A DNA stretch of 64,000 nt from an uncultured Candidatus Saccharibacteria bacterium (GTDB lineage Bacteria > Patescibacteriota > 4484-211 > JAGQKX01). The stretch is from NCBI GenBank assembly GCA_964392315.1, contig CAYMOT010000002.1, positions 41,234 to 105,233 of the forward strand, written 5' to 3'. How positions within the stretch are numbered: the first letter of the stretch is position 1; each line of letters starts with the position of its first letter. The position numbers were made by a program, and so were the translations under genes. Of the stretch, positions 1-64,000 are shown piece after piece. The notes beneath the pieces were generated by a model that was not told the DNA's origin, made no database searches, and was given only the letters and a program-made list of their open reading frames with translations.

Positions 1-46
1 TATTAATGAGCAATGCTACATATTTGGCCTCATTTTCTTCGAAAAT

Positions 47-934
47 TTATGATGAAGTGCCAGGATTACTATTGGCCGAATATCGAATGATTAGTTGTTC
101 TGTAGGGTGGTGTTTACTAGTAACTCCAAATAAACTTAATGCTGTATTATCTTTTGGGTTGAGACAACCAGATCCAAAAGCGCCAGTTCCAACTGATGTC
201 TCACCACAGTCCTCGTTCCAAACGTTGGCATAAAGAGGACGGACTATGTCAGATCCTTCTTCCATACTTATATTTAAAAGAAAATGCAGATTATAACCAC
301 CTTGTCTATGTATATTGGTAAAAACGGCGTCTATTTGATGGCTGGCAATTGTATTTGATGGAAAATAGTCAGGCGTTTTGAGTGTTACTGCTTGCTCTTC
401 TCCGTTCACGAGGGTTAAGGATATGCCTTGGATAGAGTCAGTATTGAAGATAATCTTTGCGTTATTTTGAATTGCTTCTAGGTAGCCCCAATCAGCAAGA
501 CACGTACCCTGACTAATCTCCGTACATGGGTTTGTGTTGAAGATAGTTATCTCCCATCCATTCTCAACAAGCCTTTGTTTATATTGGGTGGTAAGGTCAA
601 TATCGTTCTTATTAGAAGGGATGTCATCATACTCTAGGATGGTTAAATTTTGTCCATATTTATTAATTCCAATGTATTTACTCTTTGGCTCCATTCCATC
701 CAGGAGGGGGATTGAAGGATCAATAGTTATCTCGTCGTAGGTTTTATATTCATATTCCGAGATAATGATGGGCGGTGGAGTAGGTGAGGGTGAGAGAGGA
801 GTGATTTCTGTAGCAGTCTGACTATTTGCAGAGTAAAACCAAACTCCAACTACCACTACCAGTGCAATGACTGCGACCAGTGCTATTTCAATCATGCCGT
901 TCTGTATTTTAAATCGGGCAGACTTGTGCGGCAT
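47..934 (-). CDS. hypothetical membrane-anchored extracytoplasmic protein
   Basis: 295-aa ORF. N-terminal hydrophobic helix (IEIALVAVIALVVVVGVWFY), then a PSPTPPP linker and a Cys-containing domain. No recognisable family. An alternative ATG start lies at 895. Confidence 0.45.
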   Translation of the reverse strand: MPHKSARFKIQNGMIEIALVAVIALVVVVGVWFYSANSQTATEITPLSPSPTPPPIIISEYEYKTYDEITIDPSIPLLDGMEPKSKYIGINKYGQNLTILEYDDIPSNKNDIDLTTQYKQRLVENGWEITIFNTNPCTEISQGTCLADWGYLEAIQNNAKIIFNTDSIQGISLTLVNGEEQAVTLKTPDYFPSNTIASHQIDAVFTNIHRQGGYNLHFLLNISMEEGSDIVRPLYANVWNEDCGETSVGTGAFGSGCLNPKDNTALSLFGVTSKHHPTEQLIIRYSANSNPGTSS

Positions 935-967
935 ATATGTTTATATATATGAAAGGGGCAGGTTGTG

Positions 968-1270
968 TCAACGGGTGATTTGGGGCACCGGGGTTGGGGA
1001 AGTTCCAGTTTCCTCTAAGTCTAGTATTGGTTGGCAGGGATGCGGGGTAGGGGTTATGAGAATAAGGCGCCCATTCTCAATAATAGGTTGGGGGCCGTTA
1101 TAAAGAGTAGGGCATACTGTTGGGGTAGGCGATGCAAATAAAGACGAAGCTACGTTTGAAGAAGGTAGAGGTCGCAGCTGTTGAAAATTAAACATATAAG
1201 CAATTATGCCTATTATAAGAAGTAATACCACAATGCCTCCACGGGTGAAGATGTTTTTTCTCGTTGCCAT
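968..1270 (-). CDS. hypothetical small membrane-anchored protein
   Basis: ORF starting MATRKNIF with one TM helix (GIVVLLLIIGIIAYMF) and a Pro/Thr-rich tail. No family recognised. Confidence 0.35.
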   Translation of the reverse strand: MATRKNIFTRGGIVVLLLIIGIIAYMFNFQQLRPLPSSNVASSLFASPTPTVCPTLYNGPQPIIENGRLILITPTPHPCQPILDLEETGTSPTPVPQITR

Positions 1271-1327
1271 AACCACATTGTATCGCATAGCGTATGATAC
1301 TATAAATAAGAACGAGAGCTTACTGCT

Positions 1328-2356
1328 ATGAGAACTTCAAGGAAACAACCTACGCAGACAATGCAGGATTCATTTAAAAAAAAACAGAGAACTGCCAGTG
1401 TAAAACGATGGGGTATACGCATCTTTGGCTTTTGCGTATTGGCTATTGCACTCTATGCCGTTTTTAGTATTGCACAGGTTTTTCGCCATATTAGTGCGCC
1501 TATACGAGAGTTTCCTCACTTTGACCAACCCTTAGATACAAGAATAGATATGTCGCGTCAGGTATACATTGGAATCTGGTACGAGGCGGAATCATCACCA
1601 GTGAAGCAGAATGCAGTCGCTGTTTTATCTCCTGACAACGCAACGATAAGTGTGCATGTTTTGCCAAGTGACATCTCTACGCTGAATCCGACGGAACTCA
1701 TGCAGCAGACTTCTCTTCCCTTGGAGCGGTATGTGGTTATATCCCGGCATATGTCAAAAGGTCAGGATATTAAAGAATTTGTGTCTAACGCGGCAGATCA
1801 ATGGTATTCGACATTCGTGGGTATAGGCGGATACCGTGCACTGATGCATGGCATTTCTGAGGTGAAAAATGTGATGTATACGAACCTGTCTCCTCGCGAA
1901 CTATTCGATATTGCACAATTTACGAGGATTGTCTCACAGGAGGATATAACGGTCCATGGGTGGTCGCAGACGTCGGGAGACGCAGAGAAACAGCGGCTTG
2001 CGTATTTTGTAGATCCCACCATACATAAAGAAGGCAAACGAATTTGGGTGAGAAATAATACCCAAATTCCTGGTCTTGCTAATGCTGCGGCACTTCTTCT
2101 TAAAAATATCGGCTTTGAGATCGTTCGTATTGACACATTTGACTGCCCAGCACCCGGTACGAATTATTGTGACAGCACGCGAACGCATATACTAACCGGA
2201 GAAACACACGCAAATTCATATGCCATACGTCGTATGACTGAGGTTTTGGGTGGCGAGATGGAATTTTTACAAATCGAAGACTTAAGTCGTGCAGATAGTA
2301 TTGTCGTAGTAGGAGAAAATCTTGCCTATCTCGTAGAGGAAGTTGAAACTCCTTAG
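1328..2356 (+). CDS. membrane-anchored protein with C-terminal LytR_C-like (cell-envelope-related) domain
   Basis: 342-aa ORF with an N-terminal TM helix. The C-terminal segment GKRIWVRNNTQIPGLANAAALLLKNIGFEIVRIDTFD resembles the LytR C-terminal domain pattern. The central LCP motifs are not clear. Confidence 0.4.
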   Translation: MRTSRKQPTQTMQDSFKKKQRTASVKRWGIRIFGFCVLAIALYAVFSIAQVFRHISAPIREFPHFDQPLDTRIDMSRQVYIGIWYEAESSPVKQNAVAVLSPDNATISVHVLPSDISTLNPTELMQQTSLPLERYVVISRHMSKGQDIKEFVSNAADQWYSTFVGIGGYRALMHGISEVKNVMYTNLSPRELFDIAQFTRIVSQEDITVHGWSQTSGDAEKQRLAYFVDPTIHKEGKRIWVRNNTQIPGLANAAALLLKNIGFEIVRIDTFDCPAPGTNYCDSTRTHILTGETHANSYAIRRMTEVLGGEMEFLQIEDLSRADSIVVVGENLAYLVEEVETP

Positions 2357-2380
2357 ATTCAATGAAGATCTCCCACCTAA

Positions 2381-2410
2381 AGGAAATCCCCGCTTTCGCG
2401 GGGATTTCCT
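2381..2410. terminator. strong hairpin (perfect 13-bp inverted repeat AGGAAATCCCCGC-TTTC-GCGGGGATTTCCT) between convergent/consecutive genes
   Basis: Perfect inverted repeat seen directly. No long U-tract follows, so the terminator role is inferred. Confidence 0.55.
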
Positions 2411-2556
2411 TTAGGTGACCCCTTATATCTTTCGATACAGGGGAAACCATGTTTGTGGAGAGAGACAACTAAGGCAATTATAGACGATGGTTTCGCTATT
2501 TGTCAATGATCTGTCACCACGTTACAATATTTGTAGAAAGGCTGAATTCCTCACCT

Positions 2557-5109
2557 ATGTCGAGTATAACCCTAAACATTATTCTCATTATAAGCACAAT
2601 TGTCGTTATTTCTTTTGCGCTTGCACTCCGTGCCTTAAGAAGACGCCTGCAAGATACGCAAATATCACCGGGTATCAGCGATGGGATGCTCTTAGAAATT
2701 AAGGTGCCGAAGTTTAACGAACAGGGACCTGTTGCGGCAGGAATAATGTTCTCTGCACTCCACGGACTTATCGAAAAGGAAGATGAGCAGTCACATGTCT
2801 CTTTCGAAATCGCCGCGGACAAGACGGGCATTAAGTTTTATACGTATGTGCCTCGTTATTTTGAAAAATTCGTCAAATCTCAAATATATGCGCAGTATCC
2901 CGAGGCAGAGATTTTTGAAGTCGAAGACTATACCCGAACTATCGATGAGGCGAAAGGTGCCATCGCTGCAGCTAATCTTACGCTTTCTAAACCGTATTAC
3001 TTTCCTATAAAGACGTTTCCTGACTTTGAGGTTGACCCATTAGCGGCGATAACGTCGGCAGTTGATGAGCGAGCAGGGGATCAACGGGCATGGTTTCAGG
3101 TTCTGATAAACCCTATTGATGATACCTGGCAAAAGGTAGGGTATGAATACATTGCAGCTGTAAAAAATAGAGAAGATTTTGGCCCAGGAGAAAATGAAAT
3201 AGTAGTTGTCTTACGGGGGATATTTAAAGAGTTCTTTGAAGTATTTATGGACCTGGTGACAAACATTTTTACCGGATCAATAAACGGTGCAACTTCTGAT
3301 GAGAAGAAGAAAGAAGGGGAGAAGCAAAAAGCTCTAACCGCGGGTGAAGAGACTGCGATTGCCTATATAGAGAAAAAAATGTCTCGGCTTGGATTCAAAG
3401 CATCTCTGCGGGTAGTAGGGTATGGTGCGAATCCTGAGGAAGCCTCACGTCAAGTTGGTGCGCTCACTTCCGCGTTGAAGCAGTTTTCCGCAGCAAATCT
3501 CAACAGTTTTGTTACAAACATGCAAGAAGATCCGACTAAGTCTTTGCAAGATTTTAGAGAACGCATACTAGATCCAGGTAATGCAAGCAACCCGTTGATT
3601 TTTGATACCGAGGAGCTTGCCTCCATCTTCCATTTGCCGAATACATCGGTGGCGACCCCAAATATAGCATGGACAAAAGCAAAAAGAATTGAGTATCCAC
3701 TGGAATTACCGGTTGGGATAGAGCCGGTATTGGGGGTTACCTCTTTTAGAGCAGAGGAGATTGAGTTTGGAATAAAAAGAGACGATCGCCGCCGTCACAT
3801 GTACTTGGTAGGAAAAACCGGTACTGGTAAGTCTACGTTGCTCCAACGCATGGCCATTAGTGATATACAGAACGGAGAAGGCATTGCGTTTATTGACCCG
3901 CACGGTGACTCTATCGACCTCATTCTAAACTATATTCCTGATAATCGTGTGGATGACGTAATCCTTTTTGATCCAGCAGACATTTATCATCCCATTGCAA
4001 TGAACATGCTAGAACTTTTTGACCCTGAGCAAAAGAGTCTTGTTGCGAGCGCTTTAATAGAAGTATTCAAGCAGCGATTTGAGTTTAGTTGGGGTCCTCG
4101 TATGGAACACATTTTGCGAAATTGTATCCTGTCTCTTTTGGAAGTGCCTGGAAGTACGCTTCTTGGTATTTCACGCATATTAACTGATCGAACCTACAGA
4201 AGATATATCGTACATTTGTTAGAAGATCCAGTTATGATCGACTTTTGGAACAGTGAATTTCCTCAACTCGAGGAGTCTCGTCAGGGTGCTGAGGCAATCG
4301 CACCTATTCAGAACCGCCTTGGGCAATTCTTATCGAGCCCGACTGTTCGTAATATGGTGAGCAATGCACGTTCGACGGTTCGCCTTGATGAAGTAATGGA
4401 CCAAGGAAAGATTCTTCTAGCAAATCTCTCAAAAGGGAAAATAGGGGATGACAACTCGAATATTTTGGGTACGCTGCTCGTAACTCGACTGCAGTTTGCT
4501 GCGTTATCTCGAGTTAAGATTCCGGAGCAGGACCGAAAAGACTTCTTCCTTTATGTAGATGAGTTTCAAAACTTTGTCACATCATCATTTGCGACGATAT
4601 TGTCTGAGGCACGGAAATATCGGCTTGCACTGATTATCACTCATCAATACCTTGGCCAGCTTGAACAAGCAGGGCTTGCGAACCCGAAAGAAGTGCGGGA
4701 TGCTGTTTTTGGCAACGTAGGAACCATTGCTTCATATACGGTAGGGCAGGAAGATGGTGAAATCCTGTCGAAAGAATTCTCAGAAGTTTTTGACGTGAGT
4801 GACTTTGTGTCTCTTGAGCGCTTCCACTATTACATTAAGCTGATGATTGATCTGACACAAAGCAGACCGTTTAGTGCGAAAGGGTTACCAATCAATACCA
4901 ACTTAAAAACTGATAATGTGCAAAAAGTGATAGAATCATCACGAAAACAGTTTAGCGTGCCACGTGAACTTGTCGAAAAGCGTATTGATATGTGGAATAA
5001 GAAAGTATTTGCGCCGGGAATGGATGACGATAAGGTACACAAGATTAGGGAAGAGATGCGGCTTCGTGCTGATTTGTCACGGGTGCAAAAACTTGAAGAA
5101 CATGTCTAA
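2557..5109 (+). CDS. TraG/TraD/VirD4-like type IV coupling protein (T4CP, DUF87-like AAA ATPase) with N-terminal TM anchor
   Basis: Walker A YLVGKTGTGKST, Walker B FFLYVDEFQNF, and the T4CP-typical downstream RKYRLALIITHQYLGQL. Hydrophobic N-terminus. The ORF begins at 2500; I chose the internal ATG at 2557, just before the TM segment. Confidence 0.6.
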   Translation: MSSITLNIILIISTIVVISFALALRALRRRLQDTQISPGISDGMLLEIKVPKFNEQGPVAAGIMFSALHGLIEKEDEQSHVSFEIAADKTGIKFYTYVPRYFEKFVKSQIYAQYPEAEIFEVEDYTRTIDEAKGAIAAANLTLSKPYYFPIKTFPDFEVDPLAAITSAVDERAGDQRAWFQVLINPIDDTWQKVGYEYIAAVKNREDFGPGENEIVVVLRGIFKEFFEVFMDLVTNIFTGSINGATSDEKKKEGEKQKALTAGEETAIAYIEKKMSRLGFKASLRVVGYGANPEEASRQVGALTSALKQFSAANLNSFVTNMQEDPTKSLQDFRERILDPGNASNPLIFDTEELASIFHLPNTSVATPNIAWTKAKRIEYPLELPVGIEPVLGVTSFRAEEIEFGIKRDDRRRHMYLVGKTGTGKSTLLQRMAISDIQNGEGIAFIDPHGDSIDLILNYIPDNRVDDVILFDPADIYHPIAMNMLELFDPEQKSLVASALIEVFKQRFEFSWGPRMEHILRNCILSLLEVPGSTLLGISRILTDRTYRRYIVHLLEDPVMIDFWNSEFPQLEESRQGAEAIAPIQNRLGQFLSSPTVRNMVSNARSTVRLDEVMDQGKILLANLSKGKIGDDNSNILGTLLVTRLQFAALSRVKIPEQDRKDFFLYVDEFQNFVTSSFATILSEARKYRLALIITHQYLGQLEQAGLANPKEVRDAVFGNVGTIASYTVGQEDGEILSKEFSEVFDVSDFVSLERFHYYIKLMIDLTQSRPFSAKGLPINTNLKTDNVQKVIESSRKQFSVPRELVEKRIDMWNKKVFAPGMDDDKVHKIREEMRLRADLSRVQKLEEHV

Positions 5110-6007
5110 CGAAGAACTACAAAAACTCCAACAAACTTTGTCGCGTTTGCAAGATGAGGTAACACAGGCGCAACAACAGTTGAATACGCTTCTTGCTGTC
5201 GGTGATGACACCCAGCAACCAGCCGAGCCTGCAGAAACTGCCGTAGAGGCCCAGCCTGCTCCGGTTATCGAAGTACTTCCCGAAGAGGAGCGCATACCAA
5301 TCGTAGGTAGAACAGGTATGTTTGATGGGGTGTTTATGATCACGGATGATCAAAAAAAGTTTCAAGTTTCGCCAAACTATATTAGTAAGTCACAACTTGT
5401 AGTGGGGGATAGACTTGAAATTATTGACGTTGATGAAACAGGTTCCAAATATTCATTCAAACAAACAAAAAAGATACAACGTAAAGAGCTGCAGGGGATC
5501 TTGACGAAGAAAGATAATCAGTGGGCTGTGCATACAGACGCGGGAGTGTTCTTTGTGGTAGCGGCTGCGGTGCGTTTTAATAAAGCTGATGTAGGGGATA
5601 CCATAGCGATCGATATTCCAGCAGAGGATGTCGGGGTGCCGGTCGAATGGGCAGCGTTCAAGAAGATACAAAAACAAGGATTACGCGAAACCTATGAACC
5701 AAAGCCGAAGCCATATATGCAGCAAAAAGAGCAAAACGATCAAGCTCCCGGTGAAGAGCAGGAAGTCCCACACGAACAAAAAGATACTGCCGCTGGAACA
5801 GAAATAGTTAAGTCGCGTTTAACCCAACCACAAATCCCAGCTCCAGAGGTTCAACAGCCAGTACCGTCTCAAGACGACACCTTGCCGCAAAAGAAAAGTA
5901 CTGATATGGAGGCTTTGGCAGGTGAGGTCACCGTTGATACCGATAATAGTAAGCAACAGTCAGGGGAGATATCATTACAAGAAGAAGACTTGTGGGAATT
6001 AAGATAA
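5102..6007 (+). CDS. hypothetical coiled-coil protein with Q/E/P-rich acidic C-terminus
   Basis: Start MSNEELQKLQQTLSRLQDEV overlaps the upstream stop (ATGTCTAA), suggesting translational coupling to the T4CP gene. No family recognised. Confidence 0.5.
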   Translation: MSNEELQKLQQTLSRLQDEVTQAQQQLNTLLAVGDDTQQPAEPAETAVEAQPAPVIEVLPEEERIPIVGRTGMFDGVFMITDDQKKFQVSPNYISKSQLVVGDRLEIIDVDETGSKYSFKQTKKIQRKELQGILTKKDNQWAVHTDAGVFFVVAAAVRFNKADVGDTIAIDIPAEDVGVPVEWAAFKKIQKQGLRETYEPKPKPYMQQKEQNDQAPGEEQEVPHEQKDTAAGTEIVKSRLTQPQIPAPEVQQPVPSQDDTLPQKKSTDMEALAGEVTVDTDNSKQQSGEISLQEEDLWELR

Positions 6008-6029
6008 AGGTAGATCTGTATTAAATCAG

Positions 6030-6842
6030 ATGTCACGTCGTAGTCAATTCTTCCTCAGTTCTATTTTGATCATCTTGTGTTTTCCCGTAATAGGGCAGGT
6101 AGTTGGACGTCTTGGGGATATGCCTGTTGCGCTCAGTATTGGTATCTGGGCAGTAGCGAGTCTTGTATTATTTCTATATGTACTCGAGAAAAAGTATACA
6201 TTTCCTGAGCAACTCATTTTTGCCATTATTCCGTTTTTATGCGTCATGCTGGTTGCTACGCTTGGGCTCCAATTTAACATGTTCGCGGTATATCCCATTT
6301 CAGCACTGTGGGTTCTGTATTATGCAATAAGTGTAATCAGTATGTATTTTTTGTTTCTCGCACTCAATATTGTCAATGCTGCGACTGTGCGGACTGTTCC
6401 ATTGTTAAAGGCAGCCCAGACATCAATCTTGGCTATCAGTCTTCTTCTTGCGGTCGCATGGGCATTGTATGTGCAGTATGTGTTGCGTTCGCCAATCATC
6501 GCTGCATGGAGCTGGTTTATTTTTTCATACCTTCTTAGCTTAGCAGTCATTTATTTGGGACAAATTGAGGTAGTACGTGAGTTTACCGCAGTGGTAAAAG
6601 TCCCTCTGATAGAGTCGGGGATAATAGCACTTCTACAAGCATATACCGTTTTTATTACCGCAAGTTGGCAAATGAGCGTATCGATTCGTGTCATATATTG
6701 GGTGTCGTCCCTCGCCACATTCACGATGATTGTACGGGCAAGAAGGCAACGAAGTTTAACACGTAAGTTTGTGCGGGATTTTATGTTGCTACAATGGATT
6801 ATTTTTGCCGCGGTGCTTATTATTGGCCTGCGTGCCATATAA
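6030..6842 (+). CDS. hypothetical polytopic membrane protein (about 8 TM helices)
   Basis: 270-aa ORF that is almost entirely hydrophobic helices. It sits immediately downstream of the T4CP/coiled-coil pair. Confidence 0.5.
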   Translation: MSRRSQFFLSSILIILCFPVIGQVVGRLGDMPVALSIGIWAVASLVLFLYVLEKKYTFPEQLIFAIIPFLCVMLVATLGLQFNMFAVYPISALWVLYYAISVISMYFLFLALNIVNAATVRTVPLLKAAQTSILAISLLLAVAWALYVQYVLRSPIIAAWSWFIFSYLLSLAVIYLGQIEVVREFTAVVKVPLIESGIIALLQAYTVFITASWQMSVSIRVIYWVSSLATFTMIVRARRQRSLTRKFVRDFMLLQWIIFAAVLIIGLRAI

Positions 6843-7457
6843 AGAGCAGGGAAGAGGGGAGAAGGACCCTATAAAACTCGGATAGTGTATAGCGGTGTAT
6901 ATTGAAAAGTAAGCATAAGTTATAAAACTATAGGTTATTAATAATTATAGGGTAATTGTCGTCATGTGGATAACTCAACTGCTAATAGGGGGTTAGTGGA
7001 GACGTTCTGAGAGGGGGTCCTTCCCTCGGTCCGAGAGGGGCTTTTTAGGCCGTTTTATACCAATAAAATGGAGCACTACACGAAATATTACAAAAAATAA
7101 AAACCTATTATTCCCGACTTGTGGGTGCCTGGCAAAAATTCATTGAAAAGCGGGAAATCGACATATAACGTCGCTAATCATACAATTCACGACGTTGTGA
7201 ACATTGCTTTTCTTCTACTCCCCCTCGCACGTGTCAACGAATAAATATGTATATATCCAAATAAACTAATAAGCTTATTAGTTTTTATTCCTCATTTGTG
7301 TATTGGTTTATTATAAATTTGAAATTTGTCATTTTTCCCCTCTCCCCCTCCCCTACCTCAAATAATAAACAAATCCGCCAGCTGGCGGAACAAATAAACT
7401 AATAAGCAAATTTATAAGAACATTTGCTTATTTGTAGTATTTGCTTATTATCTATAT

Positions 7458-8453
7458 ATGGCTCAAGGTCTGTCAGAGGCGTTCATTGACTTCATCGAAT
7501 ATTGTGAACTTGAGAGAGGTTTATCCCATCGTACCGCGGAAAAGTACCACTATCGTTTAATGCGGTTTTTGGATTGGCTTATGCAGGTGAATGGGATACA
7601 AACCCCGTCAATAAAGGATATTACGGAAGAAACAATTAAGGAATTCCGGCTGTATTTACATAGATTCGAAAGCGAACAAACCAAAAAGCAGTTAGCAGCA
7701 TCTACACAGCAACATTATCTGGTAGCACTTCGGGCATTTCTTAAATATCTCAAACGCAAGAAAGGCTTTGACCGTTTGTCTGCTGAGGATATTTTGCTGC
7801 CCAAGGCGCAGGGCAAGACGGTCACGTTTCTCAATGTTGAGCACCTTCAAAGCTTGTTTGCACAACCTGATACGCATGAATTGGCAGGAATGCGAGATCG
7901 CGCGATGCTTGAATTATTATTCAGCACCGGGTTGCGTGTCCAAGAATTGATTAATTTAAATAAAGAAGATATTCCTGAAAAAAGCTCCCAATTCACGGTT
8001 TTAGGCAAAGGTAACCGTTACCGTGTGGTATTTTTGAGTGACGTTGCACGCGATTGGGTGCAATTATACCTTTCACGCCGTATAGATGCATGGCTGCCTC
8101 TTTTTGTTAATACTCATGGTCTAAACCCGACGCGTTCTAAGGGGTCTAAAACCGACGAAAATAAATCAGACGTCCTAGATGACCCGGATGGTGAGAGATT
8201 TCGACTTACGGTTCGTTCTGTACAACGCATTATAAAAAAATATGCAAAAATGGCAGGGTTGAGTCAGGAAGTGACGCCGCATGTAATGCGTCATAGTTTT
8301 GCTACCGATTTGTTAACGCGTGGTGCGGATCTTCGATCTGTGCAGGAGCTTCTGGGGCATAAAAATGTCGCGACCACCCAAATCTACACGCATGTTACCA
8401 ATACACGGCTGCAGGAGGTACACAAAAAGTTTCATAGTACAATAGAGGAATAA
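7458..8453 (+). CDS. xerC: tyrosine site-specific recombinase, XerC/XerD family
   Basis: N-terminal SAM-like domain plus a catalytic domain with RVQEL, HVMRHSFATDLL and GHKNVATTQIYTHV (catalytic Tyr). Contains an atypical ~45-aa insertion (NTHGLNPTRSKGSKTDENKSDVLDDPDGERFRL). Confidence 0.8.
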   Translation: MAQGLSEAFIDFIEYCELERGLSHRTAEKYHYRLMRFLDWLMQVNGIQTPSIKDITEETIKEFRLYLHRFESEQTKKQLAASTQQHYLVALRAFLKYLKRKKGFDRLSAEDILLPKAQGKTVTFLNVEHLQSLFAQPDTHELAGMRDRAMLELLFSTGLRVQELINLNKEDIPEKSSQFTVLGKGNRYRVVFLSDVARDWVQLYLSRRIDAWLPLFVNTHGLNPTRSKGSKTDENKSDVLDDPDGERFRLTVRSVQRIIKKYAKMAGLSQEVTPHVMRHSFATDLLTRGADLRSVQELLGHKNVATTQIYTHVTNTRLQEVHKKFHSTIEE

Positions 8454-8467
8454 TAAATCAGTAACTT

Positions 8468-10795
8468 ATGAACTTTGTAACGAAGCTCGTACGCTATCCC
8501 ATTTGGTTTTATAAAGATGGGTTCCAGTTTTGGATCCGATTTTTTCCCAGGACAATAACGCTGATTGCGGACATGATGGGTATAAAACCTATTTTTAAGC
8601 ATTTTCTGTCGCCTTTCCGCAAAGATACATCACCCGTTGGGTATGGCATTGGAATTTTTATACGGCTTGTGTACGGTGGAGCGGGTATTATTGCCGTTGT
8701 TGTGGCCTTTTTTGGACTTATTGGTGCAATGTTGTTTTATTTCTCCATTCCACTCTTTGGGTTTTTGTTGATCATATCGATATCTGATTACACCTGGCCG
8801 AATATCTTAGGGGTGGTGATTTTGATAGCACCACTCGTGTTCTATATCTTTTTTGTAGCGTTAAGAAATCCCAGACTTACCAAAGACGGTTATCGAGTAG
8901 ACTGGGAGCGGGATGTGATGAAGCGGCTGCAGCTCAATCCTGAGGGTGCAATTGCCGCAAAAGAGCATGGTGATTTTGAGCAATTTTTAAAAGAGCGCGG
9001 ATTAACATTAGTTGATTATGAAATTGTTCGGCAGTGGGTTGCACATCAACGCTGGCTTCGTGAAAACTGGAAATACTGGCAGGATGGGCATTATAAGCGG
9101 TTTGTGGGTACAAACCTTGGGTGGGTTTCTGGGTTTATGCGTGAAGCGAAGTATTTTACAAAAAATTTGACGCAGGATCTTCCCCGCCGAAAAGTATACG
9201 AATGGCAAGGTTTGGATCAAATAATCGAGCGCATTTTGGCTGTTCTGGTGCGGGATACGCACAACAACGTGCTTCTGGTTGGTGATTCTGGGGTAGGGAA
9301 GACCTCGGTGGTATACCAAATCGCAAAAGTCATGAATGAGCGTGGTGGTTATCAAGTGATTGACCTAAATATCGCAGGTATGCTTGCGGGCAGTGGGCAT
9401 GAGGGTGAGTTTGAACGACGATTTATAAAAGCGATGCAGGAATTTCGCAATGCCGAGATTATTTTAGTAATTGAAGACATAGAAAGGCTGGTTTCTGGTG
9501 GAGTTGCACAATATTTTTACCCAGTTTTGGACGAGGCGGACTTCCCTATTATTGCTACAACAACTCCTAAAAGTTTGCGGGACGTGCTTGACCGTGAAAC
9601 GAAATTTTTAAATGCGTTTGAGAAAATTCCTGTAGAGGAACCAGATATTCCTGATGTCCTTTTTATATTGCAGGAGAAAGTCAAGGAATTTGAACGACGG
9701 TACGGTGTCTTTATCACGCATCAAGCACTCAAAGCGACCGTAGAAATCGCGGACAGATATATTGTTGATAAAGCATTCCCTTCTAAAGCCATTGATTTGC
9801 TCGATGAGGCGTGTGCATCAGTGGCAAACGGCAGATTTGAATCAGATAAGCAAAAAACAATTCAGGCAACACACATTGAACAAATGGTGAGCGAGATGAC
9901 CGGTGTCTCATTGGGTGAGGTGACCGAAAATGAGCAAGATAAGCTATTACAACTTGAGCAACTGTTGCATGGATTTATTATTGGCCAGGATGATGCAGTA
10001 CAGGAAATTGCTGCCGCGATGCGGCGTGCGCGTTCTGGACTCAAGTCCGACGAGCGCCCGATCGGGTCTTTCTTGTTTGTCGGTCCGACTGGTGTAGGTA
10101 AGACGCTTACTGCAAAGGTATTTGCTCAGGTATATTTTGGAGATCGCGAGAAAATGGTGCGGTTTGATATGAGTGAGTACTCAGAATTTGGGATGACGGA
10201 ACGATTTTTAGATCGAATTAGCGATCAAGTGCGTTCTACTCCTTTTACGGTACTACTTCTTGATGAGTTTGAAAAAGCGGACCAAAAGATTCATAACCTC
10301 TTTTTGCAGATATTGGAAGATGGCCGTGCTACTGACACACAAGGCAATGTCGTTGATTTCAAAAACACCGTTATTATCGCAACAAGCAATGCTCAAAATG
10401 TTGAGCAAGCTTTTAGTCCAGAATTGCGCAATCGCTTCGATGGGATCGTGACATATAAGCCGCTTAATCCCGATCAGATACTTGAGGTTGTCCGGCTTGA
10501 ATTAGGAGAATTGGGTAATAAGCTGTACGAGAAGGAAATTTCGGTTACCTTCTCCCCTACCCTCATTCAGGCGGTAGCGCAACTTGGATACGACCCCAAA
10601 ATGGGCGGACGACCTATACGCAGAGCTATTCAAGATAATATAGAGAATCCTCTTGCAGATGCACTGATCAAAGAAGACATTCACGCAGGTGATTCAATTT
10701 ATCTGGATTGGGAAAATGACCACCTGGTGATAAAAAATGAGGTTCCCGTCTCCCCTGCCCCTGACCAGCCAGCGGAGGGTGAGGTGCAGGTATAA
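8468..10795 (+). CDS. Clp/Hsp100-family double AAA+ ATPase (ClpB/ClpC-like) with an N-terminal multi-TM domain in place of the Clp N domain
   Basis: D1 Walker A LLVGDSGVGKTS. The D2 signature GQDDAVQEIAAAMRRARSGLKSDERPIGSFLFVGPTGVGKT...LLLDEFEKA...VIIATSN matches ClpB/ClpC D2. The first ~130 aa form 3-4 hydrophobic helices. Confidence 0.75.
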   Translation: MNFVTKLVRYPIWFYKDGFQFWIRFFPRTITLIADMMGIKPIFKHFLSPFRKDTSPVGYGIGIFIRLVYGGAGIIAVVVAFFGLIGAMLFYFSIPLFGFLLIISISDYTWPNILGVVILIAPLVFYIFFVALRNPRLTKDGYRVDWERDVMKRLQLNPEGAIAAKEHGDFEQFLKERGLTLVDYEIVRQWVAHQRWLRENWKYWQDGHYKRFVGTNLGWVSGFMREAKYFTKNLTQDLPRRKVYEWQGLDQIIERILAVLVRDTHNNVLLVGDSGVGKTSVVYQIAKVMNERGGYQVIDLNIAGMLAGSGHEGEFERRFIKAMQEFRNAEIILVIEDIERLVSGGVAQYFYPVLDEADFPIIATTTPKSLRDVLDRETKFLNAFEKIPVEEPDIPDVLFILQEKVKEFERRYGVFITHQALKATVEIADRYIVDKAFPSKAIDLLDEACASVANGRFESDKQKTIQATHIEQMVSEMTGVSLGEVTENEQDKLLQLEQLLHGFIIGQDDAVQEIAAAMRRARSGLKSDERPIGSFLFVGPTGVGKTLTAKVFAQVYFGDREKMVRFDMSEYSEFGMTERFLDRISDQVRSTPFTVLLLDEFEKADQKIHNLFLQILEDGRATDTQGNVVDFKNTVIIATSNAQNVEQAFSPELRNRFDGIVTYKPLNPDQILEVVRLELGELGNKLYEKEISVTFSPTLIQAVAQLGYDPKMGGRPIRRAIQDNIENPLADALIKEDIHAGDSIYLDWENDHLVIKNEVPVSPAPDQPAEGEVQV

Positions 10796-11027
10796 ACATA
10801 TGAATGAAAAAGGAGGGTATCCATTTCCAACAGACATTAAGGATAAGCAAGATGTAACTGAAGGAGCTTTTGCAATTGTTAAAGAGTTTTCTCATCATCC
10901 TGAATGGATTGTTGGTGGAGAAATGGCAAGTTTGAAGAAATGCCGCAGCTGTAGAGTATTATCTCGATGGGAGACTGAATCTTATTTTTGATAGTAGTTG
11001 AGATAAGAGTGAAAAATGGAAGTGAAA

Positions 11028-11190
11028 AGAAAAAGGCCGAAGGGTTCGACCTTCCGGCCTTGCGCGCGTATAGAAGTGGCAGCCAAATGGTGCGCCTGGG
11101 GCGAATGGGCTGGTCTCGCTGACCGCCTTGCGTCTGGCCCCGGCAGCTGTTGCCGCCACTCCTGGGGGTGTGAATCCCCCGTTACAGTTT
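11028..11190. ncRNA. candidate structured RNA (unclassified; SRP RNA, tmRNA fragment or other)
   Basis: A ~160-nt island of ~60% GC in an AT-rich genome. It has several hairpins (GGCCGAAGGGTTCGACCTTCCGGCC; GGGGGTGTGAATCCCCC, which looks like a T-arm). The six-frame ORFs across it are low-complexity Ala/Arg artefacts. Confidence 0.3.
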
Positions 11191-11402
11191 GTCAAATTTT
11201 TTCTTCACAGTCCTCCATGAAGAGGGTAAACATACTAGGTTTGAAATTTGATCTCCACTTGTGGCCAGCAAGTTTCAATTGATCTAGTACCCCTAATAAA
11301 CAACTGCACATACTATAAGACATTAGGTGTCAATGGTAATTTTCTGGAGTGTTTTTGTATGTTGACTAAACAGCTAACGGTGGTTTGTGTCAGTAAATTG
11401 TG

Positions 11403-14018
11403 TTATTCAGAGGTCTCTTCCTTCTCAATCGCAGCGGCTGAGGCGACGGTGTCATCTTTATCAAGCTTAATGATATGCACGCCCTGTGTATGGCGCCCAA
11501 GTACTGGTACCGTATTAAACGGCAAGCGGATAATTTGGCCTTGTGAAGAGACAATGAGAACGTCCTCTACACGCTCGGGGTGCAGTACGGAGGCAATTTG
11601 GAGCTTGCCTGTCTTTTCGGTAACCTTTGCGGTGAAAACTCCCTGGCCTCCCCTACCCTGTTGTTGGTATTCTGTCAGTGGTGTCGTCTTGCCATACCCT
11701 TTTTCACTTAATGTGAAGAGTACGTGTGTATGTGTGGGATGATTTCTTAGAACAGACATCTGGATAGTTTCATCACCTGCTTTTGTTCTAATTCCGATAA
11801 CACCTCGGGTAGCGCGGCCTGTTTCGCGGACATCCTCCTCTGAGAACCTAATGCATTTACCGTTTTGAGTTATGATGATGAGATCATCATTGCCTGTTGT
11901 GGGTTGTACTGAGAGGAGTTCGTCATCATCTGATAGAACAATTGCGATGAGCCCTGATTTTCTAATATTTTGATACTCTGGCAGTGCGGTGCGTTTAATA
12001 AACCCGTGTTTAGTGCCAAAGGCCAAATACTTATACTCATCCTTCGTATGATCGAGTCGTACAATACTGGTGACTTTTTCATTGCTCTCAAGTTGCAGAA
12101 GGTTAACTATTGCAGTTCCCCGTGCGGTGCGACTAGCCTCCGGGATTTCATACACTCGCGTCGTAAACACCCTACCCGTATTTGTAAAATACATCATAGT
12201 ATCAAGCGTTGAGGCAGTGATCATTTCTTGAACTACGTCCTCTTCCTTGAGATTTGACATTTTTACGCCTTTCCCTCCCCTACCCTGTGTTCTAAAACTC
12301 AATGGACTGACGCGCTTGATATAGCCGCTCTTCGAAAGCATCACGATGGTATCTTCGTTTTTGACTAGGTCATCATCGGTGAGTTCGCCAGGTGCGCGTT
12401 TAAAAATTTTGGTACGGCGCTCGTCCGCGTAGTTGTCACGCAATGCTATAAGCTCATCCTTGACAGTATTTAATATGTTCTGAGGAGAGGTAAGAGTTTG
12501 TTCAATTTTGCTGATAATGGCCATTATTTCAGCGAGTTCGTCAAGTATTTTTTGCCGTTCAAGGGCAGAGAGCTTTTTAAGTTGCATGTCCAAAATTGCG
12601 TTCGCCTGGATCTCACTAAGTCCAAATCGTTCCATCAACTGCGTGCGTGCCTCAGCGGTATCTTTACTTTTCCGGATTAACTCAATTATCTCGTCGAGAT
12701 TATCCAATGCGATCTTTAAGCCCTCTAAGATGTGTCCGCGATATTTGGCCTCGAGTAATTCGTTGGTTAGACGCCGTATCGTTACTATTTGACGGTGCTT
12801 GAGATATTCTATGAGCAGTGATTTCAATGGTAATGTTTTTGGTTCATCGTCTACGAGCGCGACCATGTTTGCATTAAATGCTCGTTGCATGCCTGAGTAT
12901 TTATACAGTTGATTGAGGGTTTTTTGAGGATTTGCTGATGATTTCAGATCTATCACAATCCGCATACCATCGCGGTCAGATTCATCACGTAAGTCAGAAA
13001 CATCGTCGATTTTGCCGTCTTTGTGAAGTTGTGCAATCTGCGCAACAAGCAATGCCTTGTTTTGCTGGAATGGGATTTCCGTAATGATAATGTGAAACTT
13101 ACCGTTTTTACCTTCTTCAATTTCTGCCTTCGCGCGCATCAGGATGCGACCGCGGCCTGTCGCATATGCCTGGATAATATCTTTTTGGTTATAAATGCTT
13201 CCACCGGTAGGAAAGTCTGGGCCAGGAATATGAGTTATAAGATCTTCAACGGTGAGTGGTGAGGAAATATCAAATTCATGAATCAATACCTTCGCCTGTT
13301 CCAGATTGAAGACGGGGTTATCTTGCAATAGAGCGGCAAATGCCGGAGTGAGGTATGGGACGTGGGTTGCTTCATCAGCATCTTTCGGCAAGATTTCCAT
13401 ACTATCTATCATCGCGACGAGTGCATTAACCGTTTCACCAAGGTTGTGTGGAGGAATTTTTGTGGCCATTCCAACCGCGATACCGTCCGTTCCGTTTACC
13501 ACAAGATTTGGTAGCGCAGCAGGTAAATACGTTGGTTCTTGTCGCGTTGCATCGAAGTTGTCGATGTAGTGGACGGTTGCTTTGTTTAGGTCTCGAAGCA
13601 TCTCCTCTGCAAACTTAGTAAGCCGCGCTTCGGTATATCGCATCGCTGCAGGTGGGTCTCCGTCAATGCTTCCAAAATTCCCTTGCCCGTCTACCAGCGT
13701 GTATCGCATGCCCCAGTCTTGCGCCATATTGACCAGTGTTGGGTAGACGATACTTTCTCCGTGTGGGTGATAATTGCCTGAGGTATCACCGGCGATTTTT
13801 GCACATTTTCTATATCCGCCGGTCGATGACAGGTTGAGGTCGTTCATTGCAACGAGTATGCGTCTTTGTGATGGTTTGAGCCCATCGCGCACGTCAGGTA
13901 ATGCACGGCCGACAATAACGCTCATCGCGTAGTCTTGGTAGTTGTCTTTCATTTCGGCGGTGATGGGTCGGTTCATCACCATTCCGTAGTCAGTTTTTAG
14001 AATTGTTTCATCGTTCAT
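11403..14018 (-). CDS. gyrA: DNA gyrase subunit A
   Basis: AMSVIVGRALPDVRDGLKPSQRRIL and YHPHGESIVY motifs. 871 aa with C-terminal beta-pinwheel repeats. Lies directly downstream of gyrB. Confidence 0.95.
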   Translation of the reverse strand: MNDETILKTDYGMVMNRPITAEMKDNYQDYAMSVIVGRALPDVRDGLKPSQRRILVAMNDLNLSSTGGYRKCAKIAGDTSGNYHPHGESIVYPTLVNMAQDWGMRYTLVDGQGNFGSIDGDPPAAMRYTEARLTKFAEEMLRDLNKATVHYIDNFDATRQEPTYLPAALPNLVVNGTDGIAVGMATKIPPHNLGETVNALVAMIDSMEILPKDADEATHVPYLTPAFAALLQDNPVFNLEQAKVLIHEFDISSPLTVEDLITHIPGPDFPTGGSIYNQKDIIQAYATGRGRILMRAKAEIEEGKNGKFHIIITEIPFQQNKALLVAQIAQLHKDGKIDDVSDLRDESDRDGMRIVIDLKSSANPQKTLNQLYKYSGMQRAFNANMVALVDDEPKTLPLKSLLIEYLKHRQIVTIRRLTNELLEAKYRGHILEGLKIALDNLDEIIELIRKSKDTAEARTQLMERFGLSEIQANAILDMQLKKLSALERQKILDELAEIMAIISKIEQTLTSPQNILNTVKDELIALRDNYADERRTKIFKRAPGELTDDDLVKNEDTIVMLSKSGYIKRVSPLSFRTQGRGGKGVKMSNLKEEDVVQEMITASTLDTMMYFTNTGRVFTTRVYEIPEASRTARGTAIVNLLQLESNEKVTSIVRLDHTKDEYKYLAFGTKHGFIKRTALPEYQNIRKSGLIAIVLSDDDELLSVQPTTGNDDLIIITQNGKCIRFSEEDVRETGRATRGVIGIRTKAGDETIQMSVLRNHPTHTHVLFTLSEKGYGKTTPLTEYQQQGRGGQGVFTAKVTEKTGKLQIASVLHPERVEDVLIVSSQGQIIRLPFNTVPVLGRHTQGVHIIKLDKDDTVASAAAIEKEETSE

Positions 14019-14120
14019 AAATGTGTCATGTCGCGCTTTTCCCCTCCGCGCGTCACCTATTCATCCACTCTAGGTATCCTTCAACATTTTTGCATAATAT
14101 TCACCTAAACTTTTAATCCT

Positions 14121-16070
14121 TTACACATCTAAATCTGCCTTTTTGGCATTTGCTTGAATAAAACGTTTCCTTGGTGCAACTTCTTCACCCATAAGCATAC
14201 TAAATATTTGGTCGGCCTCGCTTGCGTCATCAACGGTGATTTTTTTCAGGATACGGCGCTCAGGGTCCATAGTGGTCTCCCATAGTTGGTCTGCATTCAT
14301 TTCTCCAAGTCCTTTGAAACGGGTAATAATGAAATTCCGTCCTTGACCAGTAAGTTCTGCAATTTTTTCATCACGTTCTTCAATGGAATACACATAGGTA
14401 ATATCTTTACCCGATTTTATCTTAAATAGTGGTGGTTGAGCCACATACACATATCCGTTCTCAAGCAATGGGCGCATAAAACGAAACAAAAAAGTTAAGA
14501 CCAAAGCAGTGATGTGCTTGCCATCTACATCAGCATCATTCATGAGAATGAGGCGATGATAGCGAAGTTTATCCAAATTAAGATCCTCCCCTACCCCTGC
14601 CCCAAGGGCTATCAAGAGGTTTCGGAAGTTTTCATGATCAAGGATTTTCTCGAGACGCGACTTCTCTGCATTTAATGACTTTCCACGAAGCGGAAGTATG
14701 GCTTGGAATTTGCGGTCCCTCCCCTGTTTTGCTGGTCCGCCTGCAGAGTCTCCCTCAACAACAAATATTTCAGCTTGTGCAGGGTCCCTGCTTTGACAAT
14801 CAGCTAGTTTACCGGGCAAGGACGAGCTTTCTAGGGCGCTTTTACGTTGTACGGTTTCTTTTGCTTTCTGTGCAGCAAGGCGTGCCTCTTGCGCTATAAG
14901 GTTTTTTTGGATTATCGCGCTTGCTTCTGCTGGGTGTTCTTCAAGGTAGGTAGCAAGTGCATTACCGACAACGGTTTCGACTATCGGTCGAACCTCTTGA
15001 TTTCCTAGTTTTGTTTTTGTTTGTCCTTCGAATTGTAACCGTTCAGAGGACATCTTGATTGATACGATCGCTGTAAGTCCTTCCCGAATATCTTCACCGG
15101 ACAGCGTCGCGTCACCTTTGAGTAGTTCGTTCTTCTTGGCGTAATCATTGAGCACGCGTGTCAGGGCCGCCTTGAAGCCTGTCTCGTGAAACCCACCTTC
15201 TTTGGTCTCAATGTTATTGGTGAAAGAGAGGATATCGGTGTGATAGTCGTTGTGATATTGTAAGGCAACCTCAACAAAAACATCGTCTTTTTCCCCTTCC
15301 ACGCTAAATGGTGGTTGATGGAGAGGTGCGTGTGACTTGTTTAGGTACGTGACAAAAGATCGTATTCCTCCTTCAAAGTGAAATCCATATTTTTCAGGAA
15401 GTGGTTGAGTTCGATCGTCGGTAATAAGAAAGGTTAGACCTGGTGTGAGAAAAGCATAATTTCTGAGTAACTTCTTTATCCGGTCACTATCAAAAGTCAT
15501 ATCTTTGAAAATTTCGGTATCAGGCTTAAAAGTGAACGCAGTCCCACTATTGAACTCGGATAGTATCGCGGCAACCCCGTCTTTTGTCAGGTCTGTTTTA
15601 GAGAGTTCTTGTAAAGAAGTTGTTACTGTACCGCGTGAATATGATTGGCGATAGAATTTGCCTTCTTTTTTAACGGTCACCGTTGTGTCTTCAGAAAGTG
15701 CGTTAACAATGGATATACCGACTCCATGCAACCCTCCGGACACTTTGTAAGCCTTACCTTCAAACTTTCCTCCCGAATGAAGGGTAGTCATCATCACTTC
15801 AAGTGCGCTTTTTTTGTATTTCGGCATCTCGTCAACCGGAATGCCACGTCCATTGTCTATGACAGTCACAGCGCCATTGGGGTGAAATGTAACGAGTGTA
15901 GTGTTCGCATACCCAGCAAGTGCCTCATCAACGGCATTATTGATAATTTCTCTGAGCAAGTGGTGAAACCCATACTCCCCGGTATCGCCAATGTACATCC
16001 CCGGGCGCTTTCTGACGGGGTCCAAACCTTCTAAAACTTGTATTGAGCTTGCATCGTATCGATCAGGCAT
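14121..16070 (-). CDS. gyrB: DNA gyrase subunit B
   Basis: GHKL ATPase motifs (LHHLLREIINNAVDEALAGY; GLHGVGISIVNALS), TOPRIM EGDSAGG, 649 aa. Confidence 0.95.
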   Translation of the reverse strand: MPDRYDASSIQVLEGLDPVRKRPGMYIGDTGEYGFHHLLREIINNAVDEALAGYANTTLVTFHPNGAVTVIDNGRGIPVDEMPKYKKSALEVMMTTLHSGGKFEGKAYKVSGGLHGVGISIVNALSEDTTVTVKKEGKFYRQSYSRGTVTTSLQELSKTDLTKDGVAAILSEFNSGTAFTFKPDTEIFKDMTFDSDRIKKLLRNYAFLTPGLTFLITDDRTQPLPEKYGFHFEGGIRSFVTYLNKSHAPLHQPPFSVEGEKDDVFVEVALQYHNDYHTDILSFTNNIETKEGGFHETGFKAALTRVLNDYAKKNELLKGDATLSGEDIREGLTAIVSIKMSSERLQFEGQTKTKLGNQEVRPIVETVVGNALATYLEEHPAEASAIIQKNLIAQEARLAAQKAKETVQRKSALESSSLPGKLADCQSRDPAQAEIFVVEGDSAGGPAKQGRDRKFQAILPLRGKSLNAEKSRLEKILDHENFRNLLIALGAGVGEDLNLDKLRYHRLILMNDADVDGKHITALVLTFLFRFMRPLLENGYVYVAQPPLFKIKSGKDITYVYSIEERDEKIAELTGQGRNFIITRFKGLGEMNADQLWETTMDPERRILKKITVDDASEADQIFSMLMGEEVAPRKRFIQANAKKADLDV

Positions 16071-16232
16071 ACAGAAAAAATAAGCAAATAACCAAATAAA
16101 ACAGAAGTCATTTGCATATCTGCATATTGGATTATTTGCTTATTTTACAAACAAAATGACAACATTGCCATTGTACATTCGAAGACCATTGTAACACTTG
16201 GGTATGATCCGGGCAAAGAGAGCAGTGTTCCG

Positions 16233-16886
16233 CTAGGTAACGGTCAGTAATGCATTATCTAGTGCCATTCGTATATTTACATTTTGCATAAGAAGCTCCT
16301 TTGTCGAAAGGAGTAGTGAAAGGATTTGCGCTTTGCGTTTTGACTTAAGGCTTGAATCCTCATGAATCCGCACTATAAGTGCGTCTATTCGGTTAAGTAC
16401 CTCTGTGCGTTCGAGTTTTGATATGCGTTCTGTACCTGTAAACAGCTCTTTAAAGCTTGGGTTACTCGTAAAAAGGGTATATAGATCATCATCTTGGTGG
16501 GAGGATTCCGAGGAAGAATCGGACCACTGTATGAAGGGTTCGTTTCCCTGAATTTCGTCAATATGATGAATGATTTCGCACCTACTGACAATGGTTTGCA
16601 ATACATTTTGTGGATCGTTGACATGGATCAAAAAGTGCGTTGCGGTCGGTGGCTCTTCTAAGAGTTTGAGTATAGCGTTCTGTGCTTCGTGGGTAGCGGT
16701 GTGGAAATTCGCCAGGAGCGCGTATTTCGACTGCTTATTAAATGGTTTGAGGTATGCCCAATCTTTCAATTGACGGATTTCTGTAATACCGATAGATCCT
16801 TGATTGCTCGGGTTCAGTACATAGTGATCAGGGTGGCTTGGTAAGCTAGGGACTTTGTTGCGTGAAATGAGGAGCTTAGTGGACAT
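16233..16886 (-). CDS. holB: DNA polymerase III delta-prime-like clamp-loader subunit (no Walker A P-loop visible)
   Basis: Sensor motifs AQNAILKLLEEPP and TIVSRC are typical of delta-prime/tau. The ORF is only ~217 aa and lacks a GxxGxGK P-loop. Confidence 0.6.
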   Translation of the reverse strand: MSTKLLISRNKVPSLPSHPDHYVLNPSNQGSIGITEIRQLKDWAYLKPFNKQSKYALLANFHTATHEAQNAILKLLEEPPTATHFLIHVNDPQNVLQTIVSRCEIIHHIDEIQGNEPFIQWSDSSSESSHQDDDLYTLFTSNPSFKELFTGTERISKLERTEVLNRIDALIVRIHEDSSLKSKRKAQILSLLLSTKELLMQNVNIRMALDNALLTVT

Positions 16887-17090
16887 GATAGGAAATAAAC
16901 AAATACAACAGATGCACATTAGTATTATTTGCGTATTGGTTGTTTACGTTACATTGACTCTCCTACGCCGAAAGTATAGCATGATTAAATAGACGAATAT
17001 GCAAATACTACCAATAAACAAATAAGCAAAATAAGTAGTACTTTGCATATTTATCATTTGCTTATTGGCTTATTTGTATATTAATTCCCA

Positions 17091-18809
17091 ATGGCTGAAC
17101 GAACTGATCTTGTAGATATACTGCTCCAAAATAACGTTATAAGTGAAGACCAGGCGTCGCAGGTACGGCTTGAACATATCAATACCGGCAAGACGCTCAA
17201 AGAAATTGTCCTCGAACGTAAACTTGCTGATACAAAGCAAATCGTGCAAGCCGAGGCACGAATTCTTAATGTCGAATATATTGACCTCGCCCAGAACGCG
17301 ATTTCTCCTGAAATTCTTACCAAAATTCCCGAGTCTGTAGCGCGCCACTATACGCTTATACCGGTTGAGATGCGCGATGGAAAGCTCGCAGTCGCGATGA
17401 AAGACCCGATGGATCTACAGATTATAGAATTCTTGGAGACAAAGACTGGGGATGAAATTCATCCCATGATGGCGGATGAAGATAGCATCAATAATGCCAT
17501 CTCAGAAATGTACTCGGTGGGTATTGAGCGGGAAGTGCGGGCTGCCCTAAAAGAAAGCGAAAAGGATGCAGCACGTGTCACCCAAAATATTGAGACGGTT
17601 GACGATCTGCGAAAAGCGGTAGAAAGCGCTCCAGTCGCGCGGATTGTCTCCACAATTTTTGAATATGCAATCAAGGTCGGTGCATCGGACGTACATATTG
17701 AACCGGGACCAAGCCACACCCGTATCAGGTATCGAATAGATGGCATTCTGCGTGAGCGGTTGGCACTCCCCCGCCGAGTACACGATTCGGTTGTTTCCCG
17801 TATTAAGATACTCTCGAGTATGAAAATAGATGAGCGCCGGATTCCGCTAGATGGACGGTTCACTTATTCGTTAGAAGATCAGGTTGTGGATATGCGTGTG
17901 TCTACCCTTCCGACTATGCACGGCGAAAAAGTGGTCGCACGACTACTCCGAAAATCAACGAAAGTTCCTACATTAGAAGAACTTGGGCTTCGCGGTCTCG
18001 CGCTCAAACAGTTCAAAGAGGTCATACGTAAGCCAAATGGTATCGTATTAGTCACTGGTCCTACCGGGAGTGGAAAAACTACCACACTTCGTACTGCTGT
18101 AAGTATGGTTAATTCTACCGACGTCAATATTGTGACTTTAGAAGACCCGGTTGAGTATGAAATTCCAGGAATAAATCAAGTACAAACAAATGAGCAAGCT
18201 GGTCTCACTTTTGCTTCTGGACTTCGAAGTTTCTTGCGACAGGACCCAGATATTATTTTGGTCGGTGAAATACGTGATAGCGAAACGATGCAGCTTGCGA
18301 TTCAGGCGTCCCTTACGGGGCATTTAGTCTTCTCTACCCTACACACCAATTCGGCTTCAGGGACGTTGCCTCGATTGATGGATATGGGAGCTGAACCATT
18401 TCTTCTCGCGTCTACGATGGAGCTTGTTCTTGCACAACGTCTTGTGCGTATTCTCTGCCCGGATTGTAGAAAAGAACATAAAGCAACCCCCGAAGAATTA
18501 GAGAAAATTCGGGAGATGCTCTCTGATTTAGCAGATAAATACGCTCCTGCGGAAAAGGAAATTTCCATATATCAGGCACAAGGATGTTCTAAATGTAACG
18601 ATACCGGATACATTGGTCGAATGGGCGTCTTTGAAGTATTGGTGGTCTCAGAGAAGATTGGAAGATTAATTTTAGAGCGCGAAACTGCGGATACTATTGA
18701 AAAGGCGGCTATAGAATCTGGTATGATAAGAATGTTGCAAGATGGTATATTAAAAGTGTTGGACGGGACCACTACGTTAGCTGAGATATTGAGAGTAGCG
18801 AAAGAGTAA
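17091..18809 (+). CDS. pilB: type IV pilus assembly ATPase PilB (GspE family)
   Basis: N-terminal GSPII domain, Walker A LVTGPTGSGKTTT, the tetracysteine motif CPDC...CSKC, 572 aa. Confidence 0.9.
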   Translation: MAERTDLVDILLQNNVISEDQASQVRLEHINTGKTLKEIVLERKLADTKQIVQAEARILNVEYIDLAQNAISPEILTKIPESVARHYTLIPVEMRDGKLAVAMKDPMDLQIIEFLETKTGDEIHPMMADEDSINNAISEMYSVGIEREVRAALKESEKDAARVTQNIETVDDLRKAVESAPVARIVSTIFEYAIKVGASDVHIEPGPSHTRIRYRIDGILRERLALPRRVHDSVVSRIKILSSMKIDERRIPLDGRFTYSLEDQVVDMRVSTLPTMHGEKVVARLLRKSTKVPTLEELGLRGLALKQFKEVIRKPNGIVLVTGPTGSGKTTTLRTAVSMVNSTDVNIVTLEDPVEYEIPGINQVQTNEQAGLTFASGLRSFLRQDPDIILVGEIRDSETMQLAIQASLTGHLVFSTLHTNSASGTLPRLMDMGAEPFLLASTMELVLAQRLVRILCPDCRKEHKATPEELEKIREMLSDLADKYAPAEKEISIYQAQGCSKCNDTGYIGRMGVFEVLVVSEKIGRLILERETADTIEKAAIESGMIRMLQDGILKVLDGTTTLAEILRVAKE

Positions 18810-18829
18810 CTGTTTTCGCTGTACTGCCC

Positions 18830-19885
18830 ATGACTATACAAACACTTCTTGAAGAGGTTGTAAAAAGAGACGCATCAGATTTGCACTTAAGTGTTGGTGC
18901 ATTGCCGACACTTCGAATTGATGGCACGCTCGTGTTCATAGAAGGTACGCACCCCCTTGCAAAAGAGGAGGTCGAAGAATTGGTTCTCACCGTGCTTACC
19001 GACGAACAGCGTGAATTGCTTTTTGCAAACAAAGAAGTTGACCTCTCGTTTGCGCTTGGTGAAATTGCCCGATTTCGTGTAAATGTCTATCACCAGAAAG
19101 GATATCTTGGTGCAGCGTTCCGTCATATTCCCCAAAAAATACGTTCAGTAGAAGAGCTAAATTTACCCGGTATTATTTCCAATTTCACCAAACTGCCACA
19201 AGGGTTTGTCTTGGTAACAGGACCAACAGGCCATGGAAAGTCAACGAGCCTTGCCGCGCTTATCGACAAGATCAACCAAGAACAATCAAAACATATCGTG
19301 ACTATAGAAGATCCAATAGAGTATGTATTTCCCCATAGGCAAAGCTTGATCACCCAACGTGAAATGCACACAGATACCCATTCATGGAAGGTTGCACTGC
19401 GTAGTGTATTGCGTGAAGACCCTGATGTGGTGATGGTTGGAGAAATGCGTGACTACGAAACAACCGAAGCCGCATTACTTGTGGCCGAAACTGGGCACTT
19501 AGTCTTCTCTACCCTACACACAAATTCTGCCGCACAAACTATTAACCGTATTATTGACCAATTTCCTGAGCATCAGCAACAACAAGTTCGTACTCAATTA
19601 TCTTCTGTGCTCGTTGCCGTAATATCGCAACGTCTTATCCCGGCAATTGGTGGTGGACGCTACCCGGCCACAGAAATTCTTGTAGCGACACCTGCGATTA
19701 AAAACATGATTCGTGAGAACAAAGTACATCAGATTGATAACCTTATTCTAACCAGCGAAGAAGCAGGAATGATCAGCTTAGAAGCGTCGCTTGCGAGCCT
19801 CGTACGAGCGGGTAAGATTAATATGGAGCAAGCACGTGAGCATACTTTACGGCCGGAAGTACTCAAGAGGATGCTTAATAAGTAA
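18830..19885 (+). CDS. pilT: type IV pilus retraction ATPase PilT
   Basis: LVTGPTGHGKSTSLAALID Walker A, GEMRD and AETGHLVFSTLHT motifs, 351 aa. Confidence 0.9.
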   Translation: MTIQTLLEEVVKRDASDLHLSVGALPTLRIDGTLVFIEGTHPLAKEEVEELVLTVLTDEQRELLFANKEVDLSFALGEIARFRVNVYHQKGYLGAAFRHIPQKIRSVEELNLPGIISNFTKLPQGFVLVTGPTGHGKSTSLAALIDKINQEQSKHIVTIEDPIEYVFPHRQSLITQREMHTDTHSWKVALRSVLREDPDVVMVGEMRDYETTEAALLVAETGHLVFSTLHTNSAAQTINRIIDQFPEHQQQQVRTQLSSVLVAVISQRLIPAIGGGRYPATEILVATPAIKNMIRENKVHQIDNLILTSEEAGMISLEASLASLVRAGKINMEQAREHTLRPEVLKRMLNK

Positions 19886-19974
19886 TTAATAAACAAATAT
19901 GCATATAAACAAATATGCAAATAGGATGACATCTGCTTATTTGTAGAATTTGACTATTTGTTTATTTTCCCTTC

Positions 19975-21180
19975 ATGCAAACATACGTTTACACCGCAGT
20001 TACAAAAGAAGGCGACCGACGAAAAGGTGAACTTGAGGGTATTGACGAACGGCAAGTTGCCGAAATTCTCAGAGATCAAGATCTCATTGTTACGGGTATT
20101 GAACCGAAGCCAGAATATGATTTGCTCAAGCGTCTCAAAAGTGCACGTGGCGTGCCTGGTACGGATTTGGCAATTTTTACCCAGCAACTTGCTACCATGA
20201 TCAATTCGGGGCTTCCGATTACCCAAGGCCTTTCGATTCTGGAAAAACAAACTTCGAATGCAGTACTCAAAGAAGCAATTACCAAAATTTCCCAAGGACT
20301 CGATGCTGGGCAGAACATGCACCATATGTTGGGAGAATACCCGAACATATTCAATCGACTCTATATTTCACTCGTCCGTGCAGGAGAAGCATCCGGTAAG
20401 TTAGGAGAGATTTTGGAGGAAATGGGAGATGTGCTTGAGCGTGAGAATGAGTTTCGGGCACGGGTGAAAGGCGCGATGATTTACCCAATCATTGTGTTGA
20501 TCGTAATGCTTATTGTGATGCTGGTAATGATGATCTTTGTGATCCCCCAGTTGACCGAGCTCTATGAGGATCTCGATGTAGAGTTGCCACTTCCCACGAA
20601 GATATTTATTAGTATGAGTGATTTCTTTGTTGCAAATTGGTATTTGATCCCCATTGTTACGATAGGCGGCATATTAGGATATCGATGGTATTCCAGTACC
20701 TTGCAAGGCAGGTACCTCATTGATGAAATAAAGATGAAGATGCCAGTATTTGGGAAACTGCTTCTTCACGCACAATTGACGTCTTTTGCACGGACACTTT
20801 CTCTTTTGTTAACTGCGGGTATTCCTATGTTAGAAGCGATTGATATTTCAGGGGAGACGCTTACGAATATTCACCTGCGTGAAGCTGCTGCCCAATCAGG
20901 CAAAATGATCGAAAAGGGACGTTCTCTCTCCGAAACGTTTCGATCAAGTGAAAAGTTTCCTCCGTTGGTGGCGGAGATGGTCGCAGTCGGTGAACAAACG
21001 GGTAAGGTAGATGAGGTCTTGGTAAAGATTGCGGGCTATTTTGAAAACCTGGCAACGAAAGCTACAGAGAATCTTTCTGCCGCACTCGAGCCAATTATTA
21101 TTGTTATTCTTGCAATTGGTGTTGGTACGCTAGTCATCAGTTTTATTTTGCCTATCTACTCGTTGACAAGCTCATTTTAG
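19975..21180 (+). CDS. pilC: type IV pilus platform protein PilC (GspF family)
   Basis: Two GspF repeats with 3 TM segments, 401 aa. Adjacent to pilB and pilT. Confidence 0.88.
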   Translation: MQTYVYTAVTKEGDRRKGELEGIDERQVAEILRDQDLIVTGIEPKPEYDLLKRLKSARGVPGTDLAIFTQQLATMINSGLPITQGLSILEKQTSNAVLKEAITKISQGLDAGQNMHHMLGEYPNIFNRLYISLVRAGEASGKLGEILEEMGDVLERENEFRARVKGAMIYPIIVLIVMLIVMLVMMIFVIPQLTELYEDLDVELPLPTKIFISMSDFFVANWYLIPIVTIGGILGYRWYSSTLQGRYLIDEIKMKMPVFGKLLLHAQLTSFARTLSLLLTAGIPMLEAIDISGETLTNIHLREAAAQSGKMIEKGRSLSETFRSSEKFPPLVAEMVAVGEQTGKVDEVLVKIAGYFENLATKATENLSAALEPIIIVILAIGVGTLVISFILPIYSLTSSF

Positions 21181-21225
21181 CGATGTTACGGTTAGATATA
21201 GTAGAAGGGGGGTGAATTCGAGCAT

Positions 21226-21687
21226 ATGAAAAAAGCATTTAACAGAGGTTTTACGCTTATCGAGCTTTTGGTTGTTATCGCAGTATTGGGAATTTTGGCA
21301 GCCGTTGTATTGGTAGCGATTAACCCTCAAGCTCGTATTCAGGACGCCCGGAATTCCGGCGTAAGAGCCGACATTGGACAGATTGCGACTGCACTCGAAG
21401 CTTCCTTTACTGATAATGAAGGTGTATATCCAGCAGCTCTCACCGACCTACAAACTGAAGATCAACTGAAAAACATACCAGTTCCTCCAACAGGACGTAC
21501 CGGTTGTGATGAAACAGCAGCTTACGGATATCTAACCGCAGGAGGAGAAGCTGCAGTATGGGCTGATCTTGAGCCGTGCGATTCCGCAACAGAAACTAAC
21601 TACGTGTACTGGACAATTTGTGGTAAAGCAATGGAATCAAACGTACAGCCAGTAGCAAGTGAAATTACGGATACAAGTAACTGTTAG
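21226..21687 (+). CDS. pilA: type IV major pilin (prepilin with class III signal peptide)
   Basis: MKKAFNRG|FTLIELLVVIAVLGILAAVVLVAI: the canonical G/FTLIE prepilin cleavage and methylation motif. 153 aa with C-terminal cysteines. Confidence 0.85.
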   Translation: MKKAFNRGFTLIELLVVIAVLGILAAVVLVAINPQARIQDARNSGVRADIGQIATALEASFTDNEGVYPAALTDLQTEDQLKNIPVPPTGRTGCDETAAYGYLTAGGEAAVWADLEPCDSATETNYVYWTICGKAMESNVQPVASEITDTSNC

Positions 21688-21730
21688 TCGTTCGCTTTAG
21701 CTGTACAGTACTAGTACTGTAGTTATACAT

Positions 21731-21770
21731 AACAAGCGCGTGGAAACACGCGCTTTGTTATATTTCTACG
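21731..21770 (+). terminator. rho-independent terminator after the pilin gene
   Basis: AACAAGCGCGTG-GAAA-CACGCGCTTTGTT hairpin with a GAAA tetraloop, followed by TATATTTCT. It is preceded by a second perfect palindrome, TACAGTACTAGTACTGTA (21705-21722). Confidence 0.65.
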
Positions 21771-21808
21771 AAATATTCAGAAAGTTGTGGCTTGTTATAA
21801 TGTATGTC

Positions 21809-23821
21809 ATGAATCGTATCGCGGTTTTAATCCGATCGAACTTGCTCGAGTTACTCGTATTCTCGTTATCTCTCCTTCTTTATACTTATACTGCTCCACC
21901 GCACATTTTTTCAGGCGATAGTGCTGAACTCACAACGGCTGCAGCAACAGGAGGGTATGCCCACCCTCCAGGATATCCACTCTATTCACTTCTGGGGTCG
22001 ATCTGGATTAAGGTCTTTGCATTAGGGACGATTGGGTGGCGGATGAATATGTTTTCGGTGATCTGGGCTGCTTTATGTGTGGTGGTTATTTTTAAGCTTG
22101 TGTTTGCACTAACCAAGCATCGTATTGCTGCGGTGATAAGTGCGTGTACCGTGGTTGTAGCGAATTCATATTGGCTCTATGGGATCGTAGCCGAAGTGTT
22201 TTCGTTGCATGCTTTTTTGAATATGCTTCTATTGTATGCGGTTGTGCAGTTTTATTTGACAAAAAAATTGTACTACACCTACGTAGCAGCGATTGCTTTT
22301 TCATTGGAGATCGCACATCAACACCTTGTTATTTTGTCTGTTCCTGGAATCCTCGTGGTACTTCTAACAATGCGCTTTTGGAAGCACATATCAGCTAAGC
22401 ATCTTGTGGCACTTTTTGTTATTAGTGTATCTGGATTACTGTGGTATTTGTATCTTCCCCTATCAAAAGCACTCAGCGGCATATACTACTGGGGTTCCCC
22501 AGATACACTTTCTGGGGTTATCGACCTATTTTTACGCAGACAGTATGGCACATTTGATATTACCCACGGTGGGTCATCTTTAACTTTATTGCAAAGGCTC
22601 GAATATGTTAAAGCATTTCTCATGTTGTATGCTTTTAATTATGGAATACCGGGTTTATTGCTGACTTGTATAGGGATTGTGTACTTTTTGAAAAAGCGGA
22701 CTACCCTTGCAATTTCTTTTTTCCTTATCTTTATCGTGACGAGTATCATATTCCTTGTATATGCAGGTCTTGAGACAGTAAACATATTTCGATTGGGCAT
22801 GGTTGAAAAGTTTAGTGTTTTTCCTATCGCCGTTGGGGGAATTTTTATTGGCTATGGAGTATTGTGGGTGTCCCAGAACAAGTTTATACAGAGATATTCT
22901 GCTCTTTTAAAAAATAGGTCAATACCTTTTGTGATAGCGGGTCTTATGTTTGTATTACCCTTATATTTATTGGTGAATCATTGGGATACACTCAATCTTC
23001 GTAATTATTGGGAAGGGTGGTATTTGGGTGTTGATACCTTGATGTATGTCCCTGACTATTCTTTTGTAGGTGTCTCAGGGGATACGATGTCATTTAATAC
23101 GCGTTACATCAATGAAGTAGAGCGTCCACGTCGAAATATTATAATTACTAACTCCCCTCGTGAACCGGTCATTATACAAACTCGACGGTTGCTTGGTGAC
23201 TTGCAACTAGAACCGTCCGTGCCCATTGAAAATGAGCAATTTATCAATGAAATGATCAAGAAGTATCCTAAGGAGTTATCGTATTTCGTTCGCAGTCAGG
23301 TAACCGTTCCAAGTGGGTATGAGCTTGTTCCGGTTGGAGCATTGAACCAGGTGTTGCTTACAGATACCCTGCCCCCTAGAGAAGAGACGCTTGGGCAGCT
23401 GCGACATTTTCTGAATAATTCGTTTATGTTAAATCAATCGGGACTTGATACTTCTCTTCCTCCTCTAGCAGATAGCATTCGTGATGACTACGGTTTGATT
23501 TTGAACAATATTGGATGGTACTTGATACATGAACGAGAATATGAGGTTGCACGGGAAGTCTTCAAAAAAGGTAGTAGTATTGATCCGGGAAGACTCGAGC
23601 ATACACTTGGGTTTTATGCAATAGAGCGAGAAAAAGGTAATTGTCAAGCTGCTGGTGCTATCCTTGATGCATACGACGCAGACAGTGCTATCAAGCGCTT
23701 CACGATACTTCGTGAAAAAGCGGTTCTTTATCGGGTGTGCTACAAAGATGAGGAGAAGGTAACTGAATTGTTAAAAGAACTGGAATCAATACAATTACCT
23801 AGTGGCGCCTCTGGGACATAG
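21809..23821 (+). CDS. GT-C fold membrane glycosyltransferase (DUF2723 / PMT-like) with C-terminal TPR-like repeats
   Basis: FSGDSAELTTAAATGGYAHPPGYPLYSLLG matches the N-terminal catalytic-loop signature of DUF2723/PMT_2 (ArnT/PMT-like). More than 10 TM helices, then a soluble C-terminal repeat region. The ORF begins at 21740 inside the terminator, so I chose the ATG at 21809. Confidence 0.55.
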   Translation: MNRIAVLIRSNLLELLVFSLSLLLYTYTAPPHIFSGDSAELTTAAATGGYAHPPGYPLYSLLGSIWIKVFALGTIGWRMNMFSVIWAALCVVVIFKLVFALTKHRIAAVISACTVVVANSYWLYGIVAEVFSLHAFLNMLLLYAVVQFYLTKKLYYTYVAAIAFSLEIAHQHLVILSVPGILVVLLTMRFWKHISAKHLVALFVISVSGLLWYLYLPLSKALSGIYYWGSPDTLSGVIDLFLRRQYGTFDITHGGSSLTLLQRLEYVKAFLMLYAFNYGIPGLLLTCIGIVYFLKKRTTLAISFFLIFIVTSIIFLVYAGLETVNIFRLGMVEKFSVFPIAVGGIFIGYGVLWVSQNKFIQRYSALLKNRSIPFVIAGLMFVLPLYLLVNHWDTLNLRNYWEGWYLGVDTLMYVPDYSFVGVSGDTMSFNTRYINEVERPRRNIIITNSPREPVIIQTRRLLGDLQLEPSVPIENEQFINEMIKKYPKELSYFVRSQVTVPSGYELVPVGALNQVLLTDTLPPREETLGQLRHFLNNSFMLNQSGLDTSLPPLADSIRDDYGLILNNIGWYLIHEREYEVAREVFKKGSSIDPGRLEHTLGFYAIEREKGNCQAAGAILDAYDADSAIKRFTILREKAVLYRVCYKDEEKVTELLKELESIQLPSGASGT

Positions 23822-24023
23822 TGCGGTACTTTATAAAAAGGTACTAGAAGCTATTTCAAAACCCAACGATACGCTCGTAGAGATAGCAAAAAATGTTCGT
23901 CATCAAGGCGCACCAACAGATCATGATACGTTTCGGACATCGACGTTGATGCCAGCACATTTTTTGTATCTCACTTGCGTTGGTTGGTCAGGTTTTGGAA
24001 TAGCTTCTAGTATCGAAAACGCT

Positions 24024-24824
24024 ATGTTTATTATTTATTTAACTCTTATTGCACTCCTTGTTGGCTCATTTCTCAACATGCTCATAGATCGGTTACATAC
24101 CAAAGAGCAAATAATTGGCCTGTCACGCTCTCATTGTGATACGTGCGGACATATATTGGGAGTACGTGACCTTGTTCCGATAGTTTCGTGGCTTATGTTA
24201 AGAGGCAAATGTCGGTATTGTGGAGCACCTATTCCGGCACGAAATGCGTTAGTCGAGCTAGTCACTGCTGCCTTGGTTGTGTTGACCTATGTGGAATTAT
24301 TTGAGAGCAACTTATTGAGTATTGAGGAGATACCAGTCTTTGTTTTGGTTACCATCATTCTTTGTGCGCTTCTTGTGTTGCTGGTTTTTGACGTGTATCA
24401 CCAAATTCTCCCAGACAGTGTTATGGTTGTGGCATTACTTGCGACGATAGGGCTCCATGGTTTCTTTTTTGTGGAAAACGGCATCCTATTCGGAAATATC
24501 AGTTTCATGAATAGTATGCTTAGTGCGTTTGGGTCTGCACTCCCCTACTTCATACTTATTCTCATGACCAAAGGTGCCGGAATGGGTGGTGGGGATCTAA
24601 AATTAGCGTTTGTAATGGGGCTGTTGTTAGGGTATCCAAAGATATTTGTCGCACAGTACATTGCCTTTATTTTGGGAGGGATTGTCGCGATTGTCTTACT
24701 TATGGGGGGCAAAAAACGTTTCGGTCAGACAATGGCATTTGGTCCGTTTATGATCATAGGAACATGTTCTGTGTTGTTTTGGGGCGACGAAATTATTAAG
24801 AGATTCGCATATTGGATTCCTTAA
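24024..24824 (+). CDS. pilD: prepilin peptidase PilD (A24 family)
   Basis: LLVGSFLNMLIDRL, then the zinc-binding CDTCGH...CRYCG, GGGDLKL and polytopic TM helices. The ORF extends upstream to 23802; the start may instead be at 23949. Confidence 0.8.
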   Translation: MFIIYLTLIALLVGSFLNMLIDRLHTKEQIIGLSRSHCDTCGHILGVRDLVPIVSWLMLRGKCRYCGAPIPARNALVELVTAALVVLTYVELFESNLLSIEEIPVFVLVTIILCALLVLLVFDVYHQILPDSVMVVALLATIGLHGFFFVENGILFGNISFMNSMLSAFGSALPYFILILMTKGAGMGGGDLKLAFVMGLLLGYPKIFVAQYIAFILGGIVAIVLLMGGKKRFGQTMAFGPFMIIGTCSVLFWGDEIIKRFAYWIP

Positions 24825-24902
24825 CGAAAGGTATTGGTGGGCTTTAAGATGCCAGTAGAACGCTGCTTTTAACACGTCTTGCGTTATGATACGCTGTATC
24901 TA

Positions 24903-25433
24903 ATGAAAATATTTGGCTTGAATGATAAAGGTGTCACGATTATCGAACTCATTATTGTGACAGTTTTGATTGCTATCCTTGCAGCGTTTGCATTGCCGCA
25001 GTTTCAAAAGGTTGCTCTCCGGCAAGAATTTATTTCACAAGTGGATGCGGTAATGGATGATCTTCGGGTAGCACAAAGTTCGGCACGTAATTCTATTGAG
25101 GATAAGCAGGTAGATCCACTATTACCTCCTGTTCCGGTCGTCGCATATCAGTTTATCCCAATATTAGATGGTGAAGGGTATGAAATCAGGCAATTACTTG
25201 AAAATGGAAATACCCCGGTGATTGCAACAAACAACCTCGCCTTAAAAAGAATAGCTATAACAATGCCCGCTGAGGCATCAGGTGGATTCCAATTTAATGT
25301 GCCAAGCGGCAGAACGGCAGACCTCACTGGGGACCCATATTTAAATGTAAAATTTGACCTACAATTTCTGCATGCTGGACTTCAAGAAACGATTAGTGTT
25401 AGTATAGATCCAAGCGGAACTATATCTCGATGA
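24903..25433 (+). CDS. minor pilin / pseudopilin (prepilin-type N-terminus)
   Basis: MKIFGLNDKG|VTIIELIIVTVLIAILAAFALP: class III signal peptide with E at +5. Confidence 0.7.
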   Translation: MKIFGLNDKGVTIIELIIVTVLIAILAAFALPQFQKVALRQEFISQVDAVMDDLRVAQSSARNSIEDKQVDPLLPPVPVVAYQFIPILDGEGYEIRQLLENGNTPVIATNNLALKRIAITMPAEASGGFQFNVPSGRTADLTGDPYLNVKFDLQFLHAGLQETISVSIDPSGTISR

Positions 25434-25900
25434 AAAACCGTATTGCATCACTGCCACAACTTTTTAAGTCACAAGACGGACTCTCCCTAATTGAAATCCT
25501 CGTTTCTATTGTCTTGGTTGTCATTATTGGTACGGTTGCGGTAACCGTTGGTAGTGGTACGTTGCTTGATGCCCAAGCAAATCAAGACCGCGCTCGTGCG
25601 CTCTCTTACACCCTAGAAGCACTCGAGCAGGTTCGTTCGATTCGTGATACCGATCCTGACTCCTTGTTTGCTCTCCCAGATGGAACGTATGTATTGACAG
25701 AAACAGCCCTTAATCCCGTATCTGCATTTAACGAAGCTTCTCCCGAACCACATCTTATTCCAGATACCACTCGATATTACCGAGTTGTTGAGATATCGGG
25801 GGATTCGGAACGTAAAGAAGTGCATGTGGTGACCTATTTTAAAGAAAAGTCGGTATTCCGTTCTGTAGAAACCACGGCCTATCTCACTGATTGGCAATAA
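25430..25900 (+). CDS. minor pilin / pseudopilin
   Basis: G|LSLIEILVSIVLVVIIGTVAV N-terminal methylation motif. Overlaps the previous gene by 4 nt. Confidence 0.7.
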   Translation: MKNRIASLPQLFKSQDGLSLIEILVSIVLVVIIGTVAVTVGSGTLLDAQANQDRARALSYTLEALEQVRSIRDTDPDSLFALPDGTYVLTETALNPVSAFNEASPEPHLIPDTTRYYRVVEISGDSERKEVHVVTYFKEKSVFRSVETTAYLTDWQ

Positions 25901-25903
25901 GGT

Positions 25904-26518
25904 ATGCATTATGACACCCAAAAGTTTTTTAAAACAATTAGATCGCAGCAAGGGCTTACACTTGTTGAAATATTAGTAAGTACGGTCATTGTTTCGGCAG
26001 TGACTGTTGCACTTGTCACAATTTACCTAACTGCGTACAAAGGATACGATCGAAGCAACGCCATAAACCTCATGCAAGAAGAAGGTAATAGAATTATTTC
26101 CGTCATGACGCGAAGTATCCATGCAAGCACACTCGCAGAAAATACTGGCGCTAACTTGGTATTGACGCTTGATCCAGATAGTATTGAGTACAAGGAAAAT
26201 GGAGAATGTAAGACGGTGACATTCGTATTTGTACCTGGAGATGCAGTGAGCGATGGAACTATTAGGCAAGTATTTACCGGGTGCGCGGATCCAACACTGC
26301 TGGGAGGTTACGAAAATACATTGAGTAACCAAGGTAATACCACAGGTATTCATGTGGTGAATTTTTCTACATCAGTACGCGGAGGGGCACTTGATCGGAC
26401 ACAATTAGTAAGTATAGATTTTGTTCTTGCGCAGTCACGGAGCAGAAACGATCGAGGGAATTACGATGTTGAAGTTCCGTTTCAGACAAAAATCAGTACG
26501 AGAGGGTATGCAAGCTAA
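25904..26518 (+). CDS. minor pilin / pseudopilin (PilV/PilW-like)
   Basis: QQG|LTLVEILVSTVIVSAVTVALV prepilin motif. Confidence 0.7.
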   Translation: MHYDTQKFFKTIRSQQGLTLVEILVSTVIVSAVTVALVTIYLTAYKGYDRSNAINLMQEEGNRIISVMTRSIHASTLAENTGANLVLTLDPDSIEYKENGECKTVTFVFVPGDAVSDGTIRQVFTGCADPTLLGGYENTLSNQGNTTGIHVVNFSTSVRGGALDRTQLVSIDFVLAQSRSRNDRGNYDVEVPFQTKISTRGYAS

Positions 26519-26536
26519 AGGGCAGATCAAACTCTT

Positions 26537-27961
26537 GTGGTAATGTTAAAAAGTTCATACTATACGATAAGTAATATGTATAAAAATAAAAACATCTTTC
26601 TAAATCAGCAAGGTCAGGTACTTCTTCTTACCATACTTATTTCAGTCATTGTCATGACAATTGCTATTGCAGCCTCACGGAGAACAACGGTGGATGTAAA
26701 GCAACTCAATGCATCTACGGAATCTAATAGAGCACTATCAGCGGCAGAGGCAGGTGTGGAAGAGGCGCTACTTGCGTTAAAAAATGGTGTTACGCTTGCG
26801 AATTGTCATGATGAAGCAAGTTGTGGCATTGACTTGGGCACCGGTAAGGTCAAATCAATTGAAGTAGTAGAACAATCAATGCTATCGATGGCAAATGTTC
26901 CAACTGAGCAAACAATTCAAGTGCTCCTTCACGATTCAGCTGTTGACTTTAACGGTGTTGTTACGCTTCGGTGGGATGCGGGTACTTCGGTTGTCGTGAG
27001 TGTACTCTTACGAGATAGCAGTAACCCGCCTCGGTATGCGTTATATCGTGAAGCATACAATTGTGGGAACGGTACAGTGAATAATGGTTTTCAGGACATT
27101 TCTCCAACAAACGGCCAGTGTGAAATATCAGTAGACATCAATGACATTGAAACAAACCTGTATCCTGGCTATACTGCAATACTGATGCGTATCAGGATGA
27201 TGTACGATAGCTCAAGTATTTTTGTACAAGGCAATGTAGATTTACCAACACAAGCATTTAGTATCGATTCTACGGGAGATTCGGGCGACGCAGAACGAAC
27301 TATCCAGGCAACACGCACAAATGCTTCTTTGCCGAGTATCTTTGACTTTGCGCTCTTTAACGGCTCTTCAAACACGTTGCAAAATATACCAGGCGGAACG
27401 TCATGGTTTCAGTTTATGAATGGTGACGTTCACTCGTCAGGTAACGGTGGTATTAATGTTGACATTCCGGGTGGTTCTGTACTTTGTACGGGAGACATGG
27501 GATGTGTTGTTACTTCTGAGGATGGGATTGATACCGGTGGTGGTTCGATAAGTGATGAAAACTGGTTTGATAATGATTATGACGAGGACTTCAATATTGA
27601 GCGGTTTTCATATGATGCATTATTAACTCGACTATCGCCGGATATTCCCAACACCCATATAGGTAATAACTTAGCGAATGTGCAAGGGGTTTTACATCAG
27701 CCTTCGATAGTTCGTATCAAAGGTACGGGTGGAGTAGTGTCGCTCAATCAAGGAGAATTTGATAAATTGACCGATGAGCCCACCGTAGTGTTTGTGGGGA
27801 ATGAAGCAGGACAGGCCGATGTAAATTTGGAAATTACGGTGCCTGAATTTATCAATAAAAATGTTGTATTTATTGTCAGTGGTGACGTTGTGGTGTCGCC
27901 AGTAGTAAAGAAGCTAGAGGCTGCAGTTATCTTTGATGGGCTTATGACGGTTAAGAACTAG
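26537..27961 (+). CDS. large PilX-N-like minor pilin / putative pilus-associated adhesin
   Basis: N-terminal GQVLLLTILISVIVMTIAIAASRRT resembles the PilX N domain (no Glu at +5). It is followed by a 420-aa Gly/Asp/Thr/Asn-rich, likely beta-rich extracellular domain. Confidence 0.45.
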   Translation: MVMLKSSYYTISNMYKNKNIFLNQQGQVLLLTILISVIVMTIAIAASRRTTVDVKQLNASTESNRALSAAEAGVEEALLALKNGVTLANCHDEASCGIDLGTGKVKSIEVVEQSMLSMANVPTEQTIQVLLHDSAVDFNGVVTLRWDAGTSVVVSVLLRDSSNPPRYALYREAYNCGNGTVNNGFQDISPTNGQCEISVDINDIETNLYPGYTAILMRIRMMYDSSSIFVQGNVDLPTQAFSIDSTGDSGDAERTIQATRTNASLPSIFDFALFNGSSNTLQNIPGGTSWFQFMNGDVHSSGNGGINVDIPGGSVLCTGDMGCVVTSEDGIDTGGGSISDENWFDNDYDEDFNIERFSYDALLTRLSPDIPNTHIGNNLANVQGVLHQPSIVRIKGTGGVVSLNQGEFDKLTDEPTVVFVGNEAGQADVNLEITVPEFINKNVVFIVSGDVVVSPVVKKLEAAVIFDGLMTVKN

Positions 27962-27987
27962 GCAAAAAAACGTTCTTTTCTCCTGTC

Positions 27988-28016
27988 TTGACACCCCTAG
28001 CGCTATCCCCCATACT
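27988..28016 (+). promoter_or_regulatory. sigma70-like promoter for pilM (TTGACA-N17-CATACT) placed for a leaderless transcript
   Basis: TTGACA at 27988-27993, a 17-nt spacer, CATACT at 28011-28016. The pilM ATG at 28023 is 7 nt downstream with no SD. Confidence 0.45.
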
Positions 28017-28022
28017 GTATAT

Positions 28023-29075
28023 ATGGTTGAATTTTTTGGCTTAGATATAGGCACATATTCACTAAAACTCGTCGAGCTTGACGCTACTAATAATGGTAAA
28101 CGGTTATCCGCTATTGGATTAGTTACACCACCTCCAAATCTCATTTTTTCTGACTCAGAAGTAGATAAACAGACACTTGCTGATCATATTAAAAAGTTGG
28201 TAAAGGAGTCTGGAGCACATACCCGCAATGTTGTTGCGGCATTTCCCGAAAGCATGACCTTTACCCGAGTCATTGAGATGCCAAAAATTTCCGATCAAGA
28301 ACTCGCGAGTGCGATTGAATGGAGCGCTGAACAGTATATTCCAATGCCTTTGTCCGAAGTAAAGCTGTCATGGATGGTATTGGGTACAGAAGATGACAAA
28401 TCAAAACCAGGAGCAAAAATTGCCCGGATTCTCTTAGTAGCTGCACCGACATCCCTTATTGAACGGTATATGAGTATATTAGAGGCGGCCGATCTTGAAC
28501 CATACGCGTTCGAAACGGAGGTTATTGCAATATCACGTGCACTCATGACAACCGATCAATCAGGTCCGACAACTTTGAATGTATCTATTGGTGCCTCTAC
28601 AACCGACCTCTCAATAGTAGACGCACAAAATATCCAATTTACTCGCAGTATTGGTACCGGAGGCAATGCGTTAACACGGGCGATTAGTCAAGAACTTGGG
28701 TTTGAGCAAGGTCAATCAGAGGAATACAAACGCTCATACGGATTATTAGAAGATCAGCTTGAAGGGAAAATTATGAATATTCTCAAGCCGGTAGTTGATG
28801 TCATAATCAGCGAAGTTGAGCGTGCGGTACTCTCCTACCAGACCAAACACCCAGTAAACCCGGTTAAACGCGTTGTGATAACTGGAGGTTCAGCGCAATT
28901 GCCGGGACTTGTGGTGTATATGGCGAGTAGTTTGGGTATAGAAGTGCAAATCGGTAATCCTTGGCAGAATATCGAAATTCCTGAAAAGCTCAAATTCTCC
29001 ACGGAGGATACGCAGAACCAAGTGAGCTACACGGTAGCGCTCGGGTTGGCAAAACGAGATGTCGAAAACAATTAA
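28023..29075 (+). CDS. pilM: type IV pilus assembly protein PilM (actin-like ATPase fold)
   Basis: MVEFFGLDIGTYSLKLVELD N-terminus and the ITGGSAQLPGL C-terminal actin-like motif, 350 aa. Confidence 0.85.
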   Translation: MVEFFGLDIGTYSLKLVELDATNNGKRLSAIGLVTPPPNLIFSDSEVDKQTLADHIKKLVKESGAHTRNVVAAFPESMTFTRVIEMPKISDQELASAIEWSAEQYIPMPLSEVKLSWMVLGTEDDKSKPGAKIARILLVAAPTSLIERYMSILEAADLEPYAFETEVIAISRALMTTDQSGPTTLNVSIGASTTDLSIVDAQNIQFTRSIGTGGNALTRAISQELGFEQGQSEEYKRSYGLLEDQLEGKIMNILKPVVDVIISEVERAVLSYQTKHPVNPVKRVVITGGSAQLPGLVVYMASSLGIEVQIGNPWQNIEIPEKLKFSTEDTQNQVSYTVALGLAKRDVENN

Positions 29076-29598
29076 CCTTCTGCCCGATCCAGTTATTGAA
29101 ACCCAACGGCAGGCAACTACCGTATATCAAGGGACTGTTGTCAGCATTATTGGGTTTATTATTTTTGTTCTTCTGAACCTCATCTTCCTTTTTTTCGTTG
29201 TACGGACAAATGGCCAGTATGATCAAGTAGTTAAAGAAGCAGAACGCATAGAGCAGGAAATCAGGACATATGCGGATATCAGTACTGATTTGCGTTCTTT
29301 GCGTGGTTTGATACAACGGCATGTCCGTATGCAACGAGGACACATGAGGGTTGGCGAAGTTATTGAGTCAGTCACGACCGATGGTGATTCACTGGTTGTA
29401 TTTAACGAAATTGAATTGAAAGACGGTGAGCTTGTTCTGACAAATAGCACAAGCTCCTTAGAAGACGCGGTGACGTTTTTGCGAAGCGTGCGTACCAACA
29501 GTCTCTTTTCTGACATAGTAGTGAATGACATTGGATATAAAGGACTTACTCAGGATATTATCTTTAAAACCACGGTAACGCTCGCAAACGTCTTATGA
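29059..29598 (+). CDS. pilN: PilN-like pilus assembly protein
   Basis: INLLP motif at residues 5-9 and a single TM helix, 179 aa. Overlaps pilM by 17 nt. Confidence 0.65.
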   Translation: MSKTINLLPDPVIETQRQATTVYQGTVVSIIGFIIFVLLNLIFLFFVVRTNGQYDQVVKEAERIEQEIRTYADISTDLRSLRGLIQRHVRMQRGHMRVGEVIESVTTDGDSLVVFNEIELKDGELVLTNSTSSLEDAVTFLRSVRTNSLFSDIVVNDIGYKGLTQDIIFKTTVTLANVL

Positions 29599-30296
29599 AA
29601 CAACAGATAAACAGCATACTCATTCCACTAGCCACTTTGGGAATCATAATAGCGATAGGTGTGTTCTGGACTATCCCAACAGTGAAAAATTACTTGCGGG
29701 TCAAAAGCGATATCGTGCTTGAACAAAAAGAACTCAATGAGTCGCTTATCCCACAGCGGGATATTCTCGCAAATGCAGAATCTGGAGAAATAGAAGCCGG
29801 GCAAGAGGTTTTGGGCAAAGCAATTCTTGCAGAGCCTGATCCTGGTTTACTCCTTGCGATTGTAGAAGATATTGCCAATACAACCGGGGTGACAGTAACA
29901 AATCAACAGTATATTGGAAAAGAGATTAAACAGCAGACGATTCAATGCAGCTTTCGGGTCTTTGGGCCGGTGAGTCGGGTTCGAGACTTTTTGGTACAGT
30001 TAGAAGCGGTTAACCCCACCATATATGTACAGGAAATTGCTAGCGTGCTTGCGGGCGTTGGAGAAGATGATTCTATCTATCCTGGTCTTACCATTATGAA
30101 TACATTTGTAACTGCTGAGGCACCATATGGCACGCAACCGGCAGCAATTGAAGGTTATGCTGCGCTTGTAGTCTCTGAAGAAGATAAACAACTTATACAA
30201 GACATTGAACTGAGGCATAATTACCTTGATACTCCACTCTACTACCAAACACATGGACCATTCCCTGCAGGGAAGCAAGATCCATTTACCGAATGA
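29595..30296 (+). CDS. pilO: PilO-like pilus assembly protein
   Basis: Single N-terminal TM, then a coiled segment and a periplasmic-type domain. Sits in the canonical pilMNO order. 233 aa. Confidence 0.5.
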   Translation: MKQQINSILIPLATLGIIIAIGVFWTIPTVKNYLRVKSDIVLEQKELNESLIPQRDILANAESGEIEAGQEVLGKAILAEPDPGLLLAIVEDIANTTGVTVTNQQYIGKEIKQQTIQCSFRVFGPVSRVRDFLVQLEAVNPTIYVQEIASVLAGVGEDDSIYPGLTIMNTFVTAEAPYGTQPAAIEGYAALVVSEEDKQLIQDIELRHNYLDTPLYYQTHGPFPAGKQDPFTE

Positions 30297-30311
30297 GAAA
30301 GGCAGTTAACC

Positions 30312-30839
30312 ATGGCGTTACAAGATATAAACCTCTTACCCGAACAAGCGATTGAGGCATTGCAGCATGATAAGCTGCGCAAACAGAAACTCTATTACCT
30401 CATTGCTATTGTAGTTTCTCTTCTTGTAGTGACGATCCTTAGTGTTTTTGTGTATCACGCGTATGTACAAACGGTAGAAGCAGAGCAAGAATTACTTGCA
30501 GAACAAGAAGCACGTTTAGAGAACCTTAACCCGCTATGGAACGAAATCATACAACTCAATACAGGTGTACAAATGATACCTCCTGCGAGAGCACAAATTA
30601 CTCAATTACGAAAAACACTCGAAGTGGTGACAACCGGTCTTGAAGGCCTTACTCTTTTACAATTTAACTATCCAGGTGAGGGAATATATGAATTGGATAT
30701 ACAAGCGCTCAACAAAGAAGAATCTAAGAGATATGTACAATACCTGCAAGAATCACTGCCTACAGCGCGAGTGGCACAGGTTGAATCAATACGAGAGCTC
30801 AATGAAATAATATATTTCACAGTTCGTATCGAATATTAA
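30312..30839 (+). CDS. second PilN-like protein (INLLP motif)
   Basis: MALQDINLLPEQ, then a TM helix LYYLIAIVVSLLVVTILSVFVY, 175 aa. Confidence 0.5.
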   Translation: MALQDINLLPEQAIEALQHDKLRKQKLYYLIAIVVSLLVVTILSVFVYHAYVQTVEAEQELLAEQEARLENLNPLWNEIIQLNTGVQMIPPARAQITQLRKTLEVVTTGLEGLTLLQFNYPGEGIYELDIQALNKEESKRYVQYLQESLPTARVAQVESIRELNEIIYFTVRIEY

Positions 30840-30871
30840 GTCTGTATTACGATAGGCTTAGTTTTTACACT

Positions 30872-31744
30872 ATGAAAGAACAACAAAAAGAACAAATACA
30901 TTCACCAACTCTACGGCAAGAACCTCCTCCTTCGTTGCCACCGCAGGATCCACCACAGTCTATGCTTGATACGATCTCGGGACAAGCAGTGGTAGAACAA
31001 GAACAAGAAACCGTGCAGAAAAAGAAGCGATTTTCTTTGCCTCGAATAACCCCTGAAATGTTTTTTGAGCACAGTCGTTTGAAGCGAAAGGTCAAATTTG
31101 TCATAGCCGGATATATAGTCTTAGTGGTAGTGCCGCTTATATATGGTTTCTATACACAGTGGCAAAAAAATAATGACTTAGAGGCCCAACGGGAACTCAG
31201 GGAACAACAATTCATTTTTCCGCTTACTACCCTTGATAATGCTGAGTACATCGCCACTCGGCAATTGTTGTACACGACGATGCAGGTAGAGCGTGATCCG
31301 GTGTATGCATTATATGCACTTGAACAGCTTGCAAGCCGTGCAGAGGTGAGGCTTATCAATCCGACATACAACATAGATACTTCAAAAACAGACAAACCGA
31401 TTGGCGTTCATGTCACTACCATTGTCAAGGGAACACACAGTGCACTGCTTACGTATCTCAAAGAGCTCGAGCAATTTCGGTATGTAATCACTATTGACCA
31501 GTTTGTAGTACGGGTTACTGATACGGGAGAATCGGAAGCGGATCTGGTATTGGAGTATGTATTTGCACCAAAGATTACAGAAGAACAAACAGAAATGAGT
31601 CAGAAACTGGCACAAGGTCTGCGGGTAGACTATCCAATAGCGGGTGCCGACACACTGATCGAACAGCTACAATCCTTTACAGAAATAATTATGGATAAAC
31701 TAGGAACATACGTGGTTGGGAAGGGAGATTTGTTCGCGTCGTAA
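30872..31744 (+). CDS. PilO/PilP-like single-TM pilus assembly protein with low-complexity Pro/Gln-rich N-terminus
   Basis: 290 aa with a TM helix near residue 95. Its position after pilMNO suggests a PilP/PilO-type component. No diagnostic motif. Confidence 0.35.
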   Translation: MKEQQKEQIHSPTLRQEPPPSLPPQDPPQSMLDTISGQAVVEQEQETVQKKKRFSLPRITPEMFFEHSRLKRKVKFVIAGYIVLVVVPLIYGFYTQWQKNNDLEAQRELREQQFIFPLTTLDNAEYIATRQLLYTTMQVERDPVYALYALEQLASRAEVRLINPTYNIDTSKTDKPIGVHVTTIVKGTHSALLTYLKELEQFRYVITIDQFVVRVTDTGESEADLVLEYVFAPKITEEQTEMSQKLAQGLRVDYPIAGADTLIEQLQSFTEIIMDKLGTYVVGKGDLFAS

Positions 31745-31754
31745 AGAAGAATCA

Positions 31755-32042
31755 CTATGCTTCGTCTTCGGGTAATTCGGTTGCTAGGGCATCACCTGAC
31801 CGATCGGGTTTCTCATTGGTGAGATCTAAATAGACACGTTTGCCTTCCTTTATAGCTTGTATCTTGATTAAATTTCGTATTGCGTTGATTACCTTTCCCT
31901 CTTTTCCGATGACAAGACCAGCATCGTTCGGGTCTACTGTGATATGAAATCGTACTGCCCCTTCCTCTTCTTCTTGTGTTATTGAAACATTTTCAGGATT
32001 CTCTACTATCTTCTTTACAATATACTCAAGGAAATCGTGCAT
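31755..32042 (-). CDS. khpA: KH-domain RNA-binding protein (KhpA/YlqC family)
   Basis: VIGKEGKVINAIRNLI KH core, 95 aa. Conserved position downstream of rpsP. Confidence 0.8.
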   Translation of the reverse strand: MHDFLEYIVKKIVENPENVSITQEEEEGAVRFHITVDPNDAGLVIGKEGKVINAIRNLIKIQAIKEGKRVYLDLTNEKPDRSGDALATELPEDEA

Positions 32043-32045
32043 AAT

Positions 32046-32282
32046 TTATGAGGTGTACTTCTTTATCAGGTCACGCACCGTATCTGTTGGTTGTGCTCCT
32101 TGTAAAAGCCACTTGTCGTATTGTTCTTTATTTACTTCAAAAACTTTCGGATCTACGAGTGGATCATAGTAGCCGAGGTACGCTATAGCTTTGCCGCCGC
32201 GTTTGCTTTTGGCATTCATTGCCGCAATTCGGTAGGAGGGTCTATGTTTTCTTCCAGTTCTGATGAGTTTTATCTTAACCAT
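32046..32282 (-). CDS. rpsP: 30S ribosomal protein S16
   Basis: MVKIKLIRTGRKHRPSYRIAAMNAKSKRGGKAIAYLGYYDP: the canonical S16 N-terminus. Confidence 0.95.
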   Translation of the reverse strand: MVKIKLIRTGRKHRPSYRIAAMNAKSKRGGKAIAYLGYYDPLVDPKVFEVNKEQYDKWLLQGAQPTDTVRDLIKKYTS

Positions 32283-32300
32283 ATCGTCGAGATTGTAACA

Positions 32301-32987
32301 TTAAGTTTCCCAGTCCTCAAGCGCAGTTTGGGCGGCTTCTATCTCTGCCTTTTGCTTACTCGATCCCTCCCCTGCCCCAACCTGTTTTTTGCCCAAAAAG
32401 ACGCCAACTTTGAAAGTTTTTTGATGATCAGGTCCCCACTCTTCCAAGACTTCGTAATGCGGTGTTACATTTAACACTTCTTGCGAAAGCTCCTGCAATT
32501 TGCTTTTCGCATCTTTATAGAGCTTGTTTTGGATTATGTGCTCAAGTTTTATGGTTACGTAGTTATGTACGACCTCCGTTACCTTTTGATAGCCGAATTC
32601 TAGATATATTGCACCAAGGAGTGCTTCAAACGTGTTGGCAAGCAGATATTCAGAATTTCTGCCATTGCTTGCTGCCTCTCCCCTACTCAGTAATAAATAT
32701 GCTCCCAAATCAAGCTGTCTGGCGCAATCGGCAAGGGATTGAGTATTTACAATAGCCGACCGATAGTTTGTGAGATCTCCTTCGGGGTTCTCGGGATACG
32801 TACGAAATAAGTGTTCAGACACGGCAAGTTCAAGGCAAGCATCCCCTAAAAATTCCAAGCGTTCATTAGATTGCAAGTGAAACCGAGGATTCTCGTTAAG
32901 ATATGAACGATGAATGAATGCGTTTAGCAGCAGGTCTTTATTTTGAAAATTGATGCCTAATTTTTCTTCTAAACTTTCAAGAGACAT
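32301..32987 (-). CDS. rnc: ribonuclease III
   Basis: ERLEFLGDACLELAVSEHLF catalytic signature plus a C-terminal dsRBD, 228 aa. Confidence 0.93.
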   Translation of the reverse strand: MSLESLEEKLGINFQNKDLLLNAFIHRSYLNENPRFHLQSNERLEFLGDACLELAVSEHLFRTYPENPEGDLTNYRSAIVNTQSLADCARQLDLGAYLLLSRGEAASNGRNSEYLLANTFEALLGAIYLEFGYQKVTEVVHNYVTIKLEHIIQNKLYKDAKSKLQELSQEVLNVTPHYEVLEEWGPDHQKTFKVGVFLGKKQVGAGEGSSKQKAEIEAAQTALEDWET

Positions 32988-33046
32988 AGGTAGGAATAAT
33001 ATACAAATAAGAAAATATGCAAATAGAATTCTGAATTAAATAGTTA

Positions 33047-33508
33047 CTAGTTCCCTTGGTTACTATTTTCTACGTGTTCTTTTACGACGGTGCCGAGAAC
33101 GCCATTAACAAACTTGCTGCTCGCGTCGCTCCCAAATTCTTTCGCGAGTTCTACCGCCTCGTCTATTGTAACTTTTACTGGTGCCTCTTTGCGATACAGC
33201 AATTCATAAATTGCTATACGAAGGATATTTGCATCAATACGCGAGATCTGATCTACCGGCCATTCAGGCGCACACTTTCCAATAATACTGTCAATTGACT
33301 CCTTATTGCCGATAGCGCCCCGTATGAGATCTTCTGCCATGTCGTATTTAACATTTTTTTCGGCATATACCTCCTCCATGCTTTGAAATGTCTTTTGGAT
33401 GAGATCATCAATTGTAGGTTCGGAGTCATCTTTTCTGATGCTTAATTGGTATAGCGTTTGAAGTGCAACTTTGCGGGCGAGGTGTCGTGGGTCTTTATTG
33501 GTTTTCAT
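33047..33508 (-). CDS. nusB: transcription antitermination factor NusB
   Basis: [13 protein letters not shown]... NusB helical-fold signature, 153 aa. Confidence 0.85.
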
Positions 33509-33729
33509 TATTGCTTTTTTGCACTATCGACTTTAGTCACTTTTGTGTCTGTTTCTAAAACTTGGATGCCGTTGTACATGCCACAATTTTTACAGACACG
33601 GTGGGGCAATTTGAGTGAACCACACTCGGTACATGGTTGTAGTGCGGGTAAGGAAAATTTATTTTGCCAGGCTGTGTGACGATGTCTGCGTCTTGTTAAA
33701 CTTGGTTTCTTTTTTGGTACTGCTGCCAT
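33508..33729 (-). CDS. rpmF: 50S ribosomal protein L32
   Basis: [23 protein letters not shown]-terminus and the zinc-ribbon [18 protein letters not shown]. The ORF is longer; I chose the ATG at 33729. Confidence 0.9.
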
Positions 33730-33832
33730 GGATAAAAATAGACAAATATGCCTGCCTGCGCAGGCAGGCAAATAAGCAAATTTGCAAATAATATCGGTGT
33801 TATTATAGCGAAATTACATAAAAAATCCAGCA

Positions 33833-34405
33833 CTAAACAGATATTGTGTAAAAACAGACTCCAGTTGTGCCGTACTTTCGGGGCTCTGAACGAACCCATA
33901 TGTTTCCTCGAATATCTCTAATCTGTGGTTGAGGAGTGTAGTGAGCATCATGTAGAAACACTAATGTCCCTTGTGGTTTCAGTATCTGTACAATGTCAGC
34001 TAATGTAAGAGTATCTGCCAATTTGTATGGTGGGTCTAAAAAAATGACATCGTATAGAACTGGGAATTCGCGTTGGACAAATGTATTTGCATTTGCTTGG
34101 ACTATCCTCGATTTCGTGTCAAAGCCTGTTTTTTGTAAATTCTCAGCAAGAATTTGTATGTGTGCTTTGTCTTTTTCGACAAAATCGACGTGGTGCGCAC
34201 CACGAGAGAGTGCTTCAATGCCGAGCGCGCCAGTTCCTGCGAACAGGTCAGCAACAAGCATGTTTTGATAGCCGACCTCGGACAAGTAGTTGCTTTCGAG
34301 CATGCTAAAAATTGCCAGCCGTACTTGGTTCTGGCTTGGACGGAGTGAGCGCTCTGCAGGGGCTTTGAGTTTGAATCCGCGGACCGATCCGCCTGTCACT
34401 TGCAT
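33833..34405 (-). CDS. rsmD: 16S rRNA (guanine966-N2)-methyltransferase RsmD
   Basis: DLFAGTGALGIEALSRGA SAM motif and the VIFLDPPY motif, 190 aa. Confidence 0.88.
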   Translation of the reverse strand: MQVTGGSVRGFKLKAPAERSLRPSQNQVRLAIFSMLESNYLSEVGYQNMLVADLFAGTGALGIEALSRGAHHVDFVEKDKAHIQILAENLQKTGFDTKSRIVQANANTFVQREFPVLYDVIFLDPPYKLADTLTLADIVQILKPQGTLVFLHDAHYTPQPQIRDIRGNIWVRSEPRKYGTTGVCFYTISV

Positions 34406-34450
34406 ACTTTTACAATAGTACTATTATATATATAGTCACCACTGCTTTCT

Positions 34451-35566
34451 ATGCAACGCTTTTTTAGTACAAAGCCTCCGCGTATTGCCCGTATTTTAGC
34501 GGGTACATTACTCCTTCTTGCTGCAATAGGAGTATCCATAACCGCCAAAAGCATAGATCCAGACCATTTGCGTGCGACTACGGCGTCTTTGTTGAATGGA
34601 GGAATTATTATTTCTGATGATCCAGGTGTTGGCATTATTGGAGATAGTAACAGTGATGAGTATAGAGGCGATGAAAACTTAGGTGGTGCTTTTAAAAAAG
34701 ATACACTCAACTGGGTTGAGCAACTTGCACAGAGTCGCTTGGTCAATTTTGGAAGCTGGACTGATAGTGCACGACCTGAACCCCGAAGAAAAGGATTCGA
34801 ATTCAACTGGGCTCGGTATGGGGCGAGAACGGCGGACTTGATAAATCAAGGGCAGCACACAGCAATAGCGGAACAAATAAAACAGGGTAAAATAAAGTTG
34901 GTCATTGTTCATATTGGTGCTAATGATTACGCACCGTACTATCCGGATGGCTATAATCCCATTTACTCTGGAACTTTAAGCGATACACAGATTTCCCAAA
35001 AAGTTAACGCAATTATCACAAACTTAGACACTGCCCTACGCACTGTTTCTCAGGCAGGTAATGGCCAAATAGGAATTATCGTTACTAATATCATGGATTG
35101 GAATCTGCACCCGCTCGTAAAGAGCAATTACCCTGACCAAGTTGGACGAGCGAGAGTAACCAGAGCAATAAATGAAACCAACGCTCGGATGGAAGCACTC
35201 GCCGCGAATTATAACGCCGTGTATAACGATCTTAATGCATTTGCGCATACCATTGTATCTAGACTTGATAAAAAGGGGCGGTATGTTGTTGGGGGAGAGT
35301 ATATTCGTGTACTGGCCATTGGAGATGAGCCACATAGAGGGTTTCTTGGTGATCAGATACATGCGGGGACTGTGTTAGAAGGGCTTTTTGCGAATGAATA
35401 TATCAAGCTATTTAATACAACGTATGGTTCGATAATTGGTTACACCATTCCACCATTGACAGAATTAGAGATTTTACAAAACGCTGGAATAGTATATCAA
35501 CCGCTTGAGTGTTTAAGGAAAGTCCGTTATTCTGTTCGTCTAGCGTGCCTGAAGAATCAACTATAG
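34451..35566 (+). CDS. secreted SGNH/GDSL-family hydrolase
   Basis: Signal/TM N-terminus, GDSNSDEY block I (catalytic Ser), IVHIGANDY block III, and DQIH near the C-terminus (catalytic His). 371 aa. Confidence 0.7.
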   Translation: MQRFFSTKPPRIARILAGTLLLLAAIGVSITAKSIDPDHLRATTASLLNGGIIISDDPGVGIIGDSNSDEYRGDENLGGAFKKDTLNWVEQLAQSRLVNFGSWTDSARPEPRRKGFEFNWARYGARTADLINQGQHTAIAEQIKQGKIKLVIVHIGANDYAPYYPDGYNPIYSGTLSDTQISQKVNAIITNLDTALRTVSQAGNGQIGIIVTNIMDWNLHPLVKSNYPDQVGRARVTRAINETNARMEALAANYNAVYNDLNAFAHTIVSRLDKKGRYVVGGEYIRVLAIGDEPHRGFLGDQIHAGTVLEGLFANEYIKLFNTTYGSIIGYTIPPLTELEILQNAGIVYQPLECLRKVRYSVRLACLKNQL

Positions 35567-35588
35567 TTCATCTGCATATAGCTTGTTA

Positions 35589-37553
35589 TTACTTATAAGT
35601 TGCAATTTCCAGTGCCTTCCGTGTATCCTCGATTAATTTGATATTGGTGATTTCTGCAAACCGTAACTCCCCTACCCCGTGCTGCTTAGTTCCAAATAAT
35701 TGGCCGGGTCCACGTAATTTTAAGTCAATCTCTGCGAGTTCTAATCCATTATGGTGGGTTTCCATTGCTTTGAGCCGTGTAAGTGCCAAGTCGTCATCTG
35801 TAGCAGTGAAAAGAAAACAATACCCTTGTTGTCCGCGTCTTCCCACCCTACCCCGTAATTGGTGGAGGGTAGATAAGCCAAAGCGTTCGGCATTTTCAAT
35901 GACAATTATTGACGCACCAGGTGCATCAATACCGACTTCCACTACCGATGTCGTGACAAGGATATCAATGTTCCCACTGCGAAATTGATCGATGATCTGA
36001 TTTTTTTGCTTTGCCGGTAGTCGACCATGAATAAGCGCAAGTCTTAGACTTCCAAATTCCTTTTGTAACCTCTCAAATTCAGATGTCGCTGCCTTAACGT
36101 CGGTGAGGGTTTCATGTTCTGATTCGTTGATAAGTGGATAGACAATAATTGCTTGAGGTGATCCGTTCATGTGCGAGATTTGTTCATGGATCCAGTTGTA
36201 TGAATCCTGTCTCTTTATTTGTGGTACCACCCATGTTTTCACCGGGAGCCTCCCGGGTGGCAACTCGTCAATAACTGATAAATCTTGGTCTCCATACAAC
36301 GTAAGTGCAATACTTCTTGGGATAGGTGTTGCGGTCATTGCGAGGACATGTGGCGTTATTTTCTGCCCTGTGACAAGTTGTGCACGTTGTTCTACCCCAA
36401 ATTTGTGTTGTTCATCTACGATGAGGAGCCCTAATCGCTCAATGGTGTCTTTCTGATTAAACAATGCGTGGGTACCGACAATGATGTCTGCAGCATGAAA
36501 CTCGTCTGTTTTAGTGCTTCCCGTCACGATAGCTATTGTCAGCGCATGTTCTTTGAACAGTTCTTGGAGTGTTGAAGCGTGCTGTTGGGCCAACACTTCT
36601 GTAGGTGCGAGTATGACGGTTTTATATCCATGTAGATGTGCAATATATGCACCAATTGCTGCGATGACTGTCTTTCCCGATCCGACATCTCCTTGTAGTA
36701 GCCTATTCATAGGCTGATTTTTTGATAAGTCTGTAAGGAGGTGTTTTGCCACACGATGTTGTGCATCGGTTAAGGTGAAGGGCAATTTGGCAATAAAATT
36801 AATTATCCCGTCGTTATGCTTAGCCATGTCAACAAGAAACGGTGCAGGTTGTTTATTCCATTGCATGCGACGCTTTTGGGATTCCTTTTGAATACTGAAC
36901 ACCTCTTCAAAAGCGAGCCGGTAACGCGCTTGTTCTGTCTTCGTCAGGTCTGTGGGAAAGTGCAGGATTTCGAGTGTTTCCACCAGCGTTGGTAAATTGA
37001 AGTCTTGCAAAATGGATTCGTGGAGCGTTTCGACCAGGAGGTGTTTATTTTTTTGCCACGCGCTTTTTACAATTTTAGCGAGCCAGCTGCTTTGTACACC
37101 TTCTGTCTCGGGGTAAATGGGCAGTACGTCGCCTATTGCAGGTTCGCCTTCATCAATCTTCTTCCATACTGGGGCGATGATTGCTCTCTTGCGGTCCCAC
37201 CATGAAACTTTACCAGAAGCACGAATCCGGTCACCTGCATATAATACCTTTGTCAAAAATACCTGGTTGAACCAAACAAGCTGTATTGAGCCCGTTTCAT
37301 CCTGTACCGTCGCGGTAGTAATTTTTTTGTGGCGGCGGGTATATGTATTCTTGATTTCAGTAATTGTGCCGGTTATCGTATACGTTTCGTCGATTTGTAT
37401 ATTTTTTATTTGTGCAACTTTACTAAAATCGAGATAACGATGGGGTATATGAAAAATGAGGTCGTATACCGTGAATATTCCCAACTTCTCAAGTCTTTTT
37501 GCGTACTTCTCCCCTACCCCAGATAGTGTAGTAACGGGATTAGTTAGTGACAT
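35589..37553 (-). CDS. recG: ATP-dependent DNA helicase RecG
   Basis: N-terminal wedge/OB domain, helicase motifs LLQGDVGSGKT, DEQHKFG and TATP, 654 aa. Confidence 0.92.
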   Translation of the reverse strand: MSLTNPVTTLSGVGEKYAKRLEKLGIFTVYDLIFHIPHRYLDFSKVAQIKNIQIDETYTITGTITEIKNTYTRRHKKITTATVQDETGSIQLVWFNQVFLTKVLYAGDRIRASGKVSWWDRKRAIIAPVWKKIDEGEPAIGDVLPIYPETEGVQSSWLAKIVKSAWQKNKHLLVETLHESILQDFNLPTLVETLEILHFPTDLTKTEQARYRLAFEEVFSIQKESQKRRMQWNKQPAPFLVDMAKHNDGIINFIAKLPFTLTDAQHRVAKHLLTDLSKNQPMNRLLQGDVGSGKTVIAAIGAYIAHLHGYKTVILAPTEVLAQQHASTLQELFKEHALTIAIVTGSTKTDEFHAADIIVGTHALFNQKDTIERLGLLIVDEQHKFGVEQRAQLVTGQKITPHVLAMTATPIPRSIALTLYGDQDLSVIDELPPGRLPVKTWVVPQIKRQDSYNWIHEQISHMNGSPQAIIVYPLINESEHETLTDVKAATSEFERLQKEFGSLRLALIHGRLPAKQKNQIIDQFRSGNIDILVTTSVVEVGIDAPGASIIVIENAERFGLSTLHQLRGRVGRRGQQGYCFLFTATDDDLALTRLKAMETHHNGLELAEIDLKLRGPGQLFGTKQHGVGELRFAEITNIKLIEDTRKALEIATYK

Positions 37554-37807
37554 ATGTGAGATTGTACCAAGCAGGCTTGATACGCTGTGTAGGGATGTTA
37601 CGTCGTGTACTTAAATGTAGAGAAGTACAGATAAAATAGGCATGAGAACCATGCTAATTGAAATAATTATAGCGAGTACGAGGAATATTTTGTGATGTCT
37701 TCTGAAAAACTTGAGCATACTCAAATTGTAATCAACAAATAATCAAATAGGCAAATATACAAATGAACGAAAAAACCGGTCTGCCGACAAACAAGCAATA
37801 ACCTAAT

Positions 37808-38995
37808 TTACTCAGAAATTATCTTGAAAAACGTTCCTTTACCTATTTTAACTATCGATTCTGTAGGTTGCACCATGTATTGCATATCTTGTACCTTTTC
37901 ACCATCTATGCTGACTCCGCCCTGTTCTATCAATCTCCGCGCCTCTGATTTGCTCGTAATTTGTGCATGCATGACCAGAAAATCGACCAAATCGAGTTGT
38001 TGATTAAGAGAAATAGTCGCAATATCTGTAGGTACCTCGTCACTTTGTACAACGCGTGAGAATTTATTGCCCGCATCATTTGCTTGATTTTCATCATATA
38101 ACCACGCAACTATTTTAAATGCTAGGTCTTTCTTAGCCTGCAATGGGTTTGTTTGCACGAGATGGGTCAATTCTTCCGTTTGCTCAGCGAAAATCATGTC
38201 GTAATAATGTGAAATAAGATCATCGTGTATGGACATGACTTTACGATACATTTCAAATGGTTCGTCACGAAGGCTGATAAAATTGTTTTTGCTTTTACTC
38301 ATTTTTTTCCCATCAAGTCCCATCAAAAACGGACACGTTATGACAAACTTGTCTTTGTCCTTTAACTTCTTAAGCAAATCTCTTCCAGCCAACATATTAA
38401 ACGTTTGGTCAGTGCCACCAACTTCCACATCAACATTCATCATTACACTGTCGTATCCTTGCATAAGTGGATAGAAGAATTCATGCATATAAATAGGCTT
38501 GTTCTCTTTGATGCGTTCTTGGAACATATCTCTCTCAATCATTTGCTGAAGAGTAAAATGTGAGGAAAGCTCGATTAGGTCTGTGAATGTCAACGGTGCG
38601 AGCCACTGGCTATTAAACTTCATTTCCGCAGGATTGTTTGGATCATCAAACTGGAGCACTTTGGAGATTTGCTCTTTATACAATGCAGCGTTTTTTTGTA
38701 CCTGCTCCTCGGTCATTTTTACCCGTTCTGACAATTGATCAGTGGGGTCTCCGATTCGTGCCGTGAAATCGCCCAACAAGAATATGACCTTGTGTCCGAG
38801 TAGCCGGAACTGTTCGAGTTTCTTGTATACTACCGCGTGGCCCAAATGGACATCAGGTATTGTAGGATCGATGCCAAGGTAAAAGGTGAGCACTTCTCCG
38901 CTGGCGAGCCTTTTTGCAAGTGCCTCCTTAGATGGGTAAATTTCTGCTATATTATGAGTGAGAAGTGAGTTTATTTTTTCGAGATCGGTAGACAT
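37808..38995 (-). CDS. tyrS: tyrosyl-tRNA synthetase
   Basis: HLGH-type motif (DVHLGHAV), KMSKS, and a C-terminal S4 domain. The ORF starts at 39058; I chose the ATG at 38995 (MSTDLEKINSLL). Confidence 0.92.
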   Translation of the reverse strand: MSTDLEKINSLLTHNIAEIYPSKEALAKRLASGEVLTFYLGIDPTIPDVHLGHAVVYKKLEQFRLLGHKVIFLLGDFTARIGDPTDQLSERVKMTEEQVQKNAALYKEQISKVLQFDDPNNPAEMKFNSQWLAPLTFTDLIELSSHFTLQQMIERDMFQERIKENKPIYMHEFFYPLMQGYDSVMMNVDVEVGGTDQTFNMLAGRDLLKKLKDKDKFVITCPFLMGLDGKKMSKSKNNFISLRDEPFEMYRKVMSIHDDLISHYYDMIFAEQTEELTHLVQTNPLQAKKDLAFKIVAWLYDENQANDAGNKFSRVVQSDEVPTDIATISLNQQLDLVDFLVMHAQITSKSEARRLIEQGGVSIDGEKVQDMQYMVQPTESIVKIGKGTFFKIISE

Positions 38996-39127
38996 GCAGT
39001 TATTGTAACATGGGAGAAATAAACCAATATACCAATACGCAAATAAGCAAATATGCAAATATGCAAATGAAAAACGATTTGCTTATTTTCACATTTACTT
39101 GTTTTATTGGTAAAATTACACAATAGT

Positions 39128-41785
39128 ATGGCAGGTCCTTCATTTCCCCGAAAATCTAAGGGTCATAGTGACCAATCCTACTGGGCGTCCCGTGCGAAGC
39201 GCTCTATTCGTCGTGCAAAACATACACGAAAGATGCGCGTGATGTCTATTGCGGCAACCGTAGTGATAGCGGGAGTATTACTGGCAACTGCCACAGGGGT
39301 GGGGGCAGTGGTTTACTTTAGTAAGGATCTCCCCTCTCCTGACAGGTTGACAGAACGTGAAATTGCCCAAACAACCAAGATTTACAGTAGGCAAGGTGAT
39401 TTGCTCTATGAAATATTTGATGAAGAGAAGCGCACATTAATTACTCTTGATCAGATACCTGAACATCTCAAACAAGCTACACTCTCAGCAGAAGATGCCG
39501 ACTTTTATAAACACTCGGGTTTTGATGTCATGGGAATTTTGCGTTCCGCATATTACATGATCTCGTCAGGTCAGATTCAGGGAGGCGGTTCAACCATTAC
39601 ACAGCAATTGGTCAAGAACGTCTTTTTGTCACCTGAGCGTACATTCACCCGAAAACTCAAAGAAGTCATTTTGGCAATGCAGCTTGAAGCAAAGTTCAGT
39701 AAGGATGAAATACTTCAAATGTACTTTAATGAAGTAGGATACGGAGGTAACTACTATGGTGTAGGTGCAGCATCAGAAGGGTATTTCGGTAAAGCAGTTG
39801 CTGACTTAACGCTTGAGGAGGCAGCATTTCTGGCGGGATTACCACAATCCCCCAGTCTATATAGTCCTCGAAGCGGAGATCCGGAGTTAGCGCTAGCACG
39901 GTATGAGTTGGTGCTTGATTTGATGAATAGGTTTGGGTACTTGACTGAGGAGCAAGCTAATACTGCAAAAGGAGTAGATGTACTCGCTGCCGTAAAGCCA
40001 CTTGATGCAAATATCCGCGCACCGCATTTTGTGTTTTACGTTCGGCAGGAACTCATGAAGCAATTTGGAGAAAAAACTGTCGAACAAGGAGGCTTAAAGG
40101 TGACTACAACCTTAGATATGGGTAAGCAAATCATCGCGGAGGAAGAAGTTCGGTTTCAGCTCGATCGACTTGCACAGCGAAAAGCAAATGTGAACAATCA
40201 AGCTCTGGTTTCAGTAAACCCCAAAACAGGTGAGGTGTTATCGATGGTAGGCTCTGCCGACTATTTTAACGAAGAAATTGACGGAGAGGTAAATGTGACG
40301 TTGGCTAGGCGTCAACCAGGTTCAGCTATCAAACCGATTGTGTATATCAGAGGATTACAGATGGGATATACAGCGGCCTCGTTTTTGCCTGACATTTCTG
40401 CGTGTTTCGGAATTGGTGGAGATGGTAAAGAATACTGTCCAGGCAACTCTGACGGACGGTTTTGGGGGCCGTTATCCATGCGGGAAGCACTTGCTAACTC
40501 CAGGAACACGCCTGCAGTGCGTATGGGACAGTTAATCGGGGTACACAATATCATTGAACAAGCACAGGAACTAGGAATTACCACACTTGATCAACCGGAA
40601 CGCTATGGACTTTCACTATCTTTGGGATCAGGCGAAGTAAAACCAATAGAATTGGCAAATGCATATGCAGCGTTTGCAAATAGTGGGCAACAATACGATC
40701 TCATCTCGATTCTAAAAGTTGAGGACAGTAGTGGTAAGGTGATTTTTGAGAATAAGCTTGATGAGCGAAAAGCCAAACAAGTTGTCCCCGCAGAGCACGC
40801 ATATGTTCTTACACATATCTTGTCAGATAATGAAGCACGTAAACGGTTATTTGGTGCGAATAACATGCTGGAGATAGGCCGCCCTGCAGGTGTAAAAACC
40901 GGTACTACTAACGACAACAAAGACGCCTGGACCTGCGGGTATGTTCCTCAGCTTGCGACCTGTGTATGGACGGGAAACACGGACAATACCCCCATGGCAC
41001 AAAATATCCAGGGATCAACTGGTGCTACTCCAACATTTCACCATTACATGCGTCGAGCACTAGAAGGGGTACCAGTTGAGGATTTTGTACGCCCTGCGGG
41101 TATCGTAGAAGCTACCGTAGATCGGCTTTCTGGAAAGTTACCGAGAGAAGGTGCATCCTATCCAACTAAGGTTGATGTATTTGTGCGAGGTACAGTACCG
41201 ACCGAGATTGACGATTTCCACCAAACCGTTGAAATCTGTACAAGTAAAGGACTCCTTGCCACGGATTACCATCGCCTTATCGGTGACGTTGAAAAGAAAA
41301 CGTATACCTATATCATCGAACCAAATCCATCTTTACAGAAATATTCGGATGAATGGATGTCAAAAACAGAAGGATATGGCAAACCACCAACAGAGACCTG
41401 TCCGATTATAGACGATCAAGGCAATCGGCTTGAAGGACCGTATGTACAGATCATCGCTCCTGCAGATGATACAGAACTTTCGGATACAACATTTCAAGTA
41501 ACGGCAGAAGCTTACAGTGAGGAGCGTATCCTGAAACTTGAATTTTATTGGGATGACACACTCGTAAAAACAGTGACATCAGCGCCGTATACGGTTGAGT
41601 TTTCGGTATCGCAGGACACCTCTGGTTCTCATTCGGTCAAGGTAGTTGCATTTGACGGTGCTGGTGACCAATCGGAAGATAGTGTGACGGTCAATTTTCC
41701 GGACGAAGATGAGGTGACTCCTACTCCAACACCGGAAGATGATGACGGCGGCCCTGGTATTTTCCCCTCAGGAATTTTTCAGTAA
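39128..41785 (+). CDS. class A penicillin-binding protein (PBP1A-type bifunctional glycosyltransferase/transpeptidase) with C-terminal Ig-like extension
   Basis: GT51 motifs EDADFYKHSGFD and GGSTITQQLVKN. Transpeptidase motifs SAIKP, SRN and KTGTT. N-terminal TM. C-terminal ~120 aa beta-rich domain. The ORF begins at 39107; the start is uncertain between 39107 and 39128. Confidence 0.85.
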   Translation: MAGPSFPRKSKGHSDQSYWASRAKRSIRRAKHTRKMRVMSIAATVVIAGVLLATATGVGAVVYFSKDLPSPDRLTEREIAQTTKIYSRQGDLLYEIFDEEKRTLITLDQIPEHLKQATLSAEDADFYKHSGFDVMGILRSAYYMISSGQIQGGGSTITQQLVKNVFLSPERTFTRKLKEVILAMQLEAKFSKDEILQMYFNEVGYGGNYYGVGAASEGYFGKAVADLTLEEAAFLAGLPQSPSLYSPRSGDPELALARYELVLDLMNRFGYLTEEQANTAKGVDVLAAVKPLDANIRAPHFVFYVRQELMKQFGEKTVEQGGLKVTTTLDMGKQIIAEEEVRFQLDRLAQRKANVNNQALVSVNPKTGEVLSMVGSADYFNEEIDGEVNVTLARRQPGSAIKPIVYIRGLQMGYTAASFLPDISACFGIGGDGKEYCPGNSDGRFWGPLSMREALANSRNTPAVRMGQLIGVHNIIEQAQELGITTLDQPERYGLSLSLGSGEVKPIELANAYAAFANSGQQYDLISILKVEDSSGKVIFENKLDERKAKQVVPAEHAYVLTHILSDNEARKRLFGANNMLEIGRPAGVKTGTTNDNKDAWTCGYVPQLATCVWTGNTDNTPMAQNIQGSTGATPTFHHYMRRALEGVPVEDFVRPAGIVEATVDRLSGKLPREGASYPTKVDVFVRGTVPTEIDDFHQTVEICTSKGLLATDYHRLIGDVEKKTYTYIIEPNPSLQKYSDEWMSKTEGYGKPPTETCPIIDDQGNRLEGPYVQIIAPADDTELSDTTFQVTAEAYSEERILKLEFYWDDTLVKTVTSAPYTVEFSVSQDTSGSHSVKVVAFDGAGDQSEDSVTVNFPDEDEVTPTPTPEDDDGGPGIFPSGIFQ

Positions 41786-41828
41786 TTTCAGTCAGGTAAT
41801 GAGTTTCAGTGAGGAATTTAGAGATTTG

Positions 41829-44228
41829 CTATTGGACCCTGCAGTCAAACTTGTTTTGTAATTCCTGGATTATTGCTTGTACATTATCTGCTATCTCTAC
41901 TTTGCTCAGGGACCGATCTGGAGCCTGATACGTTAAACGCATCGTAATTGCCTTTTGCTCCGCACCGAATTTTTCTGGATATTTTTGCACATGGTATATA
42001 GCAGCGTCTTGTAAGAACTCGGAACCACTTTTCTTTGCTATCTCTAGCAATGAGTCGAGTGAAATATCTTCATGAACTATACATGAAATATCAATTGCAA
42101 TAGAGGGGTGAGGTGAAACTGGTTTGTATCGCATACCCGTATCCGTTAATTCAAAAACTACATCTGCATTAAGTTCTGCCACGCCTACCGTTTGTGAGAG
42201 TCCAAAAGCAATTTGCACTTCAGGGTGTATTTCACCGATGTAACCAAGCAATTCCTCCTCCGCAAACACAGCGGCGGCACGTTGTTCGTCAAGTAATTGT
42301 AGAAAGGGATCGTGTGTTTTGGGTTGTTCATATCGTACGCCAGGAATATGCAAAGTTGCCAACAGCTGGTCAACGATACCTTTGATATGTGTGTAGCCAC
42401 CTTCTTTTTGGTAGAGGGCCATTGCAAGCGTATCTTCTTCACGCGGTAAATCAAATCCGTCTCTTTTAATTCTCCGTTCCAACTCAAATAACCGCACGGA
42501 ATTAAATGTGTTTTTATTGTGTGCGATATTTTCTAAAAGCTGTGGTACAAGAGATGGCCGAATATATTCTGCCTCAGGTGCGACAGGATTTGCCAATTTT
42601 ATTTCTAATGACTCCCCTACCCGACACTTATCGTAGAGTGCCTTACCCACAAAGCTATAATTATATGTTTCAGTGAACCCAAGACGCACAGCGAGCTGCT
42701 TAATTCGACGTTGCCACAATATGTGCTTATTTGCTGTAGCAGGTGATATATCACGGTATGGCAGTGTCGGGGTAATATTGTCATAACCGATAATGCGTGC
42801 AATCTCTTCAACAATATCTTCTGGAATAGTGAGGTCAGGTCTAAAGGTGGGCGGTACAGCTCCAAGATGTTTACCATGTTCTACTACTTCTATACCCAAA
42901 TGCGTAAGGGTCTTTTTGATTTCACTTTCATGTATCAGTTTTGTTCCACCAATCTTTTGGTTAATGTAGTCTGCGGAAAAAGGTATGATCCTCTCTTCGC
43001 GGCCGACGTAGGTCTGATCAGAGGTAAAATCTGCATCAAGTGAAGAGGTAGTAACGTCTCCATACTCTTTCAGTAACTCAAGTGCTTTTAATAATGCTGG
43101 TTCGGTCGTAGAAGGATCCTGATTTTTGGAAAACCTGATAACTGCCTCAGTCTGGAGTCCGAGCTGCCGAGAGGTTTTGCGAATAGTGAAATGTTCAAAA
43201 TTTGCTGATTCGAGTATGATACTGTTAGTAGTATCGGTTACTTCAGTATCAATGCCCCCCATGATGCCCGCGAGTGCTATTGGTTTTTCCTCATCAGCAA
43301 TTACGAGCATCTCCTGGGTTAATTCTCGCGTTTGTCCATCGAGTGTGGTGATTTGCTCGTGTGGAGTTGCAGTACGCACAATGATCGTATCAGATGCGAG
43401 TGTATTCCGATCGAACGCATGCAGTGGCTGCCCCATGTCATACATAATGTAATTGGTGATGTCTACAATATTATTAACTGGCCGTGTGCCTATTCTTCTA
43501 AGGCGTTGCTGCAACCAAAGTGGTGAAGGCTTTATAGTCACGTTTGGTATGATGATGCCAGTGTACCGGCGGCAAAGTTGTGCGTTTTGAATAGCAAGAT
43601 CCAACTCAATGTCCATGTCAAGAGATAGCGGGATTTTATCCGGCAATTTTTCGCTGAAAGAAGACCCAAACATCGTTGCTAACTCCCGTGCGATACCACG
43701 ATGTGAAAATGTATCAGGCCGGTGCGTCAGCGCCTTATTTTCGATCTCAATAATCACGTCTTTTGTTTCAAAGAGTGAGTCGAATCGTTCCCCTACTTTG
43801 ATACCCGGTTCTGCATTGAGTAGCATAATACCCGAGTGATCATTTGAAATTCCAAGTTCGCGGGGTGAACAAAGCATGCCGTGTGACACTTCCCCGCGTA
43901 CCTCACGTGCTTCAATTCGCAGGTCAGTATTAGGGAGCGTATTACCGACCAAGATCACTGGTACATAATCTCCCACTGCGATGTTTGGTGCGCCGCAGAC
44001 AATAGAAAGGGTTTCTTTTCCAACATCTACTTTAGTAAGCTGCAGTTTGTCTGCATTGGGGTGTTTTGCGATATCTACAATCTTGCCAATTACTACGCCG
44101 TCAAACGTGTCCACTATCTCGTGGATATCCTCAACTTCTGCCAGCGAAGCAGAAATCCTATTAGCGAGAACCGCGGGAGTTTCGGTGACGTGGGTATATT
44201 CGTTTAACCAATTAAGAGAAAGTTTCAT
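41829..44228 (-). CDS. pheT: phenylalanyl-tRNA synthetase beta subunit
   Basis: MKLSLNWLNEYTHV canonical N-terminus with tRNA-binding, B3/B4, B5 and FDX-ACB domains in order, 799 aa. Confidence 0.95.
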   Translation of the reverse strand: MKLSLNWLNEYTHVTETPAVLANRISASLAEVEDIHEIVDTFDGVVIGKIVDIAKHPNADKLQLTKVDVGKETLSIVCGAPNIAVGDYVPVILVGNTLPNTDLRIEAREVRGEVSHGMLCSPRELGISNDHSGIMLLNAEPGIKVGERFDSLFETKDVIIEIENKALTHRPDTFSHRGIARELATMFGSSFSEKLPDKIPLSLDMDIELDLAIQNAQLCRRYTGIIIPNVTIKPSPLWLQQRLRRIGTRPVNNIVDITNYIMYDMGQPLHAFDRNTLASDTIIVRTATPHEQITTLDGQTRELTQEMLVIADEEKPIALAGIMGGIDTEVTDTTNSIILESANFEHFTIRKTSRQLGLQTEAVIRFSKNQDPSTTEPALLKALELLKEYGDVTTSSLDADFTSDQTYVGREERIIPFSADYINQKIGGTKLIHESEIKKTLTHLGIEVVEHGKHLGAVPPTFRPDLTIPEDIVEEIARIIGYDNITPTLPYRDISPATANKHILWQRRIKQLAVRLGFTETYNYSFVGKALYDKCRVGESLEIKLANPVAPEAEYIRPSLVPQLLENIAHNKNTFNSVRLFELERRIKRDGFDLPREEDTLAMALYQKEGGYTHIKGIVDQLLATLHIPGVRYEQPKTHDPFLQLLDEQRAAAVFAEEELLGYIGEIHPEVQIAFGLSQTVGVAELNADVVFELTDTGMRYKPVSPHPSIAIDISCIVHEDISLDSLLEIAKKSGSEFLQDAAIYHVQKYPEKFGAEQKAITMRLTYQAPDRSLSKVEIADNVQAIIQELQNKFDCRVQ

Positions 44229-44229
44229 G

Positions 44230-45267
44230 TTAGAATTGTTCCAAAAACCTCAGGTCTCCTGAGTGAAATAACCGGATATCCTCGATGCCGTATTTGATCA
44301 TAACAAGCCTATCAAGGCCCATGCCCCACGCAAATCCACTATATTCTTCGTGATCGAGTCCCGCCATCTCTAATACATTTGGATGTATTGGTCCGGCCGG
44401 TACGAGTTCGATCCAGCGTTTGTTGCGACATGTTGAACAAGGAATATTTTCTTGATGACAGATAACACAACCAATCATAATTTCAAGCCCTGGCTCAACA
44501 AAGGGAAAATAGCTTGGCTGGATTTTTAACACAACATCCTGCCCATAAAATGTAGACAAAAATGCTTTGAGTGTACCGATAAGGTCACCCAAGGTAATTC
44601 CTTTGTCTACGTAGACACCTTCGATTTGGTAAAAGGTGTGTCCGTGCGTCGCGTCGGTTGCCTCATGGCGAAAGCACCGTCCAGGAACGATAGCGCGGAT
44701 AGGTGGTTGTGTTTCTTTGATTATTCTATGCTGCATTGCAGAAGTATGAGTAATAGGGATGTGGCCGTCTTCCGTCCAAAATGTATCCCACATGTCTCGG
44801 GCGGGGTGTCCAGTAGGGATATTCAGTGCTTCAAACACATGGTAGTCGTTGTCTATGGTTCGTGGTTCAATTATTTCAAAACCCATTCTCATAAAGATAT
44901 CCTCAGCGTATTCCCGTAGTTGTGTGATCGGATGCAGGTGTCCAACTGAAATAGTCTCTCCGGGTGCTGATATGTCTATCCAGGATTTATCTTTAAGCTC
45001 ATGTATCTGCTGTTGGCGAAGTTCGGCTTCACGTTTTTGGTATTCACCAGCAAGTGCCGCTAAAACTCGATTAATCTCTTTTCCAAGTTCTTTTCGTTCA
45101 TTTGTATCGCTAATATTCGGTAATTGGTCTTTAATATCCTTTAGAGGTCCTTTCTTTGCCAAATAGTTAACTTTGGTGGATTCGAGGGAGTCGAGAGATT
45201 GAGAGGATGCTATTTCGTGAAGTATAGTTTGTTCAAGTTGTGTAAGCTCTGTGATAAGTTGAGACAT
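44230..45267 (-). CDS. pheS: phenylalanyl-tRNA synthetase alpha subunit
   Basis: Class II aaRS motifs FRHEATDATHGHTFYQIEG and FPFVEPGLEI, N-terminal coiled coil. I chose the ATG at 45267. Confidence 0.95.
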   Translation of the reverse strand: MSQLITELTQLEQTILHEIASSQSLDSLESTKVNYLAKKGPLKDIKDQLPNISDTNERKELGKEINRVLAALAGEYQKREAELRQQQIHELKDKSWIDISAPGETISVGHLHPITQLREYAEDIFMRMGFEIIEPRTIDNDYHVFEALNIPTGHPARDMWDTFWTEDGHIPITHTSAMQHRIIKETQPPIRAIVPGRCFRHEATDATHGHTFYQIEGVYVDKGITLGDLIGTLKAFLSTFYGQDVVLKIQPSYFPFVEPGLEIMIGCVICHQENIPCSTCRNKRWIELVPAGPIHPNVLEMAGLDHEEYSGFAWGMGLDRLVMIKYGIEDIRLFHSGDLRFLEQF

Positions 45268-45375
45268 AGATGATGATGATGGTAATGCAAATATATACAA
45301 ATATGCAAATGTAAATTTGCTTATATGCCTGCCTGCGCAGACAGGTAATGTTTGATCATTTGCTTATTCCGTTTT

Positions 45376-45582
45376 TTACGAAAACAACGCAGCCATTCCG
45401 CGTAGAATGAGATTGAGTATTGTGAAGATTACGGTAATGACAATTGAAGGTACGAGGTACTTGGGTTTAATCAATTCTCCGAGTGCGTAAAAAAAGTCTT
45501 TACGATATTGAAACGTAATAAATGCGAATAGAACCTGAAGAAGTCCAAAAACTAGTAGACCTTGTTTAAGAATGGAGCCCAT
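45376..45582 (-). CDS. hypothetical small two-TM membrane protein
   Basis: 68-aa ORF that is strongly hydrophobic. Lies between rplT and pheS. Confidence 0.4.
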   Translation of the reverse strand: MGSILKQGLLVFGLLQVLFAFITFQYRKDFFYALGELIKPKYLVPSIVITVIFTILNLILRGMAALFS

Positions 45583-45636
45583 ATGATGTAAAGGAATAAA
45601 GGCAAAACGTTAAGAGATTAATGCTCGGCACTTCTC

Positions 45637-45999
45637 TTACTTACCAGCACTGTTTTGTACCTTTTCAATTATCTTACCAAATGTCATTGGGTCTTGTACA
45701 GCAATCTCACTGAGTACATGTCGATCAACCTGTACCGAGGATTGTGTCAGGGCATTCATGAATTTGCTATATGACAAACCATGCTCGCGGAGTCCTGCAT
45801 TAATGCGGGTTATCCACAATTGGCGCATCGTACGTTTCTTGCGTTTTCTGTCAACATAGGAATGCTTTAAAGCTTTTATAAGACCTTCTCGTGCACCCCT
45901 AAACGTGCGTCCATGATGTCCACTGAACCCTCGTTTTGTCGCTTCTTTGCGTATTTTGTTGTGTTTTCTTCGGCGTACTACGCCAGTTCGTATTCGCAT
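45637..45999 (-). CDS. rplT: 50S ribosomal protein L20
   Basis: MRIRTGVVRRRKHNKIRKEATKRGFSG...RQLWITRINAGLRE canonical L20. Confidence 0.95.
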   Translation of the reverse strand: MRIRTGVVRRRKHNKIRKEATKRGFSGHHGRTFRGAREGLIKALKHSYVDRKRKKRTMRQLWITRINAGLREHGLSYSKFMNALTQSSVQVDRHVLSEIAVQDPMTFGKIIEKVQNSAGK

Positions 46000-46004
46000 A
46001 TCGT

Positions 46005-46217
46005 TTAATGCTTAACTCCGTACGGCAAAAAGTTCTTGATATGTTTGAGAAATCCCTTTGGGACATCCACCATCTTTGTCTTTGCCCGGATAGATTTTCT
46101 GCGTAAGCCGGTTCGGCCATGGCGTACACCGATTTGTAACCCCATAAGCTTACCGCTTCCTCCCTTGGTAGCATGAAATCTCTTTAAAACTGATTTGTTT
46201 GTTTTCATCTTTGGCAT
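46005..46217 (-). CDS. rpmI: 50S ribosomal protein L35
   Basis: MPKMKTNKSVLKRFHATKGGSGKL canonical L35, 70 aa. Confidence 0.93.
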   Translation of the reverse strand: MPKMKTNKSVLKRFHATKGGSGKLMGLQIGVRHGRTGLRRKSIRAKTKMVDVPKGFLKHIKNFLPYGVKH

Positions 46218-46340
46218 AAGCGTAAGAATATTAAAATTTATATAAATAATAGAAATACTATAAATGATGAAATTAGGTTAATTCTACAAACATTTATATT
46301 ATTGCTATCATTTTCTTATTTCTATTATTGCCCTTTCTTC

Positions 46341-46847
46341 CTACTTCGGTCGTACGATGAGCATCATATTTCGCCCTTCGACCCAGATGTCCTTCTCAAC
46401 GGTAATAGTTTCCCCGAGTTGTGCAATAATACGCTCGAGTTTTTGCCGGCCTACATCCTTATTAGCGATCATGCGGCCTTTGAATTGTACGATAAACTTG
46501 ACTTTATCGCCATCTTCCAAAAATTCCTGTGCTCGTCGGATCCGTACCTCCAGATCGTGATCTCCGATATTTGGTCCGAGTCGCAATTGCTTCAGATCTT
46601 GTCTGCTTTTTCGCTGTGCTCTTCGCTCTTCTTCTTGCTGTTGGCGAAGGAAATGCTTAAAGTCAAGTATTTTTGCGACGGGTGGCTTGGCTTGTGTGCT
46701 TACCACTACCAAATCTAGCCCTGCTTCTTGTGCGAGGGCAAATGCTGCTTCGGTTGTCATGACCCCACGATTTTCTCCGCCATTATCGATAACTCGTAGT
46801 TCAGGATCTTTTATTTTGTCGTTGATCGGATAATACTTTTTTACCAC
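46341..46847 (-). CDS. infC: translation initiation factor IF-3
   Basis: INDKIKDPELRVIDNGGENRGVMTTEAAFALAQEAGLDLVVVS N-domain and a C-domain signature. The ORF-track start is GTG; the true start may be the non-canonical AUU/AUA typical of infC. Confidence 0.9.
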   Translation of the reverse strand: MVKKYYPINDKIKDPELRVIDNGGENRGVMTTEAAFALAQEAGLDLVVVSTQAKPPVAKILDFKHFLRQQQEEERRAQRKSRQDLKQLRLGPNIGDHDLEVRIRRAQEFLEDGDKVKFIVQFKGRMIANKDVGRQKLERIIAQLGETITVEKDIWVEGRNMMLIVRPK

Positions 46848-46949
46848 AATACCTTTGCGTTATTTTACCAAATTAACACGTGGGATAATAGCATACCTAG
46901 ATGTATTTCGGAAGAAGTAATGGTTTCAGCTTATTAACCTTCAGATAAC

Positions 46950-48707
46950 TTATAAATCTAAATCTTTAGAAATGATTTTATGGTTAATCCTCTCAATGAC
47001 TTCATCGACTGGCAGTGCACCGAGATCTTCGCCGGTTCTTAGTCGTACACTCACGGTTCCGTCTTCCATTTCACGTTTGCCGACGATGAGCATATAGGGA
47101 ACTTTTTGTAATTGTGCATCCCGAATACGCGCGTTTAAGCTTTCGCTTCGTGCGTCTTCTGCTGCGCGTATTTCAGCCGCTAGGAGTTTTTGATGCACCT
47201 CATGTGCGTATTGATACTGGTCCATGCCAATCGGTAAAATCTTGGTTTGCACTGGATGTAACCACACCGGAAACGCACCAGCAAAGTGCTCAATGAGGAC
47301 AGATAGGAATCGTTCGATTGCGCCCATGATTGCCGCGTGAATCATGACAATTCTCTCTTTCTCCCCTTCTTCATTGATGCAGAATAGATCAAATCGTTCT
47401 GGCATATTTCGATCCACCTGAATAGTAGCAACCTGCCACTCTCTCCCGAGCGAGTCGTAGCTCATAAAGTCAATTTTGGGACCATAAAACGCCGCTTCGC
47501 CTTGAGCTTCATAGTAATTAGCATGTCTTTGCTTGAGTAATTCTCGTAGTTGATCTTCTGCATGTTCCCATACCTCCCGGGTACCCAAATATTTTTCAAA
47601 ATGCTCTGGATCATGCAGGGAAAGTCGAATTTTTAAATCACCAAAGCCTGTTCCTTTATAGAACGCTTCAATGATGTCCCAGATTGCGTATGCTTCTTCC
47701 TGCACTTGTGATTCCCGACAGAAAACATGGGCATCGTCCTGGGTTATGCTACGTACGCGTGACAGACCGGTCAACTCGCCTGACTGCTCGTCACGATAAA
47801 CCATCGTGGTATTCGCATATCGCTGAGGCATCTCGCGATAACTATGCGGCTTACGGTCGAATATCTGCGTATGGAATGGGCAATTCATCGGCTTCATTGC
47901 AAACATATGGCCTTCACGTGTTTCAATTTTGAAAAGCTCATCAGAGAACTTATCCCAGTGTCCGCTTGTTTCGAATAGGTCTTTTTTGGTGATATGAGGG
48001 ATCTCTACTTTTTCATAGCCTTTTTCTTTACGCAATTCCCATACAAATCCGTCCAAAAGATTTCGTAACAATGTGCCGTTGGGTGTCCAGAGTGGAAGCC
48101 CGCCCCCGACTTTTTCAGAAAAGGTGAATAAGTCTAATTCCCTACCGATGACTTTATGATCCCTCTTTTTTACCTCCTCCAAAAACGTGAGGTGGTTCTC
48201 TAGTTCCTGCGCCGTCTCAAAAGCGGTGCCATAGATACGAGTAAGCATCTTGTTGCGTTCATCACCGCGCCAGTATGCACCAGCAACTGATAAAAGTTTA
48301 AAATGTTTCAGCGCCTCAAATGGATTTTCTACATGTCCGCCGCGGCACAGGTCACGAAAGCTGCCTGATTGGTAAATAGAAAGGTCTTGGCCATCTTGGG
48401 CGAATTCATTAATAAGCTCTTTTTTGTACTCGTTGTCGCTAAATTCAGCTAGGGCGTCTTCTTTTGACGCCTCATGCCGTTCAAACATTTTCCAATCAGC
48501 AACTATCTCGTGCATTTTCTCTTCAATCTTAGTCAGATCGTCTTCCGACACTTTGATATCTCCAAAATCAAAGTCATAATAGAAACCATTCTCAATTGAA
48601 GGTCCTATTGTTCGTTTGGCGTGTGGCCATAAATCTGTAACCGCCGCAGCCAAAAGATGTGCCGCTGAATGCCGTAAATTGTGCAGTCTATCGTTTTTGT
48701 TCGACAT
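46950..48707 (-). CDS. thrS: threonyl-tRNA synthetase
   Basis: Editing-domain HRDL-type motifs, a class II core, and a C-terminal anticodon-binding domain. I chose the start MSNKNDRLHNLRHSAAHLL at 48707. Confidence 0.92.
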   Translation of the reverse strand: MSNKNDRLHNLRHSAAHLLAAAVTDLWPHAKRTIGPSIENGFYYDFDFGDIKVSEDDLTKIEEKMHEIVADWKMFERHEASKEDALAEFSDNEYKKELINEFAQDGQDLSIYQSGSFRDLCRGGHVENPFEALKHFKLLSVAGAYWRGDERNKMLTRIYGTAFETAQELENHLTFLEEVKKRDHKVIGRELDLFTFSEKVGGGLPLWTPNGTLLRNLLDGFVWELRKEKGYEKVEIPHITKKDLFETSGHWDKFSDELFKIETREGHMFAMKPMNCPFHTQIFDRKPHSYREMPQRYANTTMVYRDEQSGELTGLSRVRSITQDDAHVFCRESQVQEEAYAIWDIIEAFYKGTGFGDLKIRLSLHDPEHFEKYLGTREVWEHAEDQLRELLKQRHANYYEAQGEAAFYGPKIDFMSYDSLGREWQVATIQVDRNMPERFDLFCINEEGEKERIVMIHAAIMGAIERFLSVLIEHFAGAFPVWLHPVQTKILPIGMDQYQYAHEVHQKLLAAEIRAAEDARSESLNARIRDAQLQKVPYMLIVGKREMEDGTVSVRLRTGEDLGALPVDEVIERINHKIISKDLDL

Positions 48708-48860
48708 AAAAATAAAAACCACCTTTGTGTATCGGAGCCCTCGCGGTTCCATCCGATTAGGTGGCTTACTTGTCCCGTTTCGCACGGTGCGTGCAGCTTT
48801 GAGGTTGGTGAGGTCTCATGCAAATGCTGCAATTAACTTAGGCTAAGTATAGAGTAATTA
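48708..48860 (-). promoter_or_regulatory. structured 5' leader of thrS with T-box-like motif and intrinsic terminator/attenuator
   Basis: Minus-strand reading: AUCGGA-UGGAACCGCG-AGGGC-UCCGAU nested in CCACCU...AGGUGG, then UUUUUAUUUUU immediately before the AUG. UGGAACCGCG matches the T-box core (GGGUGGNACCGCG). Confidence 0.35.
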
Positions 48861-48988
48861 ACCAAATATGCAAATAAGCAAATAAATATTGTGTGATATG
48901 CTGTCTTTTGTAATTCAACAGTTATAACTTCAGAGATCGCATTTGCATTGATTGAAAACCGATCCCCTACCCTGTACAATTTCTGTAC

Positions 48989-50380
48989 ATGCTAAGTCCT
49001 CATATATTTCGTTCGTATGATATTCGTGGAGTAGTTGGAGAAGATTTCCCTCCGGGTAGCGTTTCCGATATTGGCCGCGCGTACGGGACGTTTTTGATCC
49101 GCAAGGGTACGTATGATGCGCTGGTTGGCCATGATACTCGAGAATCATCCCCAGAATTTGCAGAGTCTTTTATAAAAGGTCTTCTTTCAACGGGCGTGAG
49201 TGTTCATTATATTGGCCATTGCCTTACGCAGGGCTTGTATTATGCGCGGCATCATTATGACATTGATGGTGGAGCGATGATTACCGCATCACACAACCCC
49301 TCTCAGTATAACGGATTCAAGCTCTGCCATGGTCTCAAGGCATTATCGGAAGAAGAACTCAAGTCATTGCATACGCTTGTGGAAAACGGAGATTTTGAGC
49401 GTGGAGAAGGAAAATTCCATTTAACAAAAACAGCAATGGATGAATATATGCGGGCGGTGAAGCACCGTATAACGCTTAAGCGTCCTCTGAAAGTAGTAGT
49501 AGATTTAGGAAATGGCACCGGAGGACTTTTCGTACCGCGTTTACTACGTATGCTTGGATGCGAGGTGCATACATTGTTTGCAGACGTTGATCCCACCTTC
49601 CCTAATCACATTCCAGACCCGGTCAAGTTAGATAACCATACTGCTATTATTGATGAAGTCAAAAGGCTTAACGCAGATATTGGCATCATGATTGATGGCG
49701 ATGGCGATCGGGTCGGAACAGTCGATGACAAAGGCAATGTATGGCTCGGGGATATGGTGTTAATTGCGCTGATGCGGAAAATGCTGCCCGATAATCCCGG
49801 TCGCAAGGTAATCGTTGAAGTAAAAAATACCGAAGCAGTCATAGAAGAATGTGAACGGCTTGGTGGTGTTCCGGTATTCTGGAAAACAGGCCATGCGCTC
49901 ATTGACCCCAAAGTAGCAGAAGAAGATGCGATCTTGGCAGCTGAAATGAGCTGCCATTACTGGGTAACGCCCAATTGGTATGTATTTGACGATGGACTTT
50001 TTGCCATTTGCACTTTACTTCAATTATTATCAGAACAAGATAAGTCGTATTCACAAATAATGGCAGACATTCCACAATATCCGGTAACACCTGAATATCG
50101 GGTGTCATGCCCAGAAGATCGGAAAACCGCTATAGTAGAAAGCGCAAAAAAGTATTTTATGGAAAAATGCACCAAAGTTATCGATGTAGACGGTATACGG
50201 GGTTACTACGACGATGGATGGTTTCTTATTCGACAATCTAACACTCAACCGGTGATTGCTGTTCGCGTTGAGGCAAAAACTCCCGATGGTCTTGAGCGCG
50301 TGAAGTCATTTGTTCAGGAGCACCTCAACAGCTACCCTGAAATAAATCTAGACTGGGAGCGGCAGTACGACGCGGAGTAA
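48989..50380 (+). CDS. phosphohexomutase (phosphoglucomutase/phosphomannomutase or GlmM-like)
   Basis: Active-site loop ITASHNPSQYNGFK, the metal-binding MIDGDGDRVGTVD, and a sugar-binding GEMSCHY. 463 aa. Confidence 0.85.
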   Translation: MLSPHIFRSYDIRGVVGEDFPPGSVSDIGRAYGTFLIRKGTYDALVGHDTRESSPEFAESFIKGLLSTGVSVHYIGHCLTQGLYYARHHYDIDGGAMITASHNPSQYNGFKLCHGLKALSEEELKSLHTLVENGDFERGEGKFHLTKTAMDEYMRAVKHRITLKRPLKVVVDLGNGTGGLFVPRLLRMLGCEVHTLFADVDPTFPNHIPDPVKLDNHTAIIDEVKRLNADIGIMIDGDGDRVGTVDDKGNVWLGDMVLIALMRKMLPDNPGRKVIVEVKNTEAVIEECERLGGVPVFWKTGHALIDPKVAEEDAILAAEMSCHYWVTPNWYVFDDGLFAICTLLQLLSEQDKSYSQIMADIPQYPVTPEYRVSCPEDRKTAIVESAKKYFMEKCTKVIDVDGIRGYYDDGWFLIRQSNTQPVIAVRVEAKTPDGLERVKSFVQEHLNSYPEINLDWERQYDAE

Positions 50381-50469
50381 ATTATAAGCGAATAATCTAA
50401 TAAACAAATATTCGAATAGACTAATGTCATCAATTTGTTAATTCGTGTATTAAATTATTTGTATAGTTG

Positions 50470-50796
50470 TTATTTAATTATCTGCCACGCAATCAGAGCT
50501 TCCAAGATCCACGGAATGATACCAAGGAGCAGTAAAACCATTCCCAGAAACCGACGCTTGTCAGCTTCTTTATATTTTTTCTTCTGAAGTGGATCAAAGG
50601 CTGGATTGTATGGTCCGATTTCTTTGGCGTTAATTTTTGGAGGCTTGTGACGGAGGGTCAATATTATTGCTATGATAATCAGCACACTGCCAATGACCAA
50701 ATACGCAGGTCGTATCAGGATATATACCTCAGTAATAACTGCGAGTGTTCGGGTTATTGCCTGTGCTGCAGCATCAGCAGGAGCGTTGAGAAACAT
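50470..50796 (-). CDS. hypothetical small membrane protein (2 TM)
   Basis: 108 aa with two hydrophobic helices flanking a Lys-rich loop. No family recognised. Confidence 0.4.
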   Translation of the reverse strand: MFLNAPADAAAQAITRTLAVITEVYILIRPAYLVIGSVLIIIAIILTLRHKPPKINAKEIGPYNPAFDPLQKKKYKEADKRRFLGMVLLLLGIIPWILEALIAWQIIK

Positions 50797-50854
50797 ATCA
50801 TTATTATACCCTCATGAGATACAGACAGGAGTGTGATATAACCTGTGTATACGT

Positions 50855-51364
50855 ATGATTAATGAATCGCGTACTGGTATAACTCGGCTTCAAATTATTC
50901 TTGTAGTACTTCTCACGATTTTTTATTTTTGCTACATGCTTATTCCCAATCCGGACCAGATGACCGAGGTACGTGGTGTGTATTACGGGTCGTATGTTTG
51001 GCCTGTTGGAATTTTTTTGTTTCGATTGCTGGGTAGTTTCGGTTGGGTACTCTTTGGAACAGGTATGGCAATCTGGTTTTGGTATTCGCTGCCTATTTAT
51101 ATTTTGTTGCAAGAAATTCTTAATATACAAATTCCCTTCACCGCCTCCCCTACCCTCAATGGTGAATACCCTCTGGCTTGGTGGGGCTGGTTATTGATGG
51201 GCTTTTTAGTTGTTCTGTACAATTTTTTATTGACATTAGCGATACCACACCTCAAGTCTGTCTTTCGTTTTTTCTTTAAAAGTGCCGAACATATGAGCTT
51301 AAAACAGTCTGATGATGTGCTTGGTTCAAAAGATATGAAACAACGTGGATTTCAAGAGAGCTAA
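50855..51364 (+). CDS. hypothetical polytopic membrane protein (4 TM, Trp-rich)
   Basis: 169-aa ORF transcribed divergently from the previous gene. No family recognised. Confidence 0.45.
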   Translation: MINESRTGITRLQIILVVLLTIFYFCYMLIPNPDQMTEVRGVYYGSYVWPVGIFLFRLLGSFGWVLFGTGMAIWFWYSLPIYILLQEILNIQIPFTASPTLNGEYPLAWWGWLLMGFLVVLYNFLLTLAIPHLKSVFRFFFKSAEHMSLKQSDDVLGSKDMKQRGFQES

Positions 51365-51370
51365 TACGTT

Positions 51371-51775
51371 ATGGATATTCCGGTATACATTGATAATTCA
51401 GAAACATTACAGATTCGTGGTGTACACGCTTCTCGACGAATACACAAAGGTGAGCTTATAGAAAGTTGTCCGATTATTCCGTTGCGGGAAGAGGACACAG
51501 CTCATATCGACGAAACAGTACTAACGAAGTACTACTTTGGGTGGAAAGATGAAACAAATTGTATTGTCTTGGGGTATGGGAGTTTATACAACCATTCAGA
51601 TAATCCGAATGCAGAGTACCGGAGAAATTTCGCTGACCATGTTCTAGAATTTTATGCACTTCGTGATATCCGGGAGGAAGAGGAAATCACGATCAAGTAC
51701 AATCAGGGCGATAGAGAATTACTACCCAAAGATGACGAACATTTGGATTTTAATAGCGATATTAACGTAGATTAG
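51371..51775 (+). CDS. SET-domain protein (putative protein-lysine methyltransferase)
   Basis: GYGSLYNHSDNPNAEY (NHSxxPN motif) and EEITIKY (ELxFDY-like post-SET Tyr), in a 134-aa minimal SET fold. Confidence 0.65.
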   Translation: MDIPVYIDNSETLQIRGVHASRRIHKGELIESCPIIPLREEDTAHIDETVLTKYYFGWKDETNCIVLGYGSLYNHSDNPNAEYRRNFADHVLEFYALRDIREEEEITIKYNQGDRELLPKDDEHLDFNSDINVD

Positions 51776-53067
51776 GATTCTTGAATTTCGGCGCCCAACA
51801 TTCTTAAATTCCCCAGAAAATTCGGATGAGCCCTGTAGATGCTATCTATGTTCTTGAGTTTTGAAGTACCATTAGCTGCCATTGCGGCCATCATAAGAGC
51901 AACCGTTGCTCGTATGATGGGAGGACACTGAATAGTCGCTCCTTTTAGTTCGGTAGGGCCAAGAACAATGATTCTGTGTGGGTCGGCCATCTCAATTTTT
52001 GCATTCATTTTTACTAATTCGCTAATCCAAAAGAGTGCAGCCTCGTAGACTTTATTCCAAAACCGTATGGGACCGTTCGTTTTGAGTGAAAGAGCAACCA
52101 TAAGCGGCAAGATGTCTGCAGGAAAATATGGCCATGGAGCAGCCTCTATGCGTGGAATGTAGTTTGTCGTAAATGGTTTTTCTGGCTCGAAGCTCTGATT
52201 TTTACGAACAATCGCAGTGTCACCCTCATATTCAATATTGACGCCTAGTTTTTTAAATTCATGCACAATTAGCGGAAAATGATGAGGAATTGCATTGGTC
52301 ACTCGAATTTCTCCATGTGTCATTGCACCTAGTGCAAGAAATGTTGCAATCTCCTGATGGTCTGATGAAACAGTACCTTCTCCCCCAGTGAGCTTTTCAA
52401 CACCTTCAATGACGAGCTTAGAAGAACCAATTCCTTCGATCTTTGCACCAACTGAATTGAGAAACACACAGAGATCTTGCACATGGGGCTCAGCAGCTGC
52501 GTTCATTAAGGTGGTTGTTCCCTTTGCTAAAACAGCAGCCATAATAACATTTTCAGTACCCGTGACACTCGCATAGTTAGGCCATAAGTCAGTTCCACGC
52601 ATACCGTTAGTTGCATCAAATATGATTTTGCCGTCATCCTCCTGTATATCTGCAGCCATGCTGCGTAGCATCGGAACGTGTGGATCAAGTTCTCGTATTC
52701 CAAGCGCACATCCCCCGACATTATTATTGATAACCACTTTTCCAAATCGGTGCATCATTGGCGCAAATAACAAAATGCTTGCGCGCATATCGATAGGTAT
52801 ACCAGTCTTCTCAAAACTTTCGAGGCTGAGGTTTTTATTAGAGATAGAGAGTGTTTTTTGTTTTTTGCTCCACGATACGGAGCCACCCAATGACCGTATC
52901 AAGCTTACGATCTTTTTTACGTCTTCAATTTCGGGGACATTATTGATTTTGACTGGTTCGTCGATCATGATCGTTGAACACAGCATTGGTAAAATCGCGT
53001 TCTTATTGCCAGAGGGGGTTATAGTTCCGTTGAGTTGTGCACCACCAGTGATGAGAAGGTCAGACAT
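51772..53067 (-). CDS. murA: UDP-N-acetylglucosamine 1-carboxyvinyltransferase
   Basis: MSDLLITGGAQLNGTITPSGNKNAILPML N-terminus of the EPT family, 431 aa. Overlaps the SET gene by 4 nt, convergently. Confidence 0.92.
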   Translation of the reverse strand: MSDLLITGGAQLNGTITPSGNKNAILPMLCSTIMIDEPVKINNVPEIEDVKKIVSLIRSLGGSVSWSKKQKTLSISNKNLSLESFEKTGIPIDMRASILLFAPMMHRFGKVVINNNVGGCALGIRELDPHVPMLRSMAADIQEDDGKIIFDATNGMRGTDLWPNYASVTGTENVIMAAVLAKGTTTLMNAAAEPHVQDLCVFLNSVGAKIEGIGSSKLVIEGVEKLTGGEGTVSSDHQEIATFLALGAMTHGEIRVTNAIPHHFPLIVHEFKKLGVNIEYEGDTAIVRKNQSFEPEKPFTTNYIPRIEAAPWPYFPADILPLMVALSLKTNGPIRFWNKVYEAALFWISELVKMNAKIEMADPHRIIVLGPTELKGATIQCPPIIRATVALMMAAMAANGTSKLKNIDSIYRAHPNFLGNLRMLGAEIQES

Positions 53068-53150
53068 AAAGATTAATTAATAAATAATATAAATATTCAA
53101 ATAAACAAATATGCAAAGTGTTAGCTCTGATTGTAGTCCATATTTGGCTA

Positions 53151-53945
53151 TTAATTCAACTTGATGGGTTCGGCGATATTCCAAAGGAGTTCAAAAATCG
53201 ACTTTTGTGTTTTTACAAATTCCGCGTTATCAATCTCTACTCCCACAATTTCTCCCTTTTTCCAATACAAGACTGCGAACGTGTCATTATAAATTGCGGT
53301 ATCGCCCGACACATAAAGTTTACTCATGGGGAGTGTTCGGATATTAACATCAGTGATATGGTGCCATTTTGGCATGATATATTTTTCGATTGTTGCGAGT
53401 ATGTCTTTAGTAGGGTTGGTAATAACTCTATCAACTAACCCCAAATTTCGAAATTCTTCGGCATATCTCTTTTCAAACTGCATGCCGACGATTTCTACGC
53501 GTCCAAATACCGAATAACCTACGACGTCTTTTTCAGCCTTGAGTGAGTTCCACATCATTTGCTGCATACCTTCCTTGCTGCGATAGTAGCGGACTTCTGT
53601 GGCACCTACTACACCAGCAAACTTCGTAATATTTTTTTCGATCGTTTTGAATGATGACTCTAATAACTCCAGCTCACTCTTTTTTCGGTCAAGAATAAGC
53701 TTGAGCATTTCGATGGGGTACGCTTTTATTTTCTGGCTTTTAAAAGTAACTACTTTTTCTAATAATCCTTTTTCAATGAGTCGCTGCGCGTTGTCATAAA
53801 TTGACGTGCGGGGAATTGCCAATTGCCTCGAAAGATCGAGCATTGTTTGTGGTGGATTATTTAAAAGATGTAGGTAGATTTTTGTTTCGACTTCGTTAAG
53901 TCCGAATGCAGTGAGTTCTTTGGAAAGATCAAATGAGCCAGGCAT
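53151..53945 (-). CDS. TrmB-family transcriptional regulator (wHTH plus C-terminal TrmB-type domain)
   Basis: LNEVETKIYLHLLNNPPQTMLDLSRQLAIPRTSIYDNAQRLIEKGLLEKV winged-helix region. I chose the ATG at 53945. Confidence 0.6.
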   Translation of the reverse strand: MPGSFDLSKELTAFGLNEVETKIYLHLLNNPPQTMLDLSRQLAIPRTSIYDNAQRLIEKGLLEKVVTFKSQKIKAYPIEMLKLILDRKKSELELLESSFKTIEKNITKFAGVVGATEVRYYRSKEGMQQMMWNSLKAEKDVVGYSVFGRVEIVGMQFEKRYAEEFRNLGLVDRVITNPTKDILATIEKYIMPKWHHITDVNIRTLPMSKLYVSGDTAIYNDTFAVLYWKKGEIVGVEIDNAEFVKTQKSIFELLWNIAEPIKLN

Positions 53946-54030
53946 GATAGTAGTTATTTTACAATTCCTAGATGTCGGACACAACCGACGACAAGTATGC
54001 TACTATAGGTTACTTAGATAAAATGCATTT

Positions 54031-54930
54031 ATGTTCAGTACTCATACTATACGAAAAGGTGGGATATATCTCATTTTATCGGCGTTATGTTACAGCATAA
54101 TGCCGCTTCTTATTCGCACCCTTAATGATGCGGTTCCGCCATTTACGCAAGTTTTTCTTCGGTTAATGGTGGCTTTTTTCGTAGCATGTTTCTATCACAA
54201 AGCATTTTCGAAAAAGAAAATTAAAGCGAAAAAAAGCCTAAGAGAAGTGATCTCAGTGGGTCTCCTCGGAGTTATAGGATATGCGGGGTCAAGCATACTT
54301 TTTACGTATGCGGTGCTTAATGCATCGGTGAGTACCGTATTGTTCACGTTTTATACCTTTCCGTTCATTGTGCCGTTATTGGAATTTCTCGTGGCACGGT
54401 CACCAGTAAAAACAAGAGACATCTTTAGCCTTGCACTTGCCGGGGTCGGACTCTTGTGTATTTTATACCCGACGAGCGGTAATGGCTGGCAGTTAGGAAT
54501 AGTATTTGCGTTGGGTGCTGCGGTAACACAGGCATATTACCTTATTGGACGACGTGCGGTTCTTTCGTATACATCATCTGAACTCATGGTGGTTAACACT
54601 TTTTTGGGGTGGTTAAGTGCAGGCCTAGTGGCACTTATAACTGAACGCAATTTTTACCACGTACACGCACTTGCTCATCTTACCCTGCAGACGTATGTTG
54701 TAATAATTGTATTCGGCATCATTAACTTCCTGGGTTGGTTTCTTCTGAACAAAGGGTTCGAAAACATATCAGCGACACAAGGAGCGGTTATCTTGCTATC
54801 AGAACTAGTATTTGGTGTGATTATTGCACTGGTGTTTTTAAATGAAATTCCATCAGTACTTACTGTAGTAGGTGGTGTAAGTATTCTTTGCGCAAATGTA
54901 TATATTCTTCGGGATAAGACGGGCGGTTAG
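54031..54930 (+). CDS. EamA/DMT-superfamily transporter (10 TM)
   Basis: Two EamA-like 5-TM repeats, 299 aa. Confidence 0.65.
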   Translation: MFSTHTIRKGGIYLILSALCYSIMPLLIRTLNDAVPPFTQVFLRLMVAFFVACFYHKAFSKKKIKAKKSLREVISVGLLGVIGYAGSSILFTYAVLNASVSTVLFTFYTFPFIVPLLEFLVARSPVKTRDIFSLALAGVGLLCILYPTSGNGWQLGIVFALGAAVTQAYYLIGRRAVLSYTSSELMVVNTFLGWLSAGLVALITERNFYHVHALAHLTLQTYVVIIVFGIINFLGWFLLNKGFENISATQGAVILLSELVFGVIIALVFLNEIPSVLTVVGGVSILCANVYILRDKTGG

Positions 54931-55343
54931 TGTGCCGTTTTTCTTCGGAGATACTGCTCCAAGCTGGGTAATACATTGTAGTGGGCCAGTTCAGCGAGTG
55001 TGACCCATTTGTATTGGGTATGCTTTGGGTCCAGTTTGAGTGATGTTTCGGTTGTAGTTGCTTCATAGATGACGATTGTCTCACTGTGTCCGTCGGGTAA
55101 GGTGATAGTGAACTCGCCTGCGTTTTTCTCAATGTGCAGAGGTATCTTATATTGGGCCGAAATAACACCCTCTATCTCTTCAAATGTAGGTGTCCCCTCT
55201 CCTTCATCAGCAAGAGCCGTTGGTATTCCCCAGAAATGTGGAAAATACGCGTTGAGGTCTGAACGCTGTAAAATTAAAACTTGCCCATCATTCTGTAAGA
55301 GCACCTTGTGTAGTCGTTTTGGGGGTGTTATCTTTTGCTCCAT
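54927..55343 (-). CDS. Nudix-like hydrolase (degenerate Nudix box)
   Basis: VLLQNDGQVLILQRSD...WGIPTALADEGEGTPTFEEIEGV resembles the Nudix fold, but the REx2EE box is degenerate. 138 aa. Confidence 0.4.
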   Translation of the reverse strand: MEQKITPPKRLHKVLLQNDGQVLILQRSDLNAYFPHFWGIPTALADEGEGTPTFEEIEGVISAQYKIPLHIEKNAGEFTITLPDGHSETIVIYEATTTETSLKLDPKHTQYKWVTLAELAHYNVLPSLEQYLRRKTAH

Positions 55344-55490
55344 AGGCTTTATTATAGCACTAAACTTAGCACTGTTGGGTCATTTCTCGTGGTGGATTCG
55401 ACTATTTGTATAAAAAGCCATTCTTTCTTACGTAAAAACTGCATATAAATCTCGTTATGAATAAAAGAAATATAAGGACTTTCATATTTC

Positions 55491-55568
55491 TGGTGGGTGA
55501 TACAAGATTCGAACTTGTGACCTCCACCGTGTCGAGGTGGCGCTCTAACCAACTGAGCTAATCACCCA
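55491..55568 (-). tRNA. tRNA-Val (anticodon GAC) with encoded CCA
   Basis: The reverse complement folds as a cloverleaf: acceptor GGGTGAT/ATCACCC, D-arm GCTC-AGTTGGTTA-GAGC, anticodon arm CCACC-TCGACAC-GGTGG (GAC in the centre; position 33 is C, which is unusual), T-arm ACAAG-TTCGAAT-CTTGT, then ACCA. Confidence 0.8.
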
Positions 55569-55619
55569 GGAAGAATAAGCAAATACTACAAATAAACTTG
55601 CCTACCTACGCAGGCAGGT

Positions 55620-56732
55620 CTATTTGCTTATTTCATTCTTGGGCATGTTCCATTCTACCAATTGCCTGATTACCTTGTCACGGCGCATCAGGTATCGCAA
55701 GTGTTCTTTTCGGTCGGGGTCATTGAACAGCTGTTTTGCATTTGGTTCCTTGCTTGCATCAATTTCAGCTTTTACTTCTTCATCAGAAACGCTTATATTT
55801 TCAAGTTCTGCAATCTTTGCCGTTATAAACTCTATAGTATATTCGTGTTCCAGGTCATCTTTCCATTGCTTTTTTAATTCCTCCACTGTAGTTTGCTGTT
55901 TCTTTGAGTAACCTTCTAGGTCTAATCCCATTTTTTCTAGCTCTTCAGTCTTATGTTTCTCCTGGTGCTCTAAATCGTGTTGAATGAGCTTTTTTGGAAG
56001 TGATAAATTAGTCTTTTCTTTCAGTGCATTTAAAACTTCTTGGGTAAATTTATTACCGGATATATAAAAACGCTCGAGGGTTAAATTAGCTTGTAATCGT
56101 TGTGTAAGATCATCGAGATTTTCAGCCCCTAGTGTAATTGCCCATTCGTCATCTGGCTTGTCTTTAGTGTTTGCTAGAGGGGCTTGTTTTTTATGACTGG
56201 TGGCTTTGTCGTTTGCTTCTTCCAAAGTCGTTGCAGTCTCGATTTTCGTGCCTTCTTCCTTAGTGCGCTCTTTCCACGTAGCAAAAAGCTCATCTAATGC
56301 TTTTTGTGTATCTTCGGGCGTGATTGTGGGCTCTTCGTATGTAACGCCGAGGCTTTTATAATCAGGAAGTTCAGGCTCTGGTCGCACTGTTACCACAAAG
56401 ACGAATTCAGGATTTCCCTCCCCTTTCATGAGTGCTTCTTCATTATTAATTTTTATCTGAGGCTGTATAAGAGGAAATATTTTCTCGTCTTGCAATATCT
56501 TCCGGTATGCACCCTCCACTAATTGCTCCAAAGTCTCCTGAAATAATCGGTACTCCCCTACTCTTTTTCTGATTTCATTCACCGGTGCCTTGCCTGGCCG
56601 AAATCCGGGTATATTGATATCACGACCAAGGAGTTCTAACGCAAGGGTTTGAGCAATTTTCGTATCACTTGCGTCGGTCGTTACCGTGAATTCTATCTCG
56701 CAATCAGGTAAGTCTTTTCTGGTGATGTTCAT
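55620..56732 (-). CDS. tig: trigger factor (ribosome-binding and chaperone domains; short)
   Basis: N-terminal ribosome-binding domain with the GFRPGKAP signature loop. 370 aa, which is short, so the PPIase domain may be reduced. Confidence 0.85.
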   Translation of the reverse strand: MNITRKDLPDCEIEFTVTTDASDTKIAQTLALELLGRDINIPGFRPGKAPVNEIRKRVGEYRLFQETLEQLVEGAYRKILQDEKIFPLIQPQIKINNEEALMKGEGNPEFVFVVTVRPEPELPDYKSLGVTYEEPTITPEDTQKALDELFATWKERTKEEGTKIETATTLEEANDKATSHKKQAPLANTKDKPDDEWAITLGAENLDDLTQRLQANLTLERFYISGNKFTQEVLNALKEKTNLSLPKKLIQHDLEHQEKHKTEELEKMGLDLEGYSKKQQTTVEELKKQWKDDLEHEYTIEFITAKIAELENISVSDEEVKAEIDASKEPNAKQLFNDPDRKEHLRYLMRRDKVIRQLVEWNMPKNEISK

Positions 56733-57304
56733 ACAGGCCTCATTATAAGTGCATTTTGCAAATCCGCCAACTAGCGGAGCATATAAAGAAATATCTAAAA
56801 ATGCTATAGGTGTTGTGCAATTGTGATTAGTAAAAAATGACGTTATAATCCGTCAAAATAATGCTGCACATTAAAAGTGGAGGCAGTTTGGGACTTGAAG
56901 GGTGGGTATAAGAAGTCTCTTTTCGGACTTTTTGTATCCCCCCTTCGTTTTTTAACCCCAAATTCCTCCGAAAACTGTTCCCAACAGATCGACAAATCCT
57001 ACAAACTCACGCTGTCCCCCGAGTTTAATGGATACAAGTCCTTACCGTTTCCTCTTTGGTCAAATTCCAATCATTCCCCTTTTAAATACATTGTGCCATC
57101 ACACAATGTATTTCCTCGCTTTATTCCCCTCCCAGGCTTGAGGAAGCCTCCCCATGGTAAGGCATATATTCAAGCTCCTCCTCCCCGGAGGAGTGAAGCA
57201 CACAGCTGATGCGGCTGTGTGTACCTAGAATGTGCTCAAAAGACGAAAGCCCTAAGAGAGCATGTTCTGTTTATTGGCTAGGGCACTATGTAAGAAGGAG
57301 ATTG

Positions 57305-57814
57305 ATGATTCCCCTAGAGCAAAGGGTACGTAATCCCGTAAAGATCGATGTCCCCGGTCTTTGTGTACGCACGCTTGTGGATGAGGTGTTTTGCAGGCGT
57401 GGTGTTTTCGTAGTCCCCTTTCGACGAGGGGATTTCATTCCAGAGAGAGGGGATCTCGTTGCAGAGATTTTGATTATCAATGACCAGAGTGTTCCGATTC
57501 CTTTGGTCTGCCTTCGGGTAAAAAGAGAAGGCAATAGGTACTGGTTCGGGCGGATCTTTCGATTGGTCGATTTTTCCGAAAAGGTTCGTCGAGAAGATGA
57601 GCAAGTTCGGTTGGTCGATGAACAAGGTCGAGAGATTCCTAACACTCCAGAAGATCGGCTCGCTCACATTCTGCGAATGCGTGTCCTTCCTCGGAATGAC
57701 GCACAAAAGAAGCAGTGGGCGTATTGGGGTGATGAATATTGGGTAGCTGCTATCTTCAGCGAACTTCGTCGCCTTAAGGTGCAGGCTGTTCGTGCGGTAG
57801 CCTCGAGGAGGTAG
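57305..57814 (+). CDS. hypothetical protein (Arg-rich), GC-rich region
   Basis: RBS AAGGAG 4 nt before the ATG. 169 aa. No family recognised. Confidence 0.45.
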   Translation: MIPLEQRVRNPVKIDVPGLCVRTLVDEVFCRRGVFVVPFRRGDFIPERGDLVAEILIINDQSVPIPLVCLRVKREGNRYWFGRIFRLVDFSEKVRREDEQVRLVDEQGREIPNTPEDRLAHILRMRVLPRNDAQKKQWAYWGDEYWVAAIFSELRRLKVQAVRAVASRR

Positions 57815-57816
57815 CC

Positions 57817-57912
57817 ATGAGTGCGTTTGGCCGGCTTCTATTGGTCTACTTTGCCTTAATGTGCTTGCTTATGGCGGGGATATTTATGCTCGCCAACATC
57901 CTTGGAGGATGA
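57817..57912 (+). CDS. 31-aa hydrophobic micro-protein (MSAFGRLLLVYFALMCLLMAGIFMLANILGG)
   Basis: GGAGG RBS 5 nt upstream. Its stop overlaps the RBS of the next gene. Not in the ORF track because it is under 60 aa. Confidence 0.35.
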   Translation: MSAFGRLLLVYFALMCLLMAGIFMLANILGG

Positions 57913-57913
57913 C

Positions 57914-58453
57914 ATGACGCATCAAGTGGTGTACGCCCCGTATGGGGCGCGGATTGAGATGGAGTTGGATAGCATACCGTTTCGCGTAGAAATGGGCATG
58001 CACGTGCAGGCGGACACGAAGAGTCTGCTAGGACGGCAGGCGGTTCGCTCGTTGCAGGAATGCAAGTTGCAGCCGCAGCTCTTCGTGACCCTCGATTCTC
58101 GCGGGCTTCCCATCGAGCCAGTGCTGCTTTCGCAGCGGCACGAGGTCTACGGTGTCGAGCTTGCGCTCGCGTGGACCACGCAGGCGTCCAGCTTCGTCGG
58201 CTGGGGGCCGCTGATGGCTCCCTGGATCTACGATCCCAGCTTCGACTGGGAACTGCGCGTCAAAGCTTTGGCGCAAGCGATTGCGGTCAAGCTGTTTCCG
58301 ACGGCGAAGTGCGAGTCAGTGTTCACATTTGCGGGCGGCATCATGATCGCCTATGACACAGACTTGCTGCGTTTGACCAATCGTTCGGCGCAGTTTGAAA
58401 TCCAGATGCCTATGCCCGCAGTGGGTGCTTCGGCCGTCGCTGTGACGGCATAG
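57914..58453 (+). CDS. hypothetical protein
   Basis: GGAGGA RBS 4 nt upstream of the ATG (MTHQVVYAPYG...). 179 aa, Ala/Leu-rich, high-GC third positions. Followed by a terminator. Confidence 0.5.
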   Translation: MTHQVVYAPYGARIEMELDSIPFRVEMGMHVQADTKSLLGRQAVRSLQECKLQPQLFVTLDSRGLPIEPVLLSQRHEVYGVELALAWTTQASSFVGWGPLMAPWIYDPSFDWELRVKALAQAIAVKLFPTAKCESVFTFAGGIMIAYDTDLLRLTNRSAQFEIQMPMPAVGASAVAVTA

Positions 58454-58472
58454 AGAGATAGCTGAATGGCAA

Positions 58473-58508
58473 GGCCGACCCGTCTGACGGGCCGGCCTTT
58501 TGTTTTTT
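58473..58508 (+). terminator. rho-independent terminator
   Basis: GGCCGACCCG-TCTGA-CGGGCCGGCC hairpin followed by TTTTGTTTTTT. Confidence 0.75.
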
Positions 58509-58587
58509 ACTCACATTTTCTCAACAAATTCAGATAACCAGCCTGTAAAAGTATCAATGAGCTCTCATTACAAAAAGGCTTATAGTA

Positions 58588-58617
58588 TTGACATGAGGGT
58601 GTAATTTTTGCTATAAT
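58588..58617 (+). promoter_or_regulatory. near-consensus sigma70 promoter (TTGACA-N18-TATAAT)
   Basis: TTGACA at 58588-58593 and TATAAT at 58612-58617, in an AT-rich spacer upstream of the lipoprotein gene. Confidence 0.55.
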
Positions 58618-58687
58618 GCCGCCAGTTTTCGCACCTCCAGTCCCGAGCGGGTCTGGAAGAATTCACAAGCAGAAGATGGAGGTTTCG

Positions 58688-59362
58688 ATGAAAAAGTTCG
58701 GTTTGTTGTTTGTTTTGTTGCTGGCTCTGGCCCTGGCCGCGTGCGGCGGCAACCCGGCGGCCGATACGACCGGCGGCGCGGCCGCGCCGACGGTGGCCCC
58801 CACAGTCACCCCTGCGGAGACGCCGGAGGGGCAGGATCCCCTACTGGCGGCCCCGGTCGGCAACTCTGGGTACGACAACTGCCTCGATCCGTGGGATCTG
58901 GGGCGGGTGCGCGAGGCCTACAAGTCGAAGATAAGTCCGACAGGTTACGCAGGGACGGTCGTCCTGCTCACCTGGACTCGGGAGGCTGGGCCCCAGAACT
59001 TCGATGAGTGCTACACGAACCGGCATGGCCAATTCGTGTTTACCAAGCACGATGTACCCATCACTGAAGAGCTTTACGAGCGTCTGACCGGCGGCCGGAA
59101 CGACCTGACGGTCCTGGCGCCCGTCCACGCTACGCAGGTACCCTCGGGGTGGGAAGCTTCGATGTGGGTGCATGACTATGTTAATGGTTTCATGACCTAC
59201 GAAGAAGTCAACTCCTACACCCTCTGGGCCTTCCAGAACGACGCAGAAGGCTACCAGATGGTCGCCGGCATGGTGGCGGCCGGCCTCATCGGTGCCTTGC
59301 TCGTTCCCGCGTTGCTCGGGGGCCCGATGGTCCCTGACTGCGGCATGAACAGCTGCGGCTAG
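58688..59362 (+). CDS. lipoprotein (lipobox LAAC) with Ala/Pro/Thr linker and a hydrophobic Cys-rich C-terminus
   Basis: MKKFGLLFVLLLALALAAC|GG signal peptide with a GGAGG RBS. The C-terminal MVAGMVAAGLIGALLVPALLGG TM-like segment ends in DCGMNSCG. The ORF track starts at 58616. Confidence 0.6.
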   Translation: MKKFGLLFVLLLALALAACGGNPAADTTGGAAAPTVAPTVTPAETPEGQDPLLAAPVGNSGYDNCLDPWDLGRVREAYKSKISPTGYAGTVVLLTWTREAGPQNFDECYTNRHGQFVFTKHDVPITEELYERLTGGRNDLTVLAPVHATQVPSGWEASMWVHDYVNGFMTYEEVNSYTLWAFQNDAEGYQMVAGMVAAGLIGALLVPALLGGPMVPDCGMNSCG

Positions 59363-59389
59363 AACGGCCGCAAGGAGAGTAACAATATA

Positions 59390-59428
59390 AAAAGACCCCG
59401 CCCTACTGTAGGACGGGGTCTTTCACGT
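59390..59428. terminator. bidirectional terminator between convergent genes
   Basis: AAAGACCCCGCCCTAC-TG-TAGGACGGGGTCTTT, a near-perfect 15-bp palindrome flanked by A/T runs. Confidence 0.7.
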
Positions 59429-59449
59429 TTATGGGTGTAAATAAAAGCG

Positions 59450-59980
59450 TCAAATACTCACAGATAGTTTCTGATATCCAAGTCTTTCCAAATCTGAGGC
59501 AATGTCATTATAAGACTTCCCTGCTAATCTCCCACCTGCGATAAAGTCTTCTTGGGTGACGTCAGCCAAGCAAAAATCCGGTACCACAAAGTTCTCCTTT
59601 TCTTCTTCAGATGAGAACTCAAAATCTACAAGCACTAAGCCTTCCAAAGCATCCGCGAATACATCCACCTCAGCAGCATGCCCGTTGTAATCAAATGAAT
59701 ATCGAAATTTTCGCAATTTCCTAGCAGGAATATTTCTAAATGCAGCGAATTCGTGCTCTTCCAAATCAATAGTATGCTCTTCATGTTGCGATGCGTCTCC
59801 TCTTTCAATAGGAATCTTTTTGACAAAGGTGTATTTGTCGCCACTTTTTCGAATACGAATTCGAGGATGTGTGGCATCTATGGGTAGATACATATCAATA
59901 ATTTCTTTTTTTGTTGCGTGATGAATGTCGGCGGGGATATATTTTGCCAGAAATGTTAATTCAAGTTCTAATTCAGTCAT
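59450..59980 (-). CDS. CYTH-domain protein (CyaB/thiamine-triphosphatase-like triphosphate tunnel metalloenzyme)
   Basis: RIRIRKSGDKYTFVKK, RKFRYSFDYNGHAAEVDVFADALEGLVLVDFEFSSEEE and FVVPDF match CYTH core strands. AT-rich codon usage like the first part of the window. Confidence 0.6.
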   Translation of the reverse strand: MTELELELTFLAKYIPADIHHATKKEIIDMYLPIDATHPRIRIRKSGDKYTFVKKIPIERGDASQHEEHTIDLEEHEFAAFRNIPARKLRKFRYSFDYNGHAAEVDVFADALEGLVLVDFEFSSEEEKENFVVPDFCLADVTQEDFIAGGRLAGKSYNDIASDLERLGYQKLSVSI

Positions 59981-59994
59981 ACTGCCAAGTGTAG

Positions 59995-60024
59995 CACAAA
60001 AAAAGGGACACCCGGCGGGTGTCC
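59995..60024 (-). terminator. rho-independent terminator (minus strand)
   Basis: GGGACACCCGCCGGGTGTCCC hairpin followed by TTTTTTT on the minus strand, between gene 60061-60414 and the CYTH start. Confidence 0.7.
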
Positions 60025-60060
60025 CAGTGGAGCTACTGCTCCTTTGCGTTGTCTCTCAAA

Positions 60061-60414
60061 CTACTGCCGCCGGCGCGCTCCGTGACGGATCTCGTCTAAC
60101 GCATCAGCGCCATCAACGTCATCGGTGGCGATTTCGGTCTTTCCCGTGTGTTGCTCGAGGCCTTCAATGAAGAAGGCGAAGAGCACCAAGTTCGGTTCTG
60201 CGGTTACGATCTGCAGGCTGTAGCCTCCTTCGAAGAAGAAAGGATACACGCCGATATGGTCGAGGAATCGCTCAAGACTCTCAGGGGTGACGATCTTGTC
60301 GTCAGGCCTGAACACGTAGATGAGCCTGTCGCCGACCAGAATTCCCCAGTTATCCGTACCGAAGAAGTTCGTGAGGAGCCTCTGGACGACTTTCAGAATC
60401 TTCGTTTTGCTCAT
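60061..60414 (-). CDS. hypothetical protein
   Basis: 117-aa ORF with high-GC codon usage. No family recognised. Confidence 0.45.
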   Translation of the reverse strand: MSKTKILKVVQRLLTNFFGTDNWGILVGDRLIYVFRPDDKIVTPESLERFLDHIGVYPFFFEGGYSLQIVTAEPNLVLFAFFIEGLEQHTGKTEIATDDVDGADALDEIRHGARRRQ

Positions 60415-60424
60415 AGAACCCTCC

Positions 60425-60787
60425 TTACGGACGATTTATCCAGAATGTCGTGAGGGTGGCGAATAGTGTAAACACCAACCAAATGGTCTGCCACCTCATC
60501 GACTTTCGGTACATTGCGATGATCATCGCCACGTAGGGCACGATGATCAACAGCGCTATTGGCATACCGATCGAATCCACGCTCACGGCGATTATGCCCA
60601 TACTCAGGGCAGTGGCGACCGATACACGAGAATCAAAGTATGCCATACCGATTGCAGAGGACAGCACGAGAAATGCAGCAATGTATGCACCTTGTTCGCT
60701 TCCGGAGAATACATACCCCATCAGAAAAACGAAAAGTGCAAACTTGCAGATGTCTCGATACCCATTACTTTTGTATGTGTTGTCCAT
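60425..60787 (-). CDS. hypothetical membrane protein (3-4 TM)
   Basis: 120 aa with hydrophobic helices. Confidence 0.5.
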   Translation of the reverse strand: MDNTYKSNGYRDICKFALFVFLMGYVFSGSEQGAYIAAFLVLSSAIGMAYFDSRVSVATALSMGIIAVSVDSIGMPIALLIIVPYVAMIIAMYRKSMRWQTIWLVFTLFATLTTFWINRP

Positions 60788-60796
60788 GGGGCACCT

Positions 60797-61105
60797 CTAA
60801 GCAGCTTCCCTCTCTTCTTCGTCCGGGAAGACGAGGAAGGCAAAGATGGTGATTGTCAGCTCACCGATTGCCAGGACGACTGTCTTGCCTGTGGCGAAGG
60901 GAAGGCGTTCGAAGCCCCCATACTCCATAACCGACTCGATCTGCGCTTCGGTCATGGTCCCTTGGACAATGACCATACAGACGTTGCCATCGATGAAGAA
61001 GTGGAAGTCCACTTCATTTTCGATTGCAAAGTCAAAGGCGTAAGGAAGGGTGTCTCTGACGTACTCTTCCTTTTCGTATCTCGTTCCTACGTATCTCCTT
61101 GTCAT
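60797..61105 (-). CDS. hypothetical protein
   Basis: AAGGAG RBS 5 nt before the ATG (MTRRYVGTRYEKEEY...). 102 aa. Preceded on its strand by a hairpin plus T-tract at 61127-61160. Confidence 0.5.
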   Translation of the reverse strand: MTRRYVGTRYEKEEYVRDTLPYAFDFAIENEVDFHFFIDGNVCMVIVQGTMTEAQIESVMEYGGFERLPFATGKTVVLAIGELTITIFAFLVFPDEEEREAA

Positions 61106-61180
61106 TGTTCTCCTTCTTGCATGAAAAAAGGGTGCCGCCACCTGCGCGGCGCGCACCCTCTTGCTAGTTCAGTTGCGACT

Positions 61181-61354
61181 TCACTCGAGATCGTCGATGG
61201 TGAAGAGGTAGAAATCCTCTTCTCTCCACCAATCGCTGAAGTCTTCCACAGCCTGGCCATCAAATGGCAGGCCAAGGAAATCAGCGACTGCATCGATCAG
61301 GTCACGGATGTTCGGAATCCGTGCCTTCGTACCAGTAGTGCATAAACGCAACAT
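61181..61354 (-). CDS. hypothetical small acidic protein (57 aa)
   Basis: ATG preceded by GAGAGAGGAAATAA. Protein MLRLCTTGTKARIPNIRDLIDAVADFLGLPFDGQAVEDFSDWWREEDFYLFTIDDLE. Under the 60-aa ORF-track cut-off. Confidence 0.35.
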   Translation of the reverse strand: MLRLCTTGTKARIPNIRDLIDAVADFLGLPFDGQAVEDFSDWWREEDFYLFTIDDLE

Positions 61355-61450
61355 TTATTTCCTCTCTCAGTTGGTGAGCCCGCAAAGGCTCAGTTGTTTG
61401 AAATTGGTGCCGCCCATAGGCGGCGGCACCATACAGCTTACTTCAGACTG

Positions 61451-61687
61451 CTACTCGGGCATGCCATCGAAAGGCAAGTCCCAATCGCCACCCATCCAGA
61501 TATTCGGATAATCTGATGTGGGGCACTGGGCAGCCTTCACGGCGGTGGTACCAGCATTCTCGGTCCCGACGATCTCGATGGTAACGTTGTCAGGGGAAAC
61601 GCCCAGCAGCTGCGCAACTTGCTGCAACAGCCTGCCAGTATCGCCCCAGTACACTATCCTATCTGCCCGAATTACGATATCTGTCAC
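61451..61687 (-). CDS. hypothetical 78-aa protein (GTG start)
   Basis: GAGGAGG RBS 5 nt before the GTG. VTDIVIRADRIVYWGDTGRLLQQVAQLLGVSPDNVTIEIVG... The longer ATG-initiated ORF to 61810 has no RBS. Confidence 0.4.
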   Translation of the reverse strand: MTDIVIRADRIVYWGDTGRLLQQVAQLLGVSPDNVTIEIVGTENAGTTAVKAAQCPTSDYPNIWMGGDWDLPFDGMPE

Positions 61688-61755
61688 AGTGTCCTCCTCA
61701 AACTGGTGTGTCCTCCGTGCCCGGAGGACACGGAGGACATGCGCATGTTCGACGC

Positions 61756-62067
61756 CTACAGTGCCGCCGGGTTGGCGAGCATCGGGTAGTTGGCCCGATG
61801 CAGACCGCACCGCTGCGGGTGGAGCCCATGACGGCGAGTCGTCCTACTGCAGCCGGGGATGGTGCACAGCCGCCGCGGGGCGACGCTGTGGTCCCGGGTG
61901 GAGGCCACTTCATAGTGGCCGCTGCAGTTATCGCCACCCTGGTAATCGGGCGTCTGATGGGCAGCATTGATCCTGACGAGGTCATTCGGCGTCATGTTGA
62001 TGAGACGCCGCTTGCGACCGCAGGTCTTGCATTCGACCCTCGTAATAACGCTTTGCCTATTTTTCAA
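61756..62067 (-). CDS. hypothetical Cys-rich (zinc-ribbon-like) basic protein
   Basis: VECKTCGRKRRL...DNCSGH...LCTIPGC Cys pairs. AAGGAG RBS 5 nt before the TTG at 62067 (the ORF extends to an ATG at 62115). Third-position GC favours this strand over the antisense plus-strand ORF. Confidence 0.4.
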   Translation of the reverse strand: MKNRQSVITRVECKTCGRKRRLINMTPNDLVRINAAHQTPDYQGGDNCSGHYEVASTRDHSVAPRRLCTIPGCSRTTRRHGLHPQRCGLHRANYPMLANPAAL

Positions 62068-62120
62068 CTTTGCTCCTTTTTGGGTGTGACCTCGCCGGCT
62101 ATCCGGCGAGGCCACCTAGG

Positions 62121-62537
62121 TTAGTTCAGACTAATTGGAAAGGTCTGGCCGACGAAAGCCGGCATTTCCTGCCGGCCGACTGGAACGACGATCTGAACTC
62201 TCCCTTCGTAGTCGTCGATCCAAATGCCAGCAACTTTGAACCCATGCTTCTGCAGCTCATCCATAGTGTGAGTCAGGAGATCTTGAGGATCTCCATTCAC
62301 TACCTCACAGCTACGATGCGCCGCCAGAACGACCAGGTCAGCGTCGCGGTGCTCCACGAGAATTTGGTCAACCGCATTCTCAGAAGCACCTCCGCCGTCC
62401 ATCTGGAGGTATTCGATATAGGCAATTCCTTCGGTATCGTCAGTGGACATCACTTGCGTAATCGCCACAGGAAGGATATCGCTGAATATCGCAGCATCTG
62501 GGTTGCACGCCACGAACAAGACACGTGCCGTTCTCAT
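62121..62537 (-). CDS. hypothetical alpha/beta protein (138 aa)
   Basis: MRTARVLFVACNPDAAIFSD...DLVVLAAHRSCEVVNGD: alternating buried beta-strand-like segments suggest a Rossmann/flavodoxin-like fold. Its ATG overlaps the upstream stop (ATGA). Confidence 0.45.
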   Translation of the reverse strand: MRTARVLFVACNPDAAIFSDILPVAITQVMSTDDTEGIAYIEYLQMDGGGASENAVDQILVEHRDADLVVLAAHRSCEVVNGDPQDLLTHTMDELQKHGFKVAGIWIDDYEGRVQIVVPVGRQEMPAFVGQTFPISLN

Positions 62538-62683
62538 CGCCCGCGTTCCTCCCAGAGCCTGTCCTGACGCATCTTCCACAGAAGGATGATGGTCAGGATG
62601 ACCATGGATTGTGGCACGAAGATGGCGGTGATGGCCAGCTTGGCCAGGTCGAGTTTGGCCTGGAGGGTGAGTTTAGGCTTCAT
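62534..62683 (-). CDS. 49-aa single-TM micro-protein
   Basis: GGGAGGTGGTGAG RBS. MKPKLTLQAKLDLAKLAITAIFVPQSMVILTIILLWKMRQDRLWEERGR. One-nt gap to the upstream stop and ATGA overlap with the downstream start. Confidence 0.45.
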   Translation of the reverse strand: MKPKLTLQAKLDLAKLAITAIFVPQSMVILTIILLWKMRQDRLWEERGR

Positions 62684-62684
62684 C

Positions 62685-63119
62685 TCACCACCTCCCATAC
62701 TCGACATACACACGTTCGGCCTCGGGGTGCGGGTCCCCATCGAACCAGGCCTGCACTTCCTTCAGGACGTCCCCGGCGCATATCAATTCGCCATTGCCTT
62801 TGATGAAGTGAATGCCGTCGCCGTAGTTCGTGAGCCATCCCAAGCACGGGACTTCCACGAGCCACGAGCCGTCGATATTCGGTGGGACCATGACGTAGGT
62901 GAGACGGCGGGCCGGGGTTTTGCCCCAGAACAGGGGGAAGTACCCTCCCGCTATCACGCTGAAGATCGCGATGCCCGACAAGGCCGCGGCTGTACTGGAC
63001 ATGCCAACATACTGCGATGCCAGCAGTAGGCCCAGGAGCACGAATACCGACCCGAACAACATGGCGACCCAGATTCGGAACAATACCGGGTCGTACTCCT
63101 TCTTCGAATTACTCAACAT
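62685..63119 (-). CDS. membrane protein with two N-terminal TM helices and a C-terminal bacterial PH-like (bPH_2/DUF304-type) domain
   Basis: AAGGAGGT RBS 6 nt before the ATG (MLSNSKKEYDPVLFRIW...). Two TM helices plus a ~75-aa soluble domain matches the YdbS/YdbT architecture. The assignment is by architecture only. Confidence 0.45.
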   Translation of the reverse strand: MLSNSKKEYDPVLFRIWVAMLFGSVFVLLGLLLASQYVGMSSTAAALSGIAIFSVIAGGYFPLFWGKTPARRLTYVMVPPNIDGSWLVEVPCLGWLTNYGDGIHFIKGNGELICAGDVLKEVQAWFDGDPHPEAERVYVEYGRW

Positions 63120-63135
63120 GATCGACCTCCTTACC

Positions 63136-63399
63136 TTAGCCGTGACTAAACTCTGAGAGCACGACGCGCAGCCTATCAAGCGCGCGCACAACGCTCCAAC
63201 CCTTTTCCGTAAGGTGAATCTCGCAGCAGGTGTACTTTCCGGAGAGTTCCACCCAGCCGCGTTCTTCCATCTTCTTGATGATCTCGTCGACCTTCGCGAC
63301 CCCGAGCCGCTGAATTGGTTTGTACCATTCGCACGACATTACGGCGTCGAGGATTGAGATGTAGATCATCAGTTGCTGAGCATGCTTCTGAAATTCCAC
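63136..63399 (-). CDS. small winged-helix DNA-binding protein (putative transcriptional regulator)
   Basis: AAGGAGG 6 nt before the GTG. YKPIQRLGVAKVDEIIKKMEERGWVELSGK is a wHTH recognition helix-wing pattern. 87 aa. Confidence 0.5.
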   Translation of the reverse strand: MEFQKHAQQLMIYISILDAVMSCEWYKPIQRLGVAKVDEIIKKMEERGWVELSGKYTCCEIHLTEKGWSVVRALDRLRVVLSEFSHG

Positions 63400-63449
63400 G
63401 GCAAGCCTCCTTGGGGAGGGGCGTCGTCGGACGACACCCCTCAGTAGAT

Positions 63450-63761
63450 TTAGCCCGGACCCAAGGTCACGGGCAGGACCCAATCGGATAGGTCCTGGTT
63501 GCGGCGGCGTTGCCGTTTCTTGTTGGCGTAGCGGACCTTCTTCGCAGCCGGCCGCTCCTTGCCATCCTGAGACCGGTGCGACCCGATCTCAAAGGTGACC
63601 TTTGCCCCGAACTTCAACTTCTTCTCGTCTCCGTCCCGCGGGATGACCGCGCTGACGTGGACGAAAATCCGCTGATCGCGGCCAGCGTCATCGGTGTATT
63701 TGATCTCACCGTAACGCCGGCTGCTGTGAACCCGAATCATGTAGCCGGACAGACTGTTCAC
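63450..63761 (-). CDS. cold-shock-domain (CSD/OB-fold) nucleic-acid-binding protein with basic C-terminal tail
   Basis: YGEIKY (FGFI-like RNP1), IFVHVSAV (RNP2), GAKVTFEIG and RPAAKKV match the CspA-family pattern. C-terminal KKRQRRRNQ tail. GTG start with a GGGAGG RBS and GTGA overlap with the upstream gene. Confidence 0.55.
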   Translation of the reverse strand: MNSLSGYMIRVHSSRRYGEIKYTDDAGRDQRIFVHVSAVIPRDGDEKKLKFGAKVTFEIGSHRSQDGKERPAAKKVRYANKKRQRRRNQDLSDWVLPVTLGPG

Positions 63762-63982
63762 GATGTAAGTGCCTCCCTGAAGCCCTTGATGAGGGCATCG
63801 GTGTTCCCGCTGAACGGGCCGAGGATCGAAGCGAGCTTCGTGTCGTCGACGAATGTAAGCTCAATTGGCCGCACTTGATGCTCAAGGAGCACGTCGATCA
63901 GATAGGCGCCATTTCTTGCCATCATACCGTCGAACCCGCAAGCGGCCCAAAACCGTCGAGTCGCCTCGCGTACAGTTATCAC
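63758..63982 (-). CDS. hypothetical protein (may extend beyond the window end)
   Basis: GTG start with GAAGG 4 nt upstream. 74 aa. No upstream in-frame stop occurs before the window edge. Confidence 0.35.
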   Translation of the reverse strand: MITVREATRRFWAACGFDGMMARNGAYLIDVLLEHQVRPIELTFVDDTKLASILGPFSGNTDALIKGFREALTS

Positions 63983-64000
63983 TTCGCCTTCGACCCCAGT

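What the first reader, a model, noticed from the sequence alone, without database searches (positions are those of the whole stretch)
6843..10795. XerC/D-like recombinase followed by a membrane-anchored double-AAA+ Clp/Hsp100 ATPase, preceded by a 615-bp non-coding region
The Clp-like ATPase has a 3-4 helix TM domain where the Clp N domain should be, which is unusual for Hsp100 proteins. It lies 14 nt downstream of a tyrosine recombinase that carries an atypical insertion. The upstream 615-bp region is exceptionally long for this genome. It contains a polypyrimidine tract (TTTTCCCCTCTCCCCCTCCCCTACCTC at about 7333-7360), the palindrome CCGCCAGCTGGCGG (about 7376-7389) and mutually exclusive hairpin options around 7030-7075 that end in GCTTTTTAGG, which looks like an attenuator. 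The region could be a dif-like site or chromosome-maintenance locus, or an integrated element boundary.
Basis: partly seen in the sequence, partly recalled or inferred. Interest (0 to 1): 0.6.

Follow-up and report, generated by a model that had tools for sequence, protein, structure and literature searches.

The report
Conserved dif-like site, Xer recombinase, membrane Clp
In this candidate-phylum (WWE3-type) bacterium, the long gap before a Xer-type recombinase gene holds a 28-bp palindrome that is unchanged across distant relatives and is probably the enzyme's own recombination site; the membrane-anchored Clp-like ATPase next door is a stripped-down chaperone relative that is common across this group of bacteria.

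Summary
Window 7458-8453 encodes a catalytically complete Xer-family tyrosine recombinase. Fourteen nt downstream, 8468-10795 encodes a double-AAA+ Hsp100 relative with 3-4 N-terminal membrane helices. The 615-bp gap upstream is the longest of 45 gaps in the window.

The CCGCCAGCTGGCGG palindrome is window-specific. The hairpins look like the upstream operon's terminator.

The key is an invariant 28-bp imperfect palindrome, ACGTCGCTAAT-CATACA-ATTCACGACGT (7168-7195), with the 11-6-11 geometry of a Xer core site. It occurs once per contig in 11 distinct lineages. It lies 100-290 bp upstream of the recombinase in ten of them, although the recombinase itself is only 45-73% identical. A more distant lineage carries a variant with symmetric changes in both arms.

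I read it as a xer/dif-type module, as in XerS/difSL. However, third-codon GC skew has the same sign on both sides, so it is not at a terminus or an origin.

The membrane-anchored Clp is widespread in the Candidate Phyla Radiation. It lacks the N-domain, M-domain, ClpP loop, both pore-loop tyrosines and the D1 arginine fingers.

Verdict: a new variant of known kinds, moderately interesting.

The parts
6843..7457 (+). Conserved non-coding module (615 bp) between an unknown multi-TM protein gene and the recombinase gene
   Evidence: No ORF over 41 aa. A 525-1340 bp gap sits at the same place in L004-L010, L013, L014 and L015, with the same ordered blocks. No Rfam match.
6849..6866 (+). 5' purine block (GGGAAGAGGGGAGAAGGA), related to the AG(T/C)AGGGG motif of relatives
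   Evidence: It is complementary to the pyrimidine blocks, but duplex energies are no better than shuffles and show no strand preference.
6965..6973 (+). TGTGGATAA, a perfect DnaA-box sequence (TTATCCACA on the minus strand), within the conserved block CATGTGGATAACT..TGCTAA
   Evidence: Present in 9 of 11 homologous gaps as the only perfect box. There is no cluster of boxes.
7003..7047 (+). Hairpin(s) followed by a T-run (CTTTTTAGG); probably the intrinsic terminator of the upstream operon
   Evidence: Terminator-like hit at 7022-7040 and direct repeat D6. Relatives have different stems followed by the conserved ATTTTAG.
7150..7158 (+). GCGGGAAAT motif (GCGGGAAAA in relatives)
   Evidence: It lies 5' of the core site in the window, L004, L006 and L007. 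It lies 3' of the core, on the same strand, in L009, L010, L012, L013 and L016.
7168..7195 (.). Invariant 28-bp imperfect palindrome ACGTCGCTAAT-CATACA-ATTCACGACGT (11-6-11); candidate core recombination site (dif-like) of the adjacent recombinase
   Evidence: It occurs once in the window even at 3 mismatches, with 0 expected. The 24-nt core GTCGCTAATnnnACAATTCACGAC is identical in L004-L010, L012-L014 and L016, and only central-region positions 12 and 14 vary. L015 has a variant with symmetric arm changes. It lies 100-290 bp upstream of a Xer gene in ten contig lineages and 518 bp upstream in L015; in L012 a different gene follows.
7218..7226 (+). Proximal pyrimidine block CTCCCCCTC (ACTCCCC motif), 45-48 nt after the start of the 24-nt core
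   Evidence: Found at the same distance in 7 of 12 loci by the strict tract search; looser ACTCCCC-type motifs sit there in L008, L009, L010, L014 and L016.
7332..7359 (+).
   Evidence: A CACTCCCC-type block lies 162-193 nt after the core start in 7 of 12 loci by the strict tract search.
7375..7388 (.). Palindrome CCGCCAGCTGGCGG (window-specific)
   Evidence: It lies in a stretch absent from L004, L006 and L007. It scores as a minus-strand terminator-like site.
7458..8453 (+). Xer-family tyrosine recombinase (331 aa) with a lineage-specific insertion at about residues 220-237
   Evidence: Pfam Phage_integrase plus SAM-like N domain. NCBIfam XerC 244 bits and XerD 242 bits, both below their cut-offs. 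The best solved relative is E. coli XerD, 1.5e-36. The catalytic R, K, HxxR, H and Y are conserved in all nine relatives aligned. It is the only tyrosine recombinase in the 64 kb.
8468..10795 (+). Membrane-anchored, degenerate Hsp100/Clp-family double-AAA+ ATPase (775 aa); membrane helices within residues 10-135 (about nt 8495-8872)
   Evidence: The D2 motifs are intact. The D1 arginine fingers and both pore-loop tyrosines are absent, the D2 GYVG pore-loop segment is deleted, and there is no Clp_N, M-domain or ClpP-docking loop.

Best explanation
This is a conserved chromosomal housekeeping locus of a WWE3-type (Candidate Phyla Radiation) bacterium. It is not a mobile-element edge.

The site and the recombinase. 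The 615-bp gap is a conserved non-coding module. Its centre is an invariant 28-bp imperfect palindrome (7168-7195) with two 11-bp arms around a 6-bp centre. I infer that this is the core recombination site of the Xer-family recombinase encoded just downstream. That would make it a xer/dif 'module' of the kind known for the single-recombinase systems XerS/difSL and XerH/difH. In this model:
- One recombinase monomer binds each arm.
- Two sites synapse.
- The catalytic tyrosines cut at the edges of the 6-bp centre.
- Strand exchange unlinks sister chromosomes (dimer resolution, possibly decatenation).

Because the site is not at a GC-skew switch, it would have to work without terminus positioning, as reported for Sulfolobus. 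The conserved flanking motifs may act as accessory sequences or as the promoter/operator.

The Clp-like gene. The downstream gene, co-transcribed in this lineage, is not ClpC. It belongs to a widespread CPR family of membrane-anchored Hsp100 relatives. In these, only the second ATPase ring looks active, and the polypeptide-gripping pore tyrosines, adaptor domains and ClpP-docking loop are missing. It most likely acts as a membrane-associated remodelling ATPase. Its link to the recombinase is probably synteny, not mechanism.

Shown: sequence anatomy, conservation and gene linkage. Inferred: binding, cleavage and biological role.
For: Evidence for the site:
- The 24-nt core is identical in 11 distinct contig lineages whose recombinases are 45-73% and whose Clp proteins are 30-74% identical to the window's. 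The rest of the gap averages 49% column identity.
- The only variable positions (12 and 14) fall in the 6-bp centre. The dyad axis lies between positions 14 and 15, which gives exactly 11-6-11.
- L015, a distant lineage, has ACGTCTCTAAA-GATACA-TTTAAAGACGT. Positions 6/23 and 11/18 changed symmetrically.
- The site is upstream of, and on the same strand as, the Xer gene in all but one case. This holds in L014 and L015, where the other neighbours differ.
- There is one copy per contig and one in the 64-kb window. Half-sites are not enriched.

Evidence for the recombinase:
- It has all catalytic residues.
- It is closest to XerC/XerD/XerA.

Precedents in the literature:
- A site next to the gene is described as a hallmark of single-recombinase Xer systems (PMC5357621).
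- Archaeal dif sites were found by the same logic (PMC2958812).
- A functional dif outside fork-fusion zones is documented in Sulfolobus (PMC3020120).

Evidence for the Clp reading:
-.
- In another CPR lineage the Clp gene is unlinked to any Xer gene.
Against: - GC3 skew is positive on both sides of the site in the window and in eight of the nine related loci with genes on both sides, including minus-strand genes. In L015 it is weak and near zero on both sides. The site is therefore not where a classical dif should be.
- In L012 the whole non-coding module is followed by an unrelated membrane protein gene rather than a recombinase.
- The site is 100-520 bp from the gene and embedded in other conserved motifs (DnaA box, GCGGGAAAA, pyrimidine blocks) that the model does not explain.
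- It matches E. coli dif at only 12 of 28 positions (my own comparison from the known dif sequence).
- Whole genomes were not available. Single-copy status and the absence of a second Xer paralogue or of FtsK are untested.
- No binding or cleavage data exist.
Confidence: 0.5

Rival explanations
1. The palindrome is a promoter-overlapping operator. A dimeric repressor, possibly the recombinase itself or another factor, binds it to control transcription of the xer-clp operon. No recombination happens there.
For: - A sigma-70-like match, TCGACA-17-TACAAT (7158-7186), puts the -10 hexamer inside the centre of the palindrome.
- The off-terminus position is no problem for this model.
- Symmetric arm changes in L015 fit any dimeric DNA binder.
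Against: - The -35 part is not conserved in relatives.
- Promoter-like hits in the region are at chance level: 6 found against 5.4 expected.
- Identity at 24 of 24 positions across lineages with 45-50% identical recombinases is far more than operators usually show, but is typical of dif sites.
- The 11-6-11 geometry, with variation confined to the 6-bp centre, matches Xer sites.
- In L012 the site is kept without the recombinase gene downstream.
Confidence: 0.2
2. The whole ~500-nt module is a gene for a new large structured non-coding RNA. The palindrome is a conserved hairpin, and purine and pyrimidine blocks close the fold.
For: - The plus strand of 6843-7365 folds with z = -2.7 and pairs the 5' purine block with the 3' pyrimidine tract.
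- The module keeps all its blocks in L012 without the recombinase gene.
- Some lineages show G-U-compatible changes at positions 1-2/27-28 of the palindrome.
- Compact CPR genomes rarely keep 500+ bp of non-coding DNA.
Against: - No Rfam family matches, even at E up to 5-10, in the window or in the L015 gap. No family reaches its gathering score in the window or in eight related loci.
- RNAalifold on four sequences gives only -36 kcal/mol, with a covariation term of -2.6.
- Purine/pyrimidine duplex energies are no better than shuffles, and neither strand is favoured.
- The 16 'loop' nucleotides are invariant while the outer stem positions are not.
- The GCGGGAAAA motif sits 5' of the palindrome in one group and 3' of it in another.
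- A terminator-like hairpin lies inside the supposed RNA.
Confidence: 0.13
3. The module is a replication origin or another DnaA-controlled replication element (perfect DnaA box, AT-rich stretches, repeated CTATAGG motifs, gyrB/gyrA/holB nearby).
For: - The perfect TTATCCACA box is conserved in 9 of 11 gaps.
- CTATAGG repeats and AT-rich tracts are present.
- gyrA, gyrB and holB follow the locus.
Against: - Only one perfect box occurs per gap. Counts at up to 2 mismatches are near shuffle expectation in 7 of 11 gaps and at most about three-fold above it in L004, L008 and L010.
- GC3 skew does not change sign across the site in any lineage.
- No dnaA or dnaN was found among the ten large window ORFs scanned against Pfam, and none appears among the genes called in the related contigs.
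Confidence: 0.04
4. The gap marks the edge of an integrated mobile element whose integrase is the recombinase (an att site).
For: - A tyrosine recombinase sits next to a palindromic site.
- A TrwB/TraD-like P-loop ATPase lies upstream.
Against: - Gene order on both sides is conserved down to 37% Clp identity.
- GC content is even across the locus.
- There is no second copy of the site.
- Viral contigs give no hits.
- PADLOC gives only generic P-loop matches.
- The recombinase scores as XerC/D/A, not as a phage integrase subfamily.
Confidence: 0.03

Closest known systems
XerS/difSL (streptococci, lactococci) and XerH/difH (Helicobacter, Campylobacter): single-recombinase Xer modules
   Same: One Xer-type tyrosine recombinase has its imperfect-palindrome site next to its own gene. 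The arms are about 10-11 bp, and the recombinase lacks XerD's FtsK-contact residues (PMC5357621).
   Different: - The centre is 6 bp here, against 11 bp in difSL.
- The site is 100-520 bp from the gene, inside a 0.5-1.3 kb conserved non-coding module.
- It is not at a GC-skew switch.
- The protein scores higher against XerC/XerD (244/242 bits) than against XerS (129.5 bits), and XerH is the most distant of the solved Xer relatives.
- FtsK dependence is unknown.
Archaeal XerA/dif, especially Sulfolobus
   Same: A single recombinase acts on a 28-bp 11-6-11 site. The site is highly conserved among relatives and was found by the same in-silico logic. In Sulfolobus the functional dif lies outside the fork-fusion zones and works without FtsK (PMC2958812; PMC3020120).
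   Different: - This is a bacterial lineage.
- Here the site is next to the gene, whereas in Thermococcales it is not.
- The NCBIfam XerA score is 199 bits, below its cut-off of 220.
Canonical XerC/XerD-dif, and plasmid cer/psi sites with accessory sequences
   Same: The recombinase fold and catalytic residues match, and E. coli XerD is the best solved relative. The site has 28-bp 11-6-11 geometry. On the other strand its centre reads TGTATG, against TGTATA in E. coli dif (my own knowledge of the dif sequence). Conserved flanks could play the role of cer/psi accessory sequences (inference).
   Different: - Only one recombinase gene is seen.
- Only 12 of 28 positions match E. coli dif.
- The site is not at the terminus.
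- XerD's QRAQQMTRQ region is replaced by an insertion.
- Both NCBIfam equivalog cut-offs are missed.
ClpC / ClpB / ClpA (class I Hsp100 unfoldases)
   Same: It has two AAA+ modules plus the D2-small domain. The predicted fold matches ClpC1/ClpB/ClpA (Foldseek E about 1e-40 or better, target TM-score 0.65-0.78). D2 Walker A/B, sensor 1, arginine finger and sensor 2 are intact.
   Different: - N-terminal membrane helices stand in place of Clp_N.
- There is no M-domain and no ClpP-docking loop.
- The D1 pore tyrosine is His, and the D2 GYVG loop is deleted.
- The D1 arginine fingers are lost (RR to NA), and the D1 Walker B reads ED instead of DE.
- All NCBIfam Clp equivalog cut-offs are missed by a factor of about 2.6 or more.
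Torsins (membrane-associated Clp/Hsp100-related AAA+ ATPases of the eukaryotic ER)
   Same: These are Hsp100-related ATPases held at a membrane that lack aromatic pore-loop residues and depend on partners for activity (my own knowledge; ER localisation and activators in PMC4358337 and PMC4999309, listed).
   Different: Torsins have a single AAA+ module, are eukaryotic and lumenal, and lack their own arginine finger. Here D2 keeps its arginine finger. No homology beyond the Clp D2 family was tested.

Membership tests
Single-recombinase xer/dif module (XerS/difSL, XerH/difH type) | Tyrosine recombinase with the complete catalytic set (R, K, HxxR, H/W, Y) | tested here: met
   GLRVQE, GKGNR, HVMRHSFAT, LGHKN and IYTHV are conserved in all nine aligned relatives and align to XerD's active site.
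Single-recombinase xer/dif module (XerS/difSL, XerH/difH type) | Site made of two roughly 11-bp imperfect inverted arms around a short central region | tested here: met
   ACGTCGCTAAT / CATACA / ATTCACGACGT. The arms match at 9 of 11 positions, and the dyad lies between positions 14 and 15.
Single-recombinase xer/dif module (XerS/difSL, XerH/difH type) | Site genetically linked to the recombinase gene | tested here: met
   The site is upstream on the same strand in the window, L004, L006-L010, L013, L014, L016 and (as a variant) L015. L012 is the one exception.
Single-recombinase xer/dif module (XerS/difSL, XerH/difH type) | Site highly conserved among related genomes and present once per chromosome | tested here: inconclusive
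   Conservation is met: the 24-nt core is identical in 11 lineages. There is one copy per contig and per 64-kb window, but no complete genome was available.
Single-recombinase xer/dif module (XerS/difSL, XerH/difH type) | Site located at the replication terminus (GC-skew switch) | tested here: not met
   GC3 skew is +0.13 to +0.33 on both sides in the window. It also has the same positive sign on both sides in L004, L006-L011 and L013, and is near zero on both sides in L015.
Single-recombinase xer/dif module (XerS/difSL, XerH/difH type) | Recombinase binds and recombines the site; loss gives segregation defects; FtsK dependence | not testable with these tools
   This needs biochemistry or genetics. 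No FtsK gene was seen among the ten large window ORFs scanned, but the genome is incomplete.
Canonical XerC/XerD-dif | Two paralogous recombinases that reach the XerC and XerD equivalog scores | tested here: not met
   XerC scores 244 bits (cut-off 335) and XerD 242 bits (cut-off 330). Only one tyrosine recombinase lies in the 64 kb. The rest of the genome is unseen.
Canonical XerC/XerD-dif | XerD residues that contact FtsK-gamma (RQ...QQ region) | tested here: not met
   FPSQRAQQMTRQ of XerD aligns to DDPDGERFRLTVRS, which is preceded by an 18-aa insertion. The residue motif is cited from PMC5357621.
ClpC / ClpB / ClpA (Hsp100 class I) | Two AAA+ modules with AAA_lid_9 and ClpB_D2-small | tested here: met
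   Pfam hits; alignment to ClpC; fold match.
ClpC / ClpB / ClpA (Hsp100 class I) | Clp_N substrate/adaptor domain | tested here: not met
   No Clp_N hit on the full protein, nor on residues 1-262 at E up to 1. Helices 144-200 form only a small bundle.
ClpC / ClpB / ClpA (Hsp100 class I) | Aromatic pore loops in D1 (KYRG) and D2 (GYVG) | tested here: not met
   The D1 sequence is GSGHEG. The D2 loop is deleted (12 aa). The tyrosines are absent in nearly all 57 membrane-type homologues aligned, with a D1 aromatic left only in P0014, P0016 and P0044.
ClpC / ClpB / ClpA (Hsp100 class I) | ClpP-docking loop (ClpC/ClpA) or M-domain coiled coil (ClpB/ClpC) | tested here: not met
   About 30 residues carrying the VGF loop and about 60 residues of the M-domain have no counterpart in the alignment to B. 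subtilis ClpC.
ClpC / ClpB / ClpA (Hsp100 class I) | Curated equivalog score | tested here: not met
   ClpB scores 402 against a cut-off of 1232, and ClpA 376 against 993.
Bacterial oriC | Cluster of DnaA boxes next to an AT-rich unwinding element, at the GC-skew minimum | tested here: not met
   There is one perfect box per gap, counts are mostly near shuffle expectation, and the skew does not change sign.
Known structured RNA families (Rfam 15) | Covariance-model match | tested here: not met
   Nothing reaches a gathering score in the window or in eight related loci. Only chance-level hits appear at E up to 10.

The most novel reading that the evidence does not exclude
WWE3-type CPR bacteria resolve or unlink sister chromosomes with an off-terminus, FtsK-independent Xer system. 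Selectivity would come from a ~500-bp conserved accessory region around a 28-bp core site. The co-transcribed membrane-anchored AAA+ protein, which lacks polypeptide-gripping pore loops, would serve as the membrane-tethered motor or activator for the recombinase in place of FtsK.
Probability: 0.1. Interest if true: 0.8.

Novelty: new variant of a known kind. Interest (0 to 1): 0.5.

Why it matters
Chromosome-dimer resolution has not been described for the Candidate Phyla Radiation in the literature I could search. A ready-made candidate site plus its recombinase makes the question directly testable in vitro. The off-terminus position would extend to bacteria a situation so far shown only in Sulfolobus.

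The membrane-anchored, pore-loop-less Hsp100 family is widespread in CPR genomes and is routinely annotated as 'ClpC'. That annotation predicts a ClpP-coupled unfoldase, which the sequence features contradict. Metabolic and proteostasis reconstructions for these organisms may therefore be wrong on this point.

Tried and rejected
- Rfam scans found only tRNAs or chance hits. These covered the window at gathering scores, the two long gaps at E up to 10, eight related loci at gathering scores, and the L015 gap at E up to 5.
- tRNA/tmRNA scan: only tRNA-Val at 55.5 kb.
- The viral-contig scan for the site gave 0 hits.
- CIRCE (HrcA) operator idea for GAGTGCTAA in the DnaA-box block: rejected, because the left half-site is absent (read).
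- parS idea for TTCACG in the right arm: rejected, because there is no parS palindrome.
- Small-ORF reading of the palindrome: rejected, because the TAA variant gives a stop in one frame, all third positions are invariant, and the flanks are not conserved.
- Long-range purine/pyrimidine 'closing helix': whole-arm duplexfold was uninformative (one search timed out). Block-wise energies were no better than shuffles and had no strand bias.
- DnaA-box clustering test: counts are mostly near shuffle expectation and there is no cluster of strong boxes.
- Half-site enrichment in the window: negative.
- PADLOC gave only generic P-loop/AAA matches. The PHROGs call failed on a wrong coordinate and was not repeated.
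- Three extra contig look-ups (P0013, P0010, P0007) were too short to include the gap.
- Literature searches for CPR Xer/dif, CPR membrane Clp and WWE3 GC skew found nothing specific.

Full report
**What is there**

The window is a 42-44% GC chromosome segment of a Candidate Phyla Radiation bacterium. The best named relatives of the Clp-like protein come from candidate division WWE3.

Around the finding, the plus strand carries these features in order:
- a membrane-anchored TrwB/TraD-like P-loop ATPase (2500-5109);
- two unknown proteins (5114-6007 and 6030-6842);
- a 615-bp gap (6843-7457);
- a tyrosine recombinase (7458-8453);
- 14 nt later, a 775-aa double-AAA+ Clp/Hsp100-like protein (8468-10795);
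- a 607-bp gap;
- gyrA, gyrB and holB on the minus strand.

The gap has no ORF longer than 41 aa. It is the longest of 45 inter-ORF gaps (median 52 bp), although gaps of 607, 556, 476 and 474 bp also exist.

**The locus is conserved chromosome, not an element edge**

Contigs carrying Clp homologues of 74%, 74%, 56%, 37% and 37% identity (L004, L006, L007, L008, L009) share one gene order. It runs Na+/H+ exchanger, LytR_C protein, the ATPase, two unknown genes, a 525-758-bp gap, the recombinase and the Clp-like gene. In L007 and L008, gyrA/gyrB follow. Composition is even across the locus. This rules out an integrated-element boundary.

**The invariant site**

Aligning the gaps shows that most of the sequence drifts, with a mean column identity of 49%. 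One block does not drift: GTCGCTAAT-yAw-ACAATTCACGAC. A pattern scan of the metagenome collection found five more contigs (L010-L014), each with one copy. A further Clp-homologue contig (L016) also has it.

In the window it occurs once even with three mismatches allowed, where none is expected. Its half-sites are not enriched.

With two flanking bases on each side, the site reads ACGTCGCTAAT-CATACA-ATTCACGACGT (7168-7195). The dyad axis lies between positions 14 and 15. The two 11-bp arms match at 9 of 11 positions. The only positions that vary among lineages (12 and 14) lie in the 6-bp centre. This is the geometry of Xer core sites.

L015 is a more distant lineage in which the recombinase and Clp genes are 5 kb apart. 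It has ACGTCTCTAAA-GATACA-TTTAAAGACGT 518 bp upstream of its recombinase. Positions 6/23 and 11/18 have changed symmetrically.

The site lies on the same strand as a Xer-type gene and 100-290 bp upstream of it in ten contig lineages. These include L014, whose other neighbours are a PIN protein and a DinB-type polymerase, with no ATPase or Clp gene. The recombinases in these contigs are only 45-73% identical to the window's.

There is one exception. In L012 the entire non-coding module is followed by an unrelated 437-aa membrane protein.

**The recombinase**

It has the SAM-like N domain and the catalytic domain. It scores about equally against the XerC and XerD models (244 and 242 bits), below both curated cut-offs, and then against XerA (199 bits). 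Its best solved relative is E. coli XerD (1.5e-36).

The catalytic R, K, HxxR, H and Y are conserved in all nine relatives aligned. The 'atypical insertion' is real. It is 18 aa long relative to XerD, varies from about 13 to 70 aa among relatives, and carries the motif RSKGSKxDE...DDPDGERFRL. It sits exactly where XerD has FPSQRAQQMTRQ. The Xer review names that segment as the FtsK-contact residues, and XerS also lacks them (PMC5357621). No second tyrosine recombinase lies in the 64 kb.

**Interpretation of the site**

The published hallmark of single-recombinase Xer systems is that the site sits next to the gene, 'acting as a single module' (PMC5357621). Archaeal dif sites were predicted by the same logic used here: 11-15-bp inverted repeats, a 4-10-bp spacer, a non-coding location and conservation among relatives. 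Those sites share only 14 of 28 positions with bacterial dif (PMC2958812).

By my own comparison with the E. coli dif sequence, the present site shares 12 of 28 positions. Its centre reads TGTATG on the other strand, against TGTATA in E. coli. I therefore take the site to be the recombinase's own core site.

**The main difficulty: position**

Third-codon-position GC skew on the plus strand is +0.18 to +0.33 for the five genes to the left. It is +0.13 to +0.23 for the five genes to the right, including the minus-strand genes gyrA, gyrB and holB. Because minus-strand genes behave the same way, the skew is a strand effect and not a transcription effect.

The same holds in L004, L006-L011 and L013. 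In L015 the skew is weak and shows no switch. The site therefore lies inside a replichore, with the plus strand leading. It is neither a classical terminus dif nor an origin.

A functional dif outside the fork-fusion zones is documented for Sulfolobus (PMC3020120), so the position weakens the reading but does not exclude it.

**The rest of the gap**

Several further blocks keep their order and roughly their distance from the core:
- a 5' purine block (AG[T/C]AGGGG);
- CTATAGG repeats;
- a perfect DnaA box, TGTGGATAA (6965-6973 in the window), present in 9 of 11 gaps;
- a hairpin followed by ATTTTAG;
- GCGGGAAAA;
- an ACTCCCC block at +45-48;
- a second pyrimidine block at +162-193.

I tested three explanations for these blocks.

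1. Origin. Each gap has only one perfect DnaA box. Counts at up to two mismatches are near shuffle expectation in most gaps and at most about three-fold above it. The skew does not switch.

2. Structured RNA.
   - Rfam finds nothing in the window or in eight related loci.
   - The plus strand folds with z = -2.7 and the minus strand with z = -1.8.
   - RNAalifold on four sequences is weak.
   - Pairing between the purine and pyrimidine blocks is no better than in shuffled sequence and favours neither strand.
   - GCGGGAAAA lies 5' of the core in one group and 3' of it in the other. That is hard to fit to a fixed fold.

3. Promoter/operator. A sigma-70-like match places its -10 hexamer in the centre of the palindrome. 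However, the -35 is not conserved, and such matches occur at chance frequency.

None of these is excluded outright, and I carry them as rivals. The hairpin plus T-run at 7003-7047 is best read as the terminator of the upstream operon. Relatives have other stems at that place and do not share the 'mutually exclusive' arms. The CCGCCAGCTGGCGG palindrome lies in a stretch that the closest relatives lack.

**The Clp-like protein**

Hydropathy and an AlphaFold2 model (mean pLDDT 82) show helices at residues 10-36, 56-103 and 109-132. A small helical bundle (144-200) and two AAA+ modules follow. The fold matches ClpC1, ClpB and ClpA.

Residue-level alignment to B. subtilis ClpC, plus a family alignment, show the following:
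- There is no Clp_N domain, no M-domain and no ClpP-docking loop.
- The D1 pore loop reads GSGHEG instead of AGxKYRG.
- The D1 arginine fingers are lost (RR to NA).
- The D1 Walker B reads ED instead of DE.
- A 12-aa deletion removes the D2 GYVG pore loop.
- D2 Walker A/B, sensor 1, arginine finger and sensor 2 are intact.

All NCBIfam Clp equivalog cut-offs are missed by a wide margin.

The architecture is not peculiar to this window. Of the 120 best homologues, 57 have N-terminal hydrophobic segments. Nearly all of them lack the pore tyrosines, none keeps the paired D1 arginine fingers, and many have a degenerate D1 Walker A. They come from WWE3, Portnoybacteria and 'Patescibacteria group' records and are named ClpC by their sources.

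The particular N-terminal domain of the window protein is narrow. It has 11 cluster representatives among 1.84 billion, and the full-length ones are 792-901 aa.

Linkage to the recombinase holds in 12 of 13 WWE3-type contigs. In another CPR lineage the gene sits between rplJL and the mraZ-ftsI division cluster, with no recombinase nearby. I therefore treat the xer-clp pairing as lineage synteny and probable co-transcription, not as evidence of a shared mechanism. I found no paper describing this family.

**Verdict**

The most likely reading (about 0.5) is a xer/dif-type module with an unusually large conserved non-coding context and an off-terminus position. It is followed by a CPR-wide, membrane-anchored, D1-degenerate Hsp100 relative that should not be called ClpC.

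This is a new variant of known kinds. The boldest reading still open is an FtsK-independent, accessory-sequence-dependent resolution system that uses the membrane AAA+ protein as its motor. I put that at about 0.1.

Noticed in passing
window 10796-11402: The second long gap (607 bp) holds a possible 63-aa ORF (10800-10991). It is followed by a roughly 150-nt GC-rich segment (11028-11200, clearly GC-richer than the ~43% GC around it). On the minus strand this folds into a long hairpin ending in a canonical terminator (z = -3.5). It has no Rfam match and is absent from L007, where Clp and gyrA are 56 bp apart. It could be a gyrBA 3' UTR element or a small RNA.
   Followed up: partly
window 57500-64000: GC content jumps to 51-61%, from about 42% elsewhere. 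This may be a compositional island, foreign DNA or an assembly join. The ORFs there were not examined.
   Followed up: no
window 2500-6842 (and L004, L006-L010): A conserved three-gene set lies upstream of the gap: a membrane-anchored TrwB/TraD/HerA-like P-loop ATPase (Pfam DUF8128 in relatives), a protein with a low-complexity N-terminal part, and a multi-TM protein. It travels with the locus in most WWE3-type contigs but is absent in L014 and L015. Its function is unknown; an FtsK-like role was not tested.
   Followed up: partly
window 6965-6973; the same block in L004, L006-L008, L010, L012, L013 and L015: A perfect DnaA-box sequence (TGTGGATAA, often TGTGGATAACTGCTA) is conserved 200-380 bp upstream of the palindrome, although the locus is not at a skew switch. 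Its role is unexplained.
   Followed up: partly
L014 828-872: An 11-nt direct repeat, GACATGGCGCG, occurs on both sides of the inner 20 nt of the core site. It overlaps the outer arm positions. This may be chance or a trace of a past recombination event.
   Followed up: no
L004 10958-18238 and L006 10467-17993: About 7 kb of minus-strand genes without Pfam hits, with GC3 skew near zero, follows the Clp gene in place of gyrA/gyrB. In L004 the block ends at two tRNA genes. It looks like an inserted island.
   Followed up: no
L020 7001-9565: In another CPR lineage the membrane-type Clp homologue (with a weak Clp_N hit) lies between rplJ/rplL and the mraZ-rsmH-ftsI division/cell-wall cluster.
   Followed up: partly
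PDB chain 9i5v_14: A 401-aa chain labelled 'Ribosome-associated translation inhibitor RaiA' matches the recombinase over residues 12-323 (E = 3.5e-23). Either the label is wrong or the chain is a tyrosine recombinase-like protein.
   Followed up: no

What the first reader, a model, noticed from the sequence alone, without database searches (positions are those of the whole stretch)
11028..11190. Isolated ~160-nt GC-rich island (~60% GC) with multiple hairpins between the clp-like gene and gyrA: candidate structured ncRNA
In AT-rich genomes, stable RNAs stand out as GC-rich islands. This one contains GGCCGAAGGGTTCGACCTTCCGGCC (a 9-bp stem) and GGGGGTGTGAATCCCCC (a T-arm-like 5-bp stem with a 7-nt loop). 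It also has a segment, GAAGUGGCAGCCAAAUGG, with loose similarity to the SRP RNA domain IV region (GGAAGCAGCCAAGG). The overlapping ORFs are low-complexity artefacts.
Basis: partly seen in the sequence, partly recalled or inferred. Interest (0 to 1): 0.5.

Follow-up and report, generated by a model that had tools for sequence, protein, structure and literature searches.

The report
Strain-variable small RNA gene after gyrA
The GC-rich island is real and is the hairpin-and-terminator half of a roughly 280-nt candidate small RNA gene, in no known family, that sits just after gyrA in a few uncultured bacteria of the WWE3 candidate division and is swapped or lost between closely related strains.

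Summary
Window 11028-11190 is 63% GC in a 43% GC background, the only such island in the first 57 kb, and all three quoted motifs are present.

It is a candidate structured RNA, but on the minus (gyrA) strand. The flagged island is only its 3' half: hairpin HP1, a 92-nt GC-rich hairpin HP2, and an intrinsic terminator HP3 with a U-run.

The whole unit spans about 11305 to 11025. It comprises:
- a sigma70-like promoter;
- a conserved 5' stem-loop domain (P1-P3);
- hairpin P4 with GGAGG in its loop;
- a conserved 8-codon ORF;
- HP1, HP2 and HP3.

I found four alleles, always directly 3' of gyrA. They share this architecture and show a few compensatory changes. Rfam, ARAGORN, metagenome, viral and phage searches found no known family and no other homologues. 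The SRP and T-arm resemblances are not conserved.

The gene is accessory. Strains with about 98% identical gyrA DNA carry alleles only 38-56% identical, and one sister strain lacks it.

Best reading: a new lineage-restricted small RNA, possibly dual-function. Its function is unknown and its expression is untested.

The parts
11312..11339 (-). Sigma70-like promoter candidate, TTACCA-16-TATAGT, 9 of 12. A conserved TTGACA box lies at 11328-11333.
   Evidence: The positionally equivalent sites are stronger in the other alleles: L065 TTGACA-17-TACAAT 11/12, L142 TTGACA-18-TACAAT 11/12, L077 TTGATA-18-TACTAT 9/12. The window copy is the weakest. From the conserved TTGACA box, the 17-nt spacing lands on TGTGCA.
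11223..11293 (-). Conserved 5' stem-loop domain. P1 is GGGG (11290-11293) with CCCU (11223-11226). P2 is UACUAG (11284-11289) with CUAGUA (11233-11238). P3 is a hairpin at 11257-11273.
   Evidence: Alignments A4 and A6. 91.6-91.7% of cells pair, against 33-54% when partners are slid by 1-3 columns. Three pairs change on both sides. Covariance-model hit at window 11179-11299(-), 105.7 bits.
11203..11222 (-). Hairpin P4, CUUCAU/GUGAAG, with GGAGG (11212-11216) in its loop. The 3' strand contains the start codon of the mini-ORF.
   Evidence: Invariant apart from the closing pair in all four alleles. GGAGG is invariant.
11182..11208 (-). Eight-codon ORF, GUG AAG AAA AAA UUU GAC AAA CUG UAA (MKKKFDKL).
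   Evidence: The same length and register in all four alleles. Start codon is GUG or AUG, stop is UAA or UAG. Third-position changes are UUU/UUC and GAC/GAU. Codons 4 and 7 change as whole triplets. The frame upstream of the start is not conserved. Translation is inferred, not shown.
11164..11180 (-). HP1, GGGGG-AUUCACA-CCCCC.
   Evidence: L065 has CGUGGG-UACCCA-CCCACG (a G-C to U-A swap). It is absent from the L077 and L142 alleles.
11072..11163 (-). HP2, a long GC-rich irregular hairpin closed by a 12-bp stem (AGGAGUGGCGGC / GCUGCCACUUCU). Its interior is variable.
Evidence: The closing stem is kept in all four alleles with different sequences (outer stem fully different; inner stem C-G to U-A and G-C to G-U).
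11024..11059 (-). HP3, an intrinsic terminator. Stem-loop at 11035-11059 followed by UUUUUCUUUUC at 11024-11034.
   Evidence: for the window, for L065 (14 pairs plus a T-run), for L077 and L142 (10-bp stems plus a U-run). No terminator-like site lies between the gyrA stop and this hairpin.
10800..10991 (+). A 63-codon ORF that is a remnant of a 265-aa cassette gene. This is context, not part of the RNA.
   Evidence: Residues 3-38 are 69% identical to the N-terminus of the 265-aa orphan gene of L065 (DNA match). This marks a deletion that brought the RNA terminator next to the clp side.
11403..14018 (-). gyrA, the upstream gene on the same strand (context).

Best explanation
The GC-rich island is the 3' half of an accessory small-RNA gene on the minus strand, directly downstream of gyrA. 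The proposed transcript runs from about 11305 to about 11025, roughly 280 nt.

Parts of the unit:
- a sigma70-like promoter;
- a sequence-conserved 5' stem-loop domain (P1-P3), about 38% GC in the window;
- hairpin P4, which displays GGAGG in its loop and pairs the start codon of a conserved 8-codon ORF;
- a GC-rich 3' module: HP1, the long clamp hairpin HP2, and the intrinsic terminator HP3.

Proposed roles, all inferred:
- The 5' domain with the mini-ORF is the functional part. It would be either a regulatory small RNA or a dual-function small RNA whose tiny ORF engages ribosomes.
- The GC-rich 3' module stabilises the transcript and ends transcription.
- HP3 probably also terminates gyrB-gyrA read-through.

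What is shown: the conserved architecture, the strand, the position, membership of no known family, and the presence/absence and allele replacement between strains.

What is inferred: transcription from the predicted promoter, translation of the mini-ORF, and any regulatory role.
For: 1. Strand and ends. HP3 plus a U-run is a terminator only on the minus strand. Promoter-like boxes sit at the same place in all alleles, 9/12 to 11/12. The helices contain 9 G-U pairs against 3 A-C.

2. Homologues. Four alleles, all immediately 3' of gyrA on its strand: the window; L065 (gyrA 84% aa identity); L073-L075 and L077 (one allele); and L142/L143.

3. Constraint. gyrA DNA is only 73.6% identical between L065 and the other two (window and the L073/L077 allele), and the spacer just after the gyrA stop looks unalignable by eye in the alignments. 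Yet the 5' domain still aligns at 56-71%.

4. Structure.
- 5' domain: 91.6% of cells pair, against 33-52% in slid controls (the three-allele count gave 91.7% against 38-54%).
- P2, the HP1 stem (window and L065 only), the HP2 closing stems and HP3 are kept through changes on one or both sides. P3 is a hairpin in all four alleles, but the window's has a different sequence.
- Between the two closest alleles (L077 and L142), the visible differences fall mostly in loops and linkers.
- Fold z-scores are -3.1 (window), -7.6 (L065) and -3.7 (L077).

5. GC content. The 3' half is GC-rich in every allele (63-68%, against 38-50% for the 5' half) (L142 not measured).

6. Mini-ORF. See the parts list.

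7. Not coding otherwise. No frame is conserved and there is no Pfam hit.
Against: - There are no expression data.
- Only four alleles exist, two of them similar. Covariation is therefore weak: 3 pairs change on both sides, and 32-34 of 500 shuffles reach the observed values.
- Folding energy does not separate the strands in L065 and L077.
- The window's promoter match is the poorest (9/12). The window cassette is a deletion remnant, so this copy could be decaying.
- None of 55 long ORFs in the window has GGAGG within 20 nt of its start. GGAGG may therefore not act as a ribosome-binding site in this organism. In the window it also lies only 3 nt from the GUG.
- The RNA is dispensable. Strain L138, which is 98% identical to L065 in gyrB-gyrA, has a 350-aa orphan gene in its place. 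More distant relatives have only 55-92 nt there.
- No target or partner was identified.
Confidence: 0.6

Rival explanations
1. It is only the structured 3' UTR and terminator of the gyrB-gyrA operon. The hairpins protect the mRNA 3' end and stop transcription before the convergent clp gene. There is no independent RNA function.
For: - No terminator lies between the gyrA stop and HP3, so gyrA transcripts should run into it.
- It always lies on the gyrA strand directly after gyrA.
- The HP2 interior is free to vary.
Against: - Relatives end gyrA within 55-92 nt of AT-rich spacer, with no GC-rich hairpin visible.
- A terminator does not explain the sequence-conserved 130-nt 5' domain, the invariant GGAGG/P4/mini-ORF block, or the 11/12 promoter matches in L065 and L142.
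Confidence: 0.15
2. It is a tiny-peptide mRNA or a leader-peptide-type, ribosome-sensing attenuator. Translation of the 8-codon ORF, whose stop codon lies 1 nt before HP1, would control formation of the downstream hairpins and terminator.
For: - The ORF register, start and stop are conserved, with synonymous third-position changes.
- In L142 the G-to-A change keeps a start codon (AUG) while breaking the closing pair of P4.
- GGAGG lies 3-7 nt upstream.
Against: - There is no co-oriented gene downstream to regulate. The window and L142 have a convergent remnant ORF and clp. L065 has a separate 12/12 promoter 70 nt after the terminator. L077 has a convergent 98-aa ORF.
- No conserved antiterminator alternative was found.
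- This genome appears not to use Shine-Dalgarno sites.
- Each supporting substitution has a 1/3 to 2/3 chance of occurring without selection.
Confidence: 0.12
3. It is a DNA-level feature of a mobile or recombining cassette, such as an attachment site or element-end hairpins, or a decaying piece of foreign higher-GC DNA. It would have no RNA function.
For: - The gyrA-clp gap is a strain-variable slot: 0.6 kb in the window, 3.5 kb in L065, 8.3 kb at about 52% GC with three tRNA genes in L077, and a single 350-aa gene in L138.
- The RNA allele alone is replaced in L142.
- The window cassette is a deletion remnant.
Against: - Exchange end-points differ from case to case: window 11403 and 10794 against L077; window 11419 and 11039 against L142; L065 7601 and 11079 against L138. 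All lie in or beside conserved flanking sequence, as expected for homologous recombination rather than site-specific recombination.
- No direct repeats flank the islands.
- No integrase, transposase or defence family is found in the cassettes.
- The helix-preserving substitutions and G-U pairs point to RNA-level constraint.
Confidence: 0.08
4. It is a divergent member of a known housekeeping RNA family that Rfam models miss in these candidate-phyla bacteria: SRP RNA, or 6S, tmRNA or RNase P.
For: Only the loose GGCAGCCAAAUGG resemblance on the plus strand and the rod-like shape of HP2.
Against: - No Rfam hit even at E <= 10. ARAGORN is negative.
- The motif is on the wrong strand and is not conserved.
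- The gene is absent from a sister strain at this locus and is replaced by 38-56% identical alleles within one species. Essential housekeeping RNAs do not behave this way.
Confidence: 0.03

Closest known systems
Small RNAs located just after a gene, with their own promoter and a terminator shared with that gene (for example DapZ and MicL in enterobacteria; from my own knowledge)
   Same: Sits immediately downstream of a protein gene on the same strand. Has promoter-like boxes of its own. One intrinsic terminator probably serves both the mRNA and the small RNA.
   Different: The promoter lies after the gyrA stop rather than inside the gene. No seed or target was identified. The gene is accessory and highly polymorphic. 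Expression is untested.
Dual-function small RNAs that also carry a small ORF (SgrS/SgrT, RNAIII/hld, SR1/SR1P; from my own knowledge)
   Same: A structured RNA with a short conserved ORF and a Shine-Dalgarno-like motif.
   Different: The ORF has only 8 codons, far shorter than known examples. The host genome seems not to use Shine-Dalgarno sites. Translation is unproven.
Short leader-peptide attenuators (cat, cmlA and erm leaders of about 8-19 codons; from my own knowledge)
   Same: GGAGG plus a very short ORF, with the start codon held in a hairpin and strong hairpins and a terminator following.
   Different: There is no regulated gene downstream, and no conserved alternative (antiterminator) pairing was found.
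Bacterial small SRP RNA (Rfam RF00169)
   Same: A GC-rich rod-like hairpin of about 90 nt in an AT-rich genome, and a loose AGCAGCC-like string.
   Different: The string is on the opposite strand and not conserved. There is no model match. The gene is dispensable and variable between strains.

Membership tests
Bacterial SRP RNA (RF00169 / RF01854) | Scores with the Rfam covariance model (helix 8 with GNRA tetraloop and conserved symmetric and asymmetric loops) | tested here: not met
   No SRP hit at gathering threshold on the window, nor at E <= 10 on 10800-11450. None on the two contigs scanned (L065 and L073).
Bacterial SRP RNA (RF00169 / RF01854) | The domain IV motif is conserved in homologues and lies on the transcribed strand | tested here: not met
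   The motif is on the plus strand, while the terminator, promoter and G-U pairs indicate the minus strand. The equivalent sequence differs in L065, L077 and L142.
Bacterial SRP RNA (RF00169 / RF01854) | Essential, stable single-copy gene within a species | tested here: not met
   Absent from this locus in L138, which is 98% identical to L065 in the flanks. Alleles within the window's species are 38-56% identical. Whole genomes could not be scanned.
tRNA / tmRNA (T-arm) | Detected by ARAGORN or the Rfam tRNA and tmRNA models; conserved T-loop | tested here: not met
   ARAGORN finds only tRNA-Val at 55491-55567. The HP1 loop is not conserved, and HP1 is missing from two alleles.
6S RNA / RNase P RNA | Rfam model match; 5' and 3' ends paired into one rod with a central bubble (6S), or the P4 core (RNase P) | tested here: not met
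   No hits. The predicted fold is a series of separate hairpins.
Intrinsic (Rho-independent) terminator | GC-rich stem-loop immediately followed by a U-run on the transcribed strand | tested here: met
   Stem-loop 11035-11059 plus UUUUUCUUUUC on the minus strand. Equivalent hairpins plus a U-run occur in L065 and in L077 and L142.
Independently transcribed bacterial small RNA gene | Own promoter upstream and terminator downstream, in an intergenic region, with no conserved protein frame | tested here: met
   Promoter-like sites in all four alleles, the terminator as above, and no conserved long frame. These are consensus matches only.
Independently transcribed bacterial small RNA gene | A discrete transcript is detected | not testable with these tools
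   No transcriptome data are available here.
Independently transcribed bacterial small RNA gene | Secondary structure supported by covariation | tested here: inconclusive
   Helices are kept (91.6% paired against 33-52% slid). Only 3 pairs change on both sides in the 5' domain, and 32-34 of 500 shuffles reach the observed values. Further swaps occur in HP1, HP2 and HP3. Four alleles are too few.
Leader-peptide transcription attenuator | Short translated ORF upstream of a terminator | tested here: inconclusive
   An 8-codon ORF conserved in register, with GUG/AUG starts and UAA/UAG stops. Translation is untested, and the genome lacks Shine-Dalgarno usage.
Leader-peptide transcription attenuator | A co-oriented regulated gene downstream | tested here: not met
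   Downstream genes are convergent or have their own promoter.
Type I toxin-antitoxin locus | Conserved hydrophobic toxin ORF of about 20-60 codons, with an antisense RNA | tested here: not met
   The only conserved ORF has 8 hydrophilic codons. Longer frames are not conserved.
Site-specific integration site / integron attC | Fixed crossover point, flanking direct repeats or R''/R' core sites, and an associated recombinase in the cassette | tested here: not met
   Exchange end-points vary. No flanking repeats. Cassette ORFs match no integrase or transposase family. By eye, CTGTAAC/GTTACAG does not fit RYYYAAC/GTTRRRY (consensus recalled from my own knowledge).

The most novel reading that the evidence does not exclude
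The unit is a self-contained, horizontally exchanged RNA cassette under diversifying or presence/absence selection. It would consist of a micro-ORF-bearing RNA with a conserved scaffold and a variable GC-rich arm, and it would specify something strain-specific, such as immunity or addiction, ribosome engagement through a GGAGG site that is rare in a genome without Shine-Dalgarno sites, or guidance of recombination at the gyrA-clp hot-spot. It would not be an ordinary regulator.
Probability: 0.1. Interest if true: 0.65.

Novelty: new member of a known kind. Interest (0 to 1): 0.42.

Why it matters
To my knowledge, few small RNAs have been described in candidate-phyla-radiation bacteria such as the WWE3 division; two literature searches found none for this locus. 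This locus shows that scanning for GC-rich islands does pick up a genuine RNA-like gene there.

The candidate also has an unusual population pattern. The RNA gene is exchanged as a unit of about 380 bp, or together with larger cassettes, between strains that are otherwise about 98% identical. It carries an 8-codon ORF with a perfect GGAGG in a genome whose genes show none.

If it is expressed, it would give a handle on post-transcriptional regulation and on flexible-genome dynamics in organisms that cannot be cultured. If not, it is a well-documented example of structured 3'-end DNA in a recombination hot-spot.

Tried and rejected
- **Rfam.** Gathering threshold on the whole window, E <= 10 on 10800-11450, and E <= 5 on L065 and L073. 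Only chance-level hits at the locus.
- **ARAGORN.** Nothing at the locus.
- **Copies elsewhere in the window or in held loci.** None, by blastn, nhmmer and covariance model R1.
- **Genome-contig scan with gyrA.** The nearest representative genomes are at most 51% identical on the best-matching segment, so this was not useful.
- **C-terminal gyrA fragment search.** No additional close relatives.
- **Pattern scans for the P4/mini-ORF core.** Zero hits in the metagenome collection with the strict pattern. The loose pattern gave 60 hits that match only the seed. Three viral scans gave zero hits.
- **blastn against phage genomes.** Nothing real.
- **Protein-coding readings.** The 88-, 78- and 43-aa ORFs have no Pfam hit and no conserved frame.
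- **Cassette proteins.** No significant Pfam, PHROG or PADLOC family.
- **att-like repeats around the islands.** None. A 15-nt direct repeat between HP2 of L065 and its 329-aa ORF is at chance level.
- **Target search for the conserved single-stranded stretch.** Chance level.
- **Pseudoknot between the mini-ORF region and the P2/P3 internal loop.** Possible in the window and L065 but not in L077, so rejected (by inspection).
- **L066** could not be used because it has 100 N directly after gyrA.
- **Literature searches.** These gave only general background on the GC-rich intergenic-region approach.

Full report
**Observation.** Window 11028-11190 is 63.2% GC. The background for 163-nt windows over the first 57 kb is 42.9% (sd 4.4), and the next-highest value there is 55.2%. 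The three quoted strings are present at 11035-11059, 11164-11180 and 11073-11090. The island lies in a 607-nt gap between two convergent genes: a Clp/AAA+-like gene (8468-10795, +) and gyrA (11403-14018, -). The only qualification is that a much larger GC-rich stretch occupies 57.5-64 kb.

**Source organism.** The nearest named gyrA proteins come from candidate division WWE3 and other Patescibacteria. The sequence comes from public read-archive assemblies.

**Strand and ends.**
- On the minus strand the 9-bp-stem hairpin is followed by UUUUUCUUUUC, which makes it an intrinsic terminator. On the plus strand it is followed by UUGCGCG.
- The minus strand folds better than shuffles (z = -3.0). The plus strand gives z = -1.6.
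- Across the helices proposed below there are 9 G-U pairs against 3 A-C mismatches, which would be the G-U pairs of the other strand.
- No terminator-like site lies between the gyrA stop and this hairpin.

**Known families.** Rfam gives nothing at the gathering threshold, and only chance-level matches at E <= 10 on the 651-nt region. It also gives nothing on the homologous loci. ARAGORN finds no tRNA or tmRNA at the locus.

**Homologues.** A gyrA protein search found relatives at 99, 84, 76, 76, 74, 74, 71 and 73% identity. I fetched their contigs. A region homologous to window 11020-11340(-) exists in four allelic forms, always directly after gyrA on the gyrA strand:
- the window itself;
- L065 (gyrA 84% aa identity);
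- L073-L075 and L077, which carry one allele (gyrA DNA 97.6-97.8% identical to the window);
- L142/L143 (gyrB-gyrA DNA 98% identical to the window).

More distant relatives have only 55-92 nt of AT-rich spacer between gyrA and the next gene (L069, L070, L076). L066 has 100 N at the spot.

I found no other homologues by any of these routes:
- the rest of the window or any held locus, by nhmmer and a covariance model;
- two metagenome pattern scans, where the loose pattern gave 60 seed-only chance matches;
- three viral-contig scans;
- blastn against phage genomes.

**Anatomy shared by the alleles (window coordinates, minus strand).**
- Promoter-like boxes. The window has TTACCA-16-TATAGT at 11339-11312 (9/12), L065 has TTGACA-17-TACAAT (11/12), L142 has TTGACA-18-TACAAT (11/12), and L077 has TTGATA-18-TACTAT (9/12).
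- A 5' stem-loop domain. P1 pairs 11290-11293 with 11223-11226, P2 pairs 11284-11289 with 11233-11238, and P3 is a hairpin at 11257-11273.
- Hairpin P4 (11203-11222), CUUCAY/GUGAAG, with an invariant GGAGG in its loop.
- An 8-codon ORF (11182-11208).
- HP1 (11164-11180), present only in the window and L065.
- HP2 (11072-11163), a long GC-rich hairpin with a conserved closing stem and a variable interior.
- HP3 with a U-run (11024-11059).

This half is 63-68% GC in each of the three alleles measured, against 38-50% for the 5' half (L142 not measured).

**Evidence for structure.**
- In the 5' domain, 91.6% of cells form standard pairs, against 33-52% when the 3' partners are slid by 1-3 columns. 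Three pairs change on both sides, including U-A, G-U and A-U at the first pair of P2 and U-A to C-G at the fourth.
- In the 3' half, the HP1 stem swaps G-C for U-A. The HP2 outer stem is entirely different in sequence but paired in every allele. The HP2 inner stem swaps C-G for U-A and G-C for G-U. The terminator stems are 9-13 bp with different sequences.
- Between the two closest alleles (L077 and L142), the visible differences fall mostly in loops and linkers.
- Fold z-scores are -3.1, -7.6 and -3.7.
- With four alleles the statistics are only suggestive: 32-34 of 500 shuffles reach the observed values.

**The mini-ORF.** All four alleles have the same 8-codon frame.

| Allele | Codons |
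|---|---|
| Window | GUG AAG AAA AAA UUU GAC AAA CUG UAA |
| L065 | GUG AAG AAA GUU UUU GAU UUU CUG UAA |
| L077 | GUG AAG AAA GAA UUC GAU UUU CUG UAG |
| L142 | AUG AAG AAA GAA UUC GAU UUU CUG UAG |

- Variation falls on whole codons 4 and 7, on third positions (UUU/UUC, GAC/GAU), on the stop (UAA/UAG) and on the start (GUG/AUG).
- The G-to-A change in L142 keeps a start codon but breaks the closing pair of P4.
- The frame upstream of the start is not conserved.
- Against translation: none of 55 long ORFs in the window has GGAGG within 20 nt of its start. In the window the GGAGG lies only 3 nt from the GUG. Each supporting substitution is individually likely by chance.
- I rate translation at about even odds.

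**Population behaviour.** The gyrA-clp gap is a strain-variable slot.
- Against L077, homology to the window stops exactly at the gyrA stop and resumes at the clp stop. Between them lies an 8.3-kb, roughly 52% GC island with the RNA allele at its gyrA end, three tRNA genes and orphan ORFs.
- In L142, only about 380 bp are replaced by an L077-like allele, from 16 nt inside gyrA (window 11419) to the 3' half of the terminator (window 11039). The right flank, including the 63-codon remnant ORF, matches the window at 95%.
- In L138, which is 98% identical to L065 in the flanks, the slot holds a single 350-aa orphan gene and no RNA.
- The window's 63-codon ORF (10800-10991) is the N-terminal remnant of the 265-aa gene at the clp end of the L065 cassette. 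The window cassette is therefore a deletion derivative that kept the RNA.
- Allele identities are 56-71% in the 5' domain and 38-49% in the 3' half. gyrA DNA is 97.8% identical within the species and 73.6% between species.
- Exchange end-points differ from case to case and lie in conserved flanking sequence. No flanking repeats exist, and no recombinase or defence family is found in the cassettes. This fits homologous replacement, not site-specific insertion.

**Interpretation.** The best-supported reading is an accessory, lineage-restricted small-RNA gene. It has a conserved 5' module (P1-P4 plus the mini-ORF) and a GC-rich structural and terminator module. The terminator probably also ends gyrB-gyrA transcription. 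It belongs to no described family. The SRP and T-arm readings fail. Function is unknown. I favour a regulatory or dual-function small RNA (confidence 0.6 for the 'RNA gene' statement, with the mechanism inferred).

The rivals are:
- a purely structural gyrA 3' UTR and terminator (0.15);
- a tiny-peptide mRNA or leader-type attenuator (0.12), weakened by the lack of any downstream co-oriented gene;
- a DNA-level cassette feature or decaying foreign DNA (0.08);
- a missed housekeeping RNA (0.03).

Because this copy has the weakest promoter match and sits in a decayed cassette, the window's allele may be less active than those of L065 and L142.

**Verdict.** This is a real feature and a plausible new small RNA. 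It is of moderate interest, mainly because of its allele-swapping behaviour and its conserved micro-ORF. Expression data and more alleles are needed.

Noticed in passing
window, many intergenic regions, e.g. 7260-7449, 16079-16144, 16894-17082, 19888-19966, 32998-33025, 37730-37776, 39017-39087, 48859-48885, 53082-53117, 55574-55632: The motif TATTTGYWTATT (up to 1 mismatch) occurs 56 times against 2.6 expected (0 of 100 shuffles reach this). It forms head-to-tail arrays with an 8-nt period (unit about ATTTGCWT) on both strands. Arrays often end about 8 nt before start codons, for example at xerC-like 7458 and gyrB 16070. This could be a promoter or regulator-binding array typical of this lineage.
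   Followed up: partly
window, starts of 55 ORFs of at least 120 aa: No ORF has GGAGG within 20 nt upstream of its start, so the genome appears not to use Shine-Dalgarno sites. That makes the invariant GGAGG in the RNA's P4 loop stand out.
   Followed up: partly
window 57500-64000: About 6.5 kb at 51-61% GC (apart from one 500-nt bin at 40%), against a genome background of about 43%. It has only short ORFs, mostly with TTG or GTG starts, and no Pfam hits. No DNA or translated (tblastx) match to the L077 island. It could be a foreign island, a pseudogene field or an assembly join.
   Followed up: partly
window 10800-10991 (+): This 63-codon ORF is a truncated remnant of a 265-aa orphan gene that is intact in L065 (10239-11036). 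Residues 3-38 are 69% identical.
   Followed up: yes
L065 8058-8814: A perfect sigma70 consensus promoter (TTGACA-17-TATAAT, 12/12) lies 70 nt after the RNA terminator. About 730 nt without a convincing ORF, and hairpin-rich by eye, then precede a 329-aa orphan gene. This may be a second large non-coding RNA or a long leader. Rfam gives no hit.
   Followed up: no
L077 4722-13008 (same contig as L073): An 8.3-kb island at about 52% GC lies between gyrA and clp in a strain about 98% identical to the window. It carries three tRNA genes (6646-7062) and orphan ORFs with no Pfam (three ORFs tested), PHROG (three tested) or PADLOC (seven tested) match.
   Followed up: partly
L138 5127-6179 (also L139-L141): In a sister strain of L065 the gyrA-clp slot holds a single 350-aa orphan gene starting 10 nt after the gyrA stop, with no RNA. 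The identical gyrA protein is carried on 13 contigs, of which the four contexts shown all have this variant.
   Followed up: partly
L066 7623-7722: Exactly 100 N lie directly after the gyrA stop in an NCBI metagenome-assembled genome. Two other assemblies of the same gyrA (L067, L068) end 21 nt after the stop. Assemblies seem to break at this locus, as expected for a strain-variable region.
   Followed up: no

What the first reader, a model, noticed from the sequence alone, without database searches (positions are those of the whole stretch)
33750..33769. Three copies of a 20-bp palindrome GCCTGCCTGCGCAGGCAGGC, each fused to the promoter-like motif
A perfect copy lies at 33750-33769 upstream of rpmF. 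Variants lie at 45327-45346 (GCCTGCCTGCGCAGACAGGT, upstream of pheS) and about 55600-55619 (GCCTACCTACGCAGGCAGGT, between tig and tRNA-Val). Each abuts AAATAAGCAAAT / ATTTGCTTATT. It could be a protein-binding operator, a terminator-promoter junction cassette or a small repeat element. Its GC-rich composition contrasts with the AT-rich surroundings.
Basis: seen in the sequence. Interest (0 to 1): 0.5.

Follow-up and report, generated by a model that had tools for sequence, protein, structure and literature searches.

The report
Tiny mobile palindrome in CPR bacteria
The three GC-rich palindromes are real and are copies of an 18-base hairpin-forming sequence that occurs, letter for letter, in dozens of unrelated ultra-small (CPR) bacteria, between genes and spliced in-frame into essential genes, so it behaves like one of the smallest mobile DNA elements seen and has no known mover.

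Summary
Observation confirmed. Three copies (33750, 45327, 55600) were found, against none expected. Each has an exact ATTTGCTTAT copy 2 nt away (p about 1.6e-6).

The unit is the 18-bp perfect palindrome CCTGCCTGCGCAGGCAGG. A scan of species genomes found at least 119 loci with unrelated flanks. At least 70 are labelled Patescibacteria/CPR, from many lineages, where about 0.4 hits are expected from base composition. Most of those copies lie inside genes. 51 of 63 low-GC coding copies use one frame (LPAQAG). Where homologues are available, the copies are clean 18-bp additions (TopA, AlaRS, HtrA, EF-G, ThrRS, GyrB; also pseudo-tRNA copies beside GIY-YIG genes).

In this WWE3-like genome, the orthologous spacers of relatives (69-80% protein identity) lack all three copies. 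The copies are fixed in independent assemblies of the species. Each sits at the same register of the genome's own 8-nt promoter-like arrays.

Best reading: a REP-like, non-autonomous mini insertion element. As RNA it forms a 7-9 bp hairpin followed by the U-rich motif, and probably acts as a terminator or insulator between transcription units. That function and the mobilising enzyme are inferred, not shown. An operator role is poorly supported. I found no description of it in the literature searched. I rate it a new variant of a known kind, of fairly high interest.

The parts
33750..33769 (.). Palindrome copy 1. A perfect 20-mer, with the 18-bp core CCTGCCTGCGCAGGCAGG at 33751-33768. It lies 63 nt after the RsmD stop and 20 nt before the rpmF ATG (33729-33727, minus strand).
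   Evidence: It is identical in 5 independent assemblies. It is absent from the RsmD-rpmF spacers of relatives L234, L239 and L242. Removing the 18 bp restores an unbroken 8-nt array, ATTTGCTT|ATTTG^CAT|ATTTGTCT, as read directly. The RNA hairpin is -16.8 kcal/mol. The site was flagged terminator-like on the minus strand.
45327..45346 (.). Palindrome copy 2. The core at 45328-45345 has one change (G to A on the plus strand, which gives a G.U pair in minus-strand RNA). It lies 29 nt after the stop of a conserved 68-aa ORF and 59 nt before the pheS ATG (45267).
   Evidence: In relatives with 79-80% identical PheS (L233, L236-238), the 68-aa ORF stop is only 10 nt from the pheS ATG, and there is no palindrome and no motif array. 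A strain with 99% identical PheS (L235) keeps the copy. Hairpin energy is -10.8 (minus strand) against -7.6 (plus strand) kcal/mol.
55600..55619 (.). Palindrome copy 3. The core at 55601-55618 has two changes, both giving G.U pairs in minus-strand RNA. It starts 1 nt after the tig stop codon (55620-55622) and lies 32 nt upstream of the tRNA-Val 5' end (55567).
   Evidence: It is absent from the syntenic tig to tRNA-Val spacer of L227/228, L229/230 and L231. It is identical in two other assemblies. With its flanks it folds to -23.4 kcal/mol, with an A-rich tract, the hairpin and a U-rich tract on both strands.
33772..33781 (-). Exact ATTTGCTTAT motif copy, 2 nt from copy 1.
33738..33747 (-). 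Degenerate motif copy ATTTGTCTAT. It starts 2 nt after copy 1 on the minus strand and ends 8 nt before the rpmF ATG. It is the likely -10-like element of a leaderless rpmF mRNA and forms the U-rich tail of the hairpin.
   Evidence: Direct reading. The same 7-9 nt spacing is seen at other genes.
45315..45324 (+). Exact motif copy, 2 nt before copy 2.
   Evidence: Sites 1 (minus strand) and 2 (plus strand) share 16 of the 18 nt upstream of the palindrome.
45358..45367 (+). Exact motif copy, 11 nt after copy 2.
55622..55631 (+). Exact motif copy, 2 nt after copy 3. It overlaps the last codons of tig on the opposite strand.
55575..55584 (-). Exact motif copy, 15 nt from copy 3. It ends 7 nt before the tRNA-Val 5' end and is the likely tRNA promoter element.

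Best explanation
The three sites are copies of an 18-bp perfect G+C-rich palindrome, CCTGCCTGCGCAGGCAGG. It usually has a purine before it and a pyrimidine after it, which makes the 20-mer. It behaves as a very small, non-autonomous, REP-like insertion element.

Shown:
- The identical 18-mer is scattered, with unrelated flanks, through many Patescibacteria/CPR lineages and a few Bacteroidota.
- Where a copy can be compared with a homologue or paralogue, it is a clean +18 bp with no target duplication longer than 1 bp.
- Inside genes it is read almost always in the one frame that gives Leu-Pro-Ala-Gln-Ala-Gly.
- In this WWE3-like genome the three copies were gained after divergence from relatives at 69-80% protein identity. 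They are fixed in the species.
- Each copy sits after the G of one unit of the genome's own 8-nt-periodic ATTTGCNT arrays, 2 nt from an exact motif copy.

Inferred:
- A trans-acting enzyme, or a templated repair process, inserts the hairpin. Its identity is unknown. Small GIY-YIG nuclease genes are the only lead.
- In this genome, either the promoter arrays are the preferred target, or a composite of motif plus palindrome was duplicated. Sites 1 and 2 look paralogous over about 40 bp.
- Once transcribed, the core folds into a 7-9 bp hairpin followed by the U-rich motif. It therefore most likely now serves, as REPs do, as a terminator, an insulator or a stabiliser of RNA 3' ends between adjacent transcription units (RsmD|rpmF, rplT operon|pheST, tig|tRNA-Val).
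For: Family and spread:
70 are explicitly labelled CPR, from WWE3, Saccharibacteria, Nomura-, Kaiser-, Uhr-, Woese-, Beckwith- and Dojkabacteria, Microgenomates, Paceibacterota and others.
- 62 of the 119 loci have GC below 0.46, where base composition predicts about 0.04 hits per Gb.
- The perfect palindrome makes up 55 of 124 sites, although the pattern allows 64 variants.
- The flanks show no conserved sequence beyond the -1/+1 positions.

Insertion:
- TopA of L119 against L079 (81% identical) shows a gap of exactly 18 bp.
- tRNA-Gln and tRNA-Leu copies with and without the core differ by exactly 18 bp.
- Gaps of 6-7 residues against homologues appear in AlaRS, HtrA, an RNase J-like protein, ThrRS (against the window's own ThrRS), EF-Ts and EF-G. 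The insert lies in a longer insertion in GyrB (against the window's GyrB).
- Frame bias: 51 of 63 low-GC coding copies use the LPAQAG frame.

Window:
- Orthologous sites in relatives are empty.
- The copies are fixed in independent assemblies.
- The register and the adjacency to the motif are non-random.
- Hairpin energies, and variants that keep G.U pairing on the sense strand.
- Site 1 matches the terminator consensus on the minus strand.
- The motif ends 7-9 nt before start codons or the tRNA 5' end.

Literature:
- REPs are 20-40 bp palindromes, mostly just downstream of ORFs and thought to act as RNA. Some are intragenic, in uvrA, uvrD, polymerase and tRNA-synthetase genes (PMC3733652).
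Against: - No mobilising enzyme was identified. There is no transposase, RAYT or GIY-YIG gene in the window.
- Copy number per genome is low. There are 3 copies in these 64 kb and one distinct copy in 1.05 Mb of unselected related CPR DNA. That is unlike classical REPs.
- Letter-for-letter identity across phyla is hard to explain without frequent horizontal transfer or a very strong constraint. Neither is shown.
- Within this window I cannot distinguish repeated insertion at a fixed array register from duplication of a longer cassette of motif plus palindrome.
- Terminator function is unproven. Relatives manage without a hairpin at the same junctions. Site 2 has its better U-tail on the antisense strand. 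At site 1 the hairpin lies between two motif copies and downstream of a conserved GCTATAAT box, so it may instead lie in a 5' leader.
- The G.U argument rests on 3 substitutions in the window (p = 0.125). In coding copies elsewhere the sense-strand changes are 10 C-to-T against 3 G-to-A, by my own count. Mutation bias could also explain that.
- The high-GC and viral hits are not clearly above background. Control palindromes gave 11, 0 and 0 loci against 25.
Confidence: 0.6

Rival explanations
1. Operator. The duplex palindrome is the binding site of a homodimeric regulator, or a nucleoid or recombination protein. Placed directly upstream of the -10-like motif, it would control rpmF-nusB-rnc, pheST and tRNA-Val (translation genes).
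For: - The dyad symmetry is perfect through the centre, which an RNA hairpin does not need.
- There is fixed 2-nt spacing to a promoter-like motif at all three sites.
- At sites 1 and 3 the palindrome occupies roughly the -14 to -47 region of the downstream motif.
- The neighbouring genes are all translation-related.
Against: - The palindrome is absent from the same promoters in relatives at 69-80% identity.
- There are no isolated half-sites.
- The same 18-mer in other genomes lies mostly inside unrelated coding sequences, with a reading-frame bias. That is not how an operator is distributed.
- At site 2 the flanking motifs point away from pheS.
- No candidate regulator was identified.
Confidence: 0.12
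2. Purely local origin. An ordinary terminator-promoter cassette (motif plus hairpin) arose once in this genome and was duplicated twice. The matches in other genomes are unrelated convergences on a simple (GCCT)n/(AGGC)n hairpin.
For: - Sites 1 and 2 share 16 of 18 nt upstream of the palindrome and have similar downstream flanks.
- All three copies are embedded in lineage-specific motif arrays.
- The half-site is of low complexity.
- Total hits in 596 Gb are of the order expected from composition for the degenerate pattern.
Against: - Convergence cannot explain at least 70 CPR loci where about 0.4 is expected (my calculation, using the per-Gb rates and my own estimate of roughly 10 Gb of CPR sequence in the collection).
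- It cannot explain the perfect variant making up 44% of sites.
- It cannot explain clean 18-bp additions in housekeeping genes and tRNA copies.
- Site 3 has the motif in the opposite orientation, so it is not a simple cassette copy.
Confidence: 0.1
3. A DNA-level recognition site of a selfish or defence system. It would be the target or immunity site of a homodimeric homing or restriction-type nuclease (for example the small GIY-YIG proteins), or a recombination or uptake signal. Copies would be created by break repair rather than transposition.
For: - Length of 18-20 bp and perfect two-fold symmetry are typical of targets of homodimeric nucleases (established knowledge).
- In four loci the core interrupts a duplicated tRNA fragment right beside a GIY-YIG ORF. 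This is seen for two different tRNAs and in two phyla.
- GIY-YIG ORFs are about 10-fold denser in palindrome-bearing loci than in unselected CPR loci.
- T4 SegB is a GIY-YIG homing endonuclease that acts in a tRNA gene cluster (PMC2330249, abstract seen).
Against: - Only 5 of about 125 sites have a GIY-YIG ORF within 400 bp, and none is in the window.
- The density comparison is confounded by lineage.
- The density is far too low for an uptake signal.
- No cleavage or binding data exist.
Confidence: 0.15
4. Artefact or chance: an adapter or assembler-generated palindrome, or a random match.
For: Short perfect palindromes can be produced by library or assembly errors. Nearly all of the hits are in metagenome-assembled genomes.
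Against: - There were 0 of 100 shuffles with any match.
- The sequence is identical in at least 5 independent runs and assemblies, and a 99% strain carries the same variant copy with a nearby SNP.
- Two window copies have diverged.
- The reading-frame bias inside genes cannot arise from an artefact.
Confidence: 0.02

Closest known systems
REP / BIME elements (repetitive extragenic palindromes; GTAG- and CGTC-tagged families; RAYT-associated)
   Same: - Both are short G+C-rich palindromes (REPs are 20-40 bp).
- Both are dispersed, mostly just downstream of ORFs between genes transcribed in the same or converging directions.
- Both are thought to act as RNA hairpins in termination or mRNA stabilisation.
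- Some REPs are intragenic, notably in uvrA, uvrD, polymerase and tRNA-synthetase genes (PMC3733652). The same gene classes are hit here.
   Different: - This element has no GTAG or CGTC tag and no conserved flank.
- It is a perfect palindrome of only 18 bp.
- It has a few copies per genome rather than hundreds.
- Most copies are intragenic.
- The same sequence is found across phyla, whereas most REP families are specific to a species or genus.
- No RAYT was seen.
Rickettsia palindromic elements (RPEs)
   Same: Both are selfish palindromic repeats inserted in-frame into unrelated housekeeping genes, translated and tolerated, in reduced genomes of host-dependent bacteria (PMC10969869).
   Different: RPEs are about 100-150 bp and confined to Rickettsia, with several families. 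This element is 18 bp (6 codons), has one sequence, and is spread over a superphylum.
Mobile GC-rich palindromes of AT-rich organelle genomes (yeast mitochondrial GC clusters, Neurospora PstI palindromes, Allomyces double-hairpin elements)
   Same: From my own knowledge, not tested here. These are GC-rich palindromes in AT-rich small genomes. They flank tRNA genes and gene ends, sometimes lie inside coding or rRNA regions, and sit beside free-standing GIY-YIG endonuclease ORFs that duplicate part of the host gene. Their mechanism of spread is still unknown.
   Different: They are eukaryotic organelle elements, usually 30-50 bp or double hairpins. There is no sequence relationship.
Intrinsic (Rho-independent) terminators, including terminator-like repeats such as SPRITE and inverted DUS pairs in Neisseria
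   Same: The anatomy is a G+C-rich stem-loop followed within 0-2 nt by a T-rich tract at the 3' end of a gene. Site 3 has the A-tract, hairpin, T-tract form of a bidirectional terminator.
   Different: Ordinary terminators are not sequence-identical between loci, let alone between phyla. The U-tracts here are interrupted. Relatives lack a hairpin at the same junctions.

Membership tests
Intrinsic terminator | G+C-rich stem-loop of at least 5-7 bp | tested here: met
   Stems of 7-9 bp, with energies of -10.8 to -16.8 kcal/mol on the minus (sense) strand.
Intrinsic terminator | U-tract immediately 3' of the stem on the transcribed strand | tested here: inconclusive
   Site 1 passes the consensus scan on the minus strand (5 T in 8). 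Site 2 passes only on the plus strand, with a shorter stem. Site 3 lies outside the region scanned (30001-50000). Read directly, its minus-strand tail is AAGUUUAUUUGU, which is U-rich but interrupted.
Intrinsic terminator | Measured transcript 3' ends at the site | not testable with these tools
   No RNA data are available.
REP (RAYT-mobilised) | Conserved unpaired GTAG or CGTC tetranucleotide at one end | tested here: not met
   Composition at positions -2 to -12 is at background level across 102 sites. Only -1 purine and +1 pyrimidine stand out.
REP (RAYT-mobilised) | High copy number, predominantly extragenic | tested here: not met
   There are 3 copies in 64 kb and 1 distinct copy in 1.05 Mb of related DNA. 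By my rough gene calls, 110 of 162 sites lie inside ORFs.
REP (RAYT-mobilised) | Associated Y1 (RAYT) transposase gene flanked by REPs | tested here: inconclusive
   None was seen among the window ORFs scanned. The one ORF bracketed by two copies (L130/L131) has no Pfam or PHROG hit. Whole genomes were not searched.
MITE | Terminal inverted repeats plus a target-site duplication of at least 2 bp | tested here: not met
   Filled and empty pairs differ by exactly the 18-bp core, with at most 1 bp of ambiguity at the junction.
RPE-like in-frame selfish palindrome | In-frame insertion into unrelated protein-coding genes, absent from homologues | tested here: met
   This is met for the family: TopA, AlaRS, HtrA, EF-G, ThrRS, GyrB and others. 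The three window copies themselves are intergenic.
RPE-like in-frame selfish palindrome | Length of about 100-150 bp, restricted to Rickettsia | tested here: not met
   The element is 18 bp and occurs in CPR and some Bacteroidota.
Transcription-factor operator | Conserved at orthologous promoters, with half-sites or further sites of the regulon | tested here: not met
   Orthologous spacers in relatives are empty. Half-sites are at chance level.
DNA uptake sequence | Density of the order of one per kb throughout the genome | tested here: not met
   Three copies in 64 kb, and about 1 per Mb in relatives.

The most novel reading that the evidence does not exclude
CCTGCCTGCGCAGGCAGG is an active, horizontally spreading mobile element of only 18 bp. 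That would make it the smallest known mobile DNA. An as yet unrecognised machinery, possibly linked to small GIY-YIG nucleases or to hairpin-oligonucleotide or templated repair, would insert it without target duplication. It would go into promoters, tRNA gene copies and essential protein-coding genes of CPR bacteria, adding a six-residue LPAQAG loop, across many phyla.
Probability: 0.4. Interest if true: 0.85.

Novelty: new variant of a known kind. Interest (0 to 1): 0.68.

Why it matters
CPR/Patescibacteria have tiny, streamlined genomes that are thought to carry very little repetitive or selfish DNA. This work points to a single 18-bp palindrome that recurs unchanged across the radiation. 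It is tolerated inside TopA, EF-G, gyrase, UvrA and aminoacyl-tRNA synthetases. That implies either an unknown insertion mechanism or an unusually strong cross-phylum constraint.

Practical consequences:
- The element gives a ready-made marker of recent insertion events, and perhaps of horizontal exchange, in uncultured lineages.
- It warns annotators that six-residue LPAQAG 'insertions' are DNA-level events.
- In this genome it gives a testable case of how inserting a hairpin next to a T-rich promoter motif could create a terminator-promoter junction and uncouple an operon. In relatives pheS lies 10 nt from the upstream ORF. Here the spacer is about 105 nt.

Tried and rejected
- Rfam: only the tRNA was found. 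No known RNA family covers the sites.
- Literature searches for the 18-mer, for 'LPAQAG', and for CPR palindromic or mobile repeats found no description.
- tRNA overlap: ARAGORN places intact tRNAs next to some copies, not over them. This led to the pseudo-tRNA and GIY-YIG loci.
- GIY-YIG as a general neighbour: only 5 of about 125 sites are within 400 bp of one, and none is in the window. I kept this as a lead only.
- RAYT-like arrangement: in L130/L131 two copies bracket an ORF, but the ORF has no Pfam or PHROG hit and the contig is a GC-rich viral one.
- Target consensus: none beyond -1 purine and +1 pyrimidine. A model with a 1-bp target duplication fits 16 of 20 unbiased sites but cannot be separated from the purine/pyrimidine rule.
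- Metagenome scan with the neighbouring PBP1 gene: the closest relatives were only about 50% identical, so it was useless for spacer comparison. I used it as 1.05 Mb of unselected CPR DNA instead.
- IMG/VR: 25 loci, mostly GC 0.58-0.67. Shuffled-half-site control palindromes gave 11, 0 and 0 loci. I therefore do not count the viral or high-GC hits as evidence.
- Decayed copies in the window: none at up to 4 mismatches, and the extra matches at 5 mismatches are at the shuffle level.
- My first assumption was that adjacency to the motif merely reflects how abundant the motif is. A placement test rejected this.
Full report
1. THE OBSERVATION

A search for the 20-mer with up to 3 mismatches finds these three sites and nothing else, against 0 in 100 dinucleotide-preserving shuffles. 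Relaxing to 4 mismatches on the 18-bp core adds nothing. At 5 mismatches the two extra matches are at the shuffle level (5 found, 0.9 expected). Half-sites are not enriched (12 found, 9 expected).

All flanking genes are on the minus strand:
- RsmD (33833-34405), then copy 1, then rpmF (ATG at 33729), nusB and rnc.
- infC, rpmI, rplT and a 68-aa ORF (45376-45582), then copy 2, then pheS (ATG at 45267) and pheT.
- tig (55620-56732), then copy 3 starting 1 nt after the stop codon, then tRNA-Val (55491-55567).

The claim that each copy abuts ATTTGCTTAT is also true, and it is not trivial. The motif is common here (52 hits at up to 1 mismatch, 8 expected). Even so, each 20-mer has an exact copy exactly 2 nt from its edge. 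Only 1.2% of random intergenic placements would have that, giving about 1.6e-6 for all three.

2. WHAT THE UNIT IS

- 70 loci are explicitly labelled as Patescibacteria/CPR. They include WWE3, Saccharibacteria, Nomura-, Kaiser-, Uhr-, Woese-, Beckwith- and Dojkabacteria, Microgenomates and Paceibacterota. About 19 more are unnamed low-GC 'bacterium' MAGs.
- The flanks are unrelated.
- The perfect palindrome makes up 55 of 124 sites, although the pattern allows 64 variants.
- 62 loci have GC below 0.46, where composition predicts about 0.04 hits per Gb. I estimate from my own knowledge that the collection holds roughly 10 Gb of CPR sequence. On that basis fewer than one hit is expected in CPR.
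- By contrast, the 30 high-GC loci and the IMG/VR hits (25 loci, mostly GC around 0.6) are not clearly above background. Control palindromes made from shuffled half-sites gave 11, 0 and 0 viral loci. I do not rely on those hits.

3. IT IS AN INSERTION OF EXACTLY 18 BP

- tRNA copies. In L020, L023 and L066 a duplicated tRNA-Gln copy reads ...TCG[CCTGCCTGCGCAGGCAGG]TCTAATGG..., while the intact tRNA a few hundred bases away reads ...TCGTCTAATGG. In L092 the same holds for tRNA-Leu, at GTAGA^CGCGC.
- TopA. The TopA genes of two Nomurabacteria are 81% identical. One reads GAACCTAGAGA[18 bp]CGAAAAATTAGT and the other GAACCAAGAGA------CGAAAAACTAGT.
- Parsing. The only reading common to all these pairs is insertion of the palindromic 18-mer itself, with at most 1 bp of junction ambiguity and no target duplication.
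- Flanks. In the unbiased 18-mer scan, the base before the core is a purine in 19 of 20 sites and the base after is a pyrimidine in 16 of 20. Across 102 low-GC sites nothing further out is conserved.

4. MOST COPIES ELSEWHERE ARE INSIDE GENES, AND THEY ARE TRANSLATED

By rough gene calls, 110 of 162 sites lie within ORFs. Among low-GC loci with a spanning ORF of at least 150 aa, 51 of 63 copies are in the frame xxC-CTG-CCT-GCG-CAG-GCA-GGx, which encodes (G/S/D/N/R)-LPAQAG.

The palindrome has no stop codon in any frame, and 18 bp never shifts the frame. This bias therefore points to selection on the encoded peptide. The other two frames give PACAGR or CLRRQ.

Local BLASTP against homologues from other loci and from the window shows the six residues as an extra stretch:
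- Clean gaps of six residues in TopA, AlaRS (L085 against L029), HtrA (L054 against L113) and an RNase J-like protein (L067 against L049).
- Gaps of 5-10 residues in ThrRS (L032 against L112; the alignment to the window's own ThrRS has a 6-residue gap nearby), EF-Ts, EF-G and a Mur ligase, and inserts within longer insertions in UvrA and GyrB (L111 against the window's GyrB).

This is the behaviour described for intragenic REPs and for Rickettsia RPEs (PMC3733652; PMC10969869).

5. THE WINDOW'S COPIES ARE LINEAGE-SPECIFIC GAINS

The organism is WWE3-like. The nearest named PheS is 68% identical and labelled 'candidate division WWE3'.

- Site 3. The syntenic tig to tRNA-Val spacer in three relatives (Tig 69-72% identical) has no palindrome.
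- Site 2. In relatives with 79-80% identical PheS, the conserved 68-aa ORF stops 10 nt before the pheS ATG. The window instead has a spacer of about 105 nt made of the palindrome and ATTTGCNTAT units.
- Site 1. Relatives have RsmD-rpmF spacers of 50-450 nt carrying a TTGACA...GCTATAAT box, and in one case canonical terminators. None has the palindrome.
- Within the species the copies are fixed. Site 1 is identical in five independent assemblies and site 3 in two. A strain with 99% identical PheS keeps site 2 with the same variant base. This also excludes an assembly artefact.

6. RELATION TO THE MOTIF

ATTTGCTTAT (up to 1 mismatch) occurs at 0.81 per kb here, against 0.1-0.27 per kb in the relatives. 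It forms 8-nt-periodic arrays in about a dozen spacers.

The copy nearest the gene ends 8-9 nt before the ATG of at least four genes (7458 plus strand; GyrB at 16070; 16886; 19975). It ends 8 nt before the rpmF ATG, as the degenerate form ATTTGTCTAT, and 7 nt before the tRNA-Val 5' end. This is what a -10-like promoter element driving leaderless transcripts would look like. That reading is an inference.

In all three sites the core sits after the G of one array unit: ATTTG^CAT, ATATG^TAA, ACTTG^TCT. Deleting the core at site 1 restores the uninterrupted array ATTTGCTT|ATTTGCAT|ATTTGTCT. Sites 1 (minus strand) and 2 (plus strand) also share 16 of the 18 nt upstream of the palindrome, while site 3 has the motif in the opposite orientation.

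Two readings remain open. Either the arrays are a preferred target in this genome, or a composite of motif plus palindrome was copied at least once. In other genomes the same core is likewise embedded in longer, lineage-specific repeats (Sphingobacteriales bin43, BR1S70218_bin_133, a Dojkabacteria MAG).

7. HOW IT MOST LIKELY WORKS HERE

As RNA of the gene strand, the three copies fold into hairpins of -16.8, -10.8 and -11.7 kcal/mol. The three internal substitutions all give G.U pairs on that strand and A.C mismatches on the other, where the energies are -7.6 and -9.0. With only three substitutions this is weak evidence (p = 0.125).

The T-rich motif 2 nt after the stem supplies a U-rich tail:
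- Site 1 passes a terminator consensus scan on the minus strand.
- Site 3 has an A-rich tract, the hairpin and a U-rich tract on both strands, and folds to -23.4 kcal/mol with its flanks.
- Site 2 is less convincing, because its better tail is on the antisense strand.

Other gene ends in the window carry unique G+C-rich hairpins (2374-2417, 21734-21755, 60005-60025), so hairpin 3' ends are in use in this genome.

I therefore favour a REP-like role as a terminator, insulator or 3'-end stabiliser at the junction of adjacent transcription units, created when a mobile hairpin landed next to a T-rich promoter motif. Relatives do without it, so the function may be incidental.

8. WHAT MOVES IT IS UNKNOWN

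The window contains no transposase, RAYT or GIY-YIG gene among the ORFs examined.

The only lead is the recurrent architecture of a partial tRNA copy interrupted by the core, lying next to a small GIY-YIG ORF (Pfam PF01541). It is seen for tRNA-Gln in CPR and for tRNA-Leu in a Saprospiraceae MAG. GIY-YIG ORFs are also about 10-fold denser in palindrome-bearing loci than in 1.15 Mb of unselected CPR DNA, though that comparison is confounded by lineage. T4 SegB is a precedent for a GIY-YIG homing endonuclease acting in a tRNA gene cluster (PMC2330249, abstract seen).

9. COMPARISON AND NOVELTY

The element works like a REP or RPE but fails the defining REP tests. It has no GTAG or CGTC tag, it is not high-copy or mainly extragenic, and no RAYT was seen. 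It is far smaller than RPEs or MITEs, and filled/empty pairs show no target duplication of more than 1 bp.

It also resembles the GC-rich mobile palindromes of AT-rich mitochondrial genomes. That comparison is from my own knowledge and was not tested here.

Full-text searches for the sequence, for the peptide and for CPR palindromic repeats found no description.

I rate it a new variant of a known kind. Three features are unusual: the 18-bp size, the letter-for-letter identity across a superphylum, and the frequent in-frame residence in essential genes.

CAVEATS

- Gene calls in the loci are my own rough ORF calls.
- The estimate of the CPR share of the database comes from memory.
- No expression data exist for this organism.

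Noticed in passing
window 7365-7448, 16080-16143, 16895-17073, 19889-19965, 33007-33024, 39035-39086, 45301-45367, 48866-48883, 55575-55631: There are 8-nt-periodic arrays of ATTTGCNT/ATTTGCTTAT, often divergent, in about a dozen spacers. The copy nearest the gene ends 8-9 nt before the ATG of several genes (7458, GyrB 16070, 16886, 19975, rpmF) and 7 nt before the tRNA-Val 5' end. This suggests a -10-like promoter element with leaderless mRNAs. The motif is lineage-specific: 0.81 per kb here against 0.1-0.27 per kb in relatives at 70-80% identity, which instead carry a TTGACA...GCTATAAT box.
   Followed up: partly
window about 57000-64000: GC content jumps from about 0.42 to 0.53-0.57. The region is filled with ORFs that have no Pfam hit, apart from one cold-shock domain (63450-63761, minus strand). 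Its start, up to 59732, is contiguous in an independent assembly (L225). It may be a foreign island.
   Followed up: partly
L020:1718-2105, L066:389-760, L023:6740-7200, L092:4827-5300: Small GIY-YIG ORFs (PF01541) lie beside a duplicated tRNA fragment or second tRNA copy (tRNA-Gln in CPR, tRNA-Leu in a Saprospiraceae MAG). That copy is interrupted at the D-arm by the 18-bp palindrome, while the intact tRNA copy nearby lacks it. This looks like a homing-endonuclease cassette that carries a replacement tRNA segment.
   Followed up: partly
window 45376-45582 (minus strand): A 68-aa hydrophobic ORF lies between rplT and pheS. It is conserved in sequence and position in relatives (L233 8182-8388, L236 4781-4990) but has no Pfam family. 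It is probably a real small membrane protein.
   Followed up: partly
window 2374-2417: A perfect 20-bp-stem hairpin, CACCTAAAGGAAATCCCCGC-TTTC-GCGGGGATTTCCTTTAGGTG, lies between two plus-strand genes. It is the strongest hairpin in the window and is unrelated to the palindrome.
   Followed up: no
L234:6480-6930: In a relative, the RsmD-rpmF spacer is about 450 nt. It holds two canonical terminators and two copies of a TTGACA...TATAAT-type box, which could bracket an unannotated small RNA gene.
   Followed up: no
L229:3385-3560: Downstream of tRNA-Val, the 3' end of the tRNA (GGTTCGAGTCCAGGCGCGAGCACCA) is repeated about 130 nt later. This is the signature of an element integrated at the tRNA 3' end.
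   Followed up: no
L004/L062, L022/L050/L110 (Sphingobacteriales bin43); L012/L069/L082 (BR1S70218_bin_133); L027/L053/L096 (Dojkabacteria): Within single genomes the same 18-20-bp core is embedded in longer, genome-specific repeats with shared flanks. Some form an extended hairpin (gtcATTCCTG...CAGGAATccag) or are followed by long T-runs. The core acts as a module of different composite repeats.
   Followed up: partly
L130:5704-6377 and L131:5599-6272 (GC-rich IMG/VR contigs): Two palindrome copies with inverted extended flanks (TGTTTCGCGGG / CCCGCGAAACA) bracket a 201-aa ORF that has no Pfam or PHROG match.
   Followed up: partly
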